Program-made: the position numbers and the translations under genes
Shown here: in pieces, positions 1-64,000 of the stretch
Numbering within the stretch: the stretch's first letter is position 1
How the letters are laid out: each line of letters begins with the position of its first letter
Notes under the pieces: generated by a model
What the model was told of the DNA's origin: nothing
The model's input: only the letters and a program-made list of their open reading frames with translations
Database searches by the model: none
Assembly (NCBI RefSeq): GCF_902652985.1
Contig: NC_047021.1
Location: 35,216,001 to 35,280,000 of the forward strand
Length of the DNA: 64,000 nucleotides
Direction of reading: 5' to 3'
DNA from: Pecten maximus
Lineage: Eukaryota

Positions 1-106
1 GTTGGTCTTCTACGTTTCCTGGAATGTCGGGATGGAATTTCAATCCTTTGTAAGGTTTGAATCGAAGAGTGTTGCCATGAGAGTCAGTAGAAGTTTGTGG
101 CTTCAT
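1..106 (-). CDS. First coding exon (partial, runs off window) of a cytosolic sulfotransferase-like gene
   Basis: Open frame from ATG at 106: MKPQTSTDSHGNTLRFKPYKGLKFHPDIPGNVEDQ. It is homologous to 11837-12010, whose continuation is LRPDDVLLCTFPK, the sulfotransferase motif leading into the PAPS-binding loop. Confidence 0.6.
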   Translation of the reverse strand, partial: MKPQTSTDSHGNTLRFKPYKGLKFHPDIPGNVEDQ

Positions 107-240
107 TTTGAACACCTACAAACAATATTTAATATATCTGATGACGTAAATGTATTCGCGTGTTCTAGTACAGAAACTGATACAGTCCGAACCCCCACCC
201 CTTCTTTTCTGCAATATCTATCTGACCTCTAGGCCCTTAA

Positions 241-405
241 AGTAGACAACACCCTCAAGATGTCCCCGCTGATAAGTTGTACCTTTTCGGCCCCGCGAAT
301 GGATCAGCCCGGCGATTCTAAGATTAGCAATACTCCTAACCAGTCCTCTCGTTTAGCGTAATAAGTATTTTGGCTATACGGTGCATGGACTATAAGTTGT
401 CTGCC
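241..405. mobile_element. 165-bp MITE with TTAA TSD (Kolobok/piggyBac-like)
   Basis: TTAA-AGTAGACAAC ... GTTGTCTGCC-TTAA: imperfect 10-bp TIRs flanked by TTAA on both sides. Confidence 0.6.
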
Positions 406-416
406 TTAAGAATAAG

Positions 417-735
417 ACATTAAACATTCAGAATTTGAAGATTGCGCATTAAACATTCAGAATTTGAAGGCTGCGCATTAAACATTCTGAATTTGAAGGT
501 TGCGCATTAAACATTCTGAATTTGAAGGCTGCGCATTAAACATTCTGAATTTGAAGGTTGCGCATTAAACATTCTTAATTTGAAGGCTGCGCATTAAACA
601 TTCTGAATTTGAAGGTTGCGCATTAAACATTCTGAATTTGAAGGTTGCGCATTAAACATTCTGAATTTGAAGGTTGCGCATTAAACATTCTGAATTTGAA
701 GGTTGCGCATTAAATATTCTGACTTTGAAGGTTGC
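417..735. repeat. 29-bp tandem repeat (~11 copies), with degenerate continuation to ~1010
   Basis: Unit GCGCATTAAACATTCTGAATTTGAAGGTT repeated head-to-tail. Confidence 0.92.
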
Positions 736-2111
736 ACAGTTCGGCATAAGATATTCAACATTCAGAATGTGGATGTTGTGTAGTTCTGCATTCAGAATTT
801 GAATGTTGTACAGTTCGACATTCGCCATTCAGGTACAGATCGACGTTCGCCATTCAACATTCAGAAATCTAATGTTGTGTAACTCAACATACGACATGCA
901 ACATTCAAGTTTCAGGATTAGAATGTTGTGTAACAAGACATACAGCATTCAACATACATAATTTGAATGTTCTGCAGCTTAACATTCGACTTTCAACATT
1001 CGAATTATGAATGTCGTATGTCGTATGCTCCATGTTGAGCCAACTTCAAACAGCTATAGGTTTGTAATCAATATGTCATAATCACCACTTCTACAAAAAC
1101 AATTCAATATTGAATGATGCTTTAGTCGATTACATGGGGTGATGAATTGAGTTGCACTAGAGAGAAAGTCAACATGAACTGCTATTGAGACAAATTTAAT
1201 AAACTGCGAAGCAGTTGGTGTTGAATTAGGCTCAGGAGCAACTGAATCACGCCTAAGCATCACATTTACCATCAAACAATATCCAAAATATTTAAGACCT
1301 TGGTTACTTTACTTGTTTAATTTTGACTATCTTTGCTTCAACATGTCCTAACAAACTGCTTAAAATTAAAAAGACAATCGACCTTGACATTTGACCGAGG
1401 GACCTTTACCTTTTGTCTGCTGACCAACATTTTTTCGTAACGGAGACGGACTAATATAAGTAAATAGTACTTGTTTCTGAATCCGACTATTTGCGTTATT
1501 TCATCAGTAAAAAGATATACAATAACCTTGACTTTTTTGGCCAAGTGACATTTGGTTAGTTGTTTTTTTTATTTGGACAAATTTTGAGCTTTATCTTTGA
1601 CCTTAATTTTAACCATAGTATGTGTTTAAATAAACTGAGAATCATGATGAAATTTCAAGTATTTCAGTCACTGGAAATATATAATATTCCACATATTGAT
1701 ACAAGTGTTAATTATTCCAAACTTACACCAAACAGCTTAGAAATTCATATGGACTTCTATTGTCTTGATCATGACAATAGATTATAGTTCTATAGGATAC
1801 CTCTTGTCATTTTTAACTTCTTACAGTACATACTATAGAAACCATGATTTCCAGTCATTGCCATTTAATGGAGGCGGAATTACGGTTTTAAGTGTCAAAC
1901 TAGGAATCTCAATCTACCAGTTGAAGATCCTTAAGCATATAAATACGTCATTAGTAATACTTTTACATCGCATAAAAATATGTTATCTAAATTAAATCGT
2001 TAAGATTGGATTCATTTTTCCATTTCCTTAGTATGAATCAGATGTACTATAATGAATACAACCATATTGTCTTTTCGCAATGATGGACGTCGATAAGCTG
2101 TACGTTGTCAT

Positions 2112-2171
2112 TCAAACAAGCTGTAACACGAATACAAAGTTCCATTGGTCTGAAGATTCACTTGTGATAAC
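2112..2171 (-). pseudogene. Inverted 3'-terminal fragment of a TRIM beta-propeller gene
   Basis: Minus strand reads VITSESSDQWNFVFVLQLV*, matching the end of the 32449-33255 paralog (VITNESADQENFVYVLKLV*). The 3' flank is also similar (ttgtattcattatagtacatctg vs ttatatttattctactacatctg). Confidence 0.75.
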
Positions 2172-2186
2172 CTGGGAAGTCCAATT

Positions 2187-3985
2187 CACAGTAAGGTATG
2201 GGAATGGTTGGACTGAACTGTTTGACAGTAAGGTGTAGGGGTAGTAGGAATTAACTATGTGAGAGTAAGGTGATGGGGTAGTGGGAATGGACTATGTGAC
2301 AGTAAGGTGTGGGGGTAGTGGGAATGGACTGTATGACAGTAAGGTGTGAGGGTATTGGGAATGAACTGTGTGACAGTAAGGTATGGAGTAGTAGGAATGA
2401 ACTATGTGACAGTAAGGTATGGAGTAGTAGGAATGAACTATGTGACAGTAAGGTGTGAGGGTAGTGGGAATGGACTGTATGACAGTAAGGTGTGAGGGTA
2501 TTGGGAATGAACTGTGTGACAGTAAGGTATGGAGTAGTAGGAATGAACTATGTGACAGTAAGGTATGGAGTAGTAGGAATGAACTATGTGACAGTAAGGT
2601 GTGGGGGTAGAGGGAATGAACTGTGTGACAGTAAGGTGTGGGGGTAGTAGGAATGGACTGTGTGACAGTAAGGTGTGAGGGTATTGGGAATGGGCTATAT
2701 GACAGTAAGGTGTTGGGGTAGAGGGAATGAACTGTGTTACAGTAAGGTGTGGGGGTAGTGGGAATGAACTGTGTTATAGTAAGGTGTGGGGTAGTGGGAA
2801 TGGACTGTGTGACAGTAAGGTGTGGGGGTAGTAGGAATGGACTGTGTGACAGTAAGGTGTGGGGGTAGTAGGAATGGACTGTGTGACAGTAAGGTGTGGG
2901 GGTAGTGGGAATGAACTGTGTGACAGTAAGGTGTGGGAGTAGTGGGAATGGACTGTGTTACAGTAAGGTGTGGGGGTAGTGGGAATGAACTGTGTGACAG
3001 TAAGGTGTGAGGGTATTGGGAATGAACTGTGTGACAGTAAGGTATGGAGTAGTAGGAATGAACTGTGTGACAGTAAGGTGTGGGGGTAGTAGGAATGGAC
3101 TGTGTGACAGTAAGGTGTGAGGGTAGTGGGAATGGACTGAGTGACAGTAAGGTGTAGGGTAGTGGGAATGAACTGTGTGACAGTAAGGTGTGGGGGTAGT
3201 GGTAATGAACTGTGTGACAGTAAGGTGTGGGGGTAGTGGGAATGGACTGTGTAACAGTAAGGTGTGGGGGTAGTGGGAATGGACTGCGTGACTGTAAGGT
3301 GTGAGGGTGGTGGGAATGGACTGTGTGACAGTAAGGTGTGGGGGTAGTGGGAATGGACTATGTGACAGTAAGGTGTGGGGGTAGTGGGAATGGACTGTGT
3401 GACAGTAAGGTGTGGGGGTAGTGGGAATGAACTGTGTGACAGTAAGGTGTGGGGGTAGTGGGAATGAACTGTGTGACAGTAAGGTGTGAGGGTAGTGGGA
3501 ATGGACTGTGTAACAGTAAGGTGTTGGGGTAGTGGGAATGGACTGTGTGACAGTAAGGTGTGGGGGTAATGAGAATGGACTTTGTGACAGTAAGGTGTGG
3601 GGGTAGTGGGAATGGACTGTGTAACAGTAAGGTGATGGGGTAGTGGGAATGAACTGTGTGACAGTAAGGTGTGGGGGTAGTGGGAATGAACTGTGTGACA
3701 GTAAGGTGTGGGGGTAGTGGGAATGGACTATGTGACAGTAAGGTGTGGGGTAGTGGGAATGAACTGTGTGACAGTAAGGTATGGGGATAGTGGGAATGGA
3801 CTATGTGACGGTAAGGGGTGGGGGTAGTCGGAATGGACAGTGTGACATTAAGGTGTGAGAGTAGTGGGAATGGACTGTGTGACAGTAAGGTGTGGCGGTA
3901 GTCGGAATGGACAGTGTGACATTAAGGTCTCGAGGTAGTGGGAATGATTTGTGTGACAGTAAGATATGAGAGTAATGGAAATGAA
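2187..3985. repeat. 37-bp G-rich minisatellite (~48 copies)
   Basis: Unit GTGACAGTAAGGTGTGGGGGTAGTGGGAATGGACTGT, with more divergent copies at both array edges. Confidence 0.95.
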
Positions 3986-5204
3986 CCATTTCTTTTTCGA
4001 TGTCAAACATTCATTATAAAGAAATACATTCAGCCATTGAGATGCCATAGTGATTCTACAAACGAATTATATTATGACTCATGCACGGTATTTTTTATGC
4101 AACACTAGGCCAGTATCAATAGAAGTATATTAAAAGAGATACGACATTATGTATCTAGTGTGTTATTATACCAGTAGGAATTAACACTAATTATACCGAT
4201 TTGATAAACCGTGAAATAAGTCCGATGAAGTCGTTATAGGAAAGATTGGTAGACGACAAATATCTCATCATCTGATGATCTGACCATTTAAGACAGCGAA
4301 AGGAGCAAAAACCCATTTCGATACGTTTAATAAAAAGAATGGCTTTCTTCTCTTTATTTGTGGTTAGTATTCTACTTATTTAACCTCGAAGATGGGATAT
4401 CACTAACAAAGAGAGGACAATCATTATATATGTCACTTACTTCAACCTCGGAGATGAGATACAATGTATTACAAAAAAGAAAGGACATTAATTTTATATG
4501 TATATGTTATTTACTCCAAATTCGCAGATTAGAGATCACAAATTCAACATAAGTTACTGAAAAGTGAATTAGAGTGTCAAGGATACAAAAGTTATCTCCC
4601 CTTATAATATACATCTGCTAGATATAAAGAGCATGGTCATTGGTATTATATTCAATTGATACTCCCTGTTGGAATTGTAAACAGCATTGTGCCAAATTAA
4701 CTTTAATTAACAGGACAGACGAATCGACGTAGTAATTTCGGTGTACCACTTACCGTGTTTTTCTGCCTTTTTCTTATGGCAAAAAATGAACAAAAATAAT
4801 AACTAGCTTTTAAAATATAAGATACAACAAAATGTCTTGAAATATATCGACCTGGTTTATAGTTTTGAAGTTTTAATTCTTATTATACGCTTCCATCAAA
4901 TGCCATATGTCATTCATAGGAGAATCGGAGATCGATACCGAACACCTTTCCCTGTTTGTCATACATAGTATCACTATATTAGGTCACCTGAGATGTTGGT
5001 GACAATTTGTTCAATGACTGATCGGTCAGATCATCCTCGCTAGAATACGACGTTTGACGAACTTGATAATTTATATTTGGAATGATGCTATTGACAATTT
5101 TGTAGCAAGTTTTTGTCATGGTTTTATATTCATAAAATTGCTTCATATATTTTCTTGGAGGCCATTATGCATTAAGTCAGAAAAATTATAAAGCTCATTA
5201 TATT

Positions 5205-6399
5205 GAAACCGAAAGTGCCCGGTGGCGATGTTTATTAACCCAGACACCTTTAGTTTATCTCTACACTGACCGAGTTACTCTAACGTATACTACTCAATTT
5301 CGTATACCACAATATGGTTTAATAACAACATATACACTGCTATATTCAGATGCTTCACAGAACGCAAATATGCTACTAGTGATATGTTTAAATAAGAATT
5401 TATCAACAGATAGGGTTATACGATAAACTGTAAACATACATGTACAACTGTGTACAACTACAGGATATAAAACGACAAATATTATGGACGTTTAGTGTTT
5501 TTCAAACATAATTTTTGACCACGCGATTATCTCTTGAAATATATGATATTATAATTTCATACGCGTAACGAAAAAGGTGTCCGGACCGGATATATTTCCG
5601 GCCTGGTTTGTATATTAGGATCGTATTTCCCGTGACGAGGAGTGATAAGGGGTACAGGAGGTTGATGTGAAACCCGTGGCTGAACGATTACAGACCTGTG
5701 AGTAAACCCGTGGCTGAACGAGTCTAGAACTGTGAGTAAACACGTGTATATTGACGTTTAACTATTATTATCGGTATCATAACAAATAACAGGCTTTCAA
5801 TACAAAGCGATACACTGGAAGATGGTATCTTTATAACAACACACTATTATCAACCGTGGGCATATATCAGCTGATATACATGTATGTAAAATGAAAGTTG
5901 ATCTATGTAGATTCCAAGAAATCATAATGTAATGATGTAAATACATGAACAATGACATTTTGCTGGATAGACAAATGTCCGTATATACAACATTAATACA
6001 TATAAATTGATTTATTTGAAGTTTATACCTGTCTACTTTCGTTTTATATTTGTCTAACATTGGTATCCACTCTTAATACAGACTCCTGTATAATCCTATG
6101 GACTGTCCAAGTGTCCAAATTGTGGGGGGTGGACATTTAAAATTCAGGAAAAGGATTGAAAACGTTTCTTATTGAGAAATATTTTAGTCACACATATATT
6201 GTGATTGATTTGTTTTAAAACTTTCATGGTGATCAAATCGTTGCCATGAGATCTCAAAAGTCTTTCAAATTCGAGAATACATTTATGTACTTCCGTTTTT
6301 AATATTTTTTAATGTATCCGAGGTTATCAGTCGTGAATCTACATTATATTGCAGTGCATATTTTCTAAAATACTAGAGGTCAGAAATCGAAACAGAAAG
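5205..6399 (+). promoter_or_regulatory. Putative TRIM promoter / non-coding first exon with IRF-element-like motifs
   Basis: GAAACCGAAAGT at 5205, ACTTTCGTTTT at 6035 and GAAATCGAAACAGAAAG at 6383. Duplicated CT|GTGAGT donor-like sites at ~5697 and ~5731, and a TTCCAG acceptor just before the ATG at 7545. The block is conserved in units B, C and D. Confidence 0.35.
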
Positions 6400-7544
6400 A
6401 TCCAAAATATGTTTTATGAAATTGGGAAAGTAAACTAAATATTTAAAAATTCGGGGCTATAAGAAACTTGTATTACGCACTTTATCTACAGGACTATCAA
6501 ATTCACAATCGTTGCTGATGTCGCTATATTTGTGAAGTTCCATTTACTTGGAAATTTAAGAAACTATTTAAACACCTTGAAAACGAACTGTGTACATCAA
6601 CTTAGTATGAAAGATAATGTACACACTGATTATATTATGATAGCAGCGCTGGAACGAAAACAGTTTTAAAAATCCATATATTATAGTTGAAATAATTAAA
6701 TTCCATAACCAAAATATTATTCAAATGAACACTCAAAATATTGTTCAGCAGATTTGCTTGAGAAACGGTATTAAGGAAGTATTTATAACTCAAATATACA
6801 GAGGATGTGATTTAAAGCCACTATTGCGTTATGTTTCAACCACGGGAAAGAATTTGGCCCATGAAAAATAAAACATGTCCAAAATTAAGCGATACACGAG
6901 CCCAAACCGTAAGAAAGAATGGAAAATATAAAATGGCTGCAGTGACTTTTAATTTAAGTAATGAACAGAAAGTGCTAGTTTTGTAACATACTCTTTGTAC
7001 TCATGTCAGATTAGTGCCATAACAGTTCCTTCTGTTATTGGGAGATATTTTATTTTTTCTCATTTTCGGTTACCGTGGAAACAAAAGTCTGATATACACA
7101 ATTTGTAAGTTATCCCAGACTTTTAGTTAAAATACATTCAACTGATCTTGGTGTTCTCATTGGACACTTTTGATGAAAATTTATGTTTGATATTTCGGTT
7201 ACCATGGAGGGGTTCATGCTTTTCTGCTCTTATTATTTCTATTAATGCATTCCTCGTGGTTAAATAATCACGTTGGTCAACTTAATCACCTGTCCTTATC
7301 ATGGAATTAAAATTGTTTTGCTTAAAACACGACCACGATGGCCACTGTATTCTCAAATTGATTTTCCGACTTCTCATGAAGATAACAATGTGAACTGCTA
7401 AGGATTATGGGCCTTTTGTTTACACAATGCCATACTTTATATACTTTCACTTAAAGAGGGCGTACCATTTGATTTGGTTTACATGTATTTGTAGGGTTTT
7501 CATTTATACGATTTGATTCCAGGTAATACGGATACCATCTTAAC

Positions 7545-9554
7545 ATGGCGGAAGGATTTGTCCGGGACCAGTCGTCGGTAGATGGCTCCAGGAGTCAATC
7601 TCTGGACACTTTAGTACTGGAATGTCCTATCTGTCTGGAACAGCTGCGACACCCTAAGTCCCTCCCTTGTCTGCATTCATTTTGTGAGGAATGCCTTGGT
7701 AGCTACATCACCAAGGAGTTGTCAGGTAAGATGACATCAGTGCCTTCTTTCTCCTGTCCTGTATGCCGTAAAGTCACCGAGCCGATGAACCCGTCAGAAG
7801 ACAAGGAAAGTTGGGCCGGACAGTTTCCTACCAACAATCTGGCAGTCGAAATGATCCGACATTTACAAAATACGAATACGTTGATCACATGCAAGCCATG
7901 TGAGAAGAAAGGAAACACGAATATACCAGCAAAGTTTTGGTGCGATCAAACCAAATCTTACTTCTGTCAAACCTGCAAAATCGGCTATCATGATATGATT
8001 CATGAGGATTGCGAACCCGAGAATATCACGGAATGGAACAAATCAGATACAATTCGACGGCAGACGTCGGCTGCTGGATGTGGAAAACATAAAGAGAAAA
8101 TAGAGTATTACTGTGAAGACCATCAGATTCTTGGATGTAGCAAATGTATCATTCTCGATCACCGGAAGTGTGAGGTGGTGACATCAGTAGACGATTTCCG
8201 GGACAAACTGACACCTTCGAAATTCGACGATCTTTTTGAAGAGCTTCGGAAAAGCGCAGACGCCATGGAAACATTGATAAACGATGTCGCAGAACAGCTT
8301 CAGTCCATGACAAACGATCAAGACATCGCGCTACAAAGTTTAACAGACCTACGCAGAAAGATTAACGAACGTTTTGATACAATTCAGAAAGAGCTTACAG
8401 ATAAATTGATGGCATCCTTCAAGGAAGAGAAAGAAAATCTGGATATATCGAAACTGAAATGTGAAAGATTGATGTTCTCTATGCAAAATACGCTGACGTC
8501 ATCGAAGGATGCCGCCTTGAAGGACGATTCCGTGGGGACGATCTGTCTGTTCCAGAGAGGACAGGCGGAGGTCGAGTCCTGTAAGGAACTCATAAAGGAA
8601 TTGGAAAAGTCGTCCAGATCTACCAGTCTGAGACACGAGTATGACCCCGACATACTGGCCGTCGACACCAAGACAAGCCTTACCATGGGAAAGATAGTCG
8701 TTCATCAACAACAGAGGAGACTACCATCTACTGCGTTCCGTACTCCATTGTCTGAACGTCAGATGAAGATGACGGAAAACTTAAACATCAAAGTTCCCTC
8801 TGACAAGGAGGACTGTTCTGCATATGGAGTTATTCTCATGTCTGGTGGCCGTATTGTCGTAGGAGACTATGCAAACAACAAAGTGAAGCTGTTTACAGAA
8901 AACGGGGATTTTCATTGTGAGGTGGGATTGAGTGATTGGCCTTGTGACCTTTGTCGTATTGATGACAATACTGTGGCCGTGATGCTAATGACGGTAAAAA
9001 CTATCTGTGTTGTCGCTGTTGAGGATTTAACCTTGACCATCTCATCGGAAATCCGTATTCCAAACATTACTGAAAGCTGCCTTGGTGTCACATACAACAA
9101 CACTAACTTTGTAGTTGGTACATCATCATCACTTTATAGAGTACCAAAAGATGGGGGTAATGCCACAAAACTTTATACAGTTGAATCAACATGTCTGCAT
9201 CTCGCCAGTAATCAGAACAATGGGTACGTGTTCGCTAGCTTACACGAATCAACTCCTGACAAGGTGGCCGTGACACGATTGTCTGGCAAGTCCATCAGAG
9301 ACGTATTGAAGGTCGGCGCTGTGAATAGAACAACAGGATTAGACGTAGACAGGGAAGGTAACGTGTATGTTTGTGGATTCAGTTCAAACAACGTCATACA
9401 GATGTCAGAGGATGGAACCAACGTTAGGGAACTGCTGACGTCGTCAGATGGTACCAAAAGTCCGAGGGCTATTTCCGTGTATGGTGATAAAGTAGTGATC
9501 ACAAATGAGTATTCAGACCAACGGAATTTTATTCATATGTTTCAGCTCATTTGA
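7545..9554 (+). CDS. Tripartite motif E3 ligase: RING, two B-boxes, coiled coil, NHL-like beta-propeller (TRIM2/3/56/71-like), intronless CDS, 669 aa
   Basis: C3HC4 RING CPICLEQLRHPKSLPCLHSFCEEC...CPVC, B-box2 CGKHKEKIEYYCEDHQILGCSKCIILDH, helical coiled coil, and propeller repeats (GRIVVGDYANNKVKLF, GLDVDREGNVYVCGFSSNNVIQ). AACATGG start context. Confidence 0.93.
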   Translation: MAEGFVRDQSSVDGSRSQSLDTLVLECPICLEQLRHPKSLPCLHSFCEECLGSYITKELSGKMTSVPSFSCPVCRKVTEPMNPSEDKESWAGQFPTNNLAVEMIRHLQNTNTLITCKPCEKKGNTNIPAKFWCDQTKSYFCQTCKIGYHDMIHEDCEPENITEWNKSDTIRRQTSAAGCGKHKEKIEYYCEDHQILGCSKCIILDHRKCEVVTSVDDFRDKLTPSKFDDLFEELRKSADAMETLINDVAEQLQSMTNDQDIALQSLTDLRRKINERFDTIQKELTDKLMASFKEEKENLDISKLKCERLMFSMQNTLTSSKDAALKDDSVGTICLFQRGQAEVESCKELIKELEKSSRSTSLRHEYDPDILAVDTKTSLTMGKIVVHQQQRRLPSTAFRTPLSERQMKMTENLNIKVPSDKEDCSAYGVILMSGGRIVVGDYANNKVKLFTENGDFHCEVGLSDWPCDLCRIDDNTVAVMLMTVKTICVVAVEDLTLTISSEIRIPNITESCLGVTYNNTNFVVGTSSSLYRVPKDGGNATKLYTVESTCLHLASNQNNGYVFASLHESTPDKVAVTRLSGKSIRDVLKVGAVNRTTGLDVDREGNVYVCGFSSNNVIQMSEDGTNVRELLTSSDGTKSPRAISVYGDKVVITNEYSDQRNFIHMFQLI

Positions 9555-11569
9555 ATGGCAACACAGAACTAATGAGATTAAGGAACATTTTGTGGAATCC
9601 GAAAGACAATAGATGAGTTTGTATTATTTAGCTACACCTGATTCATTCACTTTTTTTTAATTCTATACGCAATCTACGAATATCAGTAATATATCATGCA
9701 ATATGAATCCATGAAACATATATTATGGAGTATTTTCAATAAATACGTTCTAATTTTATTTGATACTTCAAAACAGGTATCTGCGTCCATGAACAGTGAC
9801 GGCATGGATTTAGGCTAGAGCAGCATAGATATTCGTATAACAACACAAAGAAATTAGAATATAATGCTATTGTTTTCTTGTACCGTCATTTCATGTGTAT
9901 TGCCTGTCCGCACAAGCCGAAATAATGGTTTTATAATTTAGAATCTGCAGATAGCCCGTTTCCGTTCACTGCCTTTGAGGTTTCCGCTGAGTAATAGATT
10001 ACACGTTCTCACAATCGGGGGAATCCCCTACTGTATGTGTATTGTACTCATAGTTTACCTGTGTTGCCTTGACACGTGAACGGTGTCAATAAACGTATTT
10101 CTGAATCTACATTACCATTCATATTTACATGCATAGGTACCATTCATATTTACATACATAGGAATCATTCATAATTATAAACATAGATACCATTCATATT
10201 TATAAACATATGTACCATTCATATTTCGCATTTGAAAAGCACATTTGTTTTGTCAGATAGTTCACTTCAACAGATAGTCCGCAGAAGGCAATTTTTATGT
10301 TTTGGATTTATAGACAATACACAGGACATTACGAAAGTCTTAATAGTTATATTCTCAAATATGTCAAAATCCTCTTGGGAAAACGTTTTGGCCTGTCGGT
10401 TTAGCTCTTACGGAATATGATATGGTGCATGAGGGGTCGTCCGTCCGTTAGCTTTTAGTTTTAGAAAACTTTAAGAAACTAGATACTTATATATTGCCAG
10501 GAGGTACATGAGACATAGTACAAGAAAGATATGTGATATTAATGAACATGACCTTTTCTCAAGTCATAGAAGCCAAATAGCTTCGAAGTGATATACAGAG
10601 GAGATTCCTATTGATGTCTACTTATAACCGTGTTTATTTCGTTCAGATTACATTTTTGCCGTCAGAGTAAAGTAATATTTCCAACATAGGTTGTTAATGT
10701 AAACAATATAGAAGTTTGCTACTGTATGTTCTTTGGTTAAGCCTAATAACTACCTCCAGTACGGAATCCGGAAAGAACACGATGTAAAAAAAGAGGATAT
10801 CAAAACATTCTGAACCGGATTTATGAAACGTACACAGCAATACATCATTTGGATGGTCTCCTATATATATGTTTCCTGGAATCCTTTAACGTTTGTAAGT
10901 TTGAAACGCATTGCACATTGTGTCTGTCTCTTATTATTATCATTTTTTTTTGTATTTCGAATGTAAGTCAGGCAGACAGAATGCTAAAAAAAATGACGTC
11001 TTTATTCCAAGGTAATAAGCATACATTGCAATGCTAAGTAACTGTGTAAAGAGGTATAACAGCTTTACATGAATAATAAAGCTGTTAAATTCGCACCTCA
11101 TTGTCGTATCGAGATACCTCTCCATACTGACAATACTTTTTAGCTAACTTACAAGGTGCGAATAGTGCAGCTCATCAGCTATTTGAACATGGATGTCGTA
11201 ATTGGTTGATCTTTGAATATTTGTTTTCCTATTGCTATAGATTAAAGTCTAATTTCATAAAGATGGTTTGATATTTGTTTTCCTTGTGTTTTTCACCGAA
11301 TTCTCCTCAACGACTACAAGAAATGTCCTTTTCACGTTCTGTAGAATGGTATAAATGTCGCACAAATATCATATGCATCGGGAGAACAACATAGCGTTCA
11401 CCCATTCAAGACCTGACCACGCTTGACATTGCTAAAATTCGGTACATAATAAGACCTCAACTGTACAGCCAAAAAGCCAGTGATTGGACTACTTAGCTGA
11501 AATGCATATGTATCCATGAGTCGACACATTATCCACTTGACTAAATTCACACGTCATAAATAAATCTGA

Positions 11570-11724
11570 NNNNNNNNNNNNNNNNNNNNNNNNNNNNNNN
11601 NNNNNNNNNNNNNNNNNNNNNNNNNNNNNNNNNNNNNNNNNNNNNNNNNNNNNNNNNNNNNNNNNNNNNNNNNNNNNNNNNNNNNNNNNNNNNNNNNNNN
11701 NNNNNNNNNNNNNNNNNNNNNNNN
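11570..11724. other. Assembly gap (155 N)
   Basis: Run of N. Confidence 1.
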
Positions 11725-11836
11725 AACAATGAAATACGGTGTATATCAGATTCGAGATGAAAATATAATAACTTAAAAATCATAAATATATTTTGAGATA
11801 TGATATGCATAGAAACATGAAAGTGGAATTGTGTAC

Positions 11837-12010
11837 ATAATTTAGGAAATGTACACAGTAACACATCATCTGGTCTGAGATGTAATGATGACACATCCTT
11901 CAGATGGCCTTATACGTTTCCTAGAAAATGTAGGGATTGAATTTCAATCCTTTATATAGTTTGAATTGAAGAATGTTGCCTTGAGAGTCTGTTGATATTT
12001 TCGTCTACAT
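11837..12010 (-). pseudogene. Sulfotransferase first exon, pseudogenised copy
   Basis: M*TKISTDSQGNILQFKLYKGLKFNP/frameshift/LGNV*GHLKDVSSLHLRPDDVLLCTFPKL followed by a GT donor. Paralog of 1-106 with stops and a frameshift. Confidence 0.7.
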
Positions 12011-12589
12011 TTTCAACACCTACAAACAATATTTGATATATTACACTAGTATATATTCCCTTGCCGCACCGTAAAATTATGCAAATTGATACAATTCAAT
12101 GATTGATAGATTTCATGGTTTGAGGTAGTGTCCTAACGCTTCATACTGATGTCATATATATGTTGTCGCCTCTTTCGTCAAAGTTAGATGTTACCGAGTT
12201 TTTTGAAGAATGCAGTTGATGAAATTTATCACTGTGCTTCTGAATAATACCAATCATTCACACTTGTTAAGTGTATTATGAATACAACAATCCGTTACGT
12301 GGAATAGAAATCACTATGTTATCACAGCAACCCCTTAAACAACACTGAATAATCATTGGATGCATCAAATTCAATACCACTGGCAAACTCGATACGTCTT
12401 AGTCGTTTTTTCTACGTCACATCTGTTTCAGCATATATCTTCAGTACATAGCCTAAGAAAAGTCTTTAAGGCGCTGTGACAAAAAAATAGTTTGAATGGG
12501 ATTGCAATTTAGTTCCTGTTTCAATACCAGTAGCATGTATGTACTTAAAGAGGTAATTTCCATATGAATTTTTTTCACAGCCCTTAAAT

Positions 12590-12770
12590 TTTAATGGTCC
12601 ATCGGTTTTGTCACGTGAGGGAGCACTTAATTATTTTTAAGGGTCTAATTATTTTATCACGACCATGAGCACTTACATTTTTTATGGTCTAATGATTTTA
12701 TCACGTGCATGAGCACTTAATTATCTTTTAACGGTCTAATGAGTTTATCACGTGTAGCAGCACTAAATTG
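12590..12770. repeat. Degenerate ~47-bp tandem repeat (4 copies)
   Basis: Recurrent GGTCTAAT..TTTTATCACGTG..GAGCACTTAATT. Confidence 0.6.
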
Positions 12771-13877
12771 TTTTTTTTTTTGACATATTGTTTTTTGTCA
12801 TGTGCATGAGGACACAGATGTTCTATTGCCATCTTTTCAAGAATGTTCAAGAAATAAAAAAAATAAATGAGTTTCCTAAAAACTGTGATGAAATAGAATG
12901 CAATGACTTGTGGAAAATCCCAGTGTCCTACTTGTACATTGTGATCAAAAAAGAAGTTGTATTTGGGATTACAGCACATCAGTAAAATGGCCGGAACTTC
13001 GTCTTCACCATTCTGGTGTCTAAACCGTTGCTGAGGAAAAGTAATGGTCTTCCTTTGAAGGGGAAGGAAGTAGCCAAAAGTGAAGAAACAGTGAGGAAGA
13101 TAGAAGAATAAATCGGCAAGACTCGTGTCCTGGCGGCATTGGTAAAGAAATCAATTTCTGGATAAAAAGGCCGCTTACCAATCGGTAGAAAAAGATTTAT
13201 TATGGCACTGAAAGCAGCGTTCTATTTAGAGGGAGTGGTTGCTGTTCAGCGAGCTTAACTTAAATGACCTTATATCAGACTTGCATTTTATTAGTCAATG
13301 AAACTAAACTATTTGTGTACTCTAATGTATGGGAGTAAAATTCGTCAATGAATAGGGAGGATTCTTGCCTAGGTTCATTGGTTTATGAAAACTTAAGAAT
13401 GGCATACAAAAGTATTCATGGTCATTCTGAGCAACACATGGGAAAGAAGAGAAATGATCTCCAGCAAAAGTTCTTTTAATGTCAGCTTATCACCACCAGA
13501 CACCGTCATGAACACAACAGTAAGTATAGCATCCAGTTTAACTTCCGTGTTCCAAAGGTACACTCTATAAACAATGTCGAGGAAAATGTGTGGGAACACT
13601 CGCACTGGTTGTCATAAATATGACGTCGCCGGAAAATTGAGAGAAAAATATTTAACATTAAATGTGTCCGACTGTATAGGGAATGAAACAAATACCACAA
13701 ACTTTGAGATTTCTTGTTACCACTTATTGCCAATACTAGTCTGTGTAGCAACAACAAACAGTACGAGCTACCAGACGGCTACTGCGTTGTCTGTTCGATG
13801 AGCTGAGACAATTCTTCAATGGTAAAGCATCATTTATTGGTATCACTTTCAACGTTCGGCAGTGAATTATTTACATC

Positions 13878-14150
13878 TTATGACTGTACGGCTGTAATTA
13901 TTTGATTAATAGAGTCTTTCCCTGCCTTGGGGTTGTGACAAAGAAATCTCAACCCTCGGGGGAATTCATGAATGTCCACCCAAAGACTTGCCGATGGTTG
14001 AGATTTCTTTGTCACACTCCTTAGGTAGGGAATGATTATGTCTCCCTTTGGTGAGCAAGGTCTATTTGTAAACAAATGAAAAAAAAGCCTAACAATATCA
14101 TTACACAAGAAAACATACTTGTAGGTCTAAAATTAATTCACAATATTTAT
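13878..14150. mobile_element. Non-autonomous element with internal perfect hairpin (Crypton/MITE-like)
   Basis: Perfect 21-bp inverted repeat TGTGACAAAGAAATCTCAACC (13934-13954) / GGTTGAGATTTCTTTGTCACA (13996-14016). Outer boundaries approximate. Confidence 0.45.
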
Positions 14151-15659
14151 TCAAACATACACTTAAATAAGGTATCAGTGATACTATTCTGATGCTAACA
14201 ACAGTCCATCTTTTCATTCCATAAAACTTTGTGTCTCTTACGCATATTTAACACTAAATAATATAGCGGGAACTATAGTGACGTCACTTAAGCATCGGAA
14301 TAGTTTTGTATGGTATTTTGATCTATTTGAACGCCAGAGCTTTACAAGCAAACAACATGCGCAATTGCGCATCATGATTAACTTCGGAAGTACTTCCGGT
14401 TCAGAAGGTGGGCGTGTGCACTCTGTCAAACCCATCGACAGATACAGCTCATGAGCCTCGTGATTTCAACGTTCACTCACTACATCTGCTGTCGCTAAGT
14501 AGTTACTGATCGGTGAGCTTAACCGAAATAGCAATAAAGCATTCATAGTCATTGTCAGTCAATTATAATCTATGTTGGGATACCATTGGAAAGAGGGAGT
14601 TATCCGTACTCGGCATGGTTTACATTGAGAGGTTAATATGGTGTTTCAAATTCTGTACGAAGTAACTCAGGATCGGCCATTTTAGTGACGGTCACTTGTA
14701 TAAAAAGGACAGTCATGGTCACCCTGCTTTAAAGGCCGCAAGGCCGCAAGGCCGTAATACCGGACGTAAAACCCGTTTAATAAATAAATCACCCTGCCAA
14801 TCATTACATGTACCTTGAAGGTGACACTGTTCCTCAGACAGAATCCGTTTCAGTAGTGGCGAGACAGTTGGGTCCACGTGAGTATCGGATACCCGTATAT
14901 TGAAATCGTTTTATCAAAATATGATGAGTGAAAAAATTGCACCCGGATGTTACAGAGGATGACAGTACTGTGGCGAAAACATAGTTGTCATTTGAAGAGA
15001 GGTCAAACCCACGGCTACCGTAGAGGAGAGAGTGAGAAGCAATTAAAGAAGACACACCCCAGGTTCCAGTAGAATATAGTATAAAACGGAACAAAACTGA
15101 TAAATATGTCGGTTCTAAGAGAACATCAAGGCAGAGAAGTAAGGCTTTAGAGGATACGGGAGACCGGTTTCCATTTGCGAAAAAAAATACAACAATAAAG
15201 CATAACTTTCTTGAGCGACAAATTTAAAGACATTACCCAGCCTGCTGAAATGTCTTTTTTCGCGGTTCCACCGAATGCATATTTAACTGAAACACCTGGT
15301 GGATTTGTCATCTTACCTTTTCGTAAAAAAAACAATATGTTTTAAATATATATATAGATATATCCTATTGATAGCAGAGCAAAAATCATGTATTGATTTT
15401 AAACATCCTCGTATATTTGAAAATGCCTGACAAATCACATGTGATATTCTTATTAACACGTGGGGAGAAATATACTATATAGGGACAATGTCTTTGTTGA
15501 AGCTTGGGATAACCTTTCCGTGACCTTTCTTTATAATAACAAAGGACCTTTATGTCGCTAACCAGGTGACCAACAGTTTGGTTAAAAACAAAAAGAAAAA
15601 CGAGGATTTCTGTTGTTGTTGTTTTTTTTTCTCAAGTCGTTCAAACAAAGTATGTGTAT

Positions 15660-16300
15660 AGTAAAAGATGAATATATATTTTATGTGGATTTTGATCAAA
15701 TATTCGATTTTGCTTGGAAGGGAGGCTTACTACACAAATTTGCAAAATGTAGAATTTTGAATAACTTTGTCAAATTTTGTGGTATTATACAAATGTTGAA
15801 AATACTTCTTTGTTTACTGGCTTATCACCTACACGACTGGTTGGCTACGTCAGTGTTCTGTCGGAGTCCGTTAATTAGATACTGGCTTACCACCTACACG
15901 ACTCTGCCTATTGGCAGGTCTCACCGACTGTAGTCAGTGTTCTGTCGGCGTTTGTTAATTAGTTACTGGTTTACCACCTACACGACTCTGCCTATTGGCA
16001 GGTCTCACCAACTGTAGTCAGTGTTCTGTCGGAGTCCGTTAATTAGTTACTGGTTTACCACCTACATGACTGCCTATTGGCAGGTCTCACCGACTGTAGT
16101 CAGTGATCTGCCGGCGTTTGTTTATAAGTTACCGGCTTACCACCCACATGACTCTGCCTATTGGCAGGTCTCACCGGCTGTAGTCAGAATTCCTCTGTGG
16201 TATGAAAAGACCTTAGGCTTACTATGAAAGTTGAAAAATTGTGCGATTGTAAAGAATTTTGTCATGATGATCACTAACATGTATGAAAACGCCTCATAAG
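15660..16300 (+). mobile_element. Decayed non-LTR retrotransposon RT fragments (CR1/L2-like) flanking a tandem repeat
   Basis: FYVDFDQIFDFAWKGGLLHKF resembles RT FVDFxKAFDxVWRxGLxxKL. A second piece GLL*KLKNCAIVKNFVMMITNMYEN lies at ~16215-16290. Confidence 0.5.
15849..16187. repeat. ~84-bp tandem repeat (4 copies)
   Basis: GTCAGTGTTCTGTCGG...CTGCCTATTGGCAGGTCTCACCGACTGTA starting at 15849, 15933, 16017 and 16099. Confidence 0.88.
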
Positions 16301-16694
16301 CTGCCAAACGTAGTGTTATTCTAAAGATGTCCGTGGCTTTAGAGGTGTCACGACGATGCAGGGTTTTTGATAACAACCATGCGTCACGGATAAATTCAGA
16401 AATCTGGCGTTGGATATCTGTTGCTCTCATACTCCATTTTTCTTCTCGCAAACCCTGAACGTCTGTATGCTTCAGTGATAGGTTAATTCAATTAACCGAC
16501 ATTTAATCAAAGTAATCAAAATATAATCTTTTAAGGAGCTAAATGCATGAACAACTATGTCTTCAAATTTGGTAAAATGTGGTATATTCAACTTTTGGAC
16601 AACTTTACAAACTGGACGGATAAAGGATTGTCTGATGACGGTCTAAAGTTATCAATAAAAAGTTCTCTAACGAAGTCTCCTATTTCCAGTCTCT

Positions 16695-16820
16695 TTTATA
16701 TACTTTGTATACTTTATATACTTTGTATACTTTATATACTTTGTATACTTTTATATACTTTGTATACTTTTATATACTTTTATATACTTTGTAAACTTTT
16801 ATATACTTTGTAAACTTTTA
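16695..16820. repeat. Simple repeat (TATACTTT[G/T/A])n
   Basis: Visible 9-10 bp periodicity. Confidence 0.85.
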
Positions 16821-18433
16821 TCAGTTCTTTTCTATTCTGCAATTCATCTGTATAGTGTTATGAAACATACCCTTTCGGTTGATAAGTATGTATAATGATA
16901 GATTTCCCTGTATCACAACCAGTGTAGAACCTCAAGTTTGCGTTGCTACACTGGCGCCTCCATCATAGGTGTGACGTGTACAATATTATAGTACATGAGT
17001 CTATGGGACCCCTTATCTCTGTTAAGAACTAAATAGCTTCAGTGTATCCAGGATTTTTTCATCTCCTGCAGCTTGATGACATTTTTTGTCACTCACTTTG
17101 GAATTATCCCATTAAACGATGTGTTTCTGTTGTACGGCATATTTGAGTGTCGATTTATTGTCTTATGAATGTGACAGTGTTACCATGGCCATTTTTCTCG
17201 AAATACAGCAAACATGCTAAGATTGAGATTGGATGTGGAATAGTTCTGACGGGCGGTAGGACGTGCTTTATTAACATACATAGCTCTATGGTGTCAAACA
17301 TTAGAATTACCTTAAATGTTTTCGTCGGACATGTATATCGCATGCATGTACCGATCGAGACATGCACATCCGGGGCAGGTGTTTTGTGCATGTACGTGTT
17401 GCAGGCGCATTGCTTCACGCAAGAGTTGCAACCTATCCTTTGAAGTCGTTGTTTTAATACACTAAAGTTACGTCTGTTGTGAAAAGATGTAGATTAGACA
17501 GTTTAATTGTCGAATTGTTTTAGTTTTATTTACAAGGAACCTGAAATCTCGGTTCTTTCTCTGCTTCAACTCTCCTTCTGCTCCTCGACTTTCTCATCTT
17601 TATATTAAGGAACAATTCAACAATGAACATGTGTTGTATATTTTATAGAAAATCTCGTAAAACCCATTTTGTCTGCAGTATAAAATGTAAGTAGATAAAG
17701 GCCAAGCTTATCTTCAAATCTCCCATCAGTACATACACATAAACGGTGTAATGATTAAATTGTGTTGGTACACTCAACATGAACGTCAATGGTAAAGTTG
17801 ATAAATATCTCCTGTCTGTACAACTCAATATATTTATCATTATATACATAATATGATATATAATGCATATTTCTTTAACAGCGGATTTATTTTGAATAAT
17901 TTGGAATCATCACGTGCACATAGTATAGTTTTTGGGTAATCCCATATTTAAATATAGTTATGATGTACTCAATCAAAATGTCGTCGACTGCCTTAATACA
18001 AAATGCACGTGACCATTTCTGATCACGCAGGCTTAATCCTCTAAAATAATAAATTAGAGTTTTCTCTGGTCCCAACCCCAGAATTTGGATTTTGACGAAT
18101 AGTCAACGTATGATGTTGGGGTCAGAGGAAAATCGGGTCAATTAACATATTTTTCCTGACAATGGTACCCAAGGGCGTAAGCGTAATTTCCGTTAAGCAT
18201 TGGTCACTGACGTTAAGGGTCATGATGTCTCTCTTTCTACTCCGGTGTTCTACTGGGTCCCTGGTGGTCTCCTCGATTCCAGCTGTTGTCTGCTGTATCA
18301 ACTTGATAATTAGATTTTGTCACAATTTTATAACTGGAGAAAAAATATCTTAGCTGGGTCAGAGTTGTGATGTGATACTTGTGATTCCAAAAACGATAAC
18401 ATCAATTTATGAGTGGTGGTGTGTTGTGGTTTT

Positions 18434-18465
<32 letters not shown>

Positions 18466-18904
18466 TTAGTTTTGTTAACATTTTGAAGGTAGACCTCGGG
18501 AGTGCAAAATGTATGTAGATATATAATGCATACTTGTCACACGTTTCTATTTCTGTGACGTCACGATACTTGGACCTTTTTCAACACAAACACTGCCAGA
18601 AGTAAGGTGTAAGTATCTGGGTGGATCTTAAGAAATACTGTCGCTCCATTAAATTTACCTTATATTTAACGACTGACTGAATAAAATCATCACCTAAGTC
18701 TAATGATATATAAGCACGACATTCTTCCCGAAAACATACAGCTGTTTATGTATAACTAAGTCTATTGGTAAGTGGTCTCCGAAATACGAAAAAAGATATG
18801 CCTATTTGAGACCAAGATTGATTTTTGTCAAACAGTCATAATTTAGAAATATTTGAAGACGAGCGTATATGTCGTGGAACTGGACTGGGCCGGAAGTACT
18901 TCGT

Positions 18905-18998
18905 GTAGCTCAAATGATTAGATCGTCCTTCTGGGTTTGGAAGTCAAGTTCCGGGTTCGAGTCCCATTCTGGTCGAGACATTTTTCCTCTTCTGTTAC
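18905..18998 (+). repeat. Degenerate tRNA-derived sequence (SINE head-like)
   Basis: A-box-like GTAGCTCAAATGATTAGA and B-box GGGTTCGAGTCCC. No intact cloverleaf. Confidence 0.4.
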
Positions 18999-21291
18999 AT
19001 ATATGTGTTTTATGAAATATGTCAATGTTCAGTAATCTTCGCTTTATACTTTCAAAATAAGATATTCGTTTAGCTGCAGGTTCAGGAAACTGTTGTTCCC
19101 CAAGGTCATGGCGACTGTATACATTTATGTAGAGATCCTGCCATCAAATGGATGGTGTTCAACTGTCCTCTCTCTAGAGGAAACTGGGGCAACAGAGATC
19201 ACAGGAATTATGTGTACAGTATACTTCCTATTATAAATGTGTAATTAATGAAGTGAAAGTGTTAAAGACGATTTGTTTATATTTGGTTAGGCAACTCGCA
19301 TTTTTCAAAAATCGCAACCCGCATTTGTAGACGCACAACTGGCATTTTGCAACTGGCATATCGTATTTTGTAACTTACAACTCGCATTTTAACTCGTAGT
19401 TTCAATTCACAACTCGCACTTTCTTTGTAAATCGTAACTAGCATTTTTTCTCTCGCAGCTTACGAGCATAAAACATTTGCAATGTTTTTATATGATAATT
19501 AATGCTTTTATCGACAGTGTGGAATGCTATACATCACAACAACAAAACAACTGAAGACAATGACCATCAGTTAGACGAGTCTTGTTATTATACAAGTGTT
19601 AAACAACGGATTACATCAAAACAAAAAAGGACATAGTATATAAAATCAAACCATTCAGTTTTAAATAAGTTTAAGATTGTTTAAAATATATTATAATATT
19701 ATCAAATATAGAAGTATTTCCCGTCATTTCAGTATTTTGATATAAATTTTCAGCTAATATTATGTTGGTGAAATAGGAACAAAGTATAACATATAACATA
19801 TAACATAATATATTTGCATTTGTGCAAGTAATTTTATCATAGTATACAACCAGGCATAGAAAGAATGGAGCGAAATATATTACAAGACATTGCATTTAAC
19901 TCGTGAAGTATATACATCAAACTTAGTTGGGATGTCATATAAGAACAATATATATATAGTAACAATATACAATAAAGAAGCTAACACGTAGGCCGGTTAT
20001 TAATTTGCTCCCATATTATCTATCAGACTTTATTGCTGTTAAATGCATTAATATGTTGATGTAGGCGATACCAAAGTTAACAGTATGGTATAAGACTCTT
20101 TTTGCCACATTATACTAGGATAAGTATTTCCTGGCACTATTTCAAAATACAAGGAATTGCTACATTAGCGTGCATGGGACCAATCGTCTGTCGACATTTG
20201 TCCTAAAAATGTCCGTCGTCTTCAGGAACGACCTCGCAGTAACGATAAAGTATGTTAATTCGGATACATAAGTGTTTGTTAGATTGCATAGGTAAACACA
20301 AATGTTAATATAATACGCGCAAATCAAATAAACATCATCTTATGTTTCTAGAAATCGGAAAGAGAAAAGTAACGTATATAACAATGCATTTGATATAGAA
20401 ATTTTTTTATAATTAAGCATAATTGAAATTTATATTAGATATTTAGCTGATTGATAATTAAGTTTTTTAAAACACATATAAGTTTCTATCTTTATAAAAA
20501 TAATAATTGAAGCACACTTTGAATCAATCTCAGAACAGGATTCCGAATGATGACATAAAACCCATAGGATAGTAGGTGAGGACATTTTACTAATAACTAG
20601 CACTCCTCGAAAACTACACTACATCTTTGAAATTATTTTTACTGGTTGCACGAACATTCCAATGAAATGTTGAATAGCGCCAAATGTTTTCATAAAACTA
20701 GCGCCAAATTCTCTAACCATGCACTTGCAATGGACACCACAGCTAGTAATAAGACATGGACATATACTAAAGAGTTTTCAGAGAGGGCAGAAGTAAGATG
20801 ACACCAAAAGTGAAGGGGAATATATATTTGTAATCGTCTTTATTCAGGATAGTTTTTGTGTAAACATAGGGGATTAGGAACTTCATACCGGTATAGTATC
20901 AGTAGAGATGTGTAATTTCGTTAATCCATTTTTATTTACGCAAATATTCATTAATTGTTCAAGCCTCATAAGACGTTACACGACTTGGAATATTCTTAAT
21001 TATCTATTATGCTAATTCATTTTTTGCAATATCAACCTACTACAAATATTTTCATATCAACACATGTTAACCGTCGTGTATGTGTATGCTATATCGTTTC
21101 AAATACCGCTAAGATCATTTGATATGAAATGATTTTATTATGTACAAACATGATAAAAGACGATATATAATACAAGGGAAATAACTCATATTGTATTAGA
21201 ACAAGCATGTATTTCTATTCCATACCTAAGATGTGTGTTGAAGAATCTTTATTTCAAATAAAAGTTTCTTAAATCCGACGCCGATGTATAT

Positions 21292-21545
21292 CTATCGAAT
21301 CATCAATTTGGATTTTTTCAAAGGTGTAGCTATCGACCTCCGATCAGGAAAGTTCCGCCAGATTATTGCCATAGTATTCAATTCTCCATTGTCTGTAACG
21401 TTAAGTCCGATCAGATTAGAAGTAAAACAGTCGTAGTACCACTAACTACCACGACATGACAGAGCACAACTGTCACCTTCTTGGATATCATTGTCTCTGT
21501 CAAATGTGGTGAAAGCATAACCACCATGGGTGGACAAGGCATCAT
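21292..21545 (-). pseudogene. Fibrinogen-related domain (FReD/ficolin-like) last exon, copy B, premature stop
   Basis: TTTTAG acceptor, then DALSTHGGYAFTTFDRDNDIQEGDSCALSCRGS*WYYDCFTSNLIGL...WRNF...PLKKSKLMIR*. Matches the FBG motifs FxTxDRDND, GWWY, SNLNG and MMIR. TGG>TAG at the first W. Confidence 0.85.
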
Positions 21546-22428
21546 CTAAAATAACGAAAAAAATAAATATCATGAACCATTTACCCCCTCCGCCTACACA
21601 TATATTTATATTGGACTGGCAACACAATGGCTATAACTTTATCTACCCAGTCAGTAGGTAGCGAATGATGTATTTAAGTCATTTGTAACAATTAAAATTG
21701 TTCTGCGTCGGTGTGACTGCGTTATGACTTTTTTTTCGTTTAATATGTTTTCTGGTAAATAATGGAATGAAACAATATATATCGAAAAGTGGCTAAGATC
21801 AGAAAGCAGACACGTGACAGTCACCAACGATAAGTTTACGTGTATCACTTATTTACGGAAGCTGTAATAGTACGCATGCGCAATTCGGCAAGGATAACAT
21901 TAACATGGCAGTCAATGACCAACTGGCCCTATACATTACGACATGACTGTGAAAACCACTCTGATTCATCGTCGGCAATTTAAATATATCCTATCGACAT
22001 GTTTATTTTATATATATAAAAGTTGTGACCAGCACACCGACAGCAGAGTTGAGCTATCGCGGCCCGATGATATCGTCATATAAAAACAGGCTTTGGCGAA
22101 ACAATCATGCTGACTTCAATATGCAGAGGGCGTAGTTATGTTGCTGCTGATGAAAAGAAATTAATTATTAAAAGTGGGGTAAAGGCTGCAATAGAATAAA
22201 CTACATACATTTAAGCTAAAGAGAACAATTATGCTTCATACTAGTTTGTAATGATCTGAAAATATACATTTCGTGTAATTACGACATTGATTTTACTAAT
22301 TTGAAACTTCTTTATATTTCACTGTTTATAAATTAAAAAGCTAACAGTGTAAAAAACTATTTGCATTTTTTATTTTTGGTTTGTGAATTTCACTGTTATG
22401 AGTTGTACGGAGAACTTTCATGAAAATG

Positions 22429-22715
22429 AGGGGATACCCGCGGTGGCTGAGTGGTTAAGGTGTCCCAACACTTTATCACTAGCCCTCCACTTCTGGGTTG
22501 CCAGTTCGAAACCTACGTGGGGCAGTTGCCAGGTACTGACCGTAGGACGATGATTTTTCTCCGGGTACTCCGGCTTTCCTCCACCTCCAAAACCTGGCAC
22601 GTCCTTAAATTACCCTGGCTGTAAATAGGACGTTAAACACAAACAAATAAACCCGGTTTCGAACCAGGGACCTCTCGATCTGCAGTCGAATGATCTACCA
22701 CCGAGCTATATCCCC
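22429..22715 (-). tRNA. tRNA-Cys(GCA) pseudogene split by a SINE insertion (copy B)
   Basis: Removing 22441-22655 rebuilds GGGGATATAGCTCGGTGGTAGATCATTCGACTGCAGATCGAGAGGTCCCTGGTTCGAAACCGGGTATCCCCT. Acceptor stem GGGGATA/TATCCCC is perfect, anticodon is GCA, and a TTTT terminator follows. Confidence 0.88.
22441..22650 (+). mobile_element. tRNA-derived SINE with V-domain-like core
   Basis: A box TGGCTGAGTGG, B box GTTCGAAAC, core TTTCTCCGGGTACTCCGGCTTTCCTCCAC and tail AAACACAAACAAATAA. Flanked by ACCCG direct repeats. Confidence 0.85.
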
Positions 22716-25700
22716 TTCATAGCCACCACTAACAAGTATGCATTATTATTTATATATTTCTGTGATGCAATATGCTTCAACATATGAAATAGTATCAACA
22801 TATGACTGAAATATTAAATATCGAGTCGAATGTCTAGGATTAAATAGTGTGATTATCTTTTTCAATACACAGATAAGTTAGTTCTTCTCGATTTAGATGT
22901 GTTAAATATAGGTTGGTTGTTTGACTTATGTGGATCATAGGTTAATTTTTCGATTAATTTGAATTATTTTCATTCAACGGAATAAATCATAATAAATGTC
23001 TTTATGTGATTACCTAATAATAGCTGACGTGATTTGTACTGGTAGTGCACAAATACACACGTCCTGTGTGTGTTTACCTTTGTGTAAACATAAAACTTAC
23101 TACCAACTATCAACACCTAATGGATAATAAACTCACTGTCAATTATCTAATCACATCAAAATCTGCAGAGGAGACACATCACGCTCTATAAATATATATG
23201 ACTGTGACTCTGTTACTCCTGTGTAACAATATATTCATATTTTTTTTCACTAACGGCATATCCACTGATATATGCAAATGTCACGCAAAAATACTATTGT
23301 ACCTATAAACAAGTGATGTGTTTAAGTATGGATTTATCAACAGATACACGACAAACTGTATAACAAACAAAACTAAAGGGTATGAAAATAAAAATACACC
23401 CATTCAATATTACTTTCATCTACCTACCACAACTTCAGCGCATTAAACGACAAGTAATATAGACAGGTTGTGGGTTTTGATTTTTTAAATAACTTTTTGG
23501 ACCACACGATTATCTCTCGCGGTATGTTATATTACATTTTCATGAACACAACAAAGAAGCTATCCGGATATATGTCTGGCCTTGTTTGTTTATTAGGATC
23601 GTATTTCCCGTGACGACACGTGACAAGGAGTACAGAAGGTCCATGTTGACGTTTCTGTGAAACCCGTGGCTGAGCGATTACAGAACTGTGAGTAATTACG
23701 TGTATATTGACCTTTAACTATTAATGATATCGGTATCATAATAAACTACAGGCTTTCAGTATACAATGATCGATACTCTGGAGGATATTATCTTTATAAC
23801 ACCAGGCTAATATCAACCGTATGTAAAACGAAAGTTTGACATTTGCGGATTTGAAGAAATCTGAAGAAATATAAAGACGTAAATACATAAACAATGACAA
23901 TATTTTGCTTGATAGACAAATGCATATATATGTAACATTAACATAGATAAAATGAGGCTAGCTTGTACGTGTCTACTTTCGTTTTATATCAGTTTAACAT
24001 TGGTATCCGATGCACTGTTTATTCACGCACGGTTTTAAACGCATGCTCAGATTGAAAACGTTGCTTATCGAGTCATATTTCAGTCAAATATATCTTGTGA
24101 TTAAAACTATTTCTAACTTTCCTCGTGATCAAATCGTTACCCCGAGTTCTCAGAAGTCCTTCCAATTCGAGAATGTGTACTTTCGTTTTCAATATTTTCA
24201 ATGTGTCTTAGGTCGTCAATTTTGAATATACAATATATTTCAATGCATATCATCTGGAAATTCTAGAGGTCAGAAGTTAAAGCAGAAAGATCCTAAATAA
24301 TTTTCATGAAATTTGGAAAGTACATTAATTATATAGATTTGATATATTAATCTGGGACTATATAACTTGCATCACATTCTTCATGAAATTATTAAAATTA
24401 ACAATTAGCAATGTCGCTATATTAGTGACGTTCCATTTAAATCGCGGAAATGGAGAAAACTGTTAAACACTTTGAAAACATCTAATCAGATAAAGTGTAG
24501 CATGAAAGATAACGTATACAATGATTATATTACGATTACAATAGATTACATCACTGGAACAAAAACTGTTCAATGACAGTTTTAAAAGTCCATATATTAC
24601 ATTTAAAATGATTGAATTCATCCAAATATTATTCAAATGGTCAATCAAAAATAATATCTAATAAATTTGTTCAGCAAGGTTGTTATAACTAAAATATACA
24701 GGGGTTGTGATTTAATATTGAGGTACAAATAATCTATATGGGTTTGCAATGAAGGCAAACTAATACATTATCCCGTTGAAAGTCATGCTGATAAATGATA
24801 CTTTAACATGATATTTTTGTGCAACTATTCTAACATCTCAGTGATGAATGTATTGGAGAAAACTAAAGATGGACTCTTTTTATCCCACGTTAAAACATGA
24901 TTGTTAACTTTGTAACAACTACTTTTGTAGCAAATAGGGATATATGTTACATTTATTTTTGTAAGAAAACATATTTGTAACAAGTTGTCACAAGTTGGCA
25001 CGTGATATATTGTTACAAAAATAGCTATTGCAAATTCACTCTCATCATCCTGTCAAACACATTTCACTTTGTTACAGCAAATTGTGTAATAGATCGGCAC
25101 CCTACATCCGTTCGTCTGTGTGCCCGTTCGTCCACAGTGCTTTATCGGGACATAACTCAACTGATCTCTGCAAAACTTTGTACTCGTGTCAGACCAAAGT
25201 CCTAATTGTTCTCCCTGTTAATGGAAAAAAAACCAGTTTTCATAGTTCGAGGTTACCATGGAAACAAAAAGTCAAATAAAAAATTGACTGCAAATTACCC
25301 AAGGGTTTCAGTTTAAAACATTCAACTGATTTAAAAAAACAACAACTGTTGTGCCAATGGATATATCTGTTACCATGGAGGGGGTAATGCTATACTTTCA
25401 GGCTATTATTTTTCTATTAATGCATTCCTGATAAATAAATAATCACGACAAGATAATGAAAAATAATAAAGTTAATCATGAACGACTAAATAATCTGTTA
25501 TTATCCATGTATTAACATTATTTGCTTAATCAGACGACCAAGATGACCAATGCATTTTCAACGAAAACAGCTAGGCATTATGGGTGTTTTGTTTACATAA
25601 TGCCTTAATTGAAGTATTTATACTTAACGAGCACGAACCTTGTGATCTGAAACACGTGTATCTGTAGGATTTTGATTTGGACATCTTGATTCTAGGTAAC

Positions 25701-25718
25701 ACAGACACCATCTTTAAC

Positions 25719-27718
25719 ATGGCGGAAGGATTTGTCCGGGAACAGTCGTCGTTAGATGGCTCCAGGAGTCTGGACACTTTAGTACTGGAATGTCCTATCT
25801 GTCTGGAACAGTTGCGACACCCTAAGTCCCTCCCTTGCCTTCATTCATTTTGTGAGGAATGCCTGGGTAGCTACATCACCAAGGAGTTGTCAGGTAAGAT
25901 GGCGTCTTCTTTCTCCTGTCCTGTATGCCGTAAGGTCACCGAGCCGATGAACCCGTCAGAAGACAAGGAAAGTTGGGCTGGACAGTTTCCTACCAACAAT
26001 CTGGCAGTCGAAATGATCCGACATTTACAAAATACGAATACGTTGATCACATGCAAGCCCTGTGAGAAGAAAGGGAACACGAATGTACCAGCAAAGTTTT
26101 GGTGCCATCAAACTAAATCCTACTTCTGTGCAACCTGTAAAATCGACCATCATGACCTGATTCATGAAGAATGCGAACCCGAGAATATCACGGAATGGAA
26201 CAAATCAGATACGATCCGAAGGCAGACGTCGGCTGCTGGATGTGGAAAACACAAAGAGAAATTAGAGTATTACTGTGAAGATCATCAGATTCTTGGATGT
26301 AACAAATGTATCATTGTCGATCACCGGAAGTGTGAGGTGGTGACATCAGTAGACGATTTCCGGGACAAACTGACACCTTCAAAATTTGACAATCTTCTTG
26401 ATGACCTTCGGAAAAGCACAGACGCCATGGAAACATTAATAAACGATGTCGCAGAACAGCTTCAGTCCATGACAAACGATCAAGACATCGCGCTACAAAG
26501 TTTAACAGACATACGCAAAAAGATTAACGAACGTTTTGATACAATTCAGAAAGAGCTTACAGATAAATTGATGGCAATTTTCAAGGAAGAGAAAGAAAAT
26601 CTGGATATATCGAAACTGAAATGTGAAAGATTGATGCTCTCTATGCAAAATACGCTGACGTCATCAAAGAATGCCGCCTTGAAGGACGATTCTGTGGGAA
26701 CGATCTGTCTTTTCCAGAGAGGCCATGCGGAGGTCGAGTCCTGTAAGGAACTCATAAAGGAGTTGGAAAAGTCGTCCAGATCTACCAGTCTGAGACACGA
26801 GTATGACCCTGACATACTGGCCGTCAACACCAAGACAAGCCTTACTATGGGAAAGATAGTCGTTCATCATCAACAGAGGAGACTACCATCTACTGCGTTC
26901 AGTACTCCATTGTCTGAACGTCTGATGAAGATAACGGGAAACTTAAACATCAAAGTTCCCTCTGACAAAAAAGACTGTTCTGCGTTTGGAGTTGTTCTCC
27001 TGTCTGATGGCCGTATTGTCGTAGGAGAATAATATCAAACAACAAAGTGAAGCTGTTTACAGAAAACGGGGATTTTCATTGTGAGGTGGGATTGAGTGAT
27101 TTGCCTTGTGACCTTTGTCGTATTGATGACAATACTGTGGCCGTGATGCTGGTGACTGTTAAAACCATCTGTGTTGTCGCTGTTGAGGATTTAACCTTGA
27201 CCATCTCATCGAAAATCCTTATTCCAAACATAACTGAAAACTGTCTTGGTGTCACACACATCAACACTAATTATGTAGTTGGTACATTATCATCACTTTA
27301 CAGGGTACCAAAAGATGGGGGTAATGCCACAAAACTTTATACAGTTGAATCAAAAGGTCTGCATCTCGCCAGTAATCAGAAGAATGGGTACGTGTTCGCT
27401 AGCTTACACGAATCAACTCCTGACAAGGTGGCCGTGACACGACTGTCTGGCAAGTCCATCAGAGACGTATTGAAGGTCGGCACTGTGAATAGAACAACAG
27501 GATTAGACGTAGACAGGGAAGGTAACGTGTATGTTTGTGGATTCAGTTCAAATAACGTCATACAGATGTCAGGGGATGGAACTAACGTCAGGGAACTGCT
27601 GACGTCATCAGATGGTATCAAATGTCCGAGGGCGATTTCTGTCTGTGGTGATAAAGTAGTGATCACAAGTGGGTATTCAGACCAACGGAATGGTATATAT
27701 ATGTTTCAGCTCATTTGA
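25719..27718 (+). pseudogene. TRIM paralog 2 (~90% aa identical to 7545-9554), stop plus frameshift at ~27030; could encode a 437-aa RING-Bbox-CC product
   Basis: GGAGAATAATATCAAAC replaces GGAGACTATGCAAAC of paralog 1. The propeller continues in another frame (27047-27718). Confidence 0.9.
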
Positions 27719-28579
27719 ATTGCAACACAGAACTAAGGAGATTAAGGAACATTTGGTGGATTCCGAAGGACAATAGATGAGTTTGTATTATTTAGCTACA
27801 CCTGATTCATTCACTATTTTTATAATTTCTATCGCAATCTGCGAATATCAGTAATATACCATGCAATATGAATCCATGAAGCATTATATATTTTTGAGTA
27901 TTTTCAATAAATACATTCTAATTTTATTAGATACTTCTAAAAAAGGTATATGCGTCCATGGTTAGAGCAGCATAGATATTCGTATAACAACACAAAGAAC
28001 TAAGAAACTATAGAAACTATTGTTATTAGTTAATATAATGCTATTTTTCTTGTATCGTCATTTCCTGTGTATTGCGCGCCCGCACAAGCCGAAATAATGG
28101 TTTTATGATTTAAAGTCTGCAGATAGACCGTCTGCTGCGTAATGGAGAATACGTTCTCACAATCAGGGAATCCCCTGCTGTATGTGTATTGTACTCATAG
28201 TTGACATGTGCTGCCTTGACACGTGAACAGTGTCAATAAATGTATTTTCTGCATATGTACCATTTATATTTACATACATAGGTACCATTCATATTTACAT
28301 AAATAGGTACCATTCATATTTCGCACTTGAAAAGCAAGGCGGCATCTAATAGTACACAAGATTCTCACACAAAAAGTTGAATTGGATTTGACATGTAATG
28401 TATGGCCCGCATTAAATATATATATATTTTGGAATACATTTGTTTTGTCAGATAGTTCGCTTCAACAGATAGCCAACAGAAGGCAATTTTTAGATTTTAG
28501 ATTTATAGACAATACACAGGACATTACGAAAGTCTCAATAGTTGTTATCTCAAATATGTCAAAATCCTCTTGGAAAAGC

Positions 28580-29723
28580 GTTTTGGATCTTCCGGAATAT
28601 GGTATGGTGCACGAGGTTTCGTCCGTCCGACAACTTTTAGTTCTCGAAAACTTTAAGAAACTGGATACTTATATATTTTCAGGAGGTACATGAGGCAAAG
28701 TACAGGAAAGATATCTGATATTAATGAACATGACCTTTTCTCAAGTCATTGAAGCCAAATAGCGAAGATTCCTTTGAGATAGGTATATCTCAAGTGCTAG
28801 AAAAGTTGGACGACTGATATTCTACCAGAGGGTACCAATTGTAGGGTGTATTAAGTTTCTTTGTATCAATGATATTGATCTATCTTCAAGGTCAATAAAT
28901 AAAAAGCCCCCTTTGAGAAGTTCTTTAAGATGTGGGATACTCATATTTCTCCAGTAGGTATCTGCTATGATAATAAGTTAGTGCTATTATCATATGAATG
29001 ATATTACCTAGATCCCAGGACAAAGGGGTCAAATATGTTGAAACCGTCAAGAATCCACAATCAAAGTTCCAGAAGACCTAGAGGCCAGATGTTACCTAGT
29101 GTCTTGATTCAGATAACCTTGACCTATTAAAAGGGTAGAGTTCCAATCAAGAATCTTGAGACCAGAAGACCTGATATTTGGCCAGTACGTACTAGCAATA
29201 GGGTGCTGTAATTTTGTTTCGCATAATGTCCTTTACTACCAGTATAAGTCACATGGGTGTAATATTTAACGGTTCTTTGAAGATCTTTGAAAATTTCTCA
29301 AGTTCTGACAGGTCCGGGGCACTGATATGTCTTCAGAAGGTTCCTGATATTGAATGTTTTATAGGTTTTCCCGCGTGAATGTCAAAATTGTCAAGGTCCA
29401 GTTGGGTAAAAACATTTATCTTATTTATTTCATTTTAACAGCTAGCTGATTCTTTACACTTTTCAGTGATATATGAATTGATATGGGATGATTTAGATAT
29501 GTATGAAAAACATCATCGGATGTAATTTTTGGTATCGCAATGCCATGAATTGACTGATAATGCATGAATGCGAAACCCCATGTTACCATTAGCTCTTTTA
29601 GAAATAGTGAATGACTTTCCTTGACACATTGCTAACATAAGGTTGACATAAAATCTCGATATAGCATTTTCCCATTATTCCGCACTACCCATGTGAGCGA
29701 CGGAGGCCTTCTGGGTCTCTTGT
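28580..29723 (+). mobile_element. Helentron-associated (HINE/DINE-1-like) non-autonomous element
   Basis: 5' GTCCGTCCG microsatellite and TGACCT/AGGTCA-rich degenerate internal repeats. 3' end CATGTGAGCGA..GGCCTTCTGGGTCTCTTGTT. A truncated counterpart lies at ~10390-10590. Confidence 0.5.
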
Positions 29724-30139
29724 TCTGATATTATGATTTTTGAATAGCCATTTTAATGACAATCATCGTGGTATATGTTTTTATTTCTATTTTGCGTACC
29801 ATATCTGCTTTCTTTTTGGAGAAATATGTTTTATTGCATTTTTGCCAGTGAAATATTCTTGCTAGGTTTTGACAAAATACTCACTTGACGTTAGCTATTC
29901 ATGCACAGATTATCCGATAACAGCAGAAAACGCTTAAATATGCGCTGATCATTCCTTTCAAAATGGCGCCGTCAAATTGACGTGGTGTAACGTCAAAAAG
30001 ATATGACGTCATTAATGATTCTCGCACTTTTTGACACTATTAATTTTTCGATGTTTTTAACTTTGTTTTTAAGTATATGAAATGCAATAAAAAAAATTGA
30101 ATGGCTTCCCGCTGAATATAACATATATTTCACGAGATT

Positions 30140-31017
30140 GTTAATATATATATATTGATTGTTAATATATATATATTGATTGTTGATATATATGTATTGA
30201 TTGTTAATATAAATATATTTATTATTGATCTATATGTATTGATTATTCATATCTATGCATTGATTGTTAATATAAATATATCGATCGTTCATATCTATGT
30301 ATTGATTGTTAATACATATGTATTGATTGTTGATATATATGTATTGATTGCTAATATCTATGTATTGAATGTTAATATAAATATATTTATTGTTCATATC
30401 TATGTATTGATTGTTCATATATATGTATTGATTGTTAATATATATGTATTGATTGCTCATATATATGTATTGATTGTTAATATATATGTATTGAATGTTA
30501 ATATAAATATATTTATTGTTCATATCTATGTATTGATTGCTCATATATATGTATTGATTGTTAATATATATGTATTGAATGTTAATATAAATATATTTAT
30601 TGTTCATATCTATGTATTGATTATTCATATATCTGTATTGATTGTTCATATCTATGTATTGATTGTTAATATCTATGTATTGATTATTCATATATCTGTA
30701 TTGATTGTTAATATATATGTATTGATTGTTCATATATATGTATTGATTGTTAATATCTATGTATTGATTGTTAATATCTATGTATTGATTGTTAATATCT
30801 ATGTATTGATATCTATGTATTGATTGTTAATATCTATGTATTGATTGTTCATATATATGTATTGATTGTTCATATCTATGTATTGATTGTTCATATATAT
30901 GTATTGATTGTTCATATCTATGTATTGATTGTTAATATCTATGTATTGATTGTTAACATCTATGTATTGATTATTAATATATCTGTATTGATTGTTAATA
31001 TCTATGTATTGATTGTT
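30140..31017. repeat. 21-bp AT-rich minisatellite (~41 copies)
   Basis: Unit TATGTATTGATTGTTAATATC. It explains the spurious IYVLIVN repeat ORFs. Confidence 0.93.
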
Positions 31018-32397
31018 TATAGCTTGTCCTCGTTTTATCGTTTATGAATCAAAATGACGATTTCATTTACATGCTTGTGTTACGAAAATATGTGTATTGT
31101 TAGCCTACTGTTAGATCAGCTGATTGTAGGTCGCTATCTAAATTGTTGTTTTACTAATTATTTATTAAGTATTTACGCTATTCCTATGTATTATATCTAG
31201 GTCAGTATCTAAACCTTGTTATAACAACAATCGCTAGGTCATATTTACGTCTAAGTATCCTCTAATGCTGTCAGAAGTGATTAAATACGTCCTCTTCTGG
31301 GCGCTGACATCTTTGTTTATCTGCCGCTGTGTTAAGCTATGGAAGTACATACGTAGGATATCATTGGTTAATTGTATCCATCGCGTCGTGTCATTGGTCG
31401 GTCGGTTTTACGCTAGACCTCCGATGCGCATGTCTGTTGTCTCAGCAGTCGCATCGGGGAGTCTTCCCCCACTCAGTCATCTGTGCGGCAGCATTATTGT
31501 TTCGCCAGATAGCAAGGAAACATTTTACCCCTTTGGAAGCTCCATCTTTTTGTTAAATGTTTGAAATTGTTAAACGGCACCAGGCACGTTACATTTATTG
31601 ATAAATATCACCAGATTTATTTTTATAAATCATTTAAAGTAATATTTTTACTCCGTCTGCTAGGGGAATAGTTCCCCAATCGGATGCCCCGAATGGAAGT
31701 GACGTATTAGGAGGATTTCCCCCAACATTCTCGGGGAAAGCTCCAAGTCCCCAACTTACGGTCCCCAACATTTAGGACGACCAGAGGCCCCGACCATATT
31801 ATTTATGTAATCTGTAAATACATATAAATATTACTTTAATATATAATAAACATAACACGATTATTTTATATAAATCGTTTGTTATTTCTTTATGAATTCG
31901 GATTGACCTGGGACAAGGAAACTTTGTTTACTTCGTTCATTGTTTACTTTCCTGCTCCCAGTGACATCTGGAGATTACGAACTCATTATTGTCTGCAGCG
32001 CCTTAGGGCTAGTTTCTAGACCCCGTAAAATGCAGCACTTGTCTTCTTTGTTGTTTATATCGTCTTTCTTCCAAGAATGAAAACATGACCACCATTTCTA
32101 CATACTAAGAAAAAGTGATTTTTATTGGAAAAGCTTGGGAACTCAAAAGCAATTGATGAATATTGATGTGTTTGCAATCAAATACCTTTGAAATAACATC
32201 TAACAAGAATCATGTCCTTAAATCAGTTTAAAACACAATTGACAGTAAAAAATGGTCAACTCATTCCGTACCGTTGTCTACTATAGCCGACATAATTCGA
32301 AGCTTCCTCTTTCCCACTGTAGTCGACAGGTTAAGTTGACGTTATTTAAGTGTTGATTTGTTGAAAACAGCACCCGACACATGCAAATATTCATATA

Positions 32398-32448
32398 TTA
32401 AGGTGTGGGGGTAGTGGGAATGAACTGTGTGACAGTAAGGTGTGGGGG
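32398..32448. repeat. Isolated 1.4 units of the 37-bp G-rich minisatellite
   Basis: TAAGGTGTGGGGGTAGTGGGAATGAACTGTGTGACAGTAAGGTGTGGGGG matches units of the 2187-3985 array. Confidence 0.9.
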
Positions 32449-33255
32449 TTGTACGAACGTCAATTGAAGAAGACAAAAAGGTTGAATATCAAGGTTGCCT
32501 CTGACGAGAACAACTGTTGTGCGTTAGGTGTATTGCTCCTGTCCGGTGGTCGTATCGTTGTCGGAGACTATGCAAACAAAAAAGTGAACCTGTTCAAAGA
32601 AAACGGGAAATTTCAATGTTAGGTGGGAATGGCTGATGAACCTTGTGATATGTGTCGTATTGATGAGAACGCTGTGGCAGTGACATTGACAAACAGTCAA
32701 ACAATATGTGTTGTCAATGTCGTGGATTTAACTTTGACACTCGCATCTGAAATAGAAATTTCAGACATTACTGGAAAATGCTTTGGTATCACATACAGCA
32801 GGAACTCGTTTATTGTAGGCACAGAAACCACACTTTACAGTGTATCGAAAAACGGAGGTGAAGCTACAAAGCTCCGGGAAATTGGATCAAGATGTTTGCA
32901 TCTCGCCAGTAATCAGAAGAATGGACACGGCTTTGCCAGCATCGCTACCTCTGTATTTGACCAAATTGCTGTAACACGGCTGTCTGACGGGACTCACACA
33001 GACGTGCTGAAGGTCGGGGTAGTGGATGGTGCAACGGGAATAGATGTAGACAGGGAGGGTAACGTGTACGTTTGTGGAAGAAATTCTGGCAACGTCATAC
33101 AGATGTCAGGAGACGGAACTAATGTCAGAGAACTACTGATGTCATCGGATGGAATAAAAGACCTGAGGGCGATTTCCGTGTTGGATGATATATTAGTGAT
33201 CACAAATGAGTCAGCAGACCAAGAGAACTTTGTATACGTATTAAAGCTTGTTTGA
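32449..33255 (+). pseudogene. TRIM paralog 3: beta-propeller-only fragment with internal stop
   Basis: LYERQLKKTKRLNIKVASDENNCCALGV...GRIVVGDYANKKV...FQC*VGM...GIDVDREGNVYVCG...VLKLV*. No RING/B-box upstream. GAG>TAG at 32620. Confidence 0.88.
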
Positions 33256-34222
33256 ATGATAAAGTATCGATTTGCATCCATAAATCATATGTGGACTCAC
33301 AAAAATACAAAGAGTTTATATTTATTCTACTACATCTGTATACCCGGAATGTACACATTTCACTGATAGAAAAGAAATAATTGCTAATCACATCGAAAGA
33401 ATTCAGCTTACACCATTTTACATGTAAAAGTATTAGTTATGACATAGTTATACATTATCGTCGTAGATTGGGATTCCTAATTCGACACTTTAAATGATGT
33501 ATTTGTATTTATCAAAACTGTAACTACAGGAGTATATGGTTGCTTCAGTATATATGAATTACTGTAATCATGTTAAGAGCTTGTAAGTATTATCTACAGG
33601 TATGATGAAGACAAAGTTCATATCTATTTTTAAGCTGTTGTTTGATGTTTAGAATAATAGATTACACATTTCAACAATTTCAAAAGGCATATTCCAAGTT
33701 GAAATGAATGTCTATCAAGGTCGAGGTGTACAATGCAGACCCAATGAGCCTCTTATGCAGGAAAATGAATATTTTGTTATATTTTGTTTATGTTCAGTTG
33801 GAAATTAATCAATTTTTGATGAAGGTTTAATGATAGGCGGAGCTCAAAAGGATCAAATTGGTTGAAACTTCAACAGTCTTCTTCTTCAGATCAAGATATG
33901 TCATAATCTAGTATACCTCAGAAGTAGAAAGGCATTCAGGTCCGCTATCATGATGGTGAAATTCATTACAGTGGGACATCACATTAACCCCTAGACAGTG
34001 GGTACAGTTTACTATGGTCTACATAGATGATAGGCGGTATTGTGTCTACAAGTTTAGGGATAACAATCTTAGAGCTTGCATAATCTTTTTAATACAGGAC
34101 CCTGAACTTACCCTATGGGCTTAGGGCGTGACCAAAGGAAGAACATTGACTGAAGTTCAATAATGTTCTTAAAATCATACCCAGATATATCGTATCAATT
34201 GGAGGTAAAAACTGCGAAATTA

Positions 34223-34669
34223 GTCTCTTCCTACTGACAAGTTACCTTTACCTACTGACAAGTTACCTCTCCCTACTGACAAGTCACCTCTACCTACTGA
34301 CAAGCTACCTTTACCTTCTGACAAGTTACCTCTCCTTACTGACAAGTCACCTCTACCTACTGACAAGTTACCTCTCCCTACTGACAAGTCACCTTTACCT
34401 ACTGACAAGCTACCTCTCCCTACTGACAAGTAACATCTCCCTACTGACAAGTTGCCTCTACCTACTGACAATTAACATCTCCCTACTGACAAGTTACCTG
34501 TCCCTACTGACAGGTCACTTCTACCTAATGACAAGTTACCTCTTCCTACTGACAAGTTACCTCTATCTACTGACAAGTTACCTCTCCCAAATGACAAGTT
34601 ACCTCTCCCTACTGACAAGTTACCTCTACCTACTGACAAGTTACATCTACCTACTGACAAGTTACCTCT
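34223..34669. repeat. 21-bp minisatellite (~21 copies)
   Basis: Unit CCTACTGACAAGTTACCTCTC. Confidence 0.93.
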
Positions 34670-35706
34670 GGTAAACCTTTTGGTTTACTTTACCATTATG
34701 GTGAATCATTTCATGGCCATGGTAAAGTGAAACATTTCACTATTTTCTTTCTACACTTTTTTTTCACCAAATCCTTTTCAAATTACATTATATAATTCCT
34801 CTAAACACATTAACACATAAAAAATGTCTGGGTGTCAGGTAATTTAAAGTGGCGCGGGGCGATTCACATTACCATGACTATGGTAAAGTGCAGGCGCGGA
34901 TCCATGAATTTGAAAAGGGGGGTCCAGTAATTTGGTGGAAATACGAGCGCCATAGGCACGAGCCGAATTTTTTTCTTCTACGAAAAGGGTCCCAACCGGC
35001 TTTCGTAAATGTCTATATTCTATTAATCCATATAAAACTGTCTTAGTGATGATGTTTGTTTCTGTATAGTTCAACGTCCTGTCAACACATATAATAATTC
35101 AAGGACGGCCTGAAATATGTATGAAATACTTGTGTATTGTGAGAGAGAGAGTCTGGTTAGGGAGGTTGATAATAACAAACGAAATGTAAGATATCCGGCG
35201 TAGACGCCACGTTACTTACAGCTGGGCGATTTGCATGATTTCTCACCTACGTTTGCAGTATCAAAGGAACTCATGAACTTGTCAGTCGATGCGGACAAAA
35301 ATAAACTTTGAAAGAGAAAACTAACCTGGGTATTTGTAATAAACGTATCCAGAGGCTGTAATACAACTCAACGTGAGCGGTAGGAGTATAAATGTATAGT
35401 ATACCCCCTATCTCAAATGTGTAATTAATGAAGTGAAATTGTTAAAGACGATTTCTTTATCTTTGGTTAGGCAACTCGCATTTTGCAAATCGCAACCCGC
35501 ATTTGTAGACGCACAACTGGCATTTTGCAACTGGCATATCGTGTTTTGTAACTTACAACTCGCACTTTCTTTGTAAATTGTAACTAGCATTTTATCTCTC
35601 GCAGCTTAGGAGCATAAAACATTTGCAATGTTTTTATATGATAATTAATGTTTTTATCGACAATGTGGAATGTTATACATCACAACAACAAAACAACTGA
35701 AGACAA

Positions 35707-35947
35707 AACTGGTAAATCACACAGGTTGATGTTTTTGGTCAGGGTTTTTGTGAAACTAGTTATGACATATAACATAAATTTTAGAGCACAGTATATTGAT
35801 GGTTTGTCAAATGAGGTAGCTGATGCTATATCTCGTAAACAGTGCACCAAGTTCAGGGAGCTGGAACCCGGGGCTCAGGAGGGACCAGAGGCCTTGCCAG
35901 AGGGATTTCTGCAGTTGATATCAAAAGTGAATGTCACAGACTTTTAA
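35707..35947 (+). pseudogene. DIRS-type RNase H C-terminal fragment
   Basis: KSHRLMFLVRVFVKLVMTYNINFRAQYIDGLSNEVADAISR matches DIRS RNase H xHIPGxxNxxADALSR. Confidence 0.75.
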
Positions 35948-36831
35948 CGGCATCTCTTGCTAGTAATACACACTCTACATACAATACAGGGTTGAAATGC
36001 TTTGAATCATTTCGGAAAGCAAATGGCTTAGAAATAATATGGCCTCCTAGTGTAGTACAAATAACACACTTTATTGCCTACTTATCACTTAATGGTAAGT
36101 CTCCCGCTACAGCAGGAGCCTATGTGTCTGCAGTTGCTTACCATTACAAAATTAAGGGCCAGGAGGATACTACACAATGTTTCCTTGTGTCAAAGATGTT
36201 AGAGGGAATCAAGAGGTTAAAACATAGAGCGGACACTCGTCTCCCTATTACCTCAGAGTTATTGTTGCGCATTGTCAGAGTGCTTCCGAATATTTGTTTA
36301 AATTCATATGAAGTCAAACTTTTCAAGCTTGCTTATGTTATAGCATATTTTGGTTTATTGCGGGTAGGGGAGATAACTGTTGCAAAAGGGCGCCTACCTC
36401 ATTTAATTGTACAACGGGAGGATGTCACAATAAGTCCCGATGGGAAAAGCATGTCTATTTTTCTTCGCTTTTCCAAAACTGATCAGCTGGGGAAAGGGAC
36501 AACATTAGTTATTCAAAAGACAGCTAGTTCATTGTGTCCTATCCAAAGCCTCCATAAATTGTTGGTAGTTAGGCCAGTCCAGGAAGGCCCGCTATTGTGT
36601 CATTTTGGGGGCGCACCACTCATTCGTTACCAATTTTCAGCAGTGTTACAGAAGTCATTAAAATTGTTAGGTGTTGAGTCAGGGCGTTACCGATCCCATA
36701 GCTTTAGGGTTGGTGGGGCCTCTGCGTTGAAAGTTGCAGGGTATACTGATTCAGTTATTCAAGCAGCAGGTAGATGGAGTTCAAATGCTTTTAAAACGTA
36801 CATAAGAGTTCCAAAGCCTCTATCATATTGA
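35842..36831 (+). CDS. Tyrosine recombinase (integrase) of the DIRS/Ngaro element, intact frame
   Basis: Catalytic set GLLRVGE, SKTDQ, SHSFRVG, GRWSS and FKTYIR. N-terminal ASLASNTHSTY...FIAYL region. True start uncertain because it overlaps the RNase H frame. Confidence 0.9.
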   Translation: MHQVQGAGTRGSGGTRGLARGISAVDIKSECHRLLTASLASNTHSTYNTGLKCFESFRKANGLEIIWPPSVVQITHFIAYLSLNGKSPATAGAYVSAVAYHYKIKGQEDTTQCFLVSKMLEGIKRLKHRADTRLPITSELLLRIVRVLPNICLNSYEVKLFKLAYVIAYFGLLRVGEITVAKGRLPHLIVQREDVTISPDGKSMSIFLRFSKTDQLGKGTTLVIQKTASSLCPIQSLHKLLVVRPVQEGPLLCHFGGAPLIRYQFSAVLQKSLKLLGVESGRYRSHSFRVGGASALKVAGYTDSVIQAAGRWSSNAFKTYIRVPKPLSY

Positions 36832-36981
36832 TTCTAGGTTCATGGCTTATCAAGTTTTTATTGATTTTTGTGAAAAGCATTTCAATCAAATCAAAATTAT
36901 GTCGTTTACAATTTGTGTGAGGCTCATCACCCCCACAAATGGCATTACTGTGTACTTACACCAGTTTTTTACGCCTTTCAG

Positions 36982-37520
36982 TGTGGTGTGTAGGGTCATC
37001 ACTGATTAAGAGAGCCCATTTGGAATCACTGTGAAGACCAGGGGGACCTGGACTTACACTTGAGGAACGCTTTGGCATGAACCTTTGGTGGCAGGGATAT
37101 AGTGGACTTACTTTAACAAAGCTTGAGTCAAAGTTGGTCACTTTGTGTAAAGTCTCTGACAATAGTCCAAAATTTATACTGATTCACTGTGGTGGTAATG
37201 ATGTTGGCATGTTACCAATTGGTGATTTGTGTTGTGCTGCTGTTAGAGTGTTGAGACGTGTCCAGACTATGTCCCCAGACACCAAAATTATCTGGTCACA
37301 TATATTACCTCGCCTAGTGTATAGATATTCTAACAACAATGAGGCCATGGATGGATAAAGCCAGGAAGAAGTTAAATGGTGTTTGTGCTAAAACAGTCCT
37401 GGGGATGGGCGGGCGATATATCAAGCATCCCGGTATAAAATTAAAACACAGGCCTTTGTTCATAGACGGGGTCCATTTTGTCTTTTGGTGGGGAGTAACA
37501 TTTTCTTGAATGACATTCAA
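36982..37520 (+). pseudogene. SGNH/GDSL hydrolase-like ORF of the Ngaro element, disrupted
   Basis: VWCVGSSLIKRA (block I), WQGYSG, ILIHCGGND (block III) and DGVH (block V, after a frameshift). One TGA and frameshifts. Confidence 0.7.
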
Positions 37521-39165
37521 GGGGGGGGGGGGGGGGGGGGGGGTTAGAATATATCGCATTTAGTGGGCAGACTGTATTTCCGTCTGATGAACATTAAGCA
37601 ATGTTTCACTTCTGGTAGGTTTTTACGTTGTTTTGTGTGGTCGCGAGCTGTAGTATAAAGCTTGGTGATGCCGCGTCCACCCCCCTTATTAAGTAGGGTG
37701 GCGGTGGCCTGACATGACTAAAATAGTCAGTGTGACGTAAGTGCGCCACTTTGTAACATTGTTATACTTATCGTACATGTGTGTACAGTAGTGGAACAGC
37801 AGACAGTCAACTATTCTCGTCGCCAAGACAACACAAAATATAGTGCCATACACGTTTTGATTATTACGATGTTGATACACATAGATACGATATTTTCAAG
37901 GTAAAATATTCATTTATAACAAATATTTATGATATTGTATAATACAATCTTAGCAATACCCATATAGATACGAATTTTAAGTGCAGTGTTGACAGTATAG
38001 TATGTGTGTGATTTGGTCACTCGAGACACAGGGACTCGGTTAAAAAAATGATGTGATGCAGTCTAGCCGGGATATTCAGAGCTCGAGAAAAAGTGTAACA
38101 ATGTGGATTTTAGTCGCAGGTTAGCTGGTGATGTACATGATGTTCTTGAAATTTTGGATTTCATTATCGCACTGGCGTTTTGGGATGTAAATTCTGATAA
38201 TAGTAAGTAAAGAAACATTGATTTGAAAATTGGCGGTATTCGACAGCCGGAAACTTGTGTCCTCCATATGCTTAGATTGAGTCAAATTACGACAATAATG
38301 TGTCCCTGTTCTCGATATAGCATACTTCTGCTACCAGTCTGTTTTGTGTTGTTAAATAGTGTTTAAATTTAGGTTTATTTTCTGTGACCACTGAAATGGT
38401 ATTAAGCATGGCATTCGAGATACAGCTAACGTTAGACCTACTGCGCTACGTAGGTCATGAGCTCGGTGCTATCGAGAGTGTCAGTGTTCTATCAGATCCT
38501 GTTTTCTAAACTGTCTGCATTATACTGGCATGACAAGAAAGTGATTCGTCTCTTAGAACAGAAGCACGCGACCCAAAATCTTCAACGGGAAATGAAGTGA
38601 TCTGAGTTTACTATGTTCATTGAGGCGGAGCGAAGTGAAATTGTAAATATAAGACGTTACACGACTAGGAATATTCTTTATAATCTATGATGCGAATGCA
38701 TTGCAATATCAACCTGCTACATCATGTACAAATATTTTCATATCAACACATGTTAACCATCGTATATGTGTATACTATATCGTTTGAAATACTACCAAGA
38801 TCATTTTATATGAAATGATTTTATTATGTACATACATGATAAAAGACGATATATAATACAAGGGAAATAACTCATATTGTATTAGAACAAGCATGCATTT
38901 CTATTCCTAACTAAGATGTGTGTTGAAGAATCTTTATTTCAAATAAAGGTTTCTTAAATCCAACGCCGATGTATATCTATCGAATCATCAATTTTGATTT
39001 TTTTTCAAAGGTGTAGCTATCGACCTCCGATCAGGAAAGTTCCGCCAGATTATTGCCTTAGTATTCAATTCTCAATAACCCTTTTCACGATAACTGCGGT
39101 CCTGATTTTCGCGCATGCGTGCAAACGCTTCCGGACGGCAACCACTTTGTTTACGTTTTACAAAG

Positions 39166-39455
39166 ATGGTTGTACCAATCGACAGGGGAAGAATGCTAAA
39201 GAGCGAGGCGTTAGTTTTTTTCGATTCCCCAAGAACAAGAGGAAAAGAAAGGCATGGGAAAAAGCTGTCAACAGGGCAGGTTGGGTACCAAATGAGTACA
39301 GCAGAATGTGTTCTGAACACTTTGTAGGCGGGTGGCACAGCGACGAAGCAAACGACATCAACTATCGGCCGACTATCTTTCCACATAAAGGGAAAGTCCC
39401 GTCAATTGAAGAGAGTGCCCGAAATGAAAGATGTTGCCGAAGGAAACTTCTACTG
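39166..39455 (+). pseudogene. Transposase exon 1: THAP zinc finger, 5' end damaged
   Basis: GCTNRQGK...FFRFPKN...WEKAVNR..W.P....MCSEHF...PTIF is THAP consensus, with donor CTG|GTGAG. The first Cys is missing and the ATG at 39166 is out of frame. Putative exon 2 at 39905 (EMDEAEKRERQTLHQ*) has a stop. Confidence 0.8.
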
Positions 39456-40929
39456 GTGAGTCGGTGTTCACACTTTTTGCATTTTACATTCAATATCAAC
39501 TGGATATTGCAGTGGCTATAGCCAGGTCAATATTAGTACCAGATCATACTACTTGGCATATATATTGAGAGGTTCTGACTTTGATACTGCCTTATTACCT
39601 TGTGGATTCCTGTAATACGGCTATAAATATAGATACTATACATTGATATGACTTGTGAAATGTAAAAAAGATTAAGTGTTCATTTAAACTTTCATTAGAG
39701 TCTTGTTTATGTTCTGTAGGATAATGTGTGTGTATGTTGTTTTCTACATCCACCTCCAGTACTGAGTGCCAGTAGCACACATACATATATATGTATGTGC
39801 CAAGGGGTAATACATAATCTGAATCTCATGCATATAACATTCAGAAGTATCCATGATTGGTATTTCGCACATGTGTAATTACTAATTTTAACATACATAT
39901 GCAGGAAATGGATGAGGCGGAGAAAAGAGAAAGACAGACACTCCATCAGTAGATGTTTTCAAGATGCATACGATTTGAGAAATGCATAACGCTAGCGAAA
40001 TGTGAAGACTAAATGAACCTGAACTTTGCGAATAACTCCAGGTCAATAGGGCCTATATTTATGTAAACAAATATTGCGCAGGCGCATTCGTCTCGGGATG
40101 TTTAGAAAGTTTTGCTCTTCCGTGTTCATTCCAAAACGGCTGGCATCGGTCTGCAAATATGTCCGCGATTTACTTAAATGTGCATTATATATATTCTAGA
40201 ATGTTACATCATTATCAACTAGATGAGTATTTATATAATTTAGAGAAAGAAATACATCAATAACGGCATACGAGACGATACATTGTATCATACTATATAG
40301 GTTACTGTACAGTACATGTTTGCTAGAAAGGTAGATACTAGGTGGCATTTGTGGTCAGGGTGACTGGTCATAGTGTTAACATTGTCATCGATTTCCATAT
40401 TCCATTTTCCTTTGACGAAAACGACCAATAAATCAAATGCAAATGATAATATCTTGTTGCCATGTGCACGGGATTGGTTGTTGTAGGCGATACTTAGAAC
40501 GTATTTACTGTTGTAAGGGAGGTAACTGCAAGATTACGGAAATCAAACGTTAAACCAATTTGATTGGTCGATTCTTCCATGACTTTGGCAATGGGTTTAC
40601 AATCGAAGTGACAGATAACTACGGCAATATTCAGATGATATCAACAATAACACTTTTAGATACGTGTGGTCGGCAGTTGTCATGTTTAAAATGAACAATT
40701 ATATAGCTTGTTTTTATTTCGGCAAAGTCGAGAATATTTACTGAAACGGACCACAGGTGAAGCAGACTTGGAAATACCGAAACGAAGAAAAATGGGGCTT
40801 AATTATAATATAAATTGGCATTATTTTCAGAGAATTGACCCACATATATGTTTTTCAATGCCTAATTGTATCATATGTAAAATATTAGAGGTTTACGAAT
40901 TTTAAATTAATTTTTCATTTGCGAATCGC

Positions 40930-42822
40930 GGCCCGATTGTCGTTAGAGTTGAATTACCGAAATGGCCGATAGTGGACCCAAATCGATATTTTTAAGAGAG
41001 AATGGACCCAATATAGGATCTATTAATCTTTGGTGTGTGTATAGAGACCATATGCATTTTTTTCCTTTACCTGGAAGTATTTTGAAAGAATTTGCAAAAT
41101 ACCGAATTCACGATCAAATTTTCGATTGTGACGAACTACTGAGACGGTGTTAAGTTCATGTTAAGTCAATCTGATTGAAATCAGCTGTTACATATGTACA
41201 CTGTACACATGGCTACGTTTACTATGCAATACGCCTACGTAATTTTTTTTCAAAGACGGAAAACGGAAATCCGGATTATCTAAAAACAAATGCAAAAAGA
41301 CTTGTGATATTCACTTAATTTGACATTCAGCCATTAATTATTATTTGTAGTTTTATAACTTCTGAAATAGTGTGATCGATTCTCTATATAATATTGCTGT
41401 GGAACTTGTGCTATTTTTCAAACAAATTCATTTTGATAATTTGTTAATTTAGAACGTTCATCAAGTCATGATCAAGACTTGAAATTCTCGCTACACCATA
41501 CTTCAAACACAGTAATCAATGAATTGATAAATTGAAAATTGAAGTCAAGCAAATGAGTTAATATTTACCTAAATAATTTTTCAATTATATATATACAACA
41601 CATGTTCAGATGACTATTTGTGCCATGCTGTTACAAGATTTCAGTTACAATTCTAAAAGTCAAGCAAATGAGTTAATTAAATATTTACCTAAATAATTTT
41701 TCAATATACAACACAGGTTCAGATGACTATTTGTGCCATGCTGTTACAAGATTTCAGTTATAATTCTAAAATTGAATTAGTATGTAAATATATGTTATAC
41801 TGTCAATATCCACAAAGCGAGTGTAGTCTACTGTACTCAGTCATGCCGGTAGATAGCGGTACATATACGTACTGCTTACATCTCGTGCTTACTTGTGTGA
41901 ACTATAAATCAATAACAAAACTGGTTCATATATTTCTATATATGACTTCACAAATTATGCGGTGTCTGAAGATCTGAATGAAGTGAATAAACGATGTATT
42001 AAATTATTTTTATGAAATATTCAAGTCATAGATCATTCTTTTTTTTTAAAAATACTGATTTCAGGTCCATTTTGGTAATTCAACTATAACGGCAATTAAA
42101 ATACTTCTCGTTTTTTTTAAAGCCGGAAAACCGAAATCCGGATTATCTAAAAACAAATGCAAAAAGACTTGTGATATTCACTTAATTTGATATTCAGCCG
42201 TTAATTGTTATTTGTAGTTTTATAACTTTTGATATATTGTGATTGATTCTCTATATAATATTGCTGTGGAACTTGTGTTATTTTTCAAACAAATTCATTT
42301 TAATAATTTGCTAATTTAAAATTTTCATCAAGTCATGATCAAGACTTGAAATTCTCACTACACCATACTTCAAACACGGAGTAATCAATGAATTGATAAA
42401 CTGAAAATTTACCTTAAATAATTTTTCAATATACAACACATGTTCAGATGACTATTTGTGCCATGCTGTTACAAGATTTCAGTTACAATTCTAAAATTGA
42501 ATTAGTATGTAAATATATGTTATCCTGTCAATATCCACAAAGCGAGTGTAGTTTACTGTACTCAAAGTCATGCCAGTAGGTAGCGGTACATAAACTTACT
42601 GCTTACATCTAGTGCTTACTTGTGTGAACTATAAATAATAACAAAATGGTTCATATATTTCTATATATGACTTCACAAATTATGTGGTGCCTGAAGATCT
42701 GAATGAAGTGAATAAACGATGTATTACATTATTTTTATGAAATATTCAAGTCATAGATCATTCTCTTAAAAATATTGATTTCAAGTCCATTTTGGTAATT
42801 TTACTATGACGGCAATCAGGCC
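40930..42822. mobile_element. Nested non-autonomous TIR element (GGCC termini) with ~0.8-kb internal tandem duplication
   Basis: GGCCCGATTGTCGTTAGAGTTGAATTACCGAAATGG versus the reverse complement of the right end, GGCCTGATTGCCGTCATAGTAAAATTACCAAAATGG. 41245-42095 is repeated at 42110-42822. Confidence 0.7.
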
Positions 42823-43399
42823 TAGAATGGCGAATAAACCCCTAATATTTTACATATGATTAATTTTGACATTGGAGAACATAAAATTGTGTCAATTCTC
42901 TAAGAACTGGTAGAATGTACAGAATAGAGCTTCATAAATATATTCTCAAAATTACTAATTACCCCGGTAAATATAACATTTTACATAAACCTCCCATGAC
43001 TGATGGTGAACTTAAACTTGCAAATCTCCTGTGTCATTCCAGTTTTGATATGTGTAAATATATACACGTACTGTTACATATATAGTTATAGATATGGAAT
43101 GCTTCACAATTTGCAAACAGTTATTGAATCTTATAACACCCCCAAAAATGTTCTCACCACATAAAGGTGTGATTTGTGCAATTACATTGCTGCATTGTGT
43201 GGTTCAGTATGATTGGATGATCAACATTGGAAAAGGACAATAAATAGGGAATGTGTCTTCCCATCGAATGGACTGTAATCTTTGTGATCAGGTTTGAAGT
43301 TGAAAATGAATCTTGAAGTTTTCTTTTCCTGTTTGCTGAATTATTGCTGAAGATAGTCTTTATCTGGTTGTTATTCTTTATCACATTGTTTACAATACT

Positions 43400-43900
43400 G
43401 TAATTATAACAGAAGTTTATCTTCTCATATACAGATTTATTAACATCAAATGATTCCTGAACAAAAGGAGTCAGGATTTTTTGTTTTGATGTACCATAAA
43501 TGCTTGAGTACAGTTTCAATAGGATACATTCCTAATTCGGGCCTTGATTAGCAGCTCTGGTTTTGATTTTCAGTAATTCTTTATGTGTGTTTCATCATAT
43601 TTAGTTGAAATACAACTATGTATGCCAAACTAACGATGGAACTAGCCTAAATTTAGTGCATATTAGAAGTTGGCATCAATAAGGTCACAGAGTCCTGGCT
43701 GTATTATAACTGATGATGCCTTCCCGAAAGAAAGAAGACATGTTTTATTTTCATCGATCCAAGATAGATCAACAAACTTCCAATTTCAATTAGGACCTTA
43801 CAGAAACATGCATGTGTACAATCAAATTAGAATAGCTGCAAACATTTCAAATTATTTGCAATTAATTCCTAAACCGATATCAGTAAATTTATCAACTTAA
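43400..43900 (-). mobile_element. Highly decayed LINE ORF2 remnant
   Basis: Minus-strand pieces EIGSLLIYLGS (cf. EIVxxFxYLG) and ELLKIKTR...ELGMYPIE (cf. GELGRxPL). Confidence 0.35.
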
Positions 43901-44209
43901 AACTAAGAAGATTACTGATTTTGCATTAAACAATAATGTTCGTTTACAGTACTTCCAGTACTTTGATTACTTTTATGGTCAGAAAAAGTAAGGATTTTGC
44001 CTTATCATGAAAACCCTTGCAGGATTCCATTTGGGCTTATGGAGAATTATGCTATAACTTTATAGCTTATATAATTTATGTAATTGTGTTTCATGATGGT
44101 AGTACTTACTTAATTTCTCTAATTTCTACTGATAAATTACTGTTTAATTGAATATTGGTACATTTAAAGCAAATGTACTATATCTACATGTTTTGTAATT
44201 TGGATAGGC

Positions 44210-44830
44210 AGCAACAAATGTAGTAATGACAAATATATAACTGAACACAACCTTTCATGGGGAAGCACACAATTTAATCTTTTAGGCATAAAATGTGATG
44301 TTGACTTAAGTAAAGTAGCAAAATTAAACTTTGATAAAAAACTGGCTAAACTGAAATCTCTCGTATGCTATGGTACAACCATAATGTCAAAATAAACAAT
44401 ACACCTGTTTTGGTTCAAGAAAGGAGTACTGTTCATCTATGATGTTATCCAGGAAGATGGTATATTTTATAATTTCAAAGAATTTCAACAAAGATATGCT
44501 ATTAGATCCAATTTTTTGACATTCCATAGTATAATTAGGGCAGATAAACATTTCATAAGTAGTAAACAAGAAATCATTTCTCTGGAAAAGCTTACCATTT
44601 TACCTAATATATCTTTAAATTCTTTAACACTATGTTGGAAAGGAAAAAAAGTCTGATATGATATATATAATCTGATGTGATAATGAAATTAAACCTTCCT
44701 CACAAATGAAATGGTCTTTGGTTTTTAGTTTTACCATCCAGGAAAAACAAGAAAAATAAATTGATTCATCTGCTTTCAGAACCTCACTCAGTATTAATTC
44801 AGATGGTTACAATATAGAATACACTTTTAT
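44210..44830 (+). mobile_element. Decayed L1/Tx1-like LINE ORF2 fragment
   Basis: NLSWGSTQFNLLGIKCDVDLSKVAKLNFDKKLAKLKSL, LWYNHNVKINN, WFKKGV and RWLQYRI, with frameshifts and deletions. Confidence 0.6.
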
Positions 44831-44886
44831 TTACATAAAATAGGCATACCAGGTAGTATTAATATGAGTTTGATTTCCAATTTCAG

Positions 44887-45721
44887 TTTCCTTCAACCAA
44901 AAGCACAGAGGATGAAGTACTGGATTGGGTCTAACACTGCCCAGGCTTCAGACAGATGTAGATCTTCAACTGGATCTTTACAGCTCATTGATCAACTTTT
45001 TGCTGTGTTGATGAGATTGAGGCTTGGATTGTTTACTGCTGACATTGCTGAAAGATTTCACATCTCTGAAGGAACGTTTTCAAAATATTTCTCTACATGG
45101 ATATCTTTATTGTTTCAGGAACTAAAGCTCCTTAATCCCTTTCCTTCTCGATATATTGTTAACAGAACTATGCCATCATCTTTTAAATCAAAGTATCCTT
45201 CTGTTAGGGTTATACTCGATTGTACAGAAATTTTTATTCAGCGATCTTCCAGTCTCCTTAATCAGTGTATAACATTTTCTAGTTATAAGCACCATACAAC
45301 TGTGAAGTTTCTTGTTGGTATTACACCATCAGGTGTTATTTCCTATGTATCAGAAGGATGGCCAGGCAAAACGTCTGATAGATTATTGACTATTGAGTCA
45401 GGTATTTTAGATCTTTTAGATGAAAATGACAGTGTAATGGCTGACACAGGGTTTACAATCAGAAATGTGTTAGAAGAAAAAAAATGTAAACTGAATATTC
45501 CTCCATTTAGAGGTAATAGTCCACAGTTTACTACTGAACAGATTTTTGAAACACAGGAAGTTGCATCTTTGAGAATACATGTGGAGAGAAGTATAGGTAG
45601 AGTGAAGAACTTTCATATTCTCGATGGTGTTTTTCCTTTGACCCTGTCGCCACTAGTATCAAAAATTTTCAAAGTTGCATGTTGGCTCACAAATCTAGAT
45701 GTCCCACTAGTCACCAACTAA
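44887..45721 (+). CDS. Transposase last exon: HTH plus DDE_Tnp_4 (Harbinger/ISL2EU-type) catalytic domain, open frame
   Basis: LMRLRLGL..DIAERFHISEGT (HTH), ILDCTEIFIQR, FSSYKHHTTVKFLVGITPSG, SVMADTGF and RIHVERSIGRVK give the D-D-E triad. TTTCAG acceptor at 44886. Confidence 0.92.
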
Positions 45722-46469
45722 ACATTTATCATTGTAAGAGCTTATTCAGGACTGTTTGGACTGGTTTCATGGAGAGAACATGTATAATTCTGTTTGCAGA
45801 ATTAAGCTGTATTCAAATTACTTATACATGTATGTCTTGTTTTCCTTTTATCACAAAGCAACAGTATTTTATGTAAATCATGTTGAAAACACATAGATTT
45901 AAGATTATGACTACTGATTATTACATAACTAACTCATCATCAGTGTCACCACATTCACTTAATATGTTTAAGTGAACTGTGAACACACGTTACAATCCTG
46001 TCACATCTGCCTGGTTATTGGTTTCTATTGTACCATTTATAGTGTTGTGCCATCTTGACATCGAATGTTTTCTGACATCATCAAAGAAAGATGTATTAAG
46101 TGAAGATCACCATTTCAGATTTTATTTTGGTCTGATAAAATACCTGGTTATGTGAAAACCTGAATTTTACATTCATGTCCATATTAAAATTAAAGATACC
46201 ATCATTACATTACAGGTATAAAAAAAAACAGGAGTTCGCACAAAGACAATACCACATTGTGCAACAGGCAGTCATACACAACCTCTACACGAACCCTATA
46301 AACAGGCCACACACTTCTTAGACTTAACATCTGAAGTTACTATTAGTCTATTATTATAGTGGACATATAGAAACACAGCAGTGTCTTTTTCCCAGTCATT
46401 TTGTATAAAACATTTTGACCTCCTACAACTGGTTTACATGTATTCTTGGACACTTTTACATGAATTACA

Positions 46470-49400
46470 TTACACATTGATGTAAAACTTTGGTGCAACA
46501 TGGTTAACATAAAATGCGATAAGTTTTGGCATCATACTGCTAACAAATTCTGCATCAAAGTACACTCTGTCAACACAAATGTTATTTTTAGGAGCATTTG
46601 TCCAAACTACAAAGTCACACCATGGCAAACCCATTATTGCCAGTTCACCCTGTACCTGAGCGTAGTATTTGTGGCTTCTTTTCAGTCGTGGTCCCTCTGA
46701 ACTTGCCTCCAAACAGAAATTTGGATGTCCCATGGCAACAATTTCACAGACCTCCAATGATGTGACTGTGGCTCCCTGGATTGAATAGGGACACTTTATC
46801 TCTAGTATACCCATATTGTCACCATCAACAACCCTTCCATCACTAGAGGCACCCAGGTAAGCATGAGTAGCACACAGAGTAAGGCCTGTATCCTCAACTC
46901 CTATCTGACTGCTGAGAGAAGACTGTAGGTCTATATAGTCTTTTCTTGCCTGTGGCTCCTTTTCTATTCCCCACTGAACAGCTGGAGGTAGAACGGTGTA
47001 CCTAAAATTCAAGAGCATCATGTTAAATATGGAAACATTTAAATAAATATTATTCCAGATCATTTAAAATAGTACAGTATTTCAGTTATACCATGACAAC
47101 ACCTAGCTAATGGATGTTACAGTGAATGATTATTTAATGTGGCAAGCCAATGATTGAAACTAAAAGTTGGATAAGTATTCTCATTTGGAAGATTTGAAAC
47201 TATAGCTGTGTCACTGGCAGTCCATGAAGCTAAATACTGGATACCATTCAACTGAATTGAGATCATATGCTGCAAGCCATGTCAGGGCTGGTTACAGAAA
47301 CTTTGGGAGTCATTTTGGTTAAGTGTTATCTGTATATTTATAGTGTCTGAACAAACAACAACTTACCTATTAAGATTTGACCCTTCTACAATTTGTTTAA
47401 CAAGAGAGTTTGGTTGGGGCCCAGCATGTAGAACGTCTCCAAAAATAGAGCTAGTCAGCCGCCCAATATGGAGCTTCTGCCACATGTCTGAAGATCTCTG
47501 ACCACGCGTATTAATCTCAATATACTCTACCAGGTCCTGGCCAATTGAAAGTTGGGGTACTACAAGAAATATAAGTAAACTGTTTTAAACAAGTAGGATC
47601 ACTGCTCCCTTTTCTGTACATCTGCAACTGTGTTGAGACCATATTCCATATGTGGAAAACATTTCATATCAAAAATTGGATTTCAAAACATTGGAAGTAG
47701 AATTCTCTTAGTTTGTTTGCTGTCTATTGTATGCATGTAGGCTTTGTAATGTACTGACCTCTTTTAAGAAAAATTCACATTAAATTTCAAAACAAAAAGC
47801 TAATTGCAATCCTTTTATCAATAAATAACATTTAGCTTTTAAAGAAATCTTACAGTTGCTGTTAGAGTAGATCATGTTTTTCATCTTTAAAAACATTGGA
47901 TTTTCCACAGCCTCTATCTCCTCTTCTTGAATAGCGTCTGGAACATGGTCACCAATGTTCCACAAATGGGACATTCCTGAAAAGGAACATTCAGTGTTAT
48001 TTATGTAAAGAATACATACATGTTGATAGATGATATGATTACCTTGACTATTATATTCAAATTTGCATTTTTAGAAATTGTCAACATTGCTTATATAACT
48101 TGTAAACTGTCATTATGATCTATAATAACAAGAAGTGTTTATACGTGTATCTTTACACATGTTCAAAGTTAATAATTGAAAGTTAAAGGTATTAATGTAT
48201 CGAAATGCAAAATTTGCGACAATTTTTAATCGTCTGGTAAGCATAAATATTTCAGTGGTTTCTGTAGACAGTGCATGTACATATATATAAGCATATTGGT
48301 AAGGATTTTTAAAAAAATGAGGTATATGAGTCAATTTAACTCATGTTCAAAGAAACGATGGCATTGCCTAGCTATTAGTATACATACTACATGTAACTGG
48401 TTGCAAAATATTAATTTGTATTTCTGTTTTTCTGTTGAATTTTGTTTGACATGTTATTGTTATTAAAGTTTCCAATTAGGCCTACATAAAATGTGAAAAT
48501 GAAACTTTCATTGCATTTTTTTTAAACTTACCTGTATTGGGAAAAACATCCTTCAGATTTCTTAGATGGTGAAGAGATTCTTGAGTATTAAAAACTCTAT
48601 CACAAGTGTGACGAGGATCATATGTGTCCGGATGTGATGTGGCTACCTGCTTTGTTGCTGTAACAGGTAGTTTTGGTTTCCTTTGTGGCAAGGAACTCAT
48701 CGGTCCTATGGGCTTAACTGCACGACTAGGAACATTTCATGTGCAGGGTATTGATGTGCAGCTCTTCTCCAGTGGTTTTGTATAGGTTAATGCAAAAAGT
48801 ACACTACCTATATGACTGCAAGTCTGGGCTAACCTATTAAACAAATTAAGATAAGATTAAGAATTTAAAGTAATATTATCTTCAAGATTTTATTATCTTG
48901 GTCACATGTTTATGAATATGATACATTTACAAATTATGCAAGATGATCTGGCTCTTTCATTTAATTATTAACAATTCTTACCCCTCAAAACAAAACGTTG
49001 AGAGTAAAAGATAACCCAGCTTACCCTATAGGACACTGACAATACCCATGTTGTATGGTGGAAGAATCTGTGGCAGACATGCATACAAACACTTGATACT
49101 TCTGTTTCTTCATTGATGCATGACAGTTTGCTCTGACATAAAATGTGTCTGCATCAATCTACAAGGAATGAGAAAACATTCATTATGAGTGGCAGTTTTA
49201 CTTTTTATTTAACATATTTTTTTATATGAAAATATTTTTTTGATATCCAAAATACATAGATAGTCTATATTGAAAGAAATTTGGGAGATATTTGAATTTT
49301 TAAAGTAAATAATCCATGTTTGAGCTTGATTTGATTTTTTTTTAATTATCAAGTTTTCAAATTCATGGCAATTTCTATATAAAAAAATCTAGATCTAGAT

Positions 49401-50136
49401 ATCAAAAAAAGCATTAGTATTATATGAAAATAAAAATCTTTGTCAAAACATATCTTTGGAGATTATATCTAGATTATTTTTTTTTCTATTTTTGTTATTA
49501 TTTTTTTGTTATCAAAAAAGCAATTTTTTTTATATGAAAATGTTAAATATTACATTTAACATGTTAAGCTTCTAAATGCATGTATCAAATTAAACAAAAG
49601 CAAGATATTATTTTAGTTTAATTGACAAGTGATAATTGGAATTCAGCACACGAAAGGAAAAAAATATGGTTCAATTACAAAAAAATCCTTAAAACTTAAC
49701 CACACCGAATTCATACTAGACACCAATTTACAACACTAATTACCTGTGATACTCCTATATCCTGGACGTCACCTGCGTCAAAATGCTTTACCGCACGGTC
49801 TAAACCTTTGAAGTTTTGTACTGTTCTCCCAGATGAAGTTGGTCTCGCAATCAAGAAGTCATAAATTTGTTTAAAACTAATTTTTGGCAGTACGATGCCA
49901 TCTGGATTTGTATACCGCACCTTGTTATACGGGGGTAAGTTGAATCTCGGTGTTGCACCATCCGTGGGGAGGGATTGGTGTACAATTGGAGTTAGAACAG
50001 ATGTTTCAACTTGAGATGTAATGATTTCATTGATAATTTCAGCTTTTTTCTTTTTGGAAAAATCTATACCGTGATCTTTAGCTAGAGTTCTCAGCGAATT
50101 GATTTTAAGCTTGTTTAAACTCTCCCGCTTCGACAT
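46470..50136 (-). pseudogene. ISL2EU ORF2: Rho_N/SAP-like helix, SWIM zinc finger and YqaJ (lambda-exonuclease-like) nuclease; 6 exons, 559 codons, one premature stop
   Basis: Exons 50136-49744, 49158-49025, 48833-48532, 47976-47854, 47559-47367 and 47001-46470 are all GT-AG and phase-consistent (1677 nt). SWIM YCQCPIGLAQTCSHI. YqaJ TRGQ...W...GRLTSS.FG, LGASSDG, LEIKCP and YYAQVQG. TGA at 48737-48739 where W is expected. Confidence 0.88.
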
Positions 50137-51041
50137 AGTGTTTTGTGGTAACTAATGTAAACAGTGGTTGCCGTCCGGAAGTGTTTATGCGCATGCCCGA
50201 GAATTACCGTGAAAAGGCTTATTGTCTTTAACGTAAAGTCCGATCAGATTAGAAGTAAAGCAGTCGTAGTACCACCAACTACCACGACATGACAGAGCAC
50301 AATTGTCACCTTCTTGGATATCGTTGTCTCTGTCAAATGTGGTGAACGCATAACCATCATGGGTGGACAAGGCATCATCTAAAATAGCGAAAAAATTAAA
50401 TAAATATCATGAACAAGCAGACAAGTGACAGTCAGCAACGATAAGTTTACGTGTATCACTTATTAACGGAAGCTGTAACAGCACGCATGCGCAATTCGGC
50501 AAGGATAAAATTAACATGGCAGTCAATGACCAACTGGCCCTATACATTACGACATGACTGTGAAAACTACTCTGATTCATCGTCGGCAATTTAAATATAT
50601 CCTATCGACATGTTTATTTTATATATATAAAAGTTGTGACCAGCACACCGACAGCAGAGTTGAGCTATCGCGGCCCGATGATATCGTCATATAAAAACAG
50701 ACTTTGGCGAAACAATCATCCTGACTTCAATATGCAGAGGGCGCAGTTATGTTGCTGCTGATGAAAAGAAATTAATTCTTAAAAGTGGGGTAAAGGCTGC
50801 AATAGAATAAACTACATACATTTAAGTTAAAGAGAACAATTATGCTTCATACTAACAAAATGTAGTATGTAATAATCTGAAAATATAAAGACATTTAGTG
50901 TAATTACGACATTGATTTTACTTCTTTATATTCACTCTTTATCAATTAAAAAGCTAACAGTGTAACAAACCATTTGTATTTTTTATTTTCGGCTTGCGAA
51001 TTTCACTGTTATTAGTAGTACGGAGAACTTTCATGAAAATG

Positions 51042-51234
51042 AGGGGATACCCGCGGTGGCCGAGTGGTTAAGGTGTTCTGACACTTCATCACTAGCCCTC
51101 CACCTCCAAAACCTGGCACGTCCTTAAATGACCATGTCTGTTCATAGGACGTTAAACACAAACAAATAAACTCGGGTTCGAACCAGGGACCTCTCGATCT
51201 GCAGTCGAATGATCTACCACCGAGCTATATCCCC
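51042..51234 (-). tRNA. tRNA-Cys(GCA) pseudogene split by the same SINE (copy C); SINE internally deleted
   Basis: Same junctions as copy B. The SINE (51054-51169) lacks the segment between its two CCTCCAC direct repeats. Confidence 0.85.
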
Positions 51235-53303
51235 TTCATAGCTACCACTAACAGGTATGCATTATTATTTATATATTTCTGTGATGCAGTATGCTTCAAC
51301 ATATGAAATAGTATCATAATATGACTGAACTATTAAATATCAAGTCGAATGTCTAGGATTAAATAGCGTGACTACCTTTTTCAATAAACAGATAAGTTAG
51401 TTCTTCTCTATTTAGATGTGTCAAATTTAGGTTGATTATTTGTGGATCATGGGTTAATTTTCCATTAATTTGAATGATTTCTATTCATCGGAACAAATCA
51501 TAATAAATGTCTTTAAATAGCTGACGTGATTTGTACTGGTAGTGCACAAATACACACGTCCTGTGTGTATTTACCTTTGTGTAAACACAAAACTTATTAC
51601 GAACTATCAACACCTAATGGATAATAAACTCGCTGTCAATTATCTAATCACGTCAAAATCGTCTACAAGTCGTCTATTGACGAAGCGTATCATGATCTAT
51701 TTGTACCCCACTCATCTGCAGAGGAGACACATCACACTCTATAAATATACATGACTGTGACTGTGTTACTCCTGTGTAACAATATATTCATAAAGTTGCT
51801 TTTTACTAACGGCATACCCACTGATATATGCAAATCGCACGAAAATATTCTATTGTACCTGCAAGTGATGTGTTTAAGTATGGATTTACCAACAGATATA
51901 CGATAAACTTCATAACAAACATAAAACTAAAGGTTTACAAATAAAACAACACCAATTCAATAATACTTTCATTTGCCTACCACAACTTCACCGCATTAAA
52001 ATTGGCATAGACAGGTTGTGAGTTTTGATTTTTTACATAACTTTTTGACCACACGATTATCTCTCGAAATGCATAATATTACATTTTCATAAAAACAACG
52101 AAGAAGGAATCCGGACCGGATATATTTCCGGTCTTGTTTGTATATTAGGATTGTATTTCCATTGACGACGCGTGGACCAGGAACATGTTGACGTTACTGT
52201 GAAACCCGTAGCTGAACGAGTATAGAACTGTAAGTAATCACGTATATATTGACTTTTAACTATTAATTGTATCAATATCATACCAAACTACAGGCTTCAG
52301 TACACAGTGATACTCTGGAGGACATCATCTTGATAACACCAGGCTAATATTAACCCTTATGTAAAACGAAAGTTGACATTTGCAGATATGAAGAAATCTG
52401 AAGAAATATATAGACGTAAATACATTAACAATGACAATATTTTTGTTTGATAGACAAATGCATCTACATGTAACAATAACATAGATAAAATGAGGCTAGC
52501 TTGTACGTGTCTACTTTCGTTTTATATCAGTTTAACATTGGTATCCGATGCACTGTTTATTCACGCACGGTTTTAAACGCATGCTCAGATTGAAAACGTT
52601 GCTTATCGAGTGATATTTCAGTCAAATATATCTTGTGATTAAAACTATTTCAATATTTTCCTCGTGATCAAATCGTTACCCCGAGTTCTCAGAAGTCCTT
52701 CCAATTCGAGAATGTGTACTTTCGTTTTCAATATTTCCAATGTACAATATATTTCAGTGCATATCATCTGGATATTCTAGAGGTCAGAAGTTAAAGCAGA
52801 AAGATCCTAAATAATTTTCATGAAATATGGAAAGTACATTAATTATATAGATATGATATATTAATCTGGGACTATATAACTTGCATCACATTCTTCATGA
52901 AATTGTCTATTAAAGTTAACAATTAGCAATGTCGCTATATTAGTGACGTTCCATTTAAATCGCGGAAATGGAGAAAACTGTTAAACACTTTGAAAACATC
53001 TAATCAGATAAAGTGTAGCATGAAAGATAACGTATACACTGATTATATTACGATTACAATAGATTACATCACTGGAACAAAAACTGTTCAAGGACAGTTT
53101 TAAAAGTCCATATATTACAGTTAAAATGATTGAATTCATCCAAATATTATTCAAATGGTCAATCAAAAATAATATCTAATACATTTGTTCAGCAAGGGAA
53201 AGAGTTTAAGGGGGTATTTATAACTAAAATATACAGGGGTTGTGATTTAATATTGAGGTACAAATAATCTATATGGGTAGCATGATCAATGAAAAATTCA
53301 TAG

Positions 53304-53803
53304 NNNNNNNNNNNNNNNNNNNNNNNNNNNNNNNNNNNNNNNNNNNNNNNNNNNNNNNNNNNNNNNNNNNNNNNNNNNNNNNNNNNNNNNNNNNNNNNNN
53401 NNNNNNNNNNNNNNNNNNNNNNNNNNNNNNNNNNNNNNNNNNNNNNNNNNNNNNNNNNNNNNNNNNNNNNNNNNNNNNNNNNNNNNNNNNNNNNNNNNNN
53501 NNNNNNNNNNNNNNNNNNNNNNNNNNNNNNNNNNNNNNNNNNNNNNNNNNNNNNNNNNNNNNNNNNNNNNNNNNNNNNNNNNNNNNNNNNNNNNNNNNNN
53601 NNNNNNNNNNNNNNNNNNNNNNNNNNNNNNNNNNNNNNNNNNNNNNNNNNNNNNNNNNNNNNNNNNNNNNNNNNNNNNNNNNNNNNNNNNNNNNNNNNNN
53701 NNNNNNNNNNNNNNNNNNNNNNNNNNNNNNNNNNNNNNNNNNNNNNNNNNNNNNNNNNNNNNNNNNNNNNNNNNNNNNNNNNNNNNNNNNNNNNNNNNNN
53801 NNN
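53304..53803. other. Assembly gap (500 N, probably a placeholder size)
   Basis: Run of exactly 500 N. Confidence 1.
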
Positions 53804-54118
53804 TGTTCAAGCCTCATATGACGTTACACGACTTGGAATGGATACCAATATCAACCTGCTACATCATGTACAAATATTTTCATATCAACACATATTAACC
53901 ATCGTATATGTGTATACTATATCGTTTAAAATACTACCAAGATCATTTTATATGAAATGATTTTATTATGTACATACATGATAAAAGACGATATATAATA
54001 CAAGGGAAATATCTCATATTGTATTAGAACAAGCATGCATTTCTATTCCTAACTAAGATGTGTGTTGACGAATCTTTATTTCAAATAAAGGTTTCTTAAA
54101 TCCGACGCCGATGTATAT

Positions 54119-54373
54119 CTATCGAATCATCAATTTTGATTTTTTTCAAAGGTGTAGCTATCGACCTCCGATCAGGAAAGTTCCGCCAGATTATTGCCAT
54201 AGTATTCAATTCTCCATTGTCTGTAACGTAAAGTCCGATCAGATTAGAAGTAAAGCAGCCGTAGTACCACCAACTACCACGACATGACAGAGCACAATTG
54301 TCACCTTCTTGGATGTCGTTGCCTCTGTCAAATGTGGTGAAAACATAACCGTCATGGGTGGACAAGGCATCAT
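54119..54373 (-). pseudogene. FReD last exon copy D, +1 frameshift in terminal A-run
   Basis: STHDGYVFTTFDRGNDIQEGDNCALSCRGSWWYYGCFTSNLIGLY...PLKK, then out of frame relative to copy B's KSKLMIR*. Confidence 0.82.
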
Positions 54374-55808
54374 CTAAAATAACGAAAAAAATAAATAAAT
54401 ATCATAAACAATTTACCCCCCTCCGCCTACACATATATTTATATTGGACTGGCAACACAATGGCTATAACTTTATCTACCCAGTCAGTAGGTAGCGAATG
54501 ATGTATTTAAGTCATTTGTAACAATTAAAATTGTTCTACGTCGGTGTGACTGCGTTATGACTTTTTCGGCGTAGCCGTCTAATTTGGTTTTGGCCCCGGA
54601 TATGACGCGACAGGTGGCGTTCTGGTCAAGATGAAGTATGTGATTGGTCAATGTAGCGGTCAATGCAAAATGCTGAATATGCAAATGTTGTGACATATAC
54701 TGATTTCAAAACAGTCACGTAATGATCTAAAAATAATTTCCGCGCTAAATTTAGAGGGGGATTCCCAACTAAATCGAGTGGTCAAGCTGGACATAGGGAT
54801 TTACTGTGAACATTGGAACAGCACAGAAACATAACTGGAAAGGAACAAAACGCGTACATTCAGTGAACATTGCAACGTTTTTACCGTGATGTCCGTTTTA
54901 AATTGAATGCAAGCTGAATAAGTGGATGCATCTATTCAAATGACACATTTGTAGTCTGATTATCACCAAAAATGATTCAAACTGATATAATTTTGTTATC
55001 CGTGCTGAAACTGCGCATTTATTAATTACATCGTAGTTCGTTAATTTATTTCCCCATTATAACCACCAGCATTAAAACTATGCCGTTTAACTTTTTTAAA
55101 GATATTTCTTGTTTCATTTAATATGTTTTCTGGTAAATAATGGAATGAAACAATATAGATCGAAAAGCGGCTAAGATCAGAAAGCAGACAAGTGACAGTC
55201 ACCAACGATAAGTTTACTTGTATCACTTATTTACGGAAGCTGTAACAGCACGCATGCGCAATTCGGCAAGGATAACATTAACATGGCAGTCAATGACCAA
55301 CTGGCCCTACACATTACGACATGACTGTGAAAACCACTCTGATTCATCGTCGGCAATTAAAATACATCCTATCGACATGATTATTTTATATATATAAAAG
55401 TTGTGACCAGCACACCGACAGCAGAGTTGAGCTATCGCGGCCCGATGATATCGTCATATAAAAACAGTCTTTGGCGAAACAATCATCCTGACTTCAATAT
55501 GCAGAGGGCGTAGTTATGTTGCCGCTGATGAAAAGAAATTAATTCTTAAAAGTGGGGTAAAGGCTGCAATAGAATAAACTACATACATTTAAGTTAAAGA
55601 GAACAACTATGCTTCATACTAGTTTGTAATCATCTGAAAATACACATTTCGTGTAATTACGACATTGATTTTACTAATTTGAAACTTCTTTATATTTCAC
55701 TGTTTATAAATTAAAAAGCTAACAATGTAAAAAAAACTATTTGCATTTTTTATTTTCGGTTTGAGAATTTCACTGTTATTAGTAGTACGGAGAACTTTCA
55801 TGAAAATG

Positions 55809-56095
55809 AGGGGATACCCGCGTTGGCTGAGTGGTTAAGGTGTCCCAACACTTTATCACTAGCCATCCACCTCTGGGTTGCCGGTTCGAAACCTACGTGG
55901 GGCAGTTGCCAGGTACTGACCGTAGGACGATGATTTTTCTCCGGGTACTCCGGCTTTCCTCCACCTCCAAAACCCGACACTTCCTTAAATGACCCTGACT
56001 GTTAATAGGACGTTAAACACAAACAAATAAACCCGGGTTCGAACCAGGGACCTCTCGATCTGCAGTCGAATGATCTACCACTGAGCTATATCCAC
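55809..56095 (-). tRNA. tRNA-Cys(GCA) pseudogene split by SINE (copy D; SINE 55821-56030, +)
   Basis: ACCCG repeats at 55816-55820 and 56031-56035, same structure as copy B. Confidence 0.85.
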
Positions 56096-56663
56096 TTCAT
56101 AGCTACCACTAACATGTATGCATTATTATCTATATATTTCTGTGATGCAGTATGCTTCAACATATGAATTAGTATCAAAATATGACTGAACTATTAAATA
56201 TCGAGTCGAATGTCTAGGATTAAATAGTGTAACAATATTTTCAATAAACAGAGAAGTTAGTACTTCTCGATTTAGATGTGTCAAATATAGGTTGGTTGTT
56301 TGACTTATGTTGATCATAGGTTAATTTTCCATTAATTTGAATGATTTCTATTCACCGAACAAATCATAATAAATGTCTTTATGTGATTACTGAAGATGCC
56401 TGACGTGCTTTGTACTGGTAGTGCACAAATACACACGTCCTGTGTATGTTTACCTTTGTGTAAACACAAAACTTATTACGAACTATCAACACCTAATGGA
56501 TAATAAACTCGCTGTCAATTATCTAATCACGTCAAAATCGTCTACAAGTCGTCTATTGACGAAGCGTATCATGATCTATTTGTACCCCACTCATCTGCAG
56601 AGGAGACACGTCACACTCTATAGATATGCATGTCAGTGACTGTGTTACACTTGTGTAACAATA

Positions 56664-56947
56664 TATAGAGGATATCTAACAGTGTCTTCAGTAATACCAA
56701 ATATATTTCACGAGTGGGGCTAATATTTTGATATTTTTCACGAGTGCGCAGCACGAGTGAAAAATATCAAAATATTAGCCTCACGAGTGGCCCTCACGAG
56801 GGCTTTCTGATTGGTCAATTATTTTGGTATTTTCTAATCAATAATTTGATTGGTCAAATCAGCAAAAGTGATATTTTTCACTAGTGAAAAATATCACTTT
56901 TATAGAACAAATAATTGTTGATATTTCACTGGTAAAAATGTAATAAA
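56664..56947. mobile_element. ~280-bp non-autonomous hairpin element (Crypton-like/MITE) inserted only in unit D
   Basis: Absent at the homologous sites 23230 and 51785. Perfect 23-bp internal inverted repeat GCTAATATTTTGATATTTTTCAC / GTGAAAAATATCAAAATATTAGC. Confidence 0.7.
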
Positions 56948-59448
56948 TTCCTTTTTTTTAACTAACGGCATATCCACTGATATAGGCAAATGTCACCCAA
57001 AAATACTATTGTACCTACAAACAAGTGATGTGTTTAAGTATGGATTTATCAACAGATACACGACAAACTGCATGACAAACAAAACTAAAAGGTATGAAAA
57101 TAAAAATGCACCCATTCAATAATACTTTCATCTACCTACCACAACTTCAAGTAGTATAGACAAGTTGTGGGTTTTGATTTTTTAAATAACTTTTTGACCA
57201 CACGATTATCTCTCGCGATATGTAATATTACATTTTCATGAACACAACAAAGAAGTTATCCGGATCTATGTCTGGCCTTGTTTGTTTATTAGGATCGTAT
57301 TTCCCGTGACGACACGTTGTAGCGTGTACTTTGCAAGTACCGTGAGAATTGCAAGCGCGCATGTGCAATGAAAATGGTCATTTCCGCCGTGAGAGTTACA
57401 AGTTTTCAGATCATAATACAAGTATTTCACTGTTAATGATGATAATCAAATGTGTCAACATTCGAAAACACCACAGTGAAGATCTTGGAATCACATAATT
57501 ATATTAAGTGTGTCGGGAAACCCGCGAATACTACGCTAGCATCTGTAAAACGTTGTCTGTGAGCGGCGTATGTTACACCTCGTTTGCATACATGTAAAGA
57601 TGTAAACAAAGATTCAACGCAGAAAAAAATATAACGGTTGGGAAAGCAGGTGTACCAAAATTAAAGGTAAGTATAGCAGAAATGTACTGTGGAATTTACT
57701 GCTTTATTTTATTATTTCCTTATTCCTTGGATGAGCATAGGTGCTTAGCACGTGTACAAGTAAAAGATCATTTCCCAACATTATTGACATAGGCAATTTA
57801 AAGATAGAAACAACAAGAAGCTAACCTAAAACATACTATTGAATGAGCAACCGTCCATCTGAAATTATATAGTTTGTGTATTTTATAAGTTATATCTTAA
57901 ATATGTTACCAGGTAAATATACGGCCATGCTGCAGATAATATTCCCATGATAAATTACATGTATAATTATTTTAATGCTTTTACAATTAAGGTACATGTA
58001 GCAAACGATAGGGACCTCTGCATGACTAACAAGTTTTGTGACAGTGTTTTTGGAAAATTTCAATTGACCAAATTATGTTAAAAAACATGGCCTTCTTTCA
58101 TTAGTATATCCAGGGACATCTTATTATACGTCCCTGGTATATCATGCTTACAAGTTTTATAATGCAGTTTGAATTCTAGATGTATATATCATGGCACACA
58201 CACCAATTTTTACCATTAACTGTCCTCTTCTCTGATCAGTAGTTTTCTGTAAATTGCCATTTTATTTTTTTGTGTTTTTTGGAAGTTTTAATCAATGGAC
58301 ACAACTGGGTATTTATAATGCCTTTTTGGGGAAAATAAGGCTAAAACAGATGGGGAATGGAGTCTTTTGCGCACAGATATAGAGATGTTTTTAAATGTAA
58401 TGCAATTCATTATTCACGAGTCCATACTTGCAGCACCATAACTGAGAGCTAGGGATCAAACACAGGACCTCTGGCTTACTATATATAGTTATCGTTGACT
58501 CAAATTAAACCAATTGACCCAATATTATATATACTTTTCTGATTATGGTAATTTTATACCATGTAAAAATATTATCTTGTAATAAGCCTTGCTGACCAAT
58601 AAAAAAACATTAACATAAAGTATAGCCACAGTAAGTTTATGACAGGGCAATCTTAAGGTACATGTATTTGTAAGCATTTTCATTAAACTACAATTGACGT
58701 GGCTGGGATTATTATTGGGCATGGGCATTTTGCAAGATAGATATGGTCATTTCCTTTAGCATATATATACAATACTACTTTTACTATTTTATACGATTGA
58801 GTATCATCAGCCAGTTATTTACAATAAAGTTTTGTACTTTCTTCAATCCAGACTTATAAACTTGTTGATCTGCAGAAACTGAAAGGGCCAACTTCTATGT
58901 TATGTGTTGAATTTATGAAGAATGGAAGGAATGTATGCATGATGTATGAATAAAATTAAATTGTAAATGTATATGTGCTGTTGAAAAATCTTCAAAAATG
59001 AAAAAAATCTTCTGTGTTCAAAATCAATGAAATCATTCCTAAAGTTACATCATATATATATATATATGGGGCAAAGAAGTAATTCAAACAGTGTAAACAA
59101 TAAGGCTTGTTAAATTTTCGAGGCAATCCGCCCCTTTATCAAAACATAAAAAATTACAAATACAATCACATAATCTATATAAGAAGTACTGGAAATACAA
59201 TAAAATACAATAAGAATAATGTTTTAGTAACTGGAGAAACCACAATGAACCCTTCGGCAAACGTGGGCCGAAGGCCGATACTAGCGTGACTGCATCATGT
59301 TCAACACTAGAACGCTATGCGACCAACGGCAGAGATATTTTGAATTCCCCCGCACGTGAAAGTATATCAAAGAGTTCAAAGAGTGTTATCTGGATTATAC
59401 TGTTCATATTACTTCTTTGACCCTTATATATATATATATATATATATA

Positions 59449-59657
59449 GCTTAGAAACACAAATGACGAAGGAAGCTAGACAACTTTTTGACTCGTGCCC
59501 TGACCGGGCCTCGAACTCACGATCTAGGCACCCAATCGCCTAGCCAGAAATATCCGCAGCCTATACCGCTGCGCCACATCGGCGTTCTTAAAAAAGAACG
59601 TTTCAATGGTACAGTGATGGTCGGCCCGATACCCTGACATGATCATTGTGGAAGTCG

Positions 59658-59660
<3 letters not shown>
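59449..59660 (-). repeat. tRNA-derived SINE-like unit embedded between (TA)n tracts
   Basis: Minus strand has A box TGGCGCAGCGG and B box GTTCGAGGC. (TA)n on both sides. Confidence 0.55.
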
Positions 59661-59694
<34 letters not shown>

Positions 59695-59875
59695 GTACCT
59701 TTAACAACCCATTTTATTATGGGCAGTGTATATGTATATCAAACCTTTATGAAAAGTTGTAAAATTGTTGAACATTCTTGAAATGAATTATAAATTGTCA
59801 GTTACTCTCTGTAAGTTCATATACTTTCCAATTATCTTACCTGGAAGACTAGTTTATAAACAGCACACAAGCTTT

Positions 59876-60681
59876 CCAGCCATGAGAAATGCAAGTACAA
59901 GTTCAATAGGTCAAATATCACTGTTATAATGATTTATTATGGTCATTTTGAGGTGAGCTCACCTGATCCAGCTATGAGAAATGCAAGTACAAGTTCAATA
60001 GGTCAAATATCACTGTTATAATGATTTATTATGGTCATTTTGAGGTGAGCTCACCTGATCCAGCCATGAGAAATGCAAGTACAAGTTCAATAGGTCAAAT
60101 ATCACTGTTATAATGATTTATTATGGTCATTTTGAGGTGAGCTCACCTGATCCAGCCATGAGAAATGCAAGTACAAGTTCAATAGGTCAAATATCACTGT
60201 TATAATGATTTATTATGGTCATTTTGAGGTGAGCTCACCTGATCCAGCTATGAGAAATGCAAGTACAAGTTCAATAGGTCAAATATCACTGTTATAATGA
60301 TTTATTATGGTAATTTTGAGGTGAGCTGACCTGATCCAGCCATGAGAAATGCAAGTACAAGTTCAATAGGTCAAATATCACTGTTATAATGATTTATTAT
60401 GGTCATTTTGAGGTGAGCTCACCTGATCCAGCCATGAGAAATGCAAGTACAAGTTCAATAGGTCAAATATCACTGTTATAATGATTTATTATGGTCATTT
60501 TGAGGTGAGCTCACCTGATCCAGCCATGAGAAATGCAAGTACAAGTTCAATAGGTCAAATATCACTGTTATAATGATTTATTATGGTCATTTTGAGGTGA
60601 GCTCACCTGATCCAGCCATGAGAAATGCAAGCACAAGTTCAATAGGTCAAATATCACTGCAGTTATAATGATTTATTATGG
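59876..60681. repeat. 92-bp tandem repeat (~8.7 near-identical copies) with 14-bp palindrome AGGTGAGCTCACCT
   Basis: Unit starts at 59876, 59968, 60060 ... 60612. Confidence 0.95.
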
Positions 60682-61791
60682 TCTCTTAAATCCAATACCA
60701 AGCAAATATTAAGTAAATTTCATATACAGGCATGTTCTCTTTACTTTGAGTCTCGGTGCTATAATGACATTACGAGATTTGAAAGAATTTGTACTGTACA
60801 CAGTCTGTAAAAAAATAATGTAGAGGATGAGATGCACTTTATACTATTACGTCCAGCTCATTCAGAGTTCAGAGTTAGGTTATGAAACAATATTATATAG
60901 ACACCCGAGTGATTATAAGCTTATAGAACTAATTTAATGAAAAAATTATAACAACTTTTGAGTAAATTTGTTTAATATTTGATGATGAATAAAAAAAACT
61001 TGAAACAGTTGTGTTTATATGTTTAGATTTTCCCCTGTTTTATCCAACAATTTCTCTTTTGATGTGCCATCAGCCAAAACTTCCATTTTAAGAGTTCAAA
61101 GAACAGAAGTACATATATATAATATTTATTGAGAGTAAAAATATGCACCATTTTTTATATGCATTTATATCAAAAAAATAATACAAGGATAGTAAGTGTT
61201 ATAAATACTTTCATGGAAAATTGTACCATGTGTCTTATAATAGAGTGATAGATATATTTTGGTGTGAGATTTCCTAAGAAAGTGTTTGTATGTAAATGTA
61301 ACTCTTTCAGAAGTTGCATTTAAATTTGATCTAGTTTGAAATAAATTTAAATTTATTTATTTCTTAATTCTTGAAATAGCACATTAAGCGCATGTTGACC
61401 TATATGCCAAACATAACACATAATCAATATGTGTGTAAATGTCACCCTAATTAACTGTAACCCTTGATATCTCAGGTGAGAATCATATAATTGGCTATAT
61501 GTTTGGTTAAAAAAACAAGTCATTGTTCTCCATAATGGGAGGTGGAGCTGTAGGGTAGAAGGGGACCAGGAATCACTTACCTGTGTAATATTTGTATCAA
61601 TTATTAAACCACTTTGTGGTTTCCTTTAGCTCTTGTCCTAGACTTTTCGTCTGCCATGTTGTATATTCCATTTGACAGCATCTTCACTGACAGTAAAAAC
61701 TAATTTGACAGAATCAACCAATCAAATTCTTCTAGAAAAATATATGATATAAATGTTGATGCTACTATCGATTCTCAATGACATCTACAAC

Positions 61792-61939
61792 ATGGACCCA
61801 GACGAGTATCACGATTTAGTCTGTTTTCTTTCATCCACCTGTAGTTCTTACCCAGATGATCTCAAGGACAGCTCTACAAAGTTTGCCAGAAATAGAAGGG
61901 ACAACTTTAAGCTAAAAGCCAGCAAGTTCTTTCTGAGAG
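61792..61939 (+). CDS. Putative first exon of a Ginger/GIN-like integrase-transposase
   Basis: AACATGG start, then MDPDEYHDLVCFLSSTCSSYPDDLKDSSTKFARNRRDNFKLKASKFFLRG with donor G|GTATG. Fits the Y..L..YL....YP......R..R.KA.KF.L.G pattern. Confidence 0.45.
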
Positions 61940-63660
61940 GTATGTGTACCAAACAGTTATATAAAATATACAGTCAATATCAGAATTTCTCCAATTTTTT
62001 TGTCTGAGAACTTTGAAATCAATTTCTAATAAAATAGCTTTATCTAAATAAGAAAATTAGACTAAACATTTTTTATAAGAAATTTATCAATATATTTGAA
62101 ATGAGACATCATCATCCTACTAACTATAAAGGAAATACATGGTAAAGGTTTGGTACTTTTTACTATATTGTATTTGTCATGTACTTTATTATTAGACCTT
62201 AACAAAATTTGCGAATAAATATACATTATTTCACAAAGAATCAGAAATATAATGCATATATCCCAGAGTACATGTAGCCTATAATTTATTTTTTCAGGCA
62301 TAAAAAAACCCTTCCAAAATTGGTGTTGTTTTGTCATTGTTTTTCTTTCTGGTTTTGAAGAAATTCTGATGATGGCTATATATTTTGCAATAAAAGCAGG
62401 AACATCCTTGCATGTGATTCATTTGAATGAGAAACACATAGTTAATTTCATGTACATATATCAATGTAAGCAACTGGGTTAAACACCAAATTGTTCATTA
62501 ATTAACCTTTTCATATAGTGAAGCAAGAACATTTCAGCACATGGTTCCTGTTACAAATTTAGCTTATGACTGATGGTTAATTGGATTTTGTTTTTTAAAT
62601 GTGTTCAATTCACAAAATGAAGTTGTACGGTTGTTGAGTTTATGCTGTATTAAACTGGAATGTACTTATTTCCATTTATTGTTATATCCACACCTAGCTA
62701 TTTCAGTTAACCTTTGATTAGACTTTGTTGATTATTTGTACAATTACAATGTTGAAGTTTTCCATCTAGTTGAGTGTAATGAAGCAATTAAATTCATGCA
62801 TTGCCCCATTTTTTGGTTCTGAATTATTTTCTGTTTTTTTTTTTTTTGTTTTTTTTTTTGTATTTTTTTTTTTTGCATTTGTTGAATGCTATGAAAATGC
62901 AAATAATTTATCATACATAAACAATTTAATTCTCACACATTTCCTTTCATTCAATGAATATATGAAATGATATTAAACAGCAGGTTTTAGTATGGTTATG
63001 TCAAATTGACCCACTATTGAAGTCTCAATTATGTCTGTTTTATATAGATACATATGTAAATATGAGCATTGTTTAGAAGTGATTGAAAAAAGAAAAGAAG
63101 GCACTATATATATGTATAGAGGTCTTAGATTGGAAAGTAAGATATATGAGAGAGAGAGAGTTCAAGTAGTATAACTATGTATATGAAAATATACATTTAT
63201 AAAATATTTTAAAGTTATGTGTTCATATTTTGGCAAAAACTGGGGACAGGGTATAAACATGCAATATTAATTAACTTTTTCCATTTTTTTGATCCAGTAA
63301 GAAATTTCAATAAAGAAAATTCACCTTTGTTTGAAGCAATACGTATATATACATTTCTGAGTATGATATGTACATGTATCTTTGATAAGGTTCTTAAGTG
63401 CAGCTACTGACCGTGATGTTATTGTTTTATAATTAAAATTATGGTATTACATTACATTATCTACTCTACAACTAATACTATTTTGATTAAAATAAACCAA
63501 AAATGCATGTTTCCTTGTTTAAACCAAAAGGGATGAACTTTGCCTCAAGAAATAACTAAAAAATATTACGTTCCTCTTTTATGCTTCTGAATATTTCTAA
63601 GTTTAAGGATATATATGGATAACTAATCAAAGTATTTAAAGTATTGGACATACGGTATGC

Positions 63661-64000
63661 TTTTTAGCTCACCTGGCCCGAAGGGCCGGTGAGCTTATGG
63701 CATGGCGCAGCGTCCGTCGTCCGTCGTCCGTCCGTCCGTCAACTTTTCCTTTAAATCGCTACTAGTCCTAAACTACTCAGTGGATTTTGACCAAATTTGG
63801 TCTGAAGCATCCTTGGGTGAAGGGAAACCAATTTTGTATAAACGGTGGGTCTGGCCCCCCAGGGGTCTTAGGGGCGGGGCCCAATAGGGGAAATATAGCA
63901 AATTCTTTAAAATCCTTCTTCTTCTGTAGAAATGAAGGGTTTTGATTCATATTTGGTCTGAAGCATCCTTGGGTGAAGGGGAACCAATTTTGTATAAACG
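63661..64000 (+). mobile_element. Helentron-associated HINE/DINE-1-like element, 5' part
   Basis: TTTTTAGCTCACCTGGCCCGAAGGGCCGGTGAGCT hairpin, (GTCC)n microsatellite, then ~156-bp internal repeats (TTTGGTCTGAAGCATCCTTGGGTGAAGGG twice). Confidence 0.75.

Follow-up and report, generated by a model that had tools for sequence, protein, structure and literature searches.

A dead ISL2EU transposon in a fibrinogen-domain exon of Pecten maximus, and a candidate role for its nuclease gene in repair of the donor break

Why does a DNA transposon carry a phage-type exonuclease beside its transposase? The question is raised by one locus in the 64,000-nucleotide stretch of the Pecten maximus genome that we analysed (the window; contig NC_047021.1, positions 35,216,001 to 35,280,000), at which a sequence-only reading had described a complete two-gene ISL2EU element and had called the role of the exonuclease poorly characterised. 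We concur with the latter statement: our literature search, whose coverage excluded subscription journals and Repbase Reports, found no functional study of ISL2EU ORF2, and Han 2015 (PMC4482050) asks outright if the additional ORF has any part in transposition. This kind of element is already described, and the window holds another member of it, a dead one, so that the finding as first stated is ordinary; it is the role of ORF2 that carries the value.

The insertion, its target site and its later damage

Self-BLAST against paralogous sites bore out the claim that an 11,144-bp insertion (39077..50220, + strand) splits copy C of a fibrinogen-domain exon. It is almost certainly a dead copy of an ISL2EU transposon, non-autonomous in that both genes are broken; three other end-to-end copies have the same termini. 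An AT dinucleotide adjoins each end (39075..39076 and 50221..50222). The left 19-bp terminal inverted repeat (TIR) with its subterminal block occupies 39077..39157 (+), and the right-hand counterpart 50154..50220 (−); the TIR begins AA, the terminal 19 bp are identical at 16/19 positions, and a second subterminal block is present. Alignment with copies B and D places the 5′ part of the interrupted exon at 50221..50378 (−), the remainder lying to the left of 39077; copy D matches Fibrinogen_C with an E-value of 2.7e-13.

The insertion site is indeed unsplit in copies B (~21385) and D (~54215), but what had been described as an empty site preserved twice is a pair of paralogous sites and not the empty allele of copy C. 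Both of them read TTCTCC-AT, as had been noted, whereas copy C itself reads TTCTCA-AT to the left of the element, which creates a TGA in the fibrinogen frame. The AT on both sides and the unsplit paralogous sites agree with an AT target-site duplication, although they do not fix it in the way that had been proposed: AT being palindromic, a duplication of AT with AA...TT ends and a blunt insertion at A^T with T...A ends give the same sequence. A non-AT target, which would separate the two, was sought among 21 TIR matches and none was found. The site here is CAATTG, which conforms to an A|AT|T target.

The description of the transposon as complete does not hold, since its transposase gene is frameshifted and partly deleted, and 4,023 of the 11,144 bp belong to a different mobile element. 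The latter (39946..43968) is a young, high-copy repeat with Helentron/HINE-like ends that is devoid of its own first 208 bp; it has matches of 95-99% on many contigs, its ends are common to 20/20 retrieved copies, and it replaces approximately 1.0 kb of its host element, including transposase exon 3. Compared with the diagnostic features given for HINEs in the available text of PMC7492417, it has subTIRs, a 5′ short inverted repeat, a 3′ palindrome and a T-rich site without duplication. We envisage a history that would begin with insertion of the ISL2EU element at AT in the fibrinogen-domain exon. Next would come the loss of 22 bp at a GGT microhomology and the arrival of the Helentron-like repeat at a TT within intron 3; a further deletion, at a TCAG microhomology, would then have taken ~1.0 kb of host element together with 208 bp of the insert.

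Two convergent genes

Transposase exon 1 (39166..39455, +), located by alignment with three copies, encodes the THAP domain, and is frameshifted by the 22-bp deletion after 39170, at codon 2; those 22 bp are kept in 3/3 other copies. Exon 2 is a 45-nt remnant (39905..39949, +) from which 121 of 166 nt are missing, and of exon 3 (181 nt) nothing is left. Exon 4 (44887..45721, +) retains an open frame for HTH_Tnp_4 and DDE_Tnp_4, in which the window copy has ADTGF versus ADKGF in 3/3 other copies, a Lys-to-Thr change beside the second catalytic Asp. A Pfam search of the intron-3 frames at 44168-44653 gave no match. The profile searches that had been suggested matched the transposase domains on the window's exons (THAP, 5.8e-12; HTH_Tnp_4, 2.8e-15; DDE_Tnp_4, 1.5e-43), and Pfam finds the same three domains in the intact transposase of another copy (P0042). 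In residues 331-453 of the latter, the spacing D(22)K(29)D(21)D..P..R(3)E agrees with the PHIS superfamily motif, D(19-29)K(29)D(18-40)D(11-19)P(18-28)R(3)E, as set out in Han 2014 (PMC4122938). The assignment to ISL2EU that had been made is thus supported; it rests on these domains, the convergent YqaJ partner, the AT and the PHIS motif, our tree containing no Repbase reference transposases.

The second gene, ORF2, conforms to its earlier description: six exons on the − strand, every intron GT-AG, and 1677 nt, or 559 codons counting the terminal stop. Exon 1 (49744..50136) encodes a Rho_N/SAP-like helical N-terminus, exons 2 (49025..49158) and 3 (48532..48833) the two halves of a SWIM finger; exon 4 (47854..47976) is followed by exon 5 (47367..47559), where the nuclease domain starts (Viral_alk_exo, E 0.0023, below cut-off), and by exon 6 (46470..47001), the YqaJ/lambda-exonuclease-like core with its catalytic E, D, ExK and Q. 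The internal TGA in exon 3 is codon 208 (48739-48737), which is TGG in 5/5 other copies that span it. This is the one stop that had been reported in ORF2, yet it is not the sole lesion of the copy, in view of the transposase frameshift and the deletions. Nor is the copy the near-reconstructable model that had been proposed: intact natural versions of each gene sit in other copies, which makes a consensus unnecessary.

The domains that had been named for ORF2 fared unequally: YqaJ is matched (7.5e-09), Rho_N falls below its cut-off (5.3e-05), and the Pfam SWIM match is weak (2/27 members, best E 0.0068), although the SWIM ligands and a model fit support it. The C, C, C and H of the CxC-xn-CxH ligands are kept in 115, 115, 116 and 116 of 116 homologs, and the catalytic E, D, E and K in 116, 115, 115 and 116, a conservation that is partly circular because these homologs were collected with a profile containing the motifs. 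For structure we used a model of P0013 (pLDDT 87.6), a homolog 52.5% identical to ORF2 and not the window protein itself. This model superimposes on lambda exonuclease (Z 19.0, rmsd 2.7, 197 aligned) and on the SWIM region of ZSWIM8 (Z 10.1, rmsd 2.4, 98 aligned), and its residues 2-42 match the Rho N-domain (Z 7.4); an Atlas search matched only SWIM-type or hypothetical clusters. By the fold of this model and by its active site, the ORF2 type resembles lambda exonuclease, LHK-Exo and herpesvirus alkaline nuclease (Z 19.0, 18.9 and 15.7; profile E 2.6e-25 and 4.9e-09), enzymes that serve phage or viral recombination, and that differ from it in being without the SWIM and N-terminal modules. We predict, on fold and residues, that ORF2 is a lambda-exonuclease-like 5′-to-3′ nuclease.

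RNA contigs support 5/8 introns of the two genes; the joint of transposase intron 1 is present in 3/4 runs, and those of ORF2 introns 2 and 4 in run X5. ORF2 exons 1-3 are without RNA cover in 3/4 runs, from which we draw no inference on expression. Unspliced contigs ending at 48385-48481, with an ATTAAA at 48462, give a weak hint that the transposase transcript has a long 3′ UTR (45722..48481, +) running antisense over ORF2 exons 4-6.

Substitution counts indicate that ORF2 was under purifying selection on the branch leading to the window copy (14 synonymous and 9 nonsynonymous changes, p 6e-5; p 1.4e-4 in comparison with introns); the other three terminal branches (6 synonymous, 15 nonsynonymous) look neutral, as expected after insertion, so that the ORF2 test rests on one branch. 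We take such sequence comparisons to show purifying selection on both genes. A dN/dS comparison with sister families was discarded as saturated (pS 0.72-0.76). Selection on ORF2 between sublineages, and the retention of every active-site residue, argue for a part of this second ORF in transposition.

Copies, sister families and known systems

The genome search with the TIR that had been suggested produced three further end-to-end copies, one (L031) with only the transposase intact and another (L030) with only ORF2 intact, so that, within this assembly, movement of the family would require the two to complement each other. The four end-to-end copies lie at unrelated sites, share their termini and all carry the YqaJ gene (4/4). 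AT directly adjoins 10/12 distinct termini of the family. In copy L029 neither terminus is bordered by AT, and because its flanks are unmatched on both sides this copy does not help to tell duplication from blunt insertion. Among the ten AT-bearing termini, an A adjoins the AT at 6/10 and a C lies one base further out at 9/10, which suggests a looser target than the A|AT|T described for ISL2EU elements; in another family of this genome, L094, the target is A|AT|T at 6/6 termini.

Transposase and YqaJ pairs are common in this genome. A convergent YqaJ neighbour lies beside 51/60 of the closest transposase matches; when the best 150 transposase matches are set against the best 150 YqaJ matches, at least 85 of the former have a YqaJ neighbour and the other 65 have none among those listed. 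Other families have ends that begin AG or TG; the right ends of two more distant sister elements were looked for and not located. Five loci with sister TIRs (L041, L042, L044-L046) gave no tblastn match to either protein and a sixth, L039, matched ORF2 exon 1 only; we take all six as non-autonomous. The N-terminal module of ORF2 differs by family, being Rho_N-like here, SAP in one other and PHD in another.

The element in the window resembles ISL2EU, as described in Han 2014 and Han 2015, in its THAP-HTH-DDE transposase, YqaJ second ORF, AT duplication, short TIR and animal host, and its protein lengths (497 and 558 aa) are inside the listed ranges. Han 2015 gives ISL2EU TIRs of 6-259 bp that "usually" start with GG, a tendency and not a rule, whereas the ends here start with AA (A is also first in sister families). 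The element is also intron-rich and ~8 kb long without nested inserts, versus an ISL2EU mean of ~4.8 kb, and SWIM and Rho_N-like modules have no mention in the available descriptions. Oyster ISL2EU-8, -10, -11 and -15_CGi appear in Table S2 of Han et al. (PMC4122938; PMC4482050) as names without sequences. The closest bivalve models in NCBI and UniRef, P0043 (Crassostrea virginica), P0044 and P0004 (Ostrea edulis), P0002 and P0001, are 80% identical in the DDE exon, and in ORF2 the identity is 63-64%. Their annotation is that of genes and not of mobile elements; UniRef gives several the name "SWIM-type domain-containing protein". In a phylogenetic tree both genes cluster with these same oyster proteins (support 100/98 and 99/98), a grouping that would fit horizontal transfer from oysters or old paralogy alike.

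Other systems are partial parallels. KolobokE, according to PMC9587614, is another DNA transposon of eukaryotes that carries a lambda-exonuclease-like nuclease. Of the Spy traits (single ORF, AAATTT target, no THAP), none was found in the window copy, which has two genes, a THAP domain and a CAATTG site. PIF/Harbinger shares a related DDE_Tnp_4 transposase and a required second gene (Harbinger3_DR, PMC9710019), but there the partner is Myb/SANT and not a nuclease, and the duplication is TWA; neither of these features was found when looked for in the window copy.

What ORF2 may do

In recombination, exonucleases of the lambda type resect double-strand ends in the 5′-to-3′ direction. ORF2 is very probably an active nuclease that the element needs. 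We hypothesize that, once the element has been excised, it would resect the ends of the donor break, and that the resected ends would feed a homologous repair that restores the element, so raising copy number; the N-terminal module and SWIM finger may bring ORF2 to chromatin. Excision itself would follow the scheme of Han 2015 and established knowledge of DDE transposases: the THAP-HTH-DDE enzyme would bind the ends, excise the element and use AT as a target cut with a 2-nt stagger for its insertion. That donor-end resection for gap repair is the specific job of ORF2 we put a little short of an even chance; for the dead insertion at AT in the fibrinogen exon and a resecting ORF2 as one account, the balance is even. 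Counted against this account are a substrate assignment reached by deduction, a structure that is a homolog's, and the sister Spy transposases, which are described as moving without a second gene (PMC11304231). The partial circularity of the homolog counts, the single branch behind the selection test, the 65 transposase matches with no listed YqaJ neighbour and the flanks of L029 weigh on the same side.

Tight linkage of transposase and YqaJ and the conserved catalysis would suit equally well a nuclease that acts inside the transpososome, trimming the non-transferred strand or flanking DNA on the excised copy and thereby readying it for integration by the DDE enzyme. A similar job has been proposed for the KolobokD nuclease (PMC9587614), and DNA transposons are reported to come under purifying selection at horizontal transfer, when a function is needed to invade (PMC7070016). 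On the other hand, the DDE core is an ordinary one for the PHIS superfamily, one-gene Spy relatives are described as transposing alone, and trimming would be a risky task for a processive exonuclease of the lambda type; we consider trimming somewhat unlikely. That ORF2 is mainly a scaffold, which attaches to the ends or to chromatin and delivers the transposase to the nucleus with cutting secondary, we regard as improbable: the active-site residues are conserved as well as the zinc ligands in the 116 homologs, even though Han 2015 terms ORF2 a DNA-binding protein, and the Myb-like partner of Harbinger3_DR, a possible analogue, binds its transposase and is required for nuclear co-localisation.

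A 5′-3′ exonuclease could also degrade excised linear DNA, and the possible antisense overlap of the transcripts faintly suggests coupled regulation, so that ORF2 might limit the element by destroying excised copies or free ends and thereby lower harm to the host. Its retention beside the 51/60 closest transposases and across many animals is more easily explained by a positive need, and we judge a limiter very improbable. We give almost no credence to the two genes being host genes or chance neighbours, although NCBI lists the intact transposase (P0042) as an "uncharacterized" gene model and RNA contigs show that it is transcribed; dispersed copies that share ends refute that reading, and the interruption of an exon whose paralogues are unsplit and the neutral decay on terminal branches likewise oppose it.

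If ORF2 does resect donor ends, then a eukaryotic transposon would control the repair of its own break. More speculatively, and in our view less likely than not, a self-carried lambda-type resectase, with its SWIM finger and a swappable Rho_N-like, SAP or PHD reader, might steer the excision break to homologous repair and so turn cut-and-paste into copy gain, in a family split into two components, transposase and nuclease on different chromosomes, and with the transposase transcript antisense through the nuclease gene. This idea is made testable at once by the L094 family, whose intronless element spans 6,458 bp (18427815-18434272 of its contig); the two frames are open in 3/3 copies examined, and the family is a much better model than the window copy and a ready test system.

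Insertion site and lesions of the window copy

A fibrinogen-domain exon is present in three paralogous copies in the window, and self-comparison shows two of them, B (~21385) and D (~54215), to be unsplit. Copy C matches these up to 39076 and resumes at 50221: the intervening insert is 11,144 bp (39077–50220) with AT on both sides, as the sequence-only reading had proposed. Its termini match at 16 of 19 positions across the terminal 19 bp, and a subterminal block is present at both ends. Relative to B and D, copy C carries a C>A change immediately left of the AT; this turns the site into CAATTG and puts a TGA into the fibrinogen frame. Copy B (21385 region) has a premature stop of its own; copy D, which matches the Fibrinogen_C profile, is alone in being open.

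The predicted organization of the second gene, ORF2, was also recovered: six exons, all GT-AG, spanning 559 codons with a single internal stop (TGA at codon 208). Thus the ends, the AT and the ORF2 structure stand, but the description of the element as ‘complete’ does not: alignment against three other copies (L029, L030 and L031) shows that the transposase has lost 22 bp after codon 2, and 4,023 bp of foreign DNA (39946–43968) takes the place of ~1.0 kb of the element, so that most of transposase exon 2 and the whole of exon 3 are missing. The window copy is a dead, low-copy member of a known element type, ISL2EU.

The foreign DNA finds matches of 95–99% across many contigs (39 candidates were scored out of 1030); its ends recur in all 20 copies fetched, where the inverted repeats are subterminal, the 3' end has a palindrome and the flanks are rich in T, the same features that excerpts of PMC7492417 give for oyster HINE elements. 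We conclude that it is a young repeat with Helentron/HINE-like ends and a full length of ~4.2 kb; in the window’s insert the first 208 bp are missing, and the junction with its host falls at a shared TCAG. This repeat is strongly represented in RNA contigs. Transposase intron 3 (44130–44860) contains decayed frames that are common to all four end-to-end copies, have a 75% match in locus L047 and no Pfam match, and look similar to the end of a LINE ORF2.

Related copies and families in the genome

The search of the Pecten maximus genome that the sequence-only reading had suggested, using both element ends and a TIR pattern (21 matches, against 0 in a reversed control), yielded three further end-to-end copies: L029 (8,154 bp), L030 (6,360 bp) and L031 (8,706 bp); divergence among the end-to-end copies is 0.9–2.3%. 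The L031 transposase splices to an open 497-aa frame that is letter-for-letter the NCBI-listed protein of LOC117316886 (P0042), and its ORF2 is broken: besides a frameshift and a stop, exon 3 contains a 533-bp insert (L031:2086–2618). This insert, likely a SINE-like element, has a ~11-bp flanking direct repeat and is very abundant in RNA contigs. In L030, ORF2 is open (558 aa) and the transposase is deleted from within THAP to intron 3. Both genes are broken in L029 (G000:C18:33043256–33051409), the flanks of which lack a clean AT. None of the four end-to-end copies is autonomous, since the one intact transposase and the one intact ORF2 lie in separate copies. L029 agrees with the window copy at 22 informative sites to the left of 46.5 kb and at a single one to its right, which makes it a mosaic of two sublineages, with the switch near 46.5–47 kb in window terms. 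Seven non-autonomous loci of 7–11 kb (L039–L042, L044–L046) have sister-family ends around unrelated internal DNA.

When the best 150 of 552 transposase candidates were compared with the best 150 of 326 YqaJ candidates, 85 of the former had a YqaJ neighbour within 6 kb (72 convergent, 13 divergent), as did 51 of the top 60 transposase matches. Copies are 99.4–99.8% alike in the two families checked. One of these is an intact, intronless ISL2EU family, 6,458 bp long with 489-bp TIRs (L094:2316–8773, i.e., G000:C2:18427815–18434272; also L095 and L096): AAT lies at 6 of 6 ends, and 3/3 copies keep two frames open, one of 497 aa with THAP-HTH-DDE and one with PHD-SWIM-YqaJ. The copies are 99.6–99.8% alike, and this family has likely been active recently. 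The other (L090:531–7692 on G000:C7 at 40.24 Mb; L091–L093; copies 99.4–99.8% alike) is ~7.16 kb long, its ends start with AG, and its second gene is SAP-SWIM-YqaJ, with SAP where the L094 family has PHD. In L097, L098 and 11 further pairs the two genes lie head to head rather than tail to tail; the ends of this group start with TG and its flanks are AAT. At G000:C2:2657601 and at least seven like matches with identical scores, a YqaJ domain lies within open frames of 968–999 aa that have no DDE_Tnp_4 neighbour; these are possibly KolobokE-like elements.

Conservation and putative role of ORF2

A structure model of P0013, a homolog 52.5% identical to the ORF2 protein (pLDDT 87.6, pTM 0.55), aligns with lambda exonuclease (Z 19.0), LHK-Exo (Z 18.9) and EBV alkaline nuclease (Z 15.7). 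Within this model, residues 88–203 correspond to ZSWIM8’s SWIM region (Z 10.1), and residues 2–42 give a middling score with the Rho N-domain (Z 7.4), and SAP/LEM-like helices score alike. Of 116 homologs (12, plus 104 of 150 from a second search, length-selected), 115–116 retain the nuclease residues E, D, E and K and the ligands of the SWIM finger, a partly circular result in that the set was gathered by profile; with an E cut-off of 1e-30, the ORF2 profile search returned 3,204 cluster representatives.

On the window copy’s own branch, ORF2 has 14 synonymous changes (364 sites) and 9 nonsynonymous ones (1295 sites; p 6e-5), and nonsynonymous change on this branch is also rarer than change in introns (9/1295 vs 46/1905, p 1.4e-4). 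The other three terminal branches together (6 synonymous, 15 nonsynonymous) are indistinguishable from neutral. On the inner branch, the DDE exon has 7 synonymous and 2 nonsynonymous changes (p 7e-4). According to portions of PMC7070016, DNA transposons show neutral evolution inside genomes and are selected at transfer; the two sublineages may therefore have entered this genome separately.

As to mechanism, the transposase would excise the element and insert it at AT, following the PHIS model as outlined in parts of PMC4482050 and PMC4122938. The predicted nuclease would then resect donor ends, feeding homologous repair, a role that we propose tentatively, at a little short of an even chance. 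Lambda-type relatives with solved structures act as recombination resectases, and we prefer resection because of these closest relatives together with a one-gene sister group that transposes unaided. In that group, Spy, a single gene suffices for transposition without a partner, as described in the relevant portion of PMC11304231. Two alternatives are that ORF2 processes ends for transposition itself, which we consider less likely, and that it is a scaffold resembling the Myb-like partner described in part of PMC9710019, which is less probable still. Our literature search turned up neither a functional study of ISL2EU ORF2 nor a published description of its SWIM finger, although UniRef names already use SWIM. 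The intact L094 family makes the question of ORF2’s role testable.

Transcripts and other repeats in the window

Five of 24 listed runs were examined (X1, X5, X6, X7 and X10), all as contigs; X6 alone is recorded as RNA. One X1 contig shows the joints of all three transposase introns, and X5 and X6 show two each. For ORF2, the joints of introns 2 and 4 occur in X5 alone, and no contig joining introns 1, 3 or 5 was seen in these runs. The transposase contigs of X1 and X6 have 5 extra nt in exon 1, an insertion that resembles the L029 frameshift: both runs seem to have sampled transcripts of this allele, and much transposase transcription may therefore come from a defective copy. Unspliced contigs over ORF2 exons 4–6 end at 48481, 48447 and 48385 in three runs, close to an ATTAAA at 48462, and an unspliced X10 contig over the ORF2 region ends at an equivalent position. 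Such ends, which could belong to either strand, weakly hint that the transposase may have a long 3' UTR running antisense to ORF2.

Elsewhere in the window, a 3.6-kb block occurs twice (6993–10581 and 25176–28763), the two being 84% identical; a third, partial match lies at ~32450–33258. Tandem arrays lie at 2188–3989 (~37 bp period), 30115–31024 (~21 bp), 34218–34669 (~63 bp) and 59875–60683 (~92 bp).
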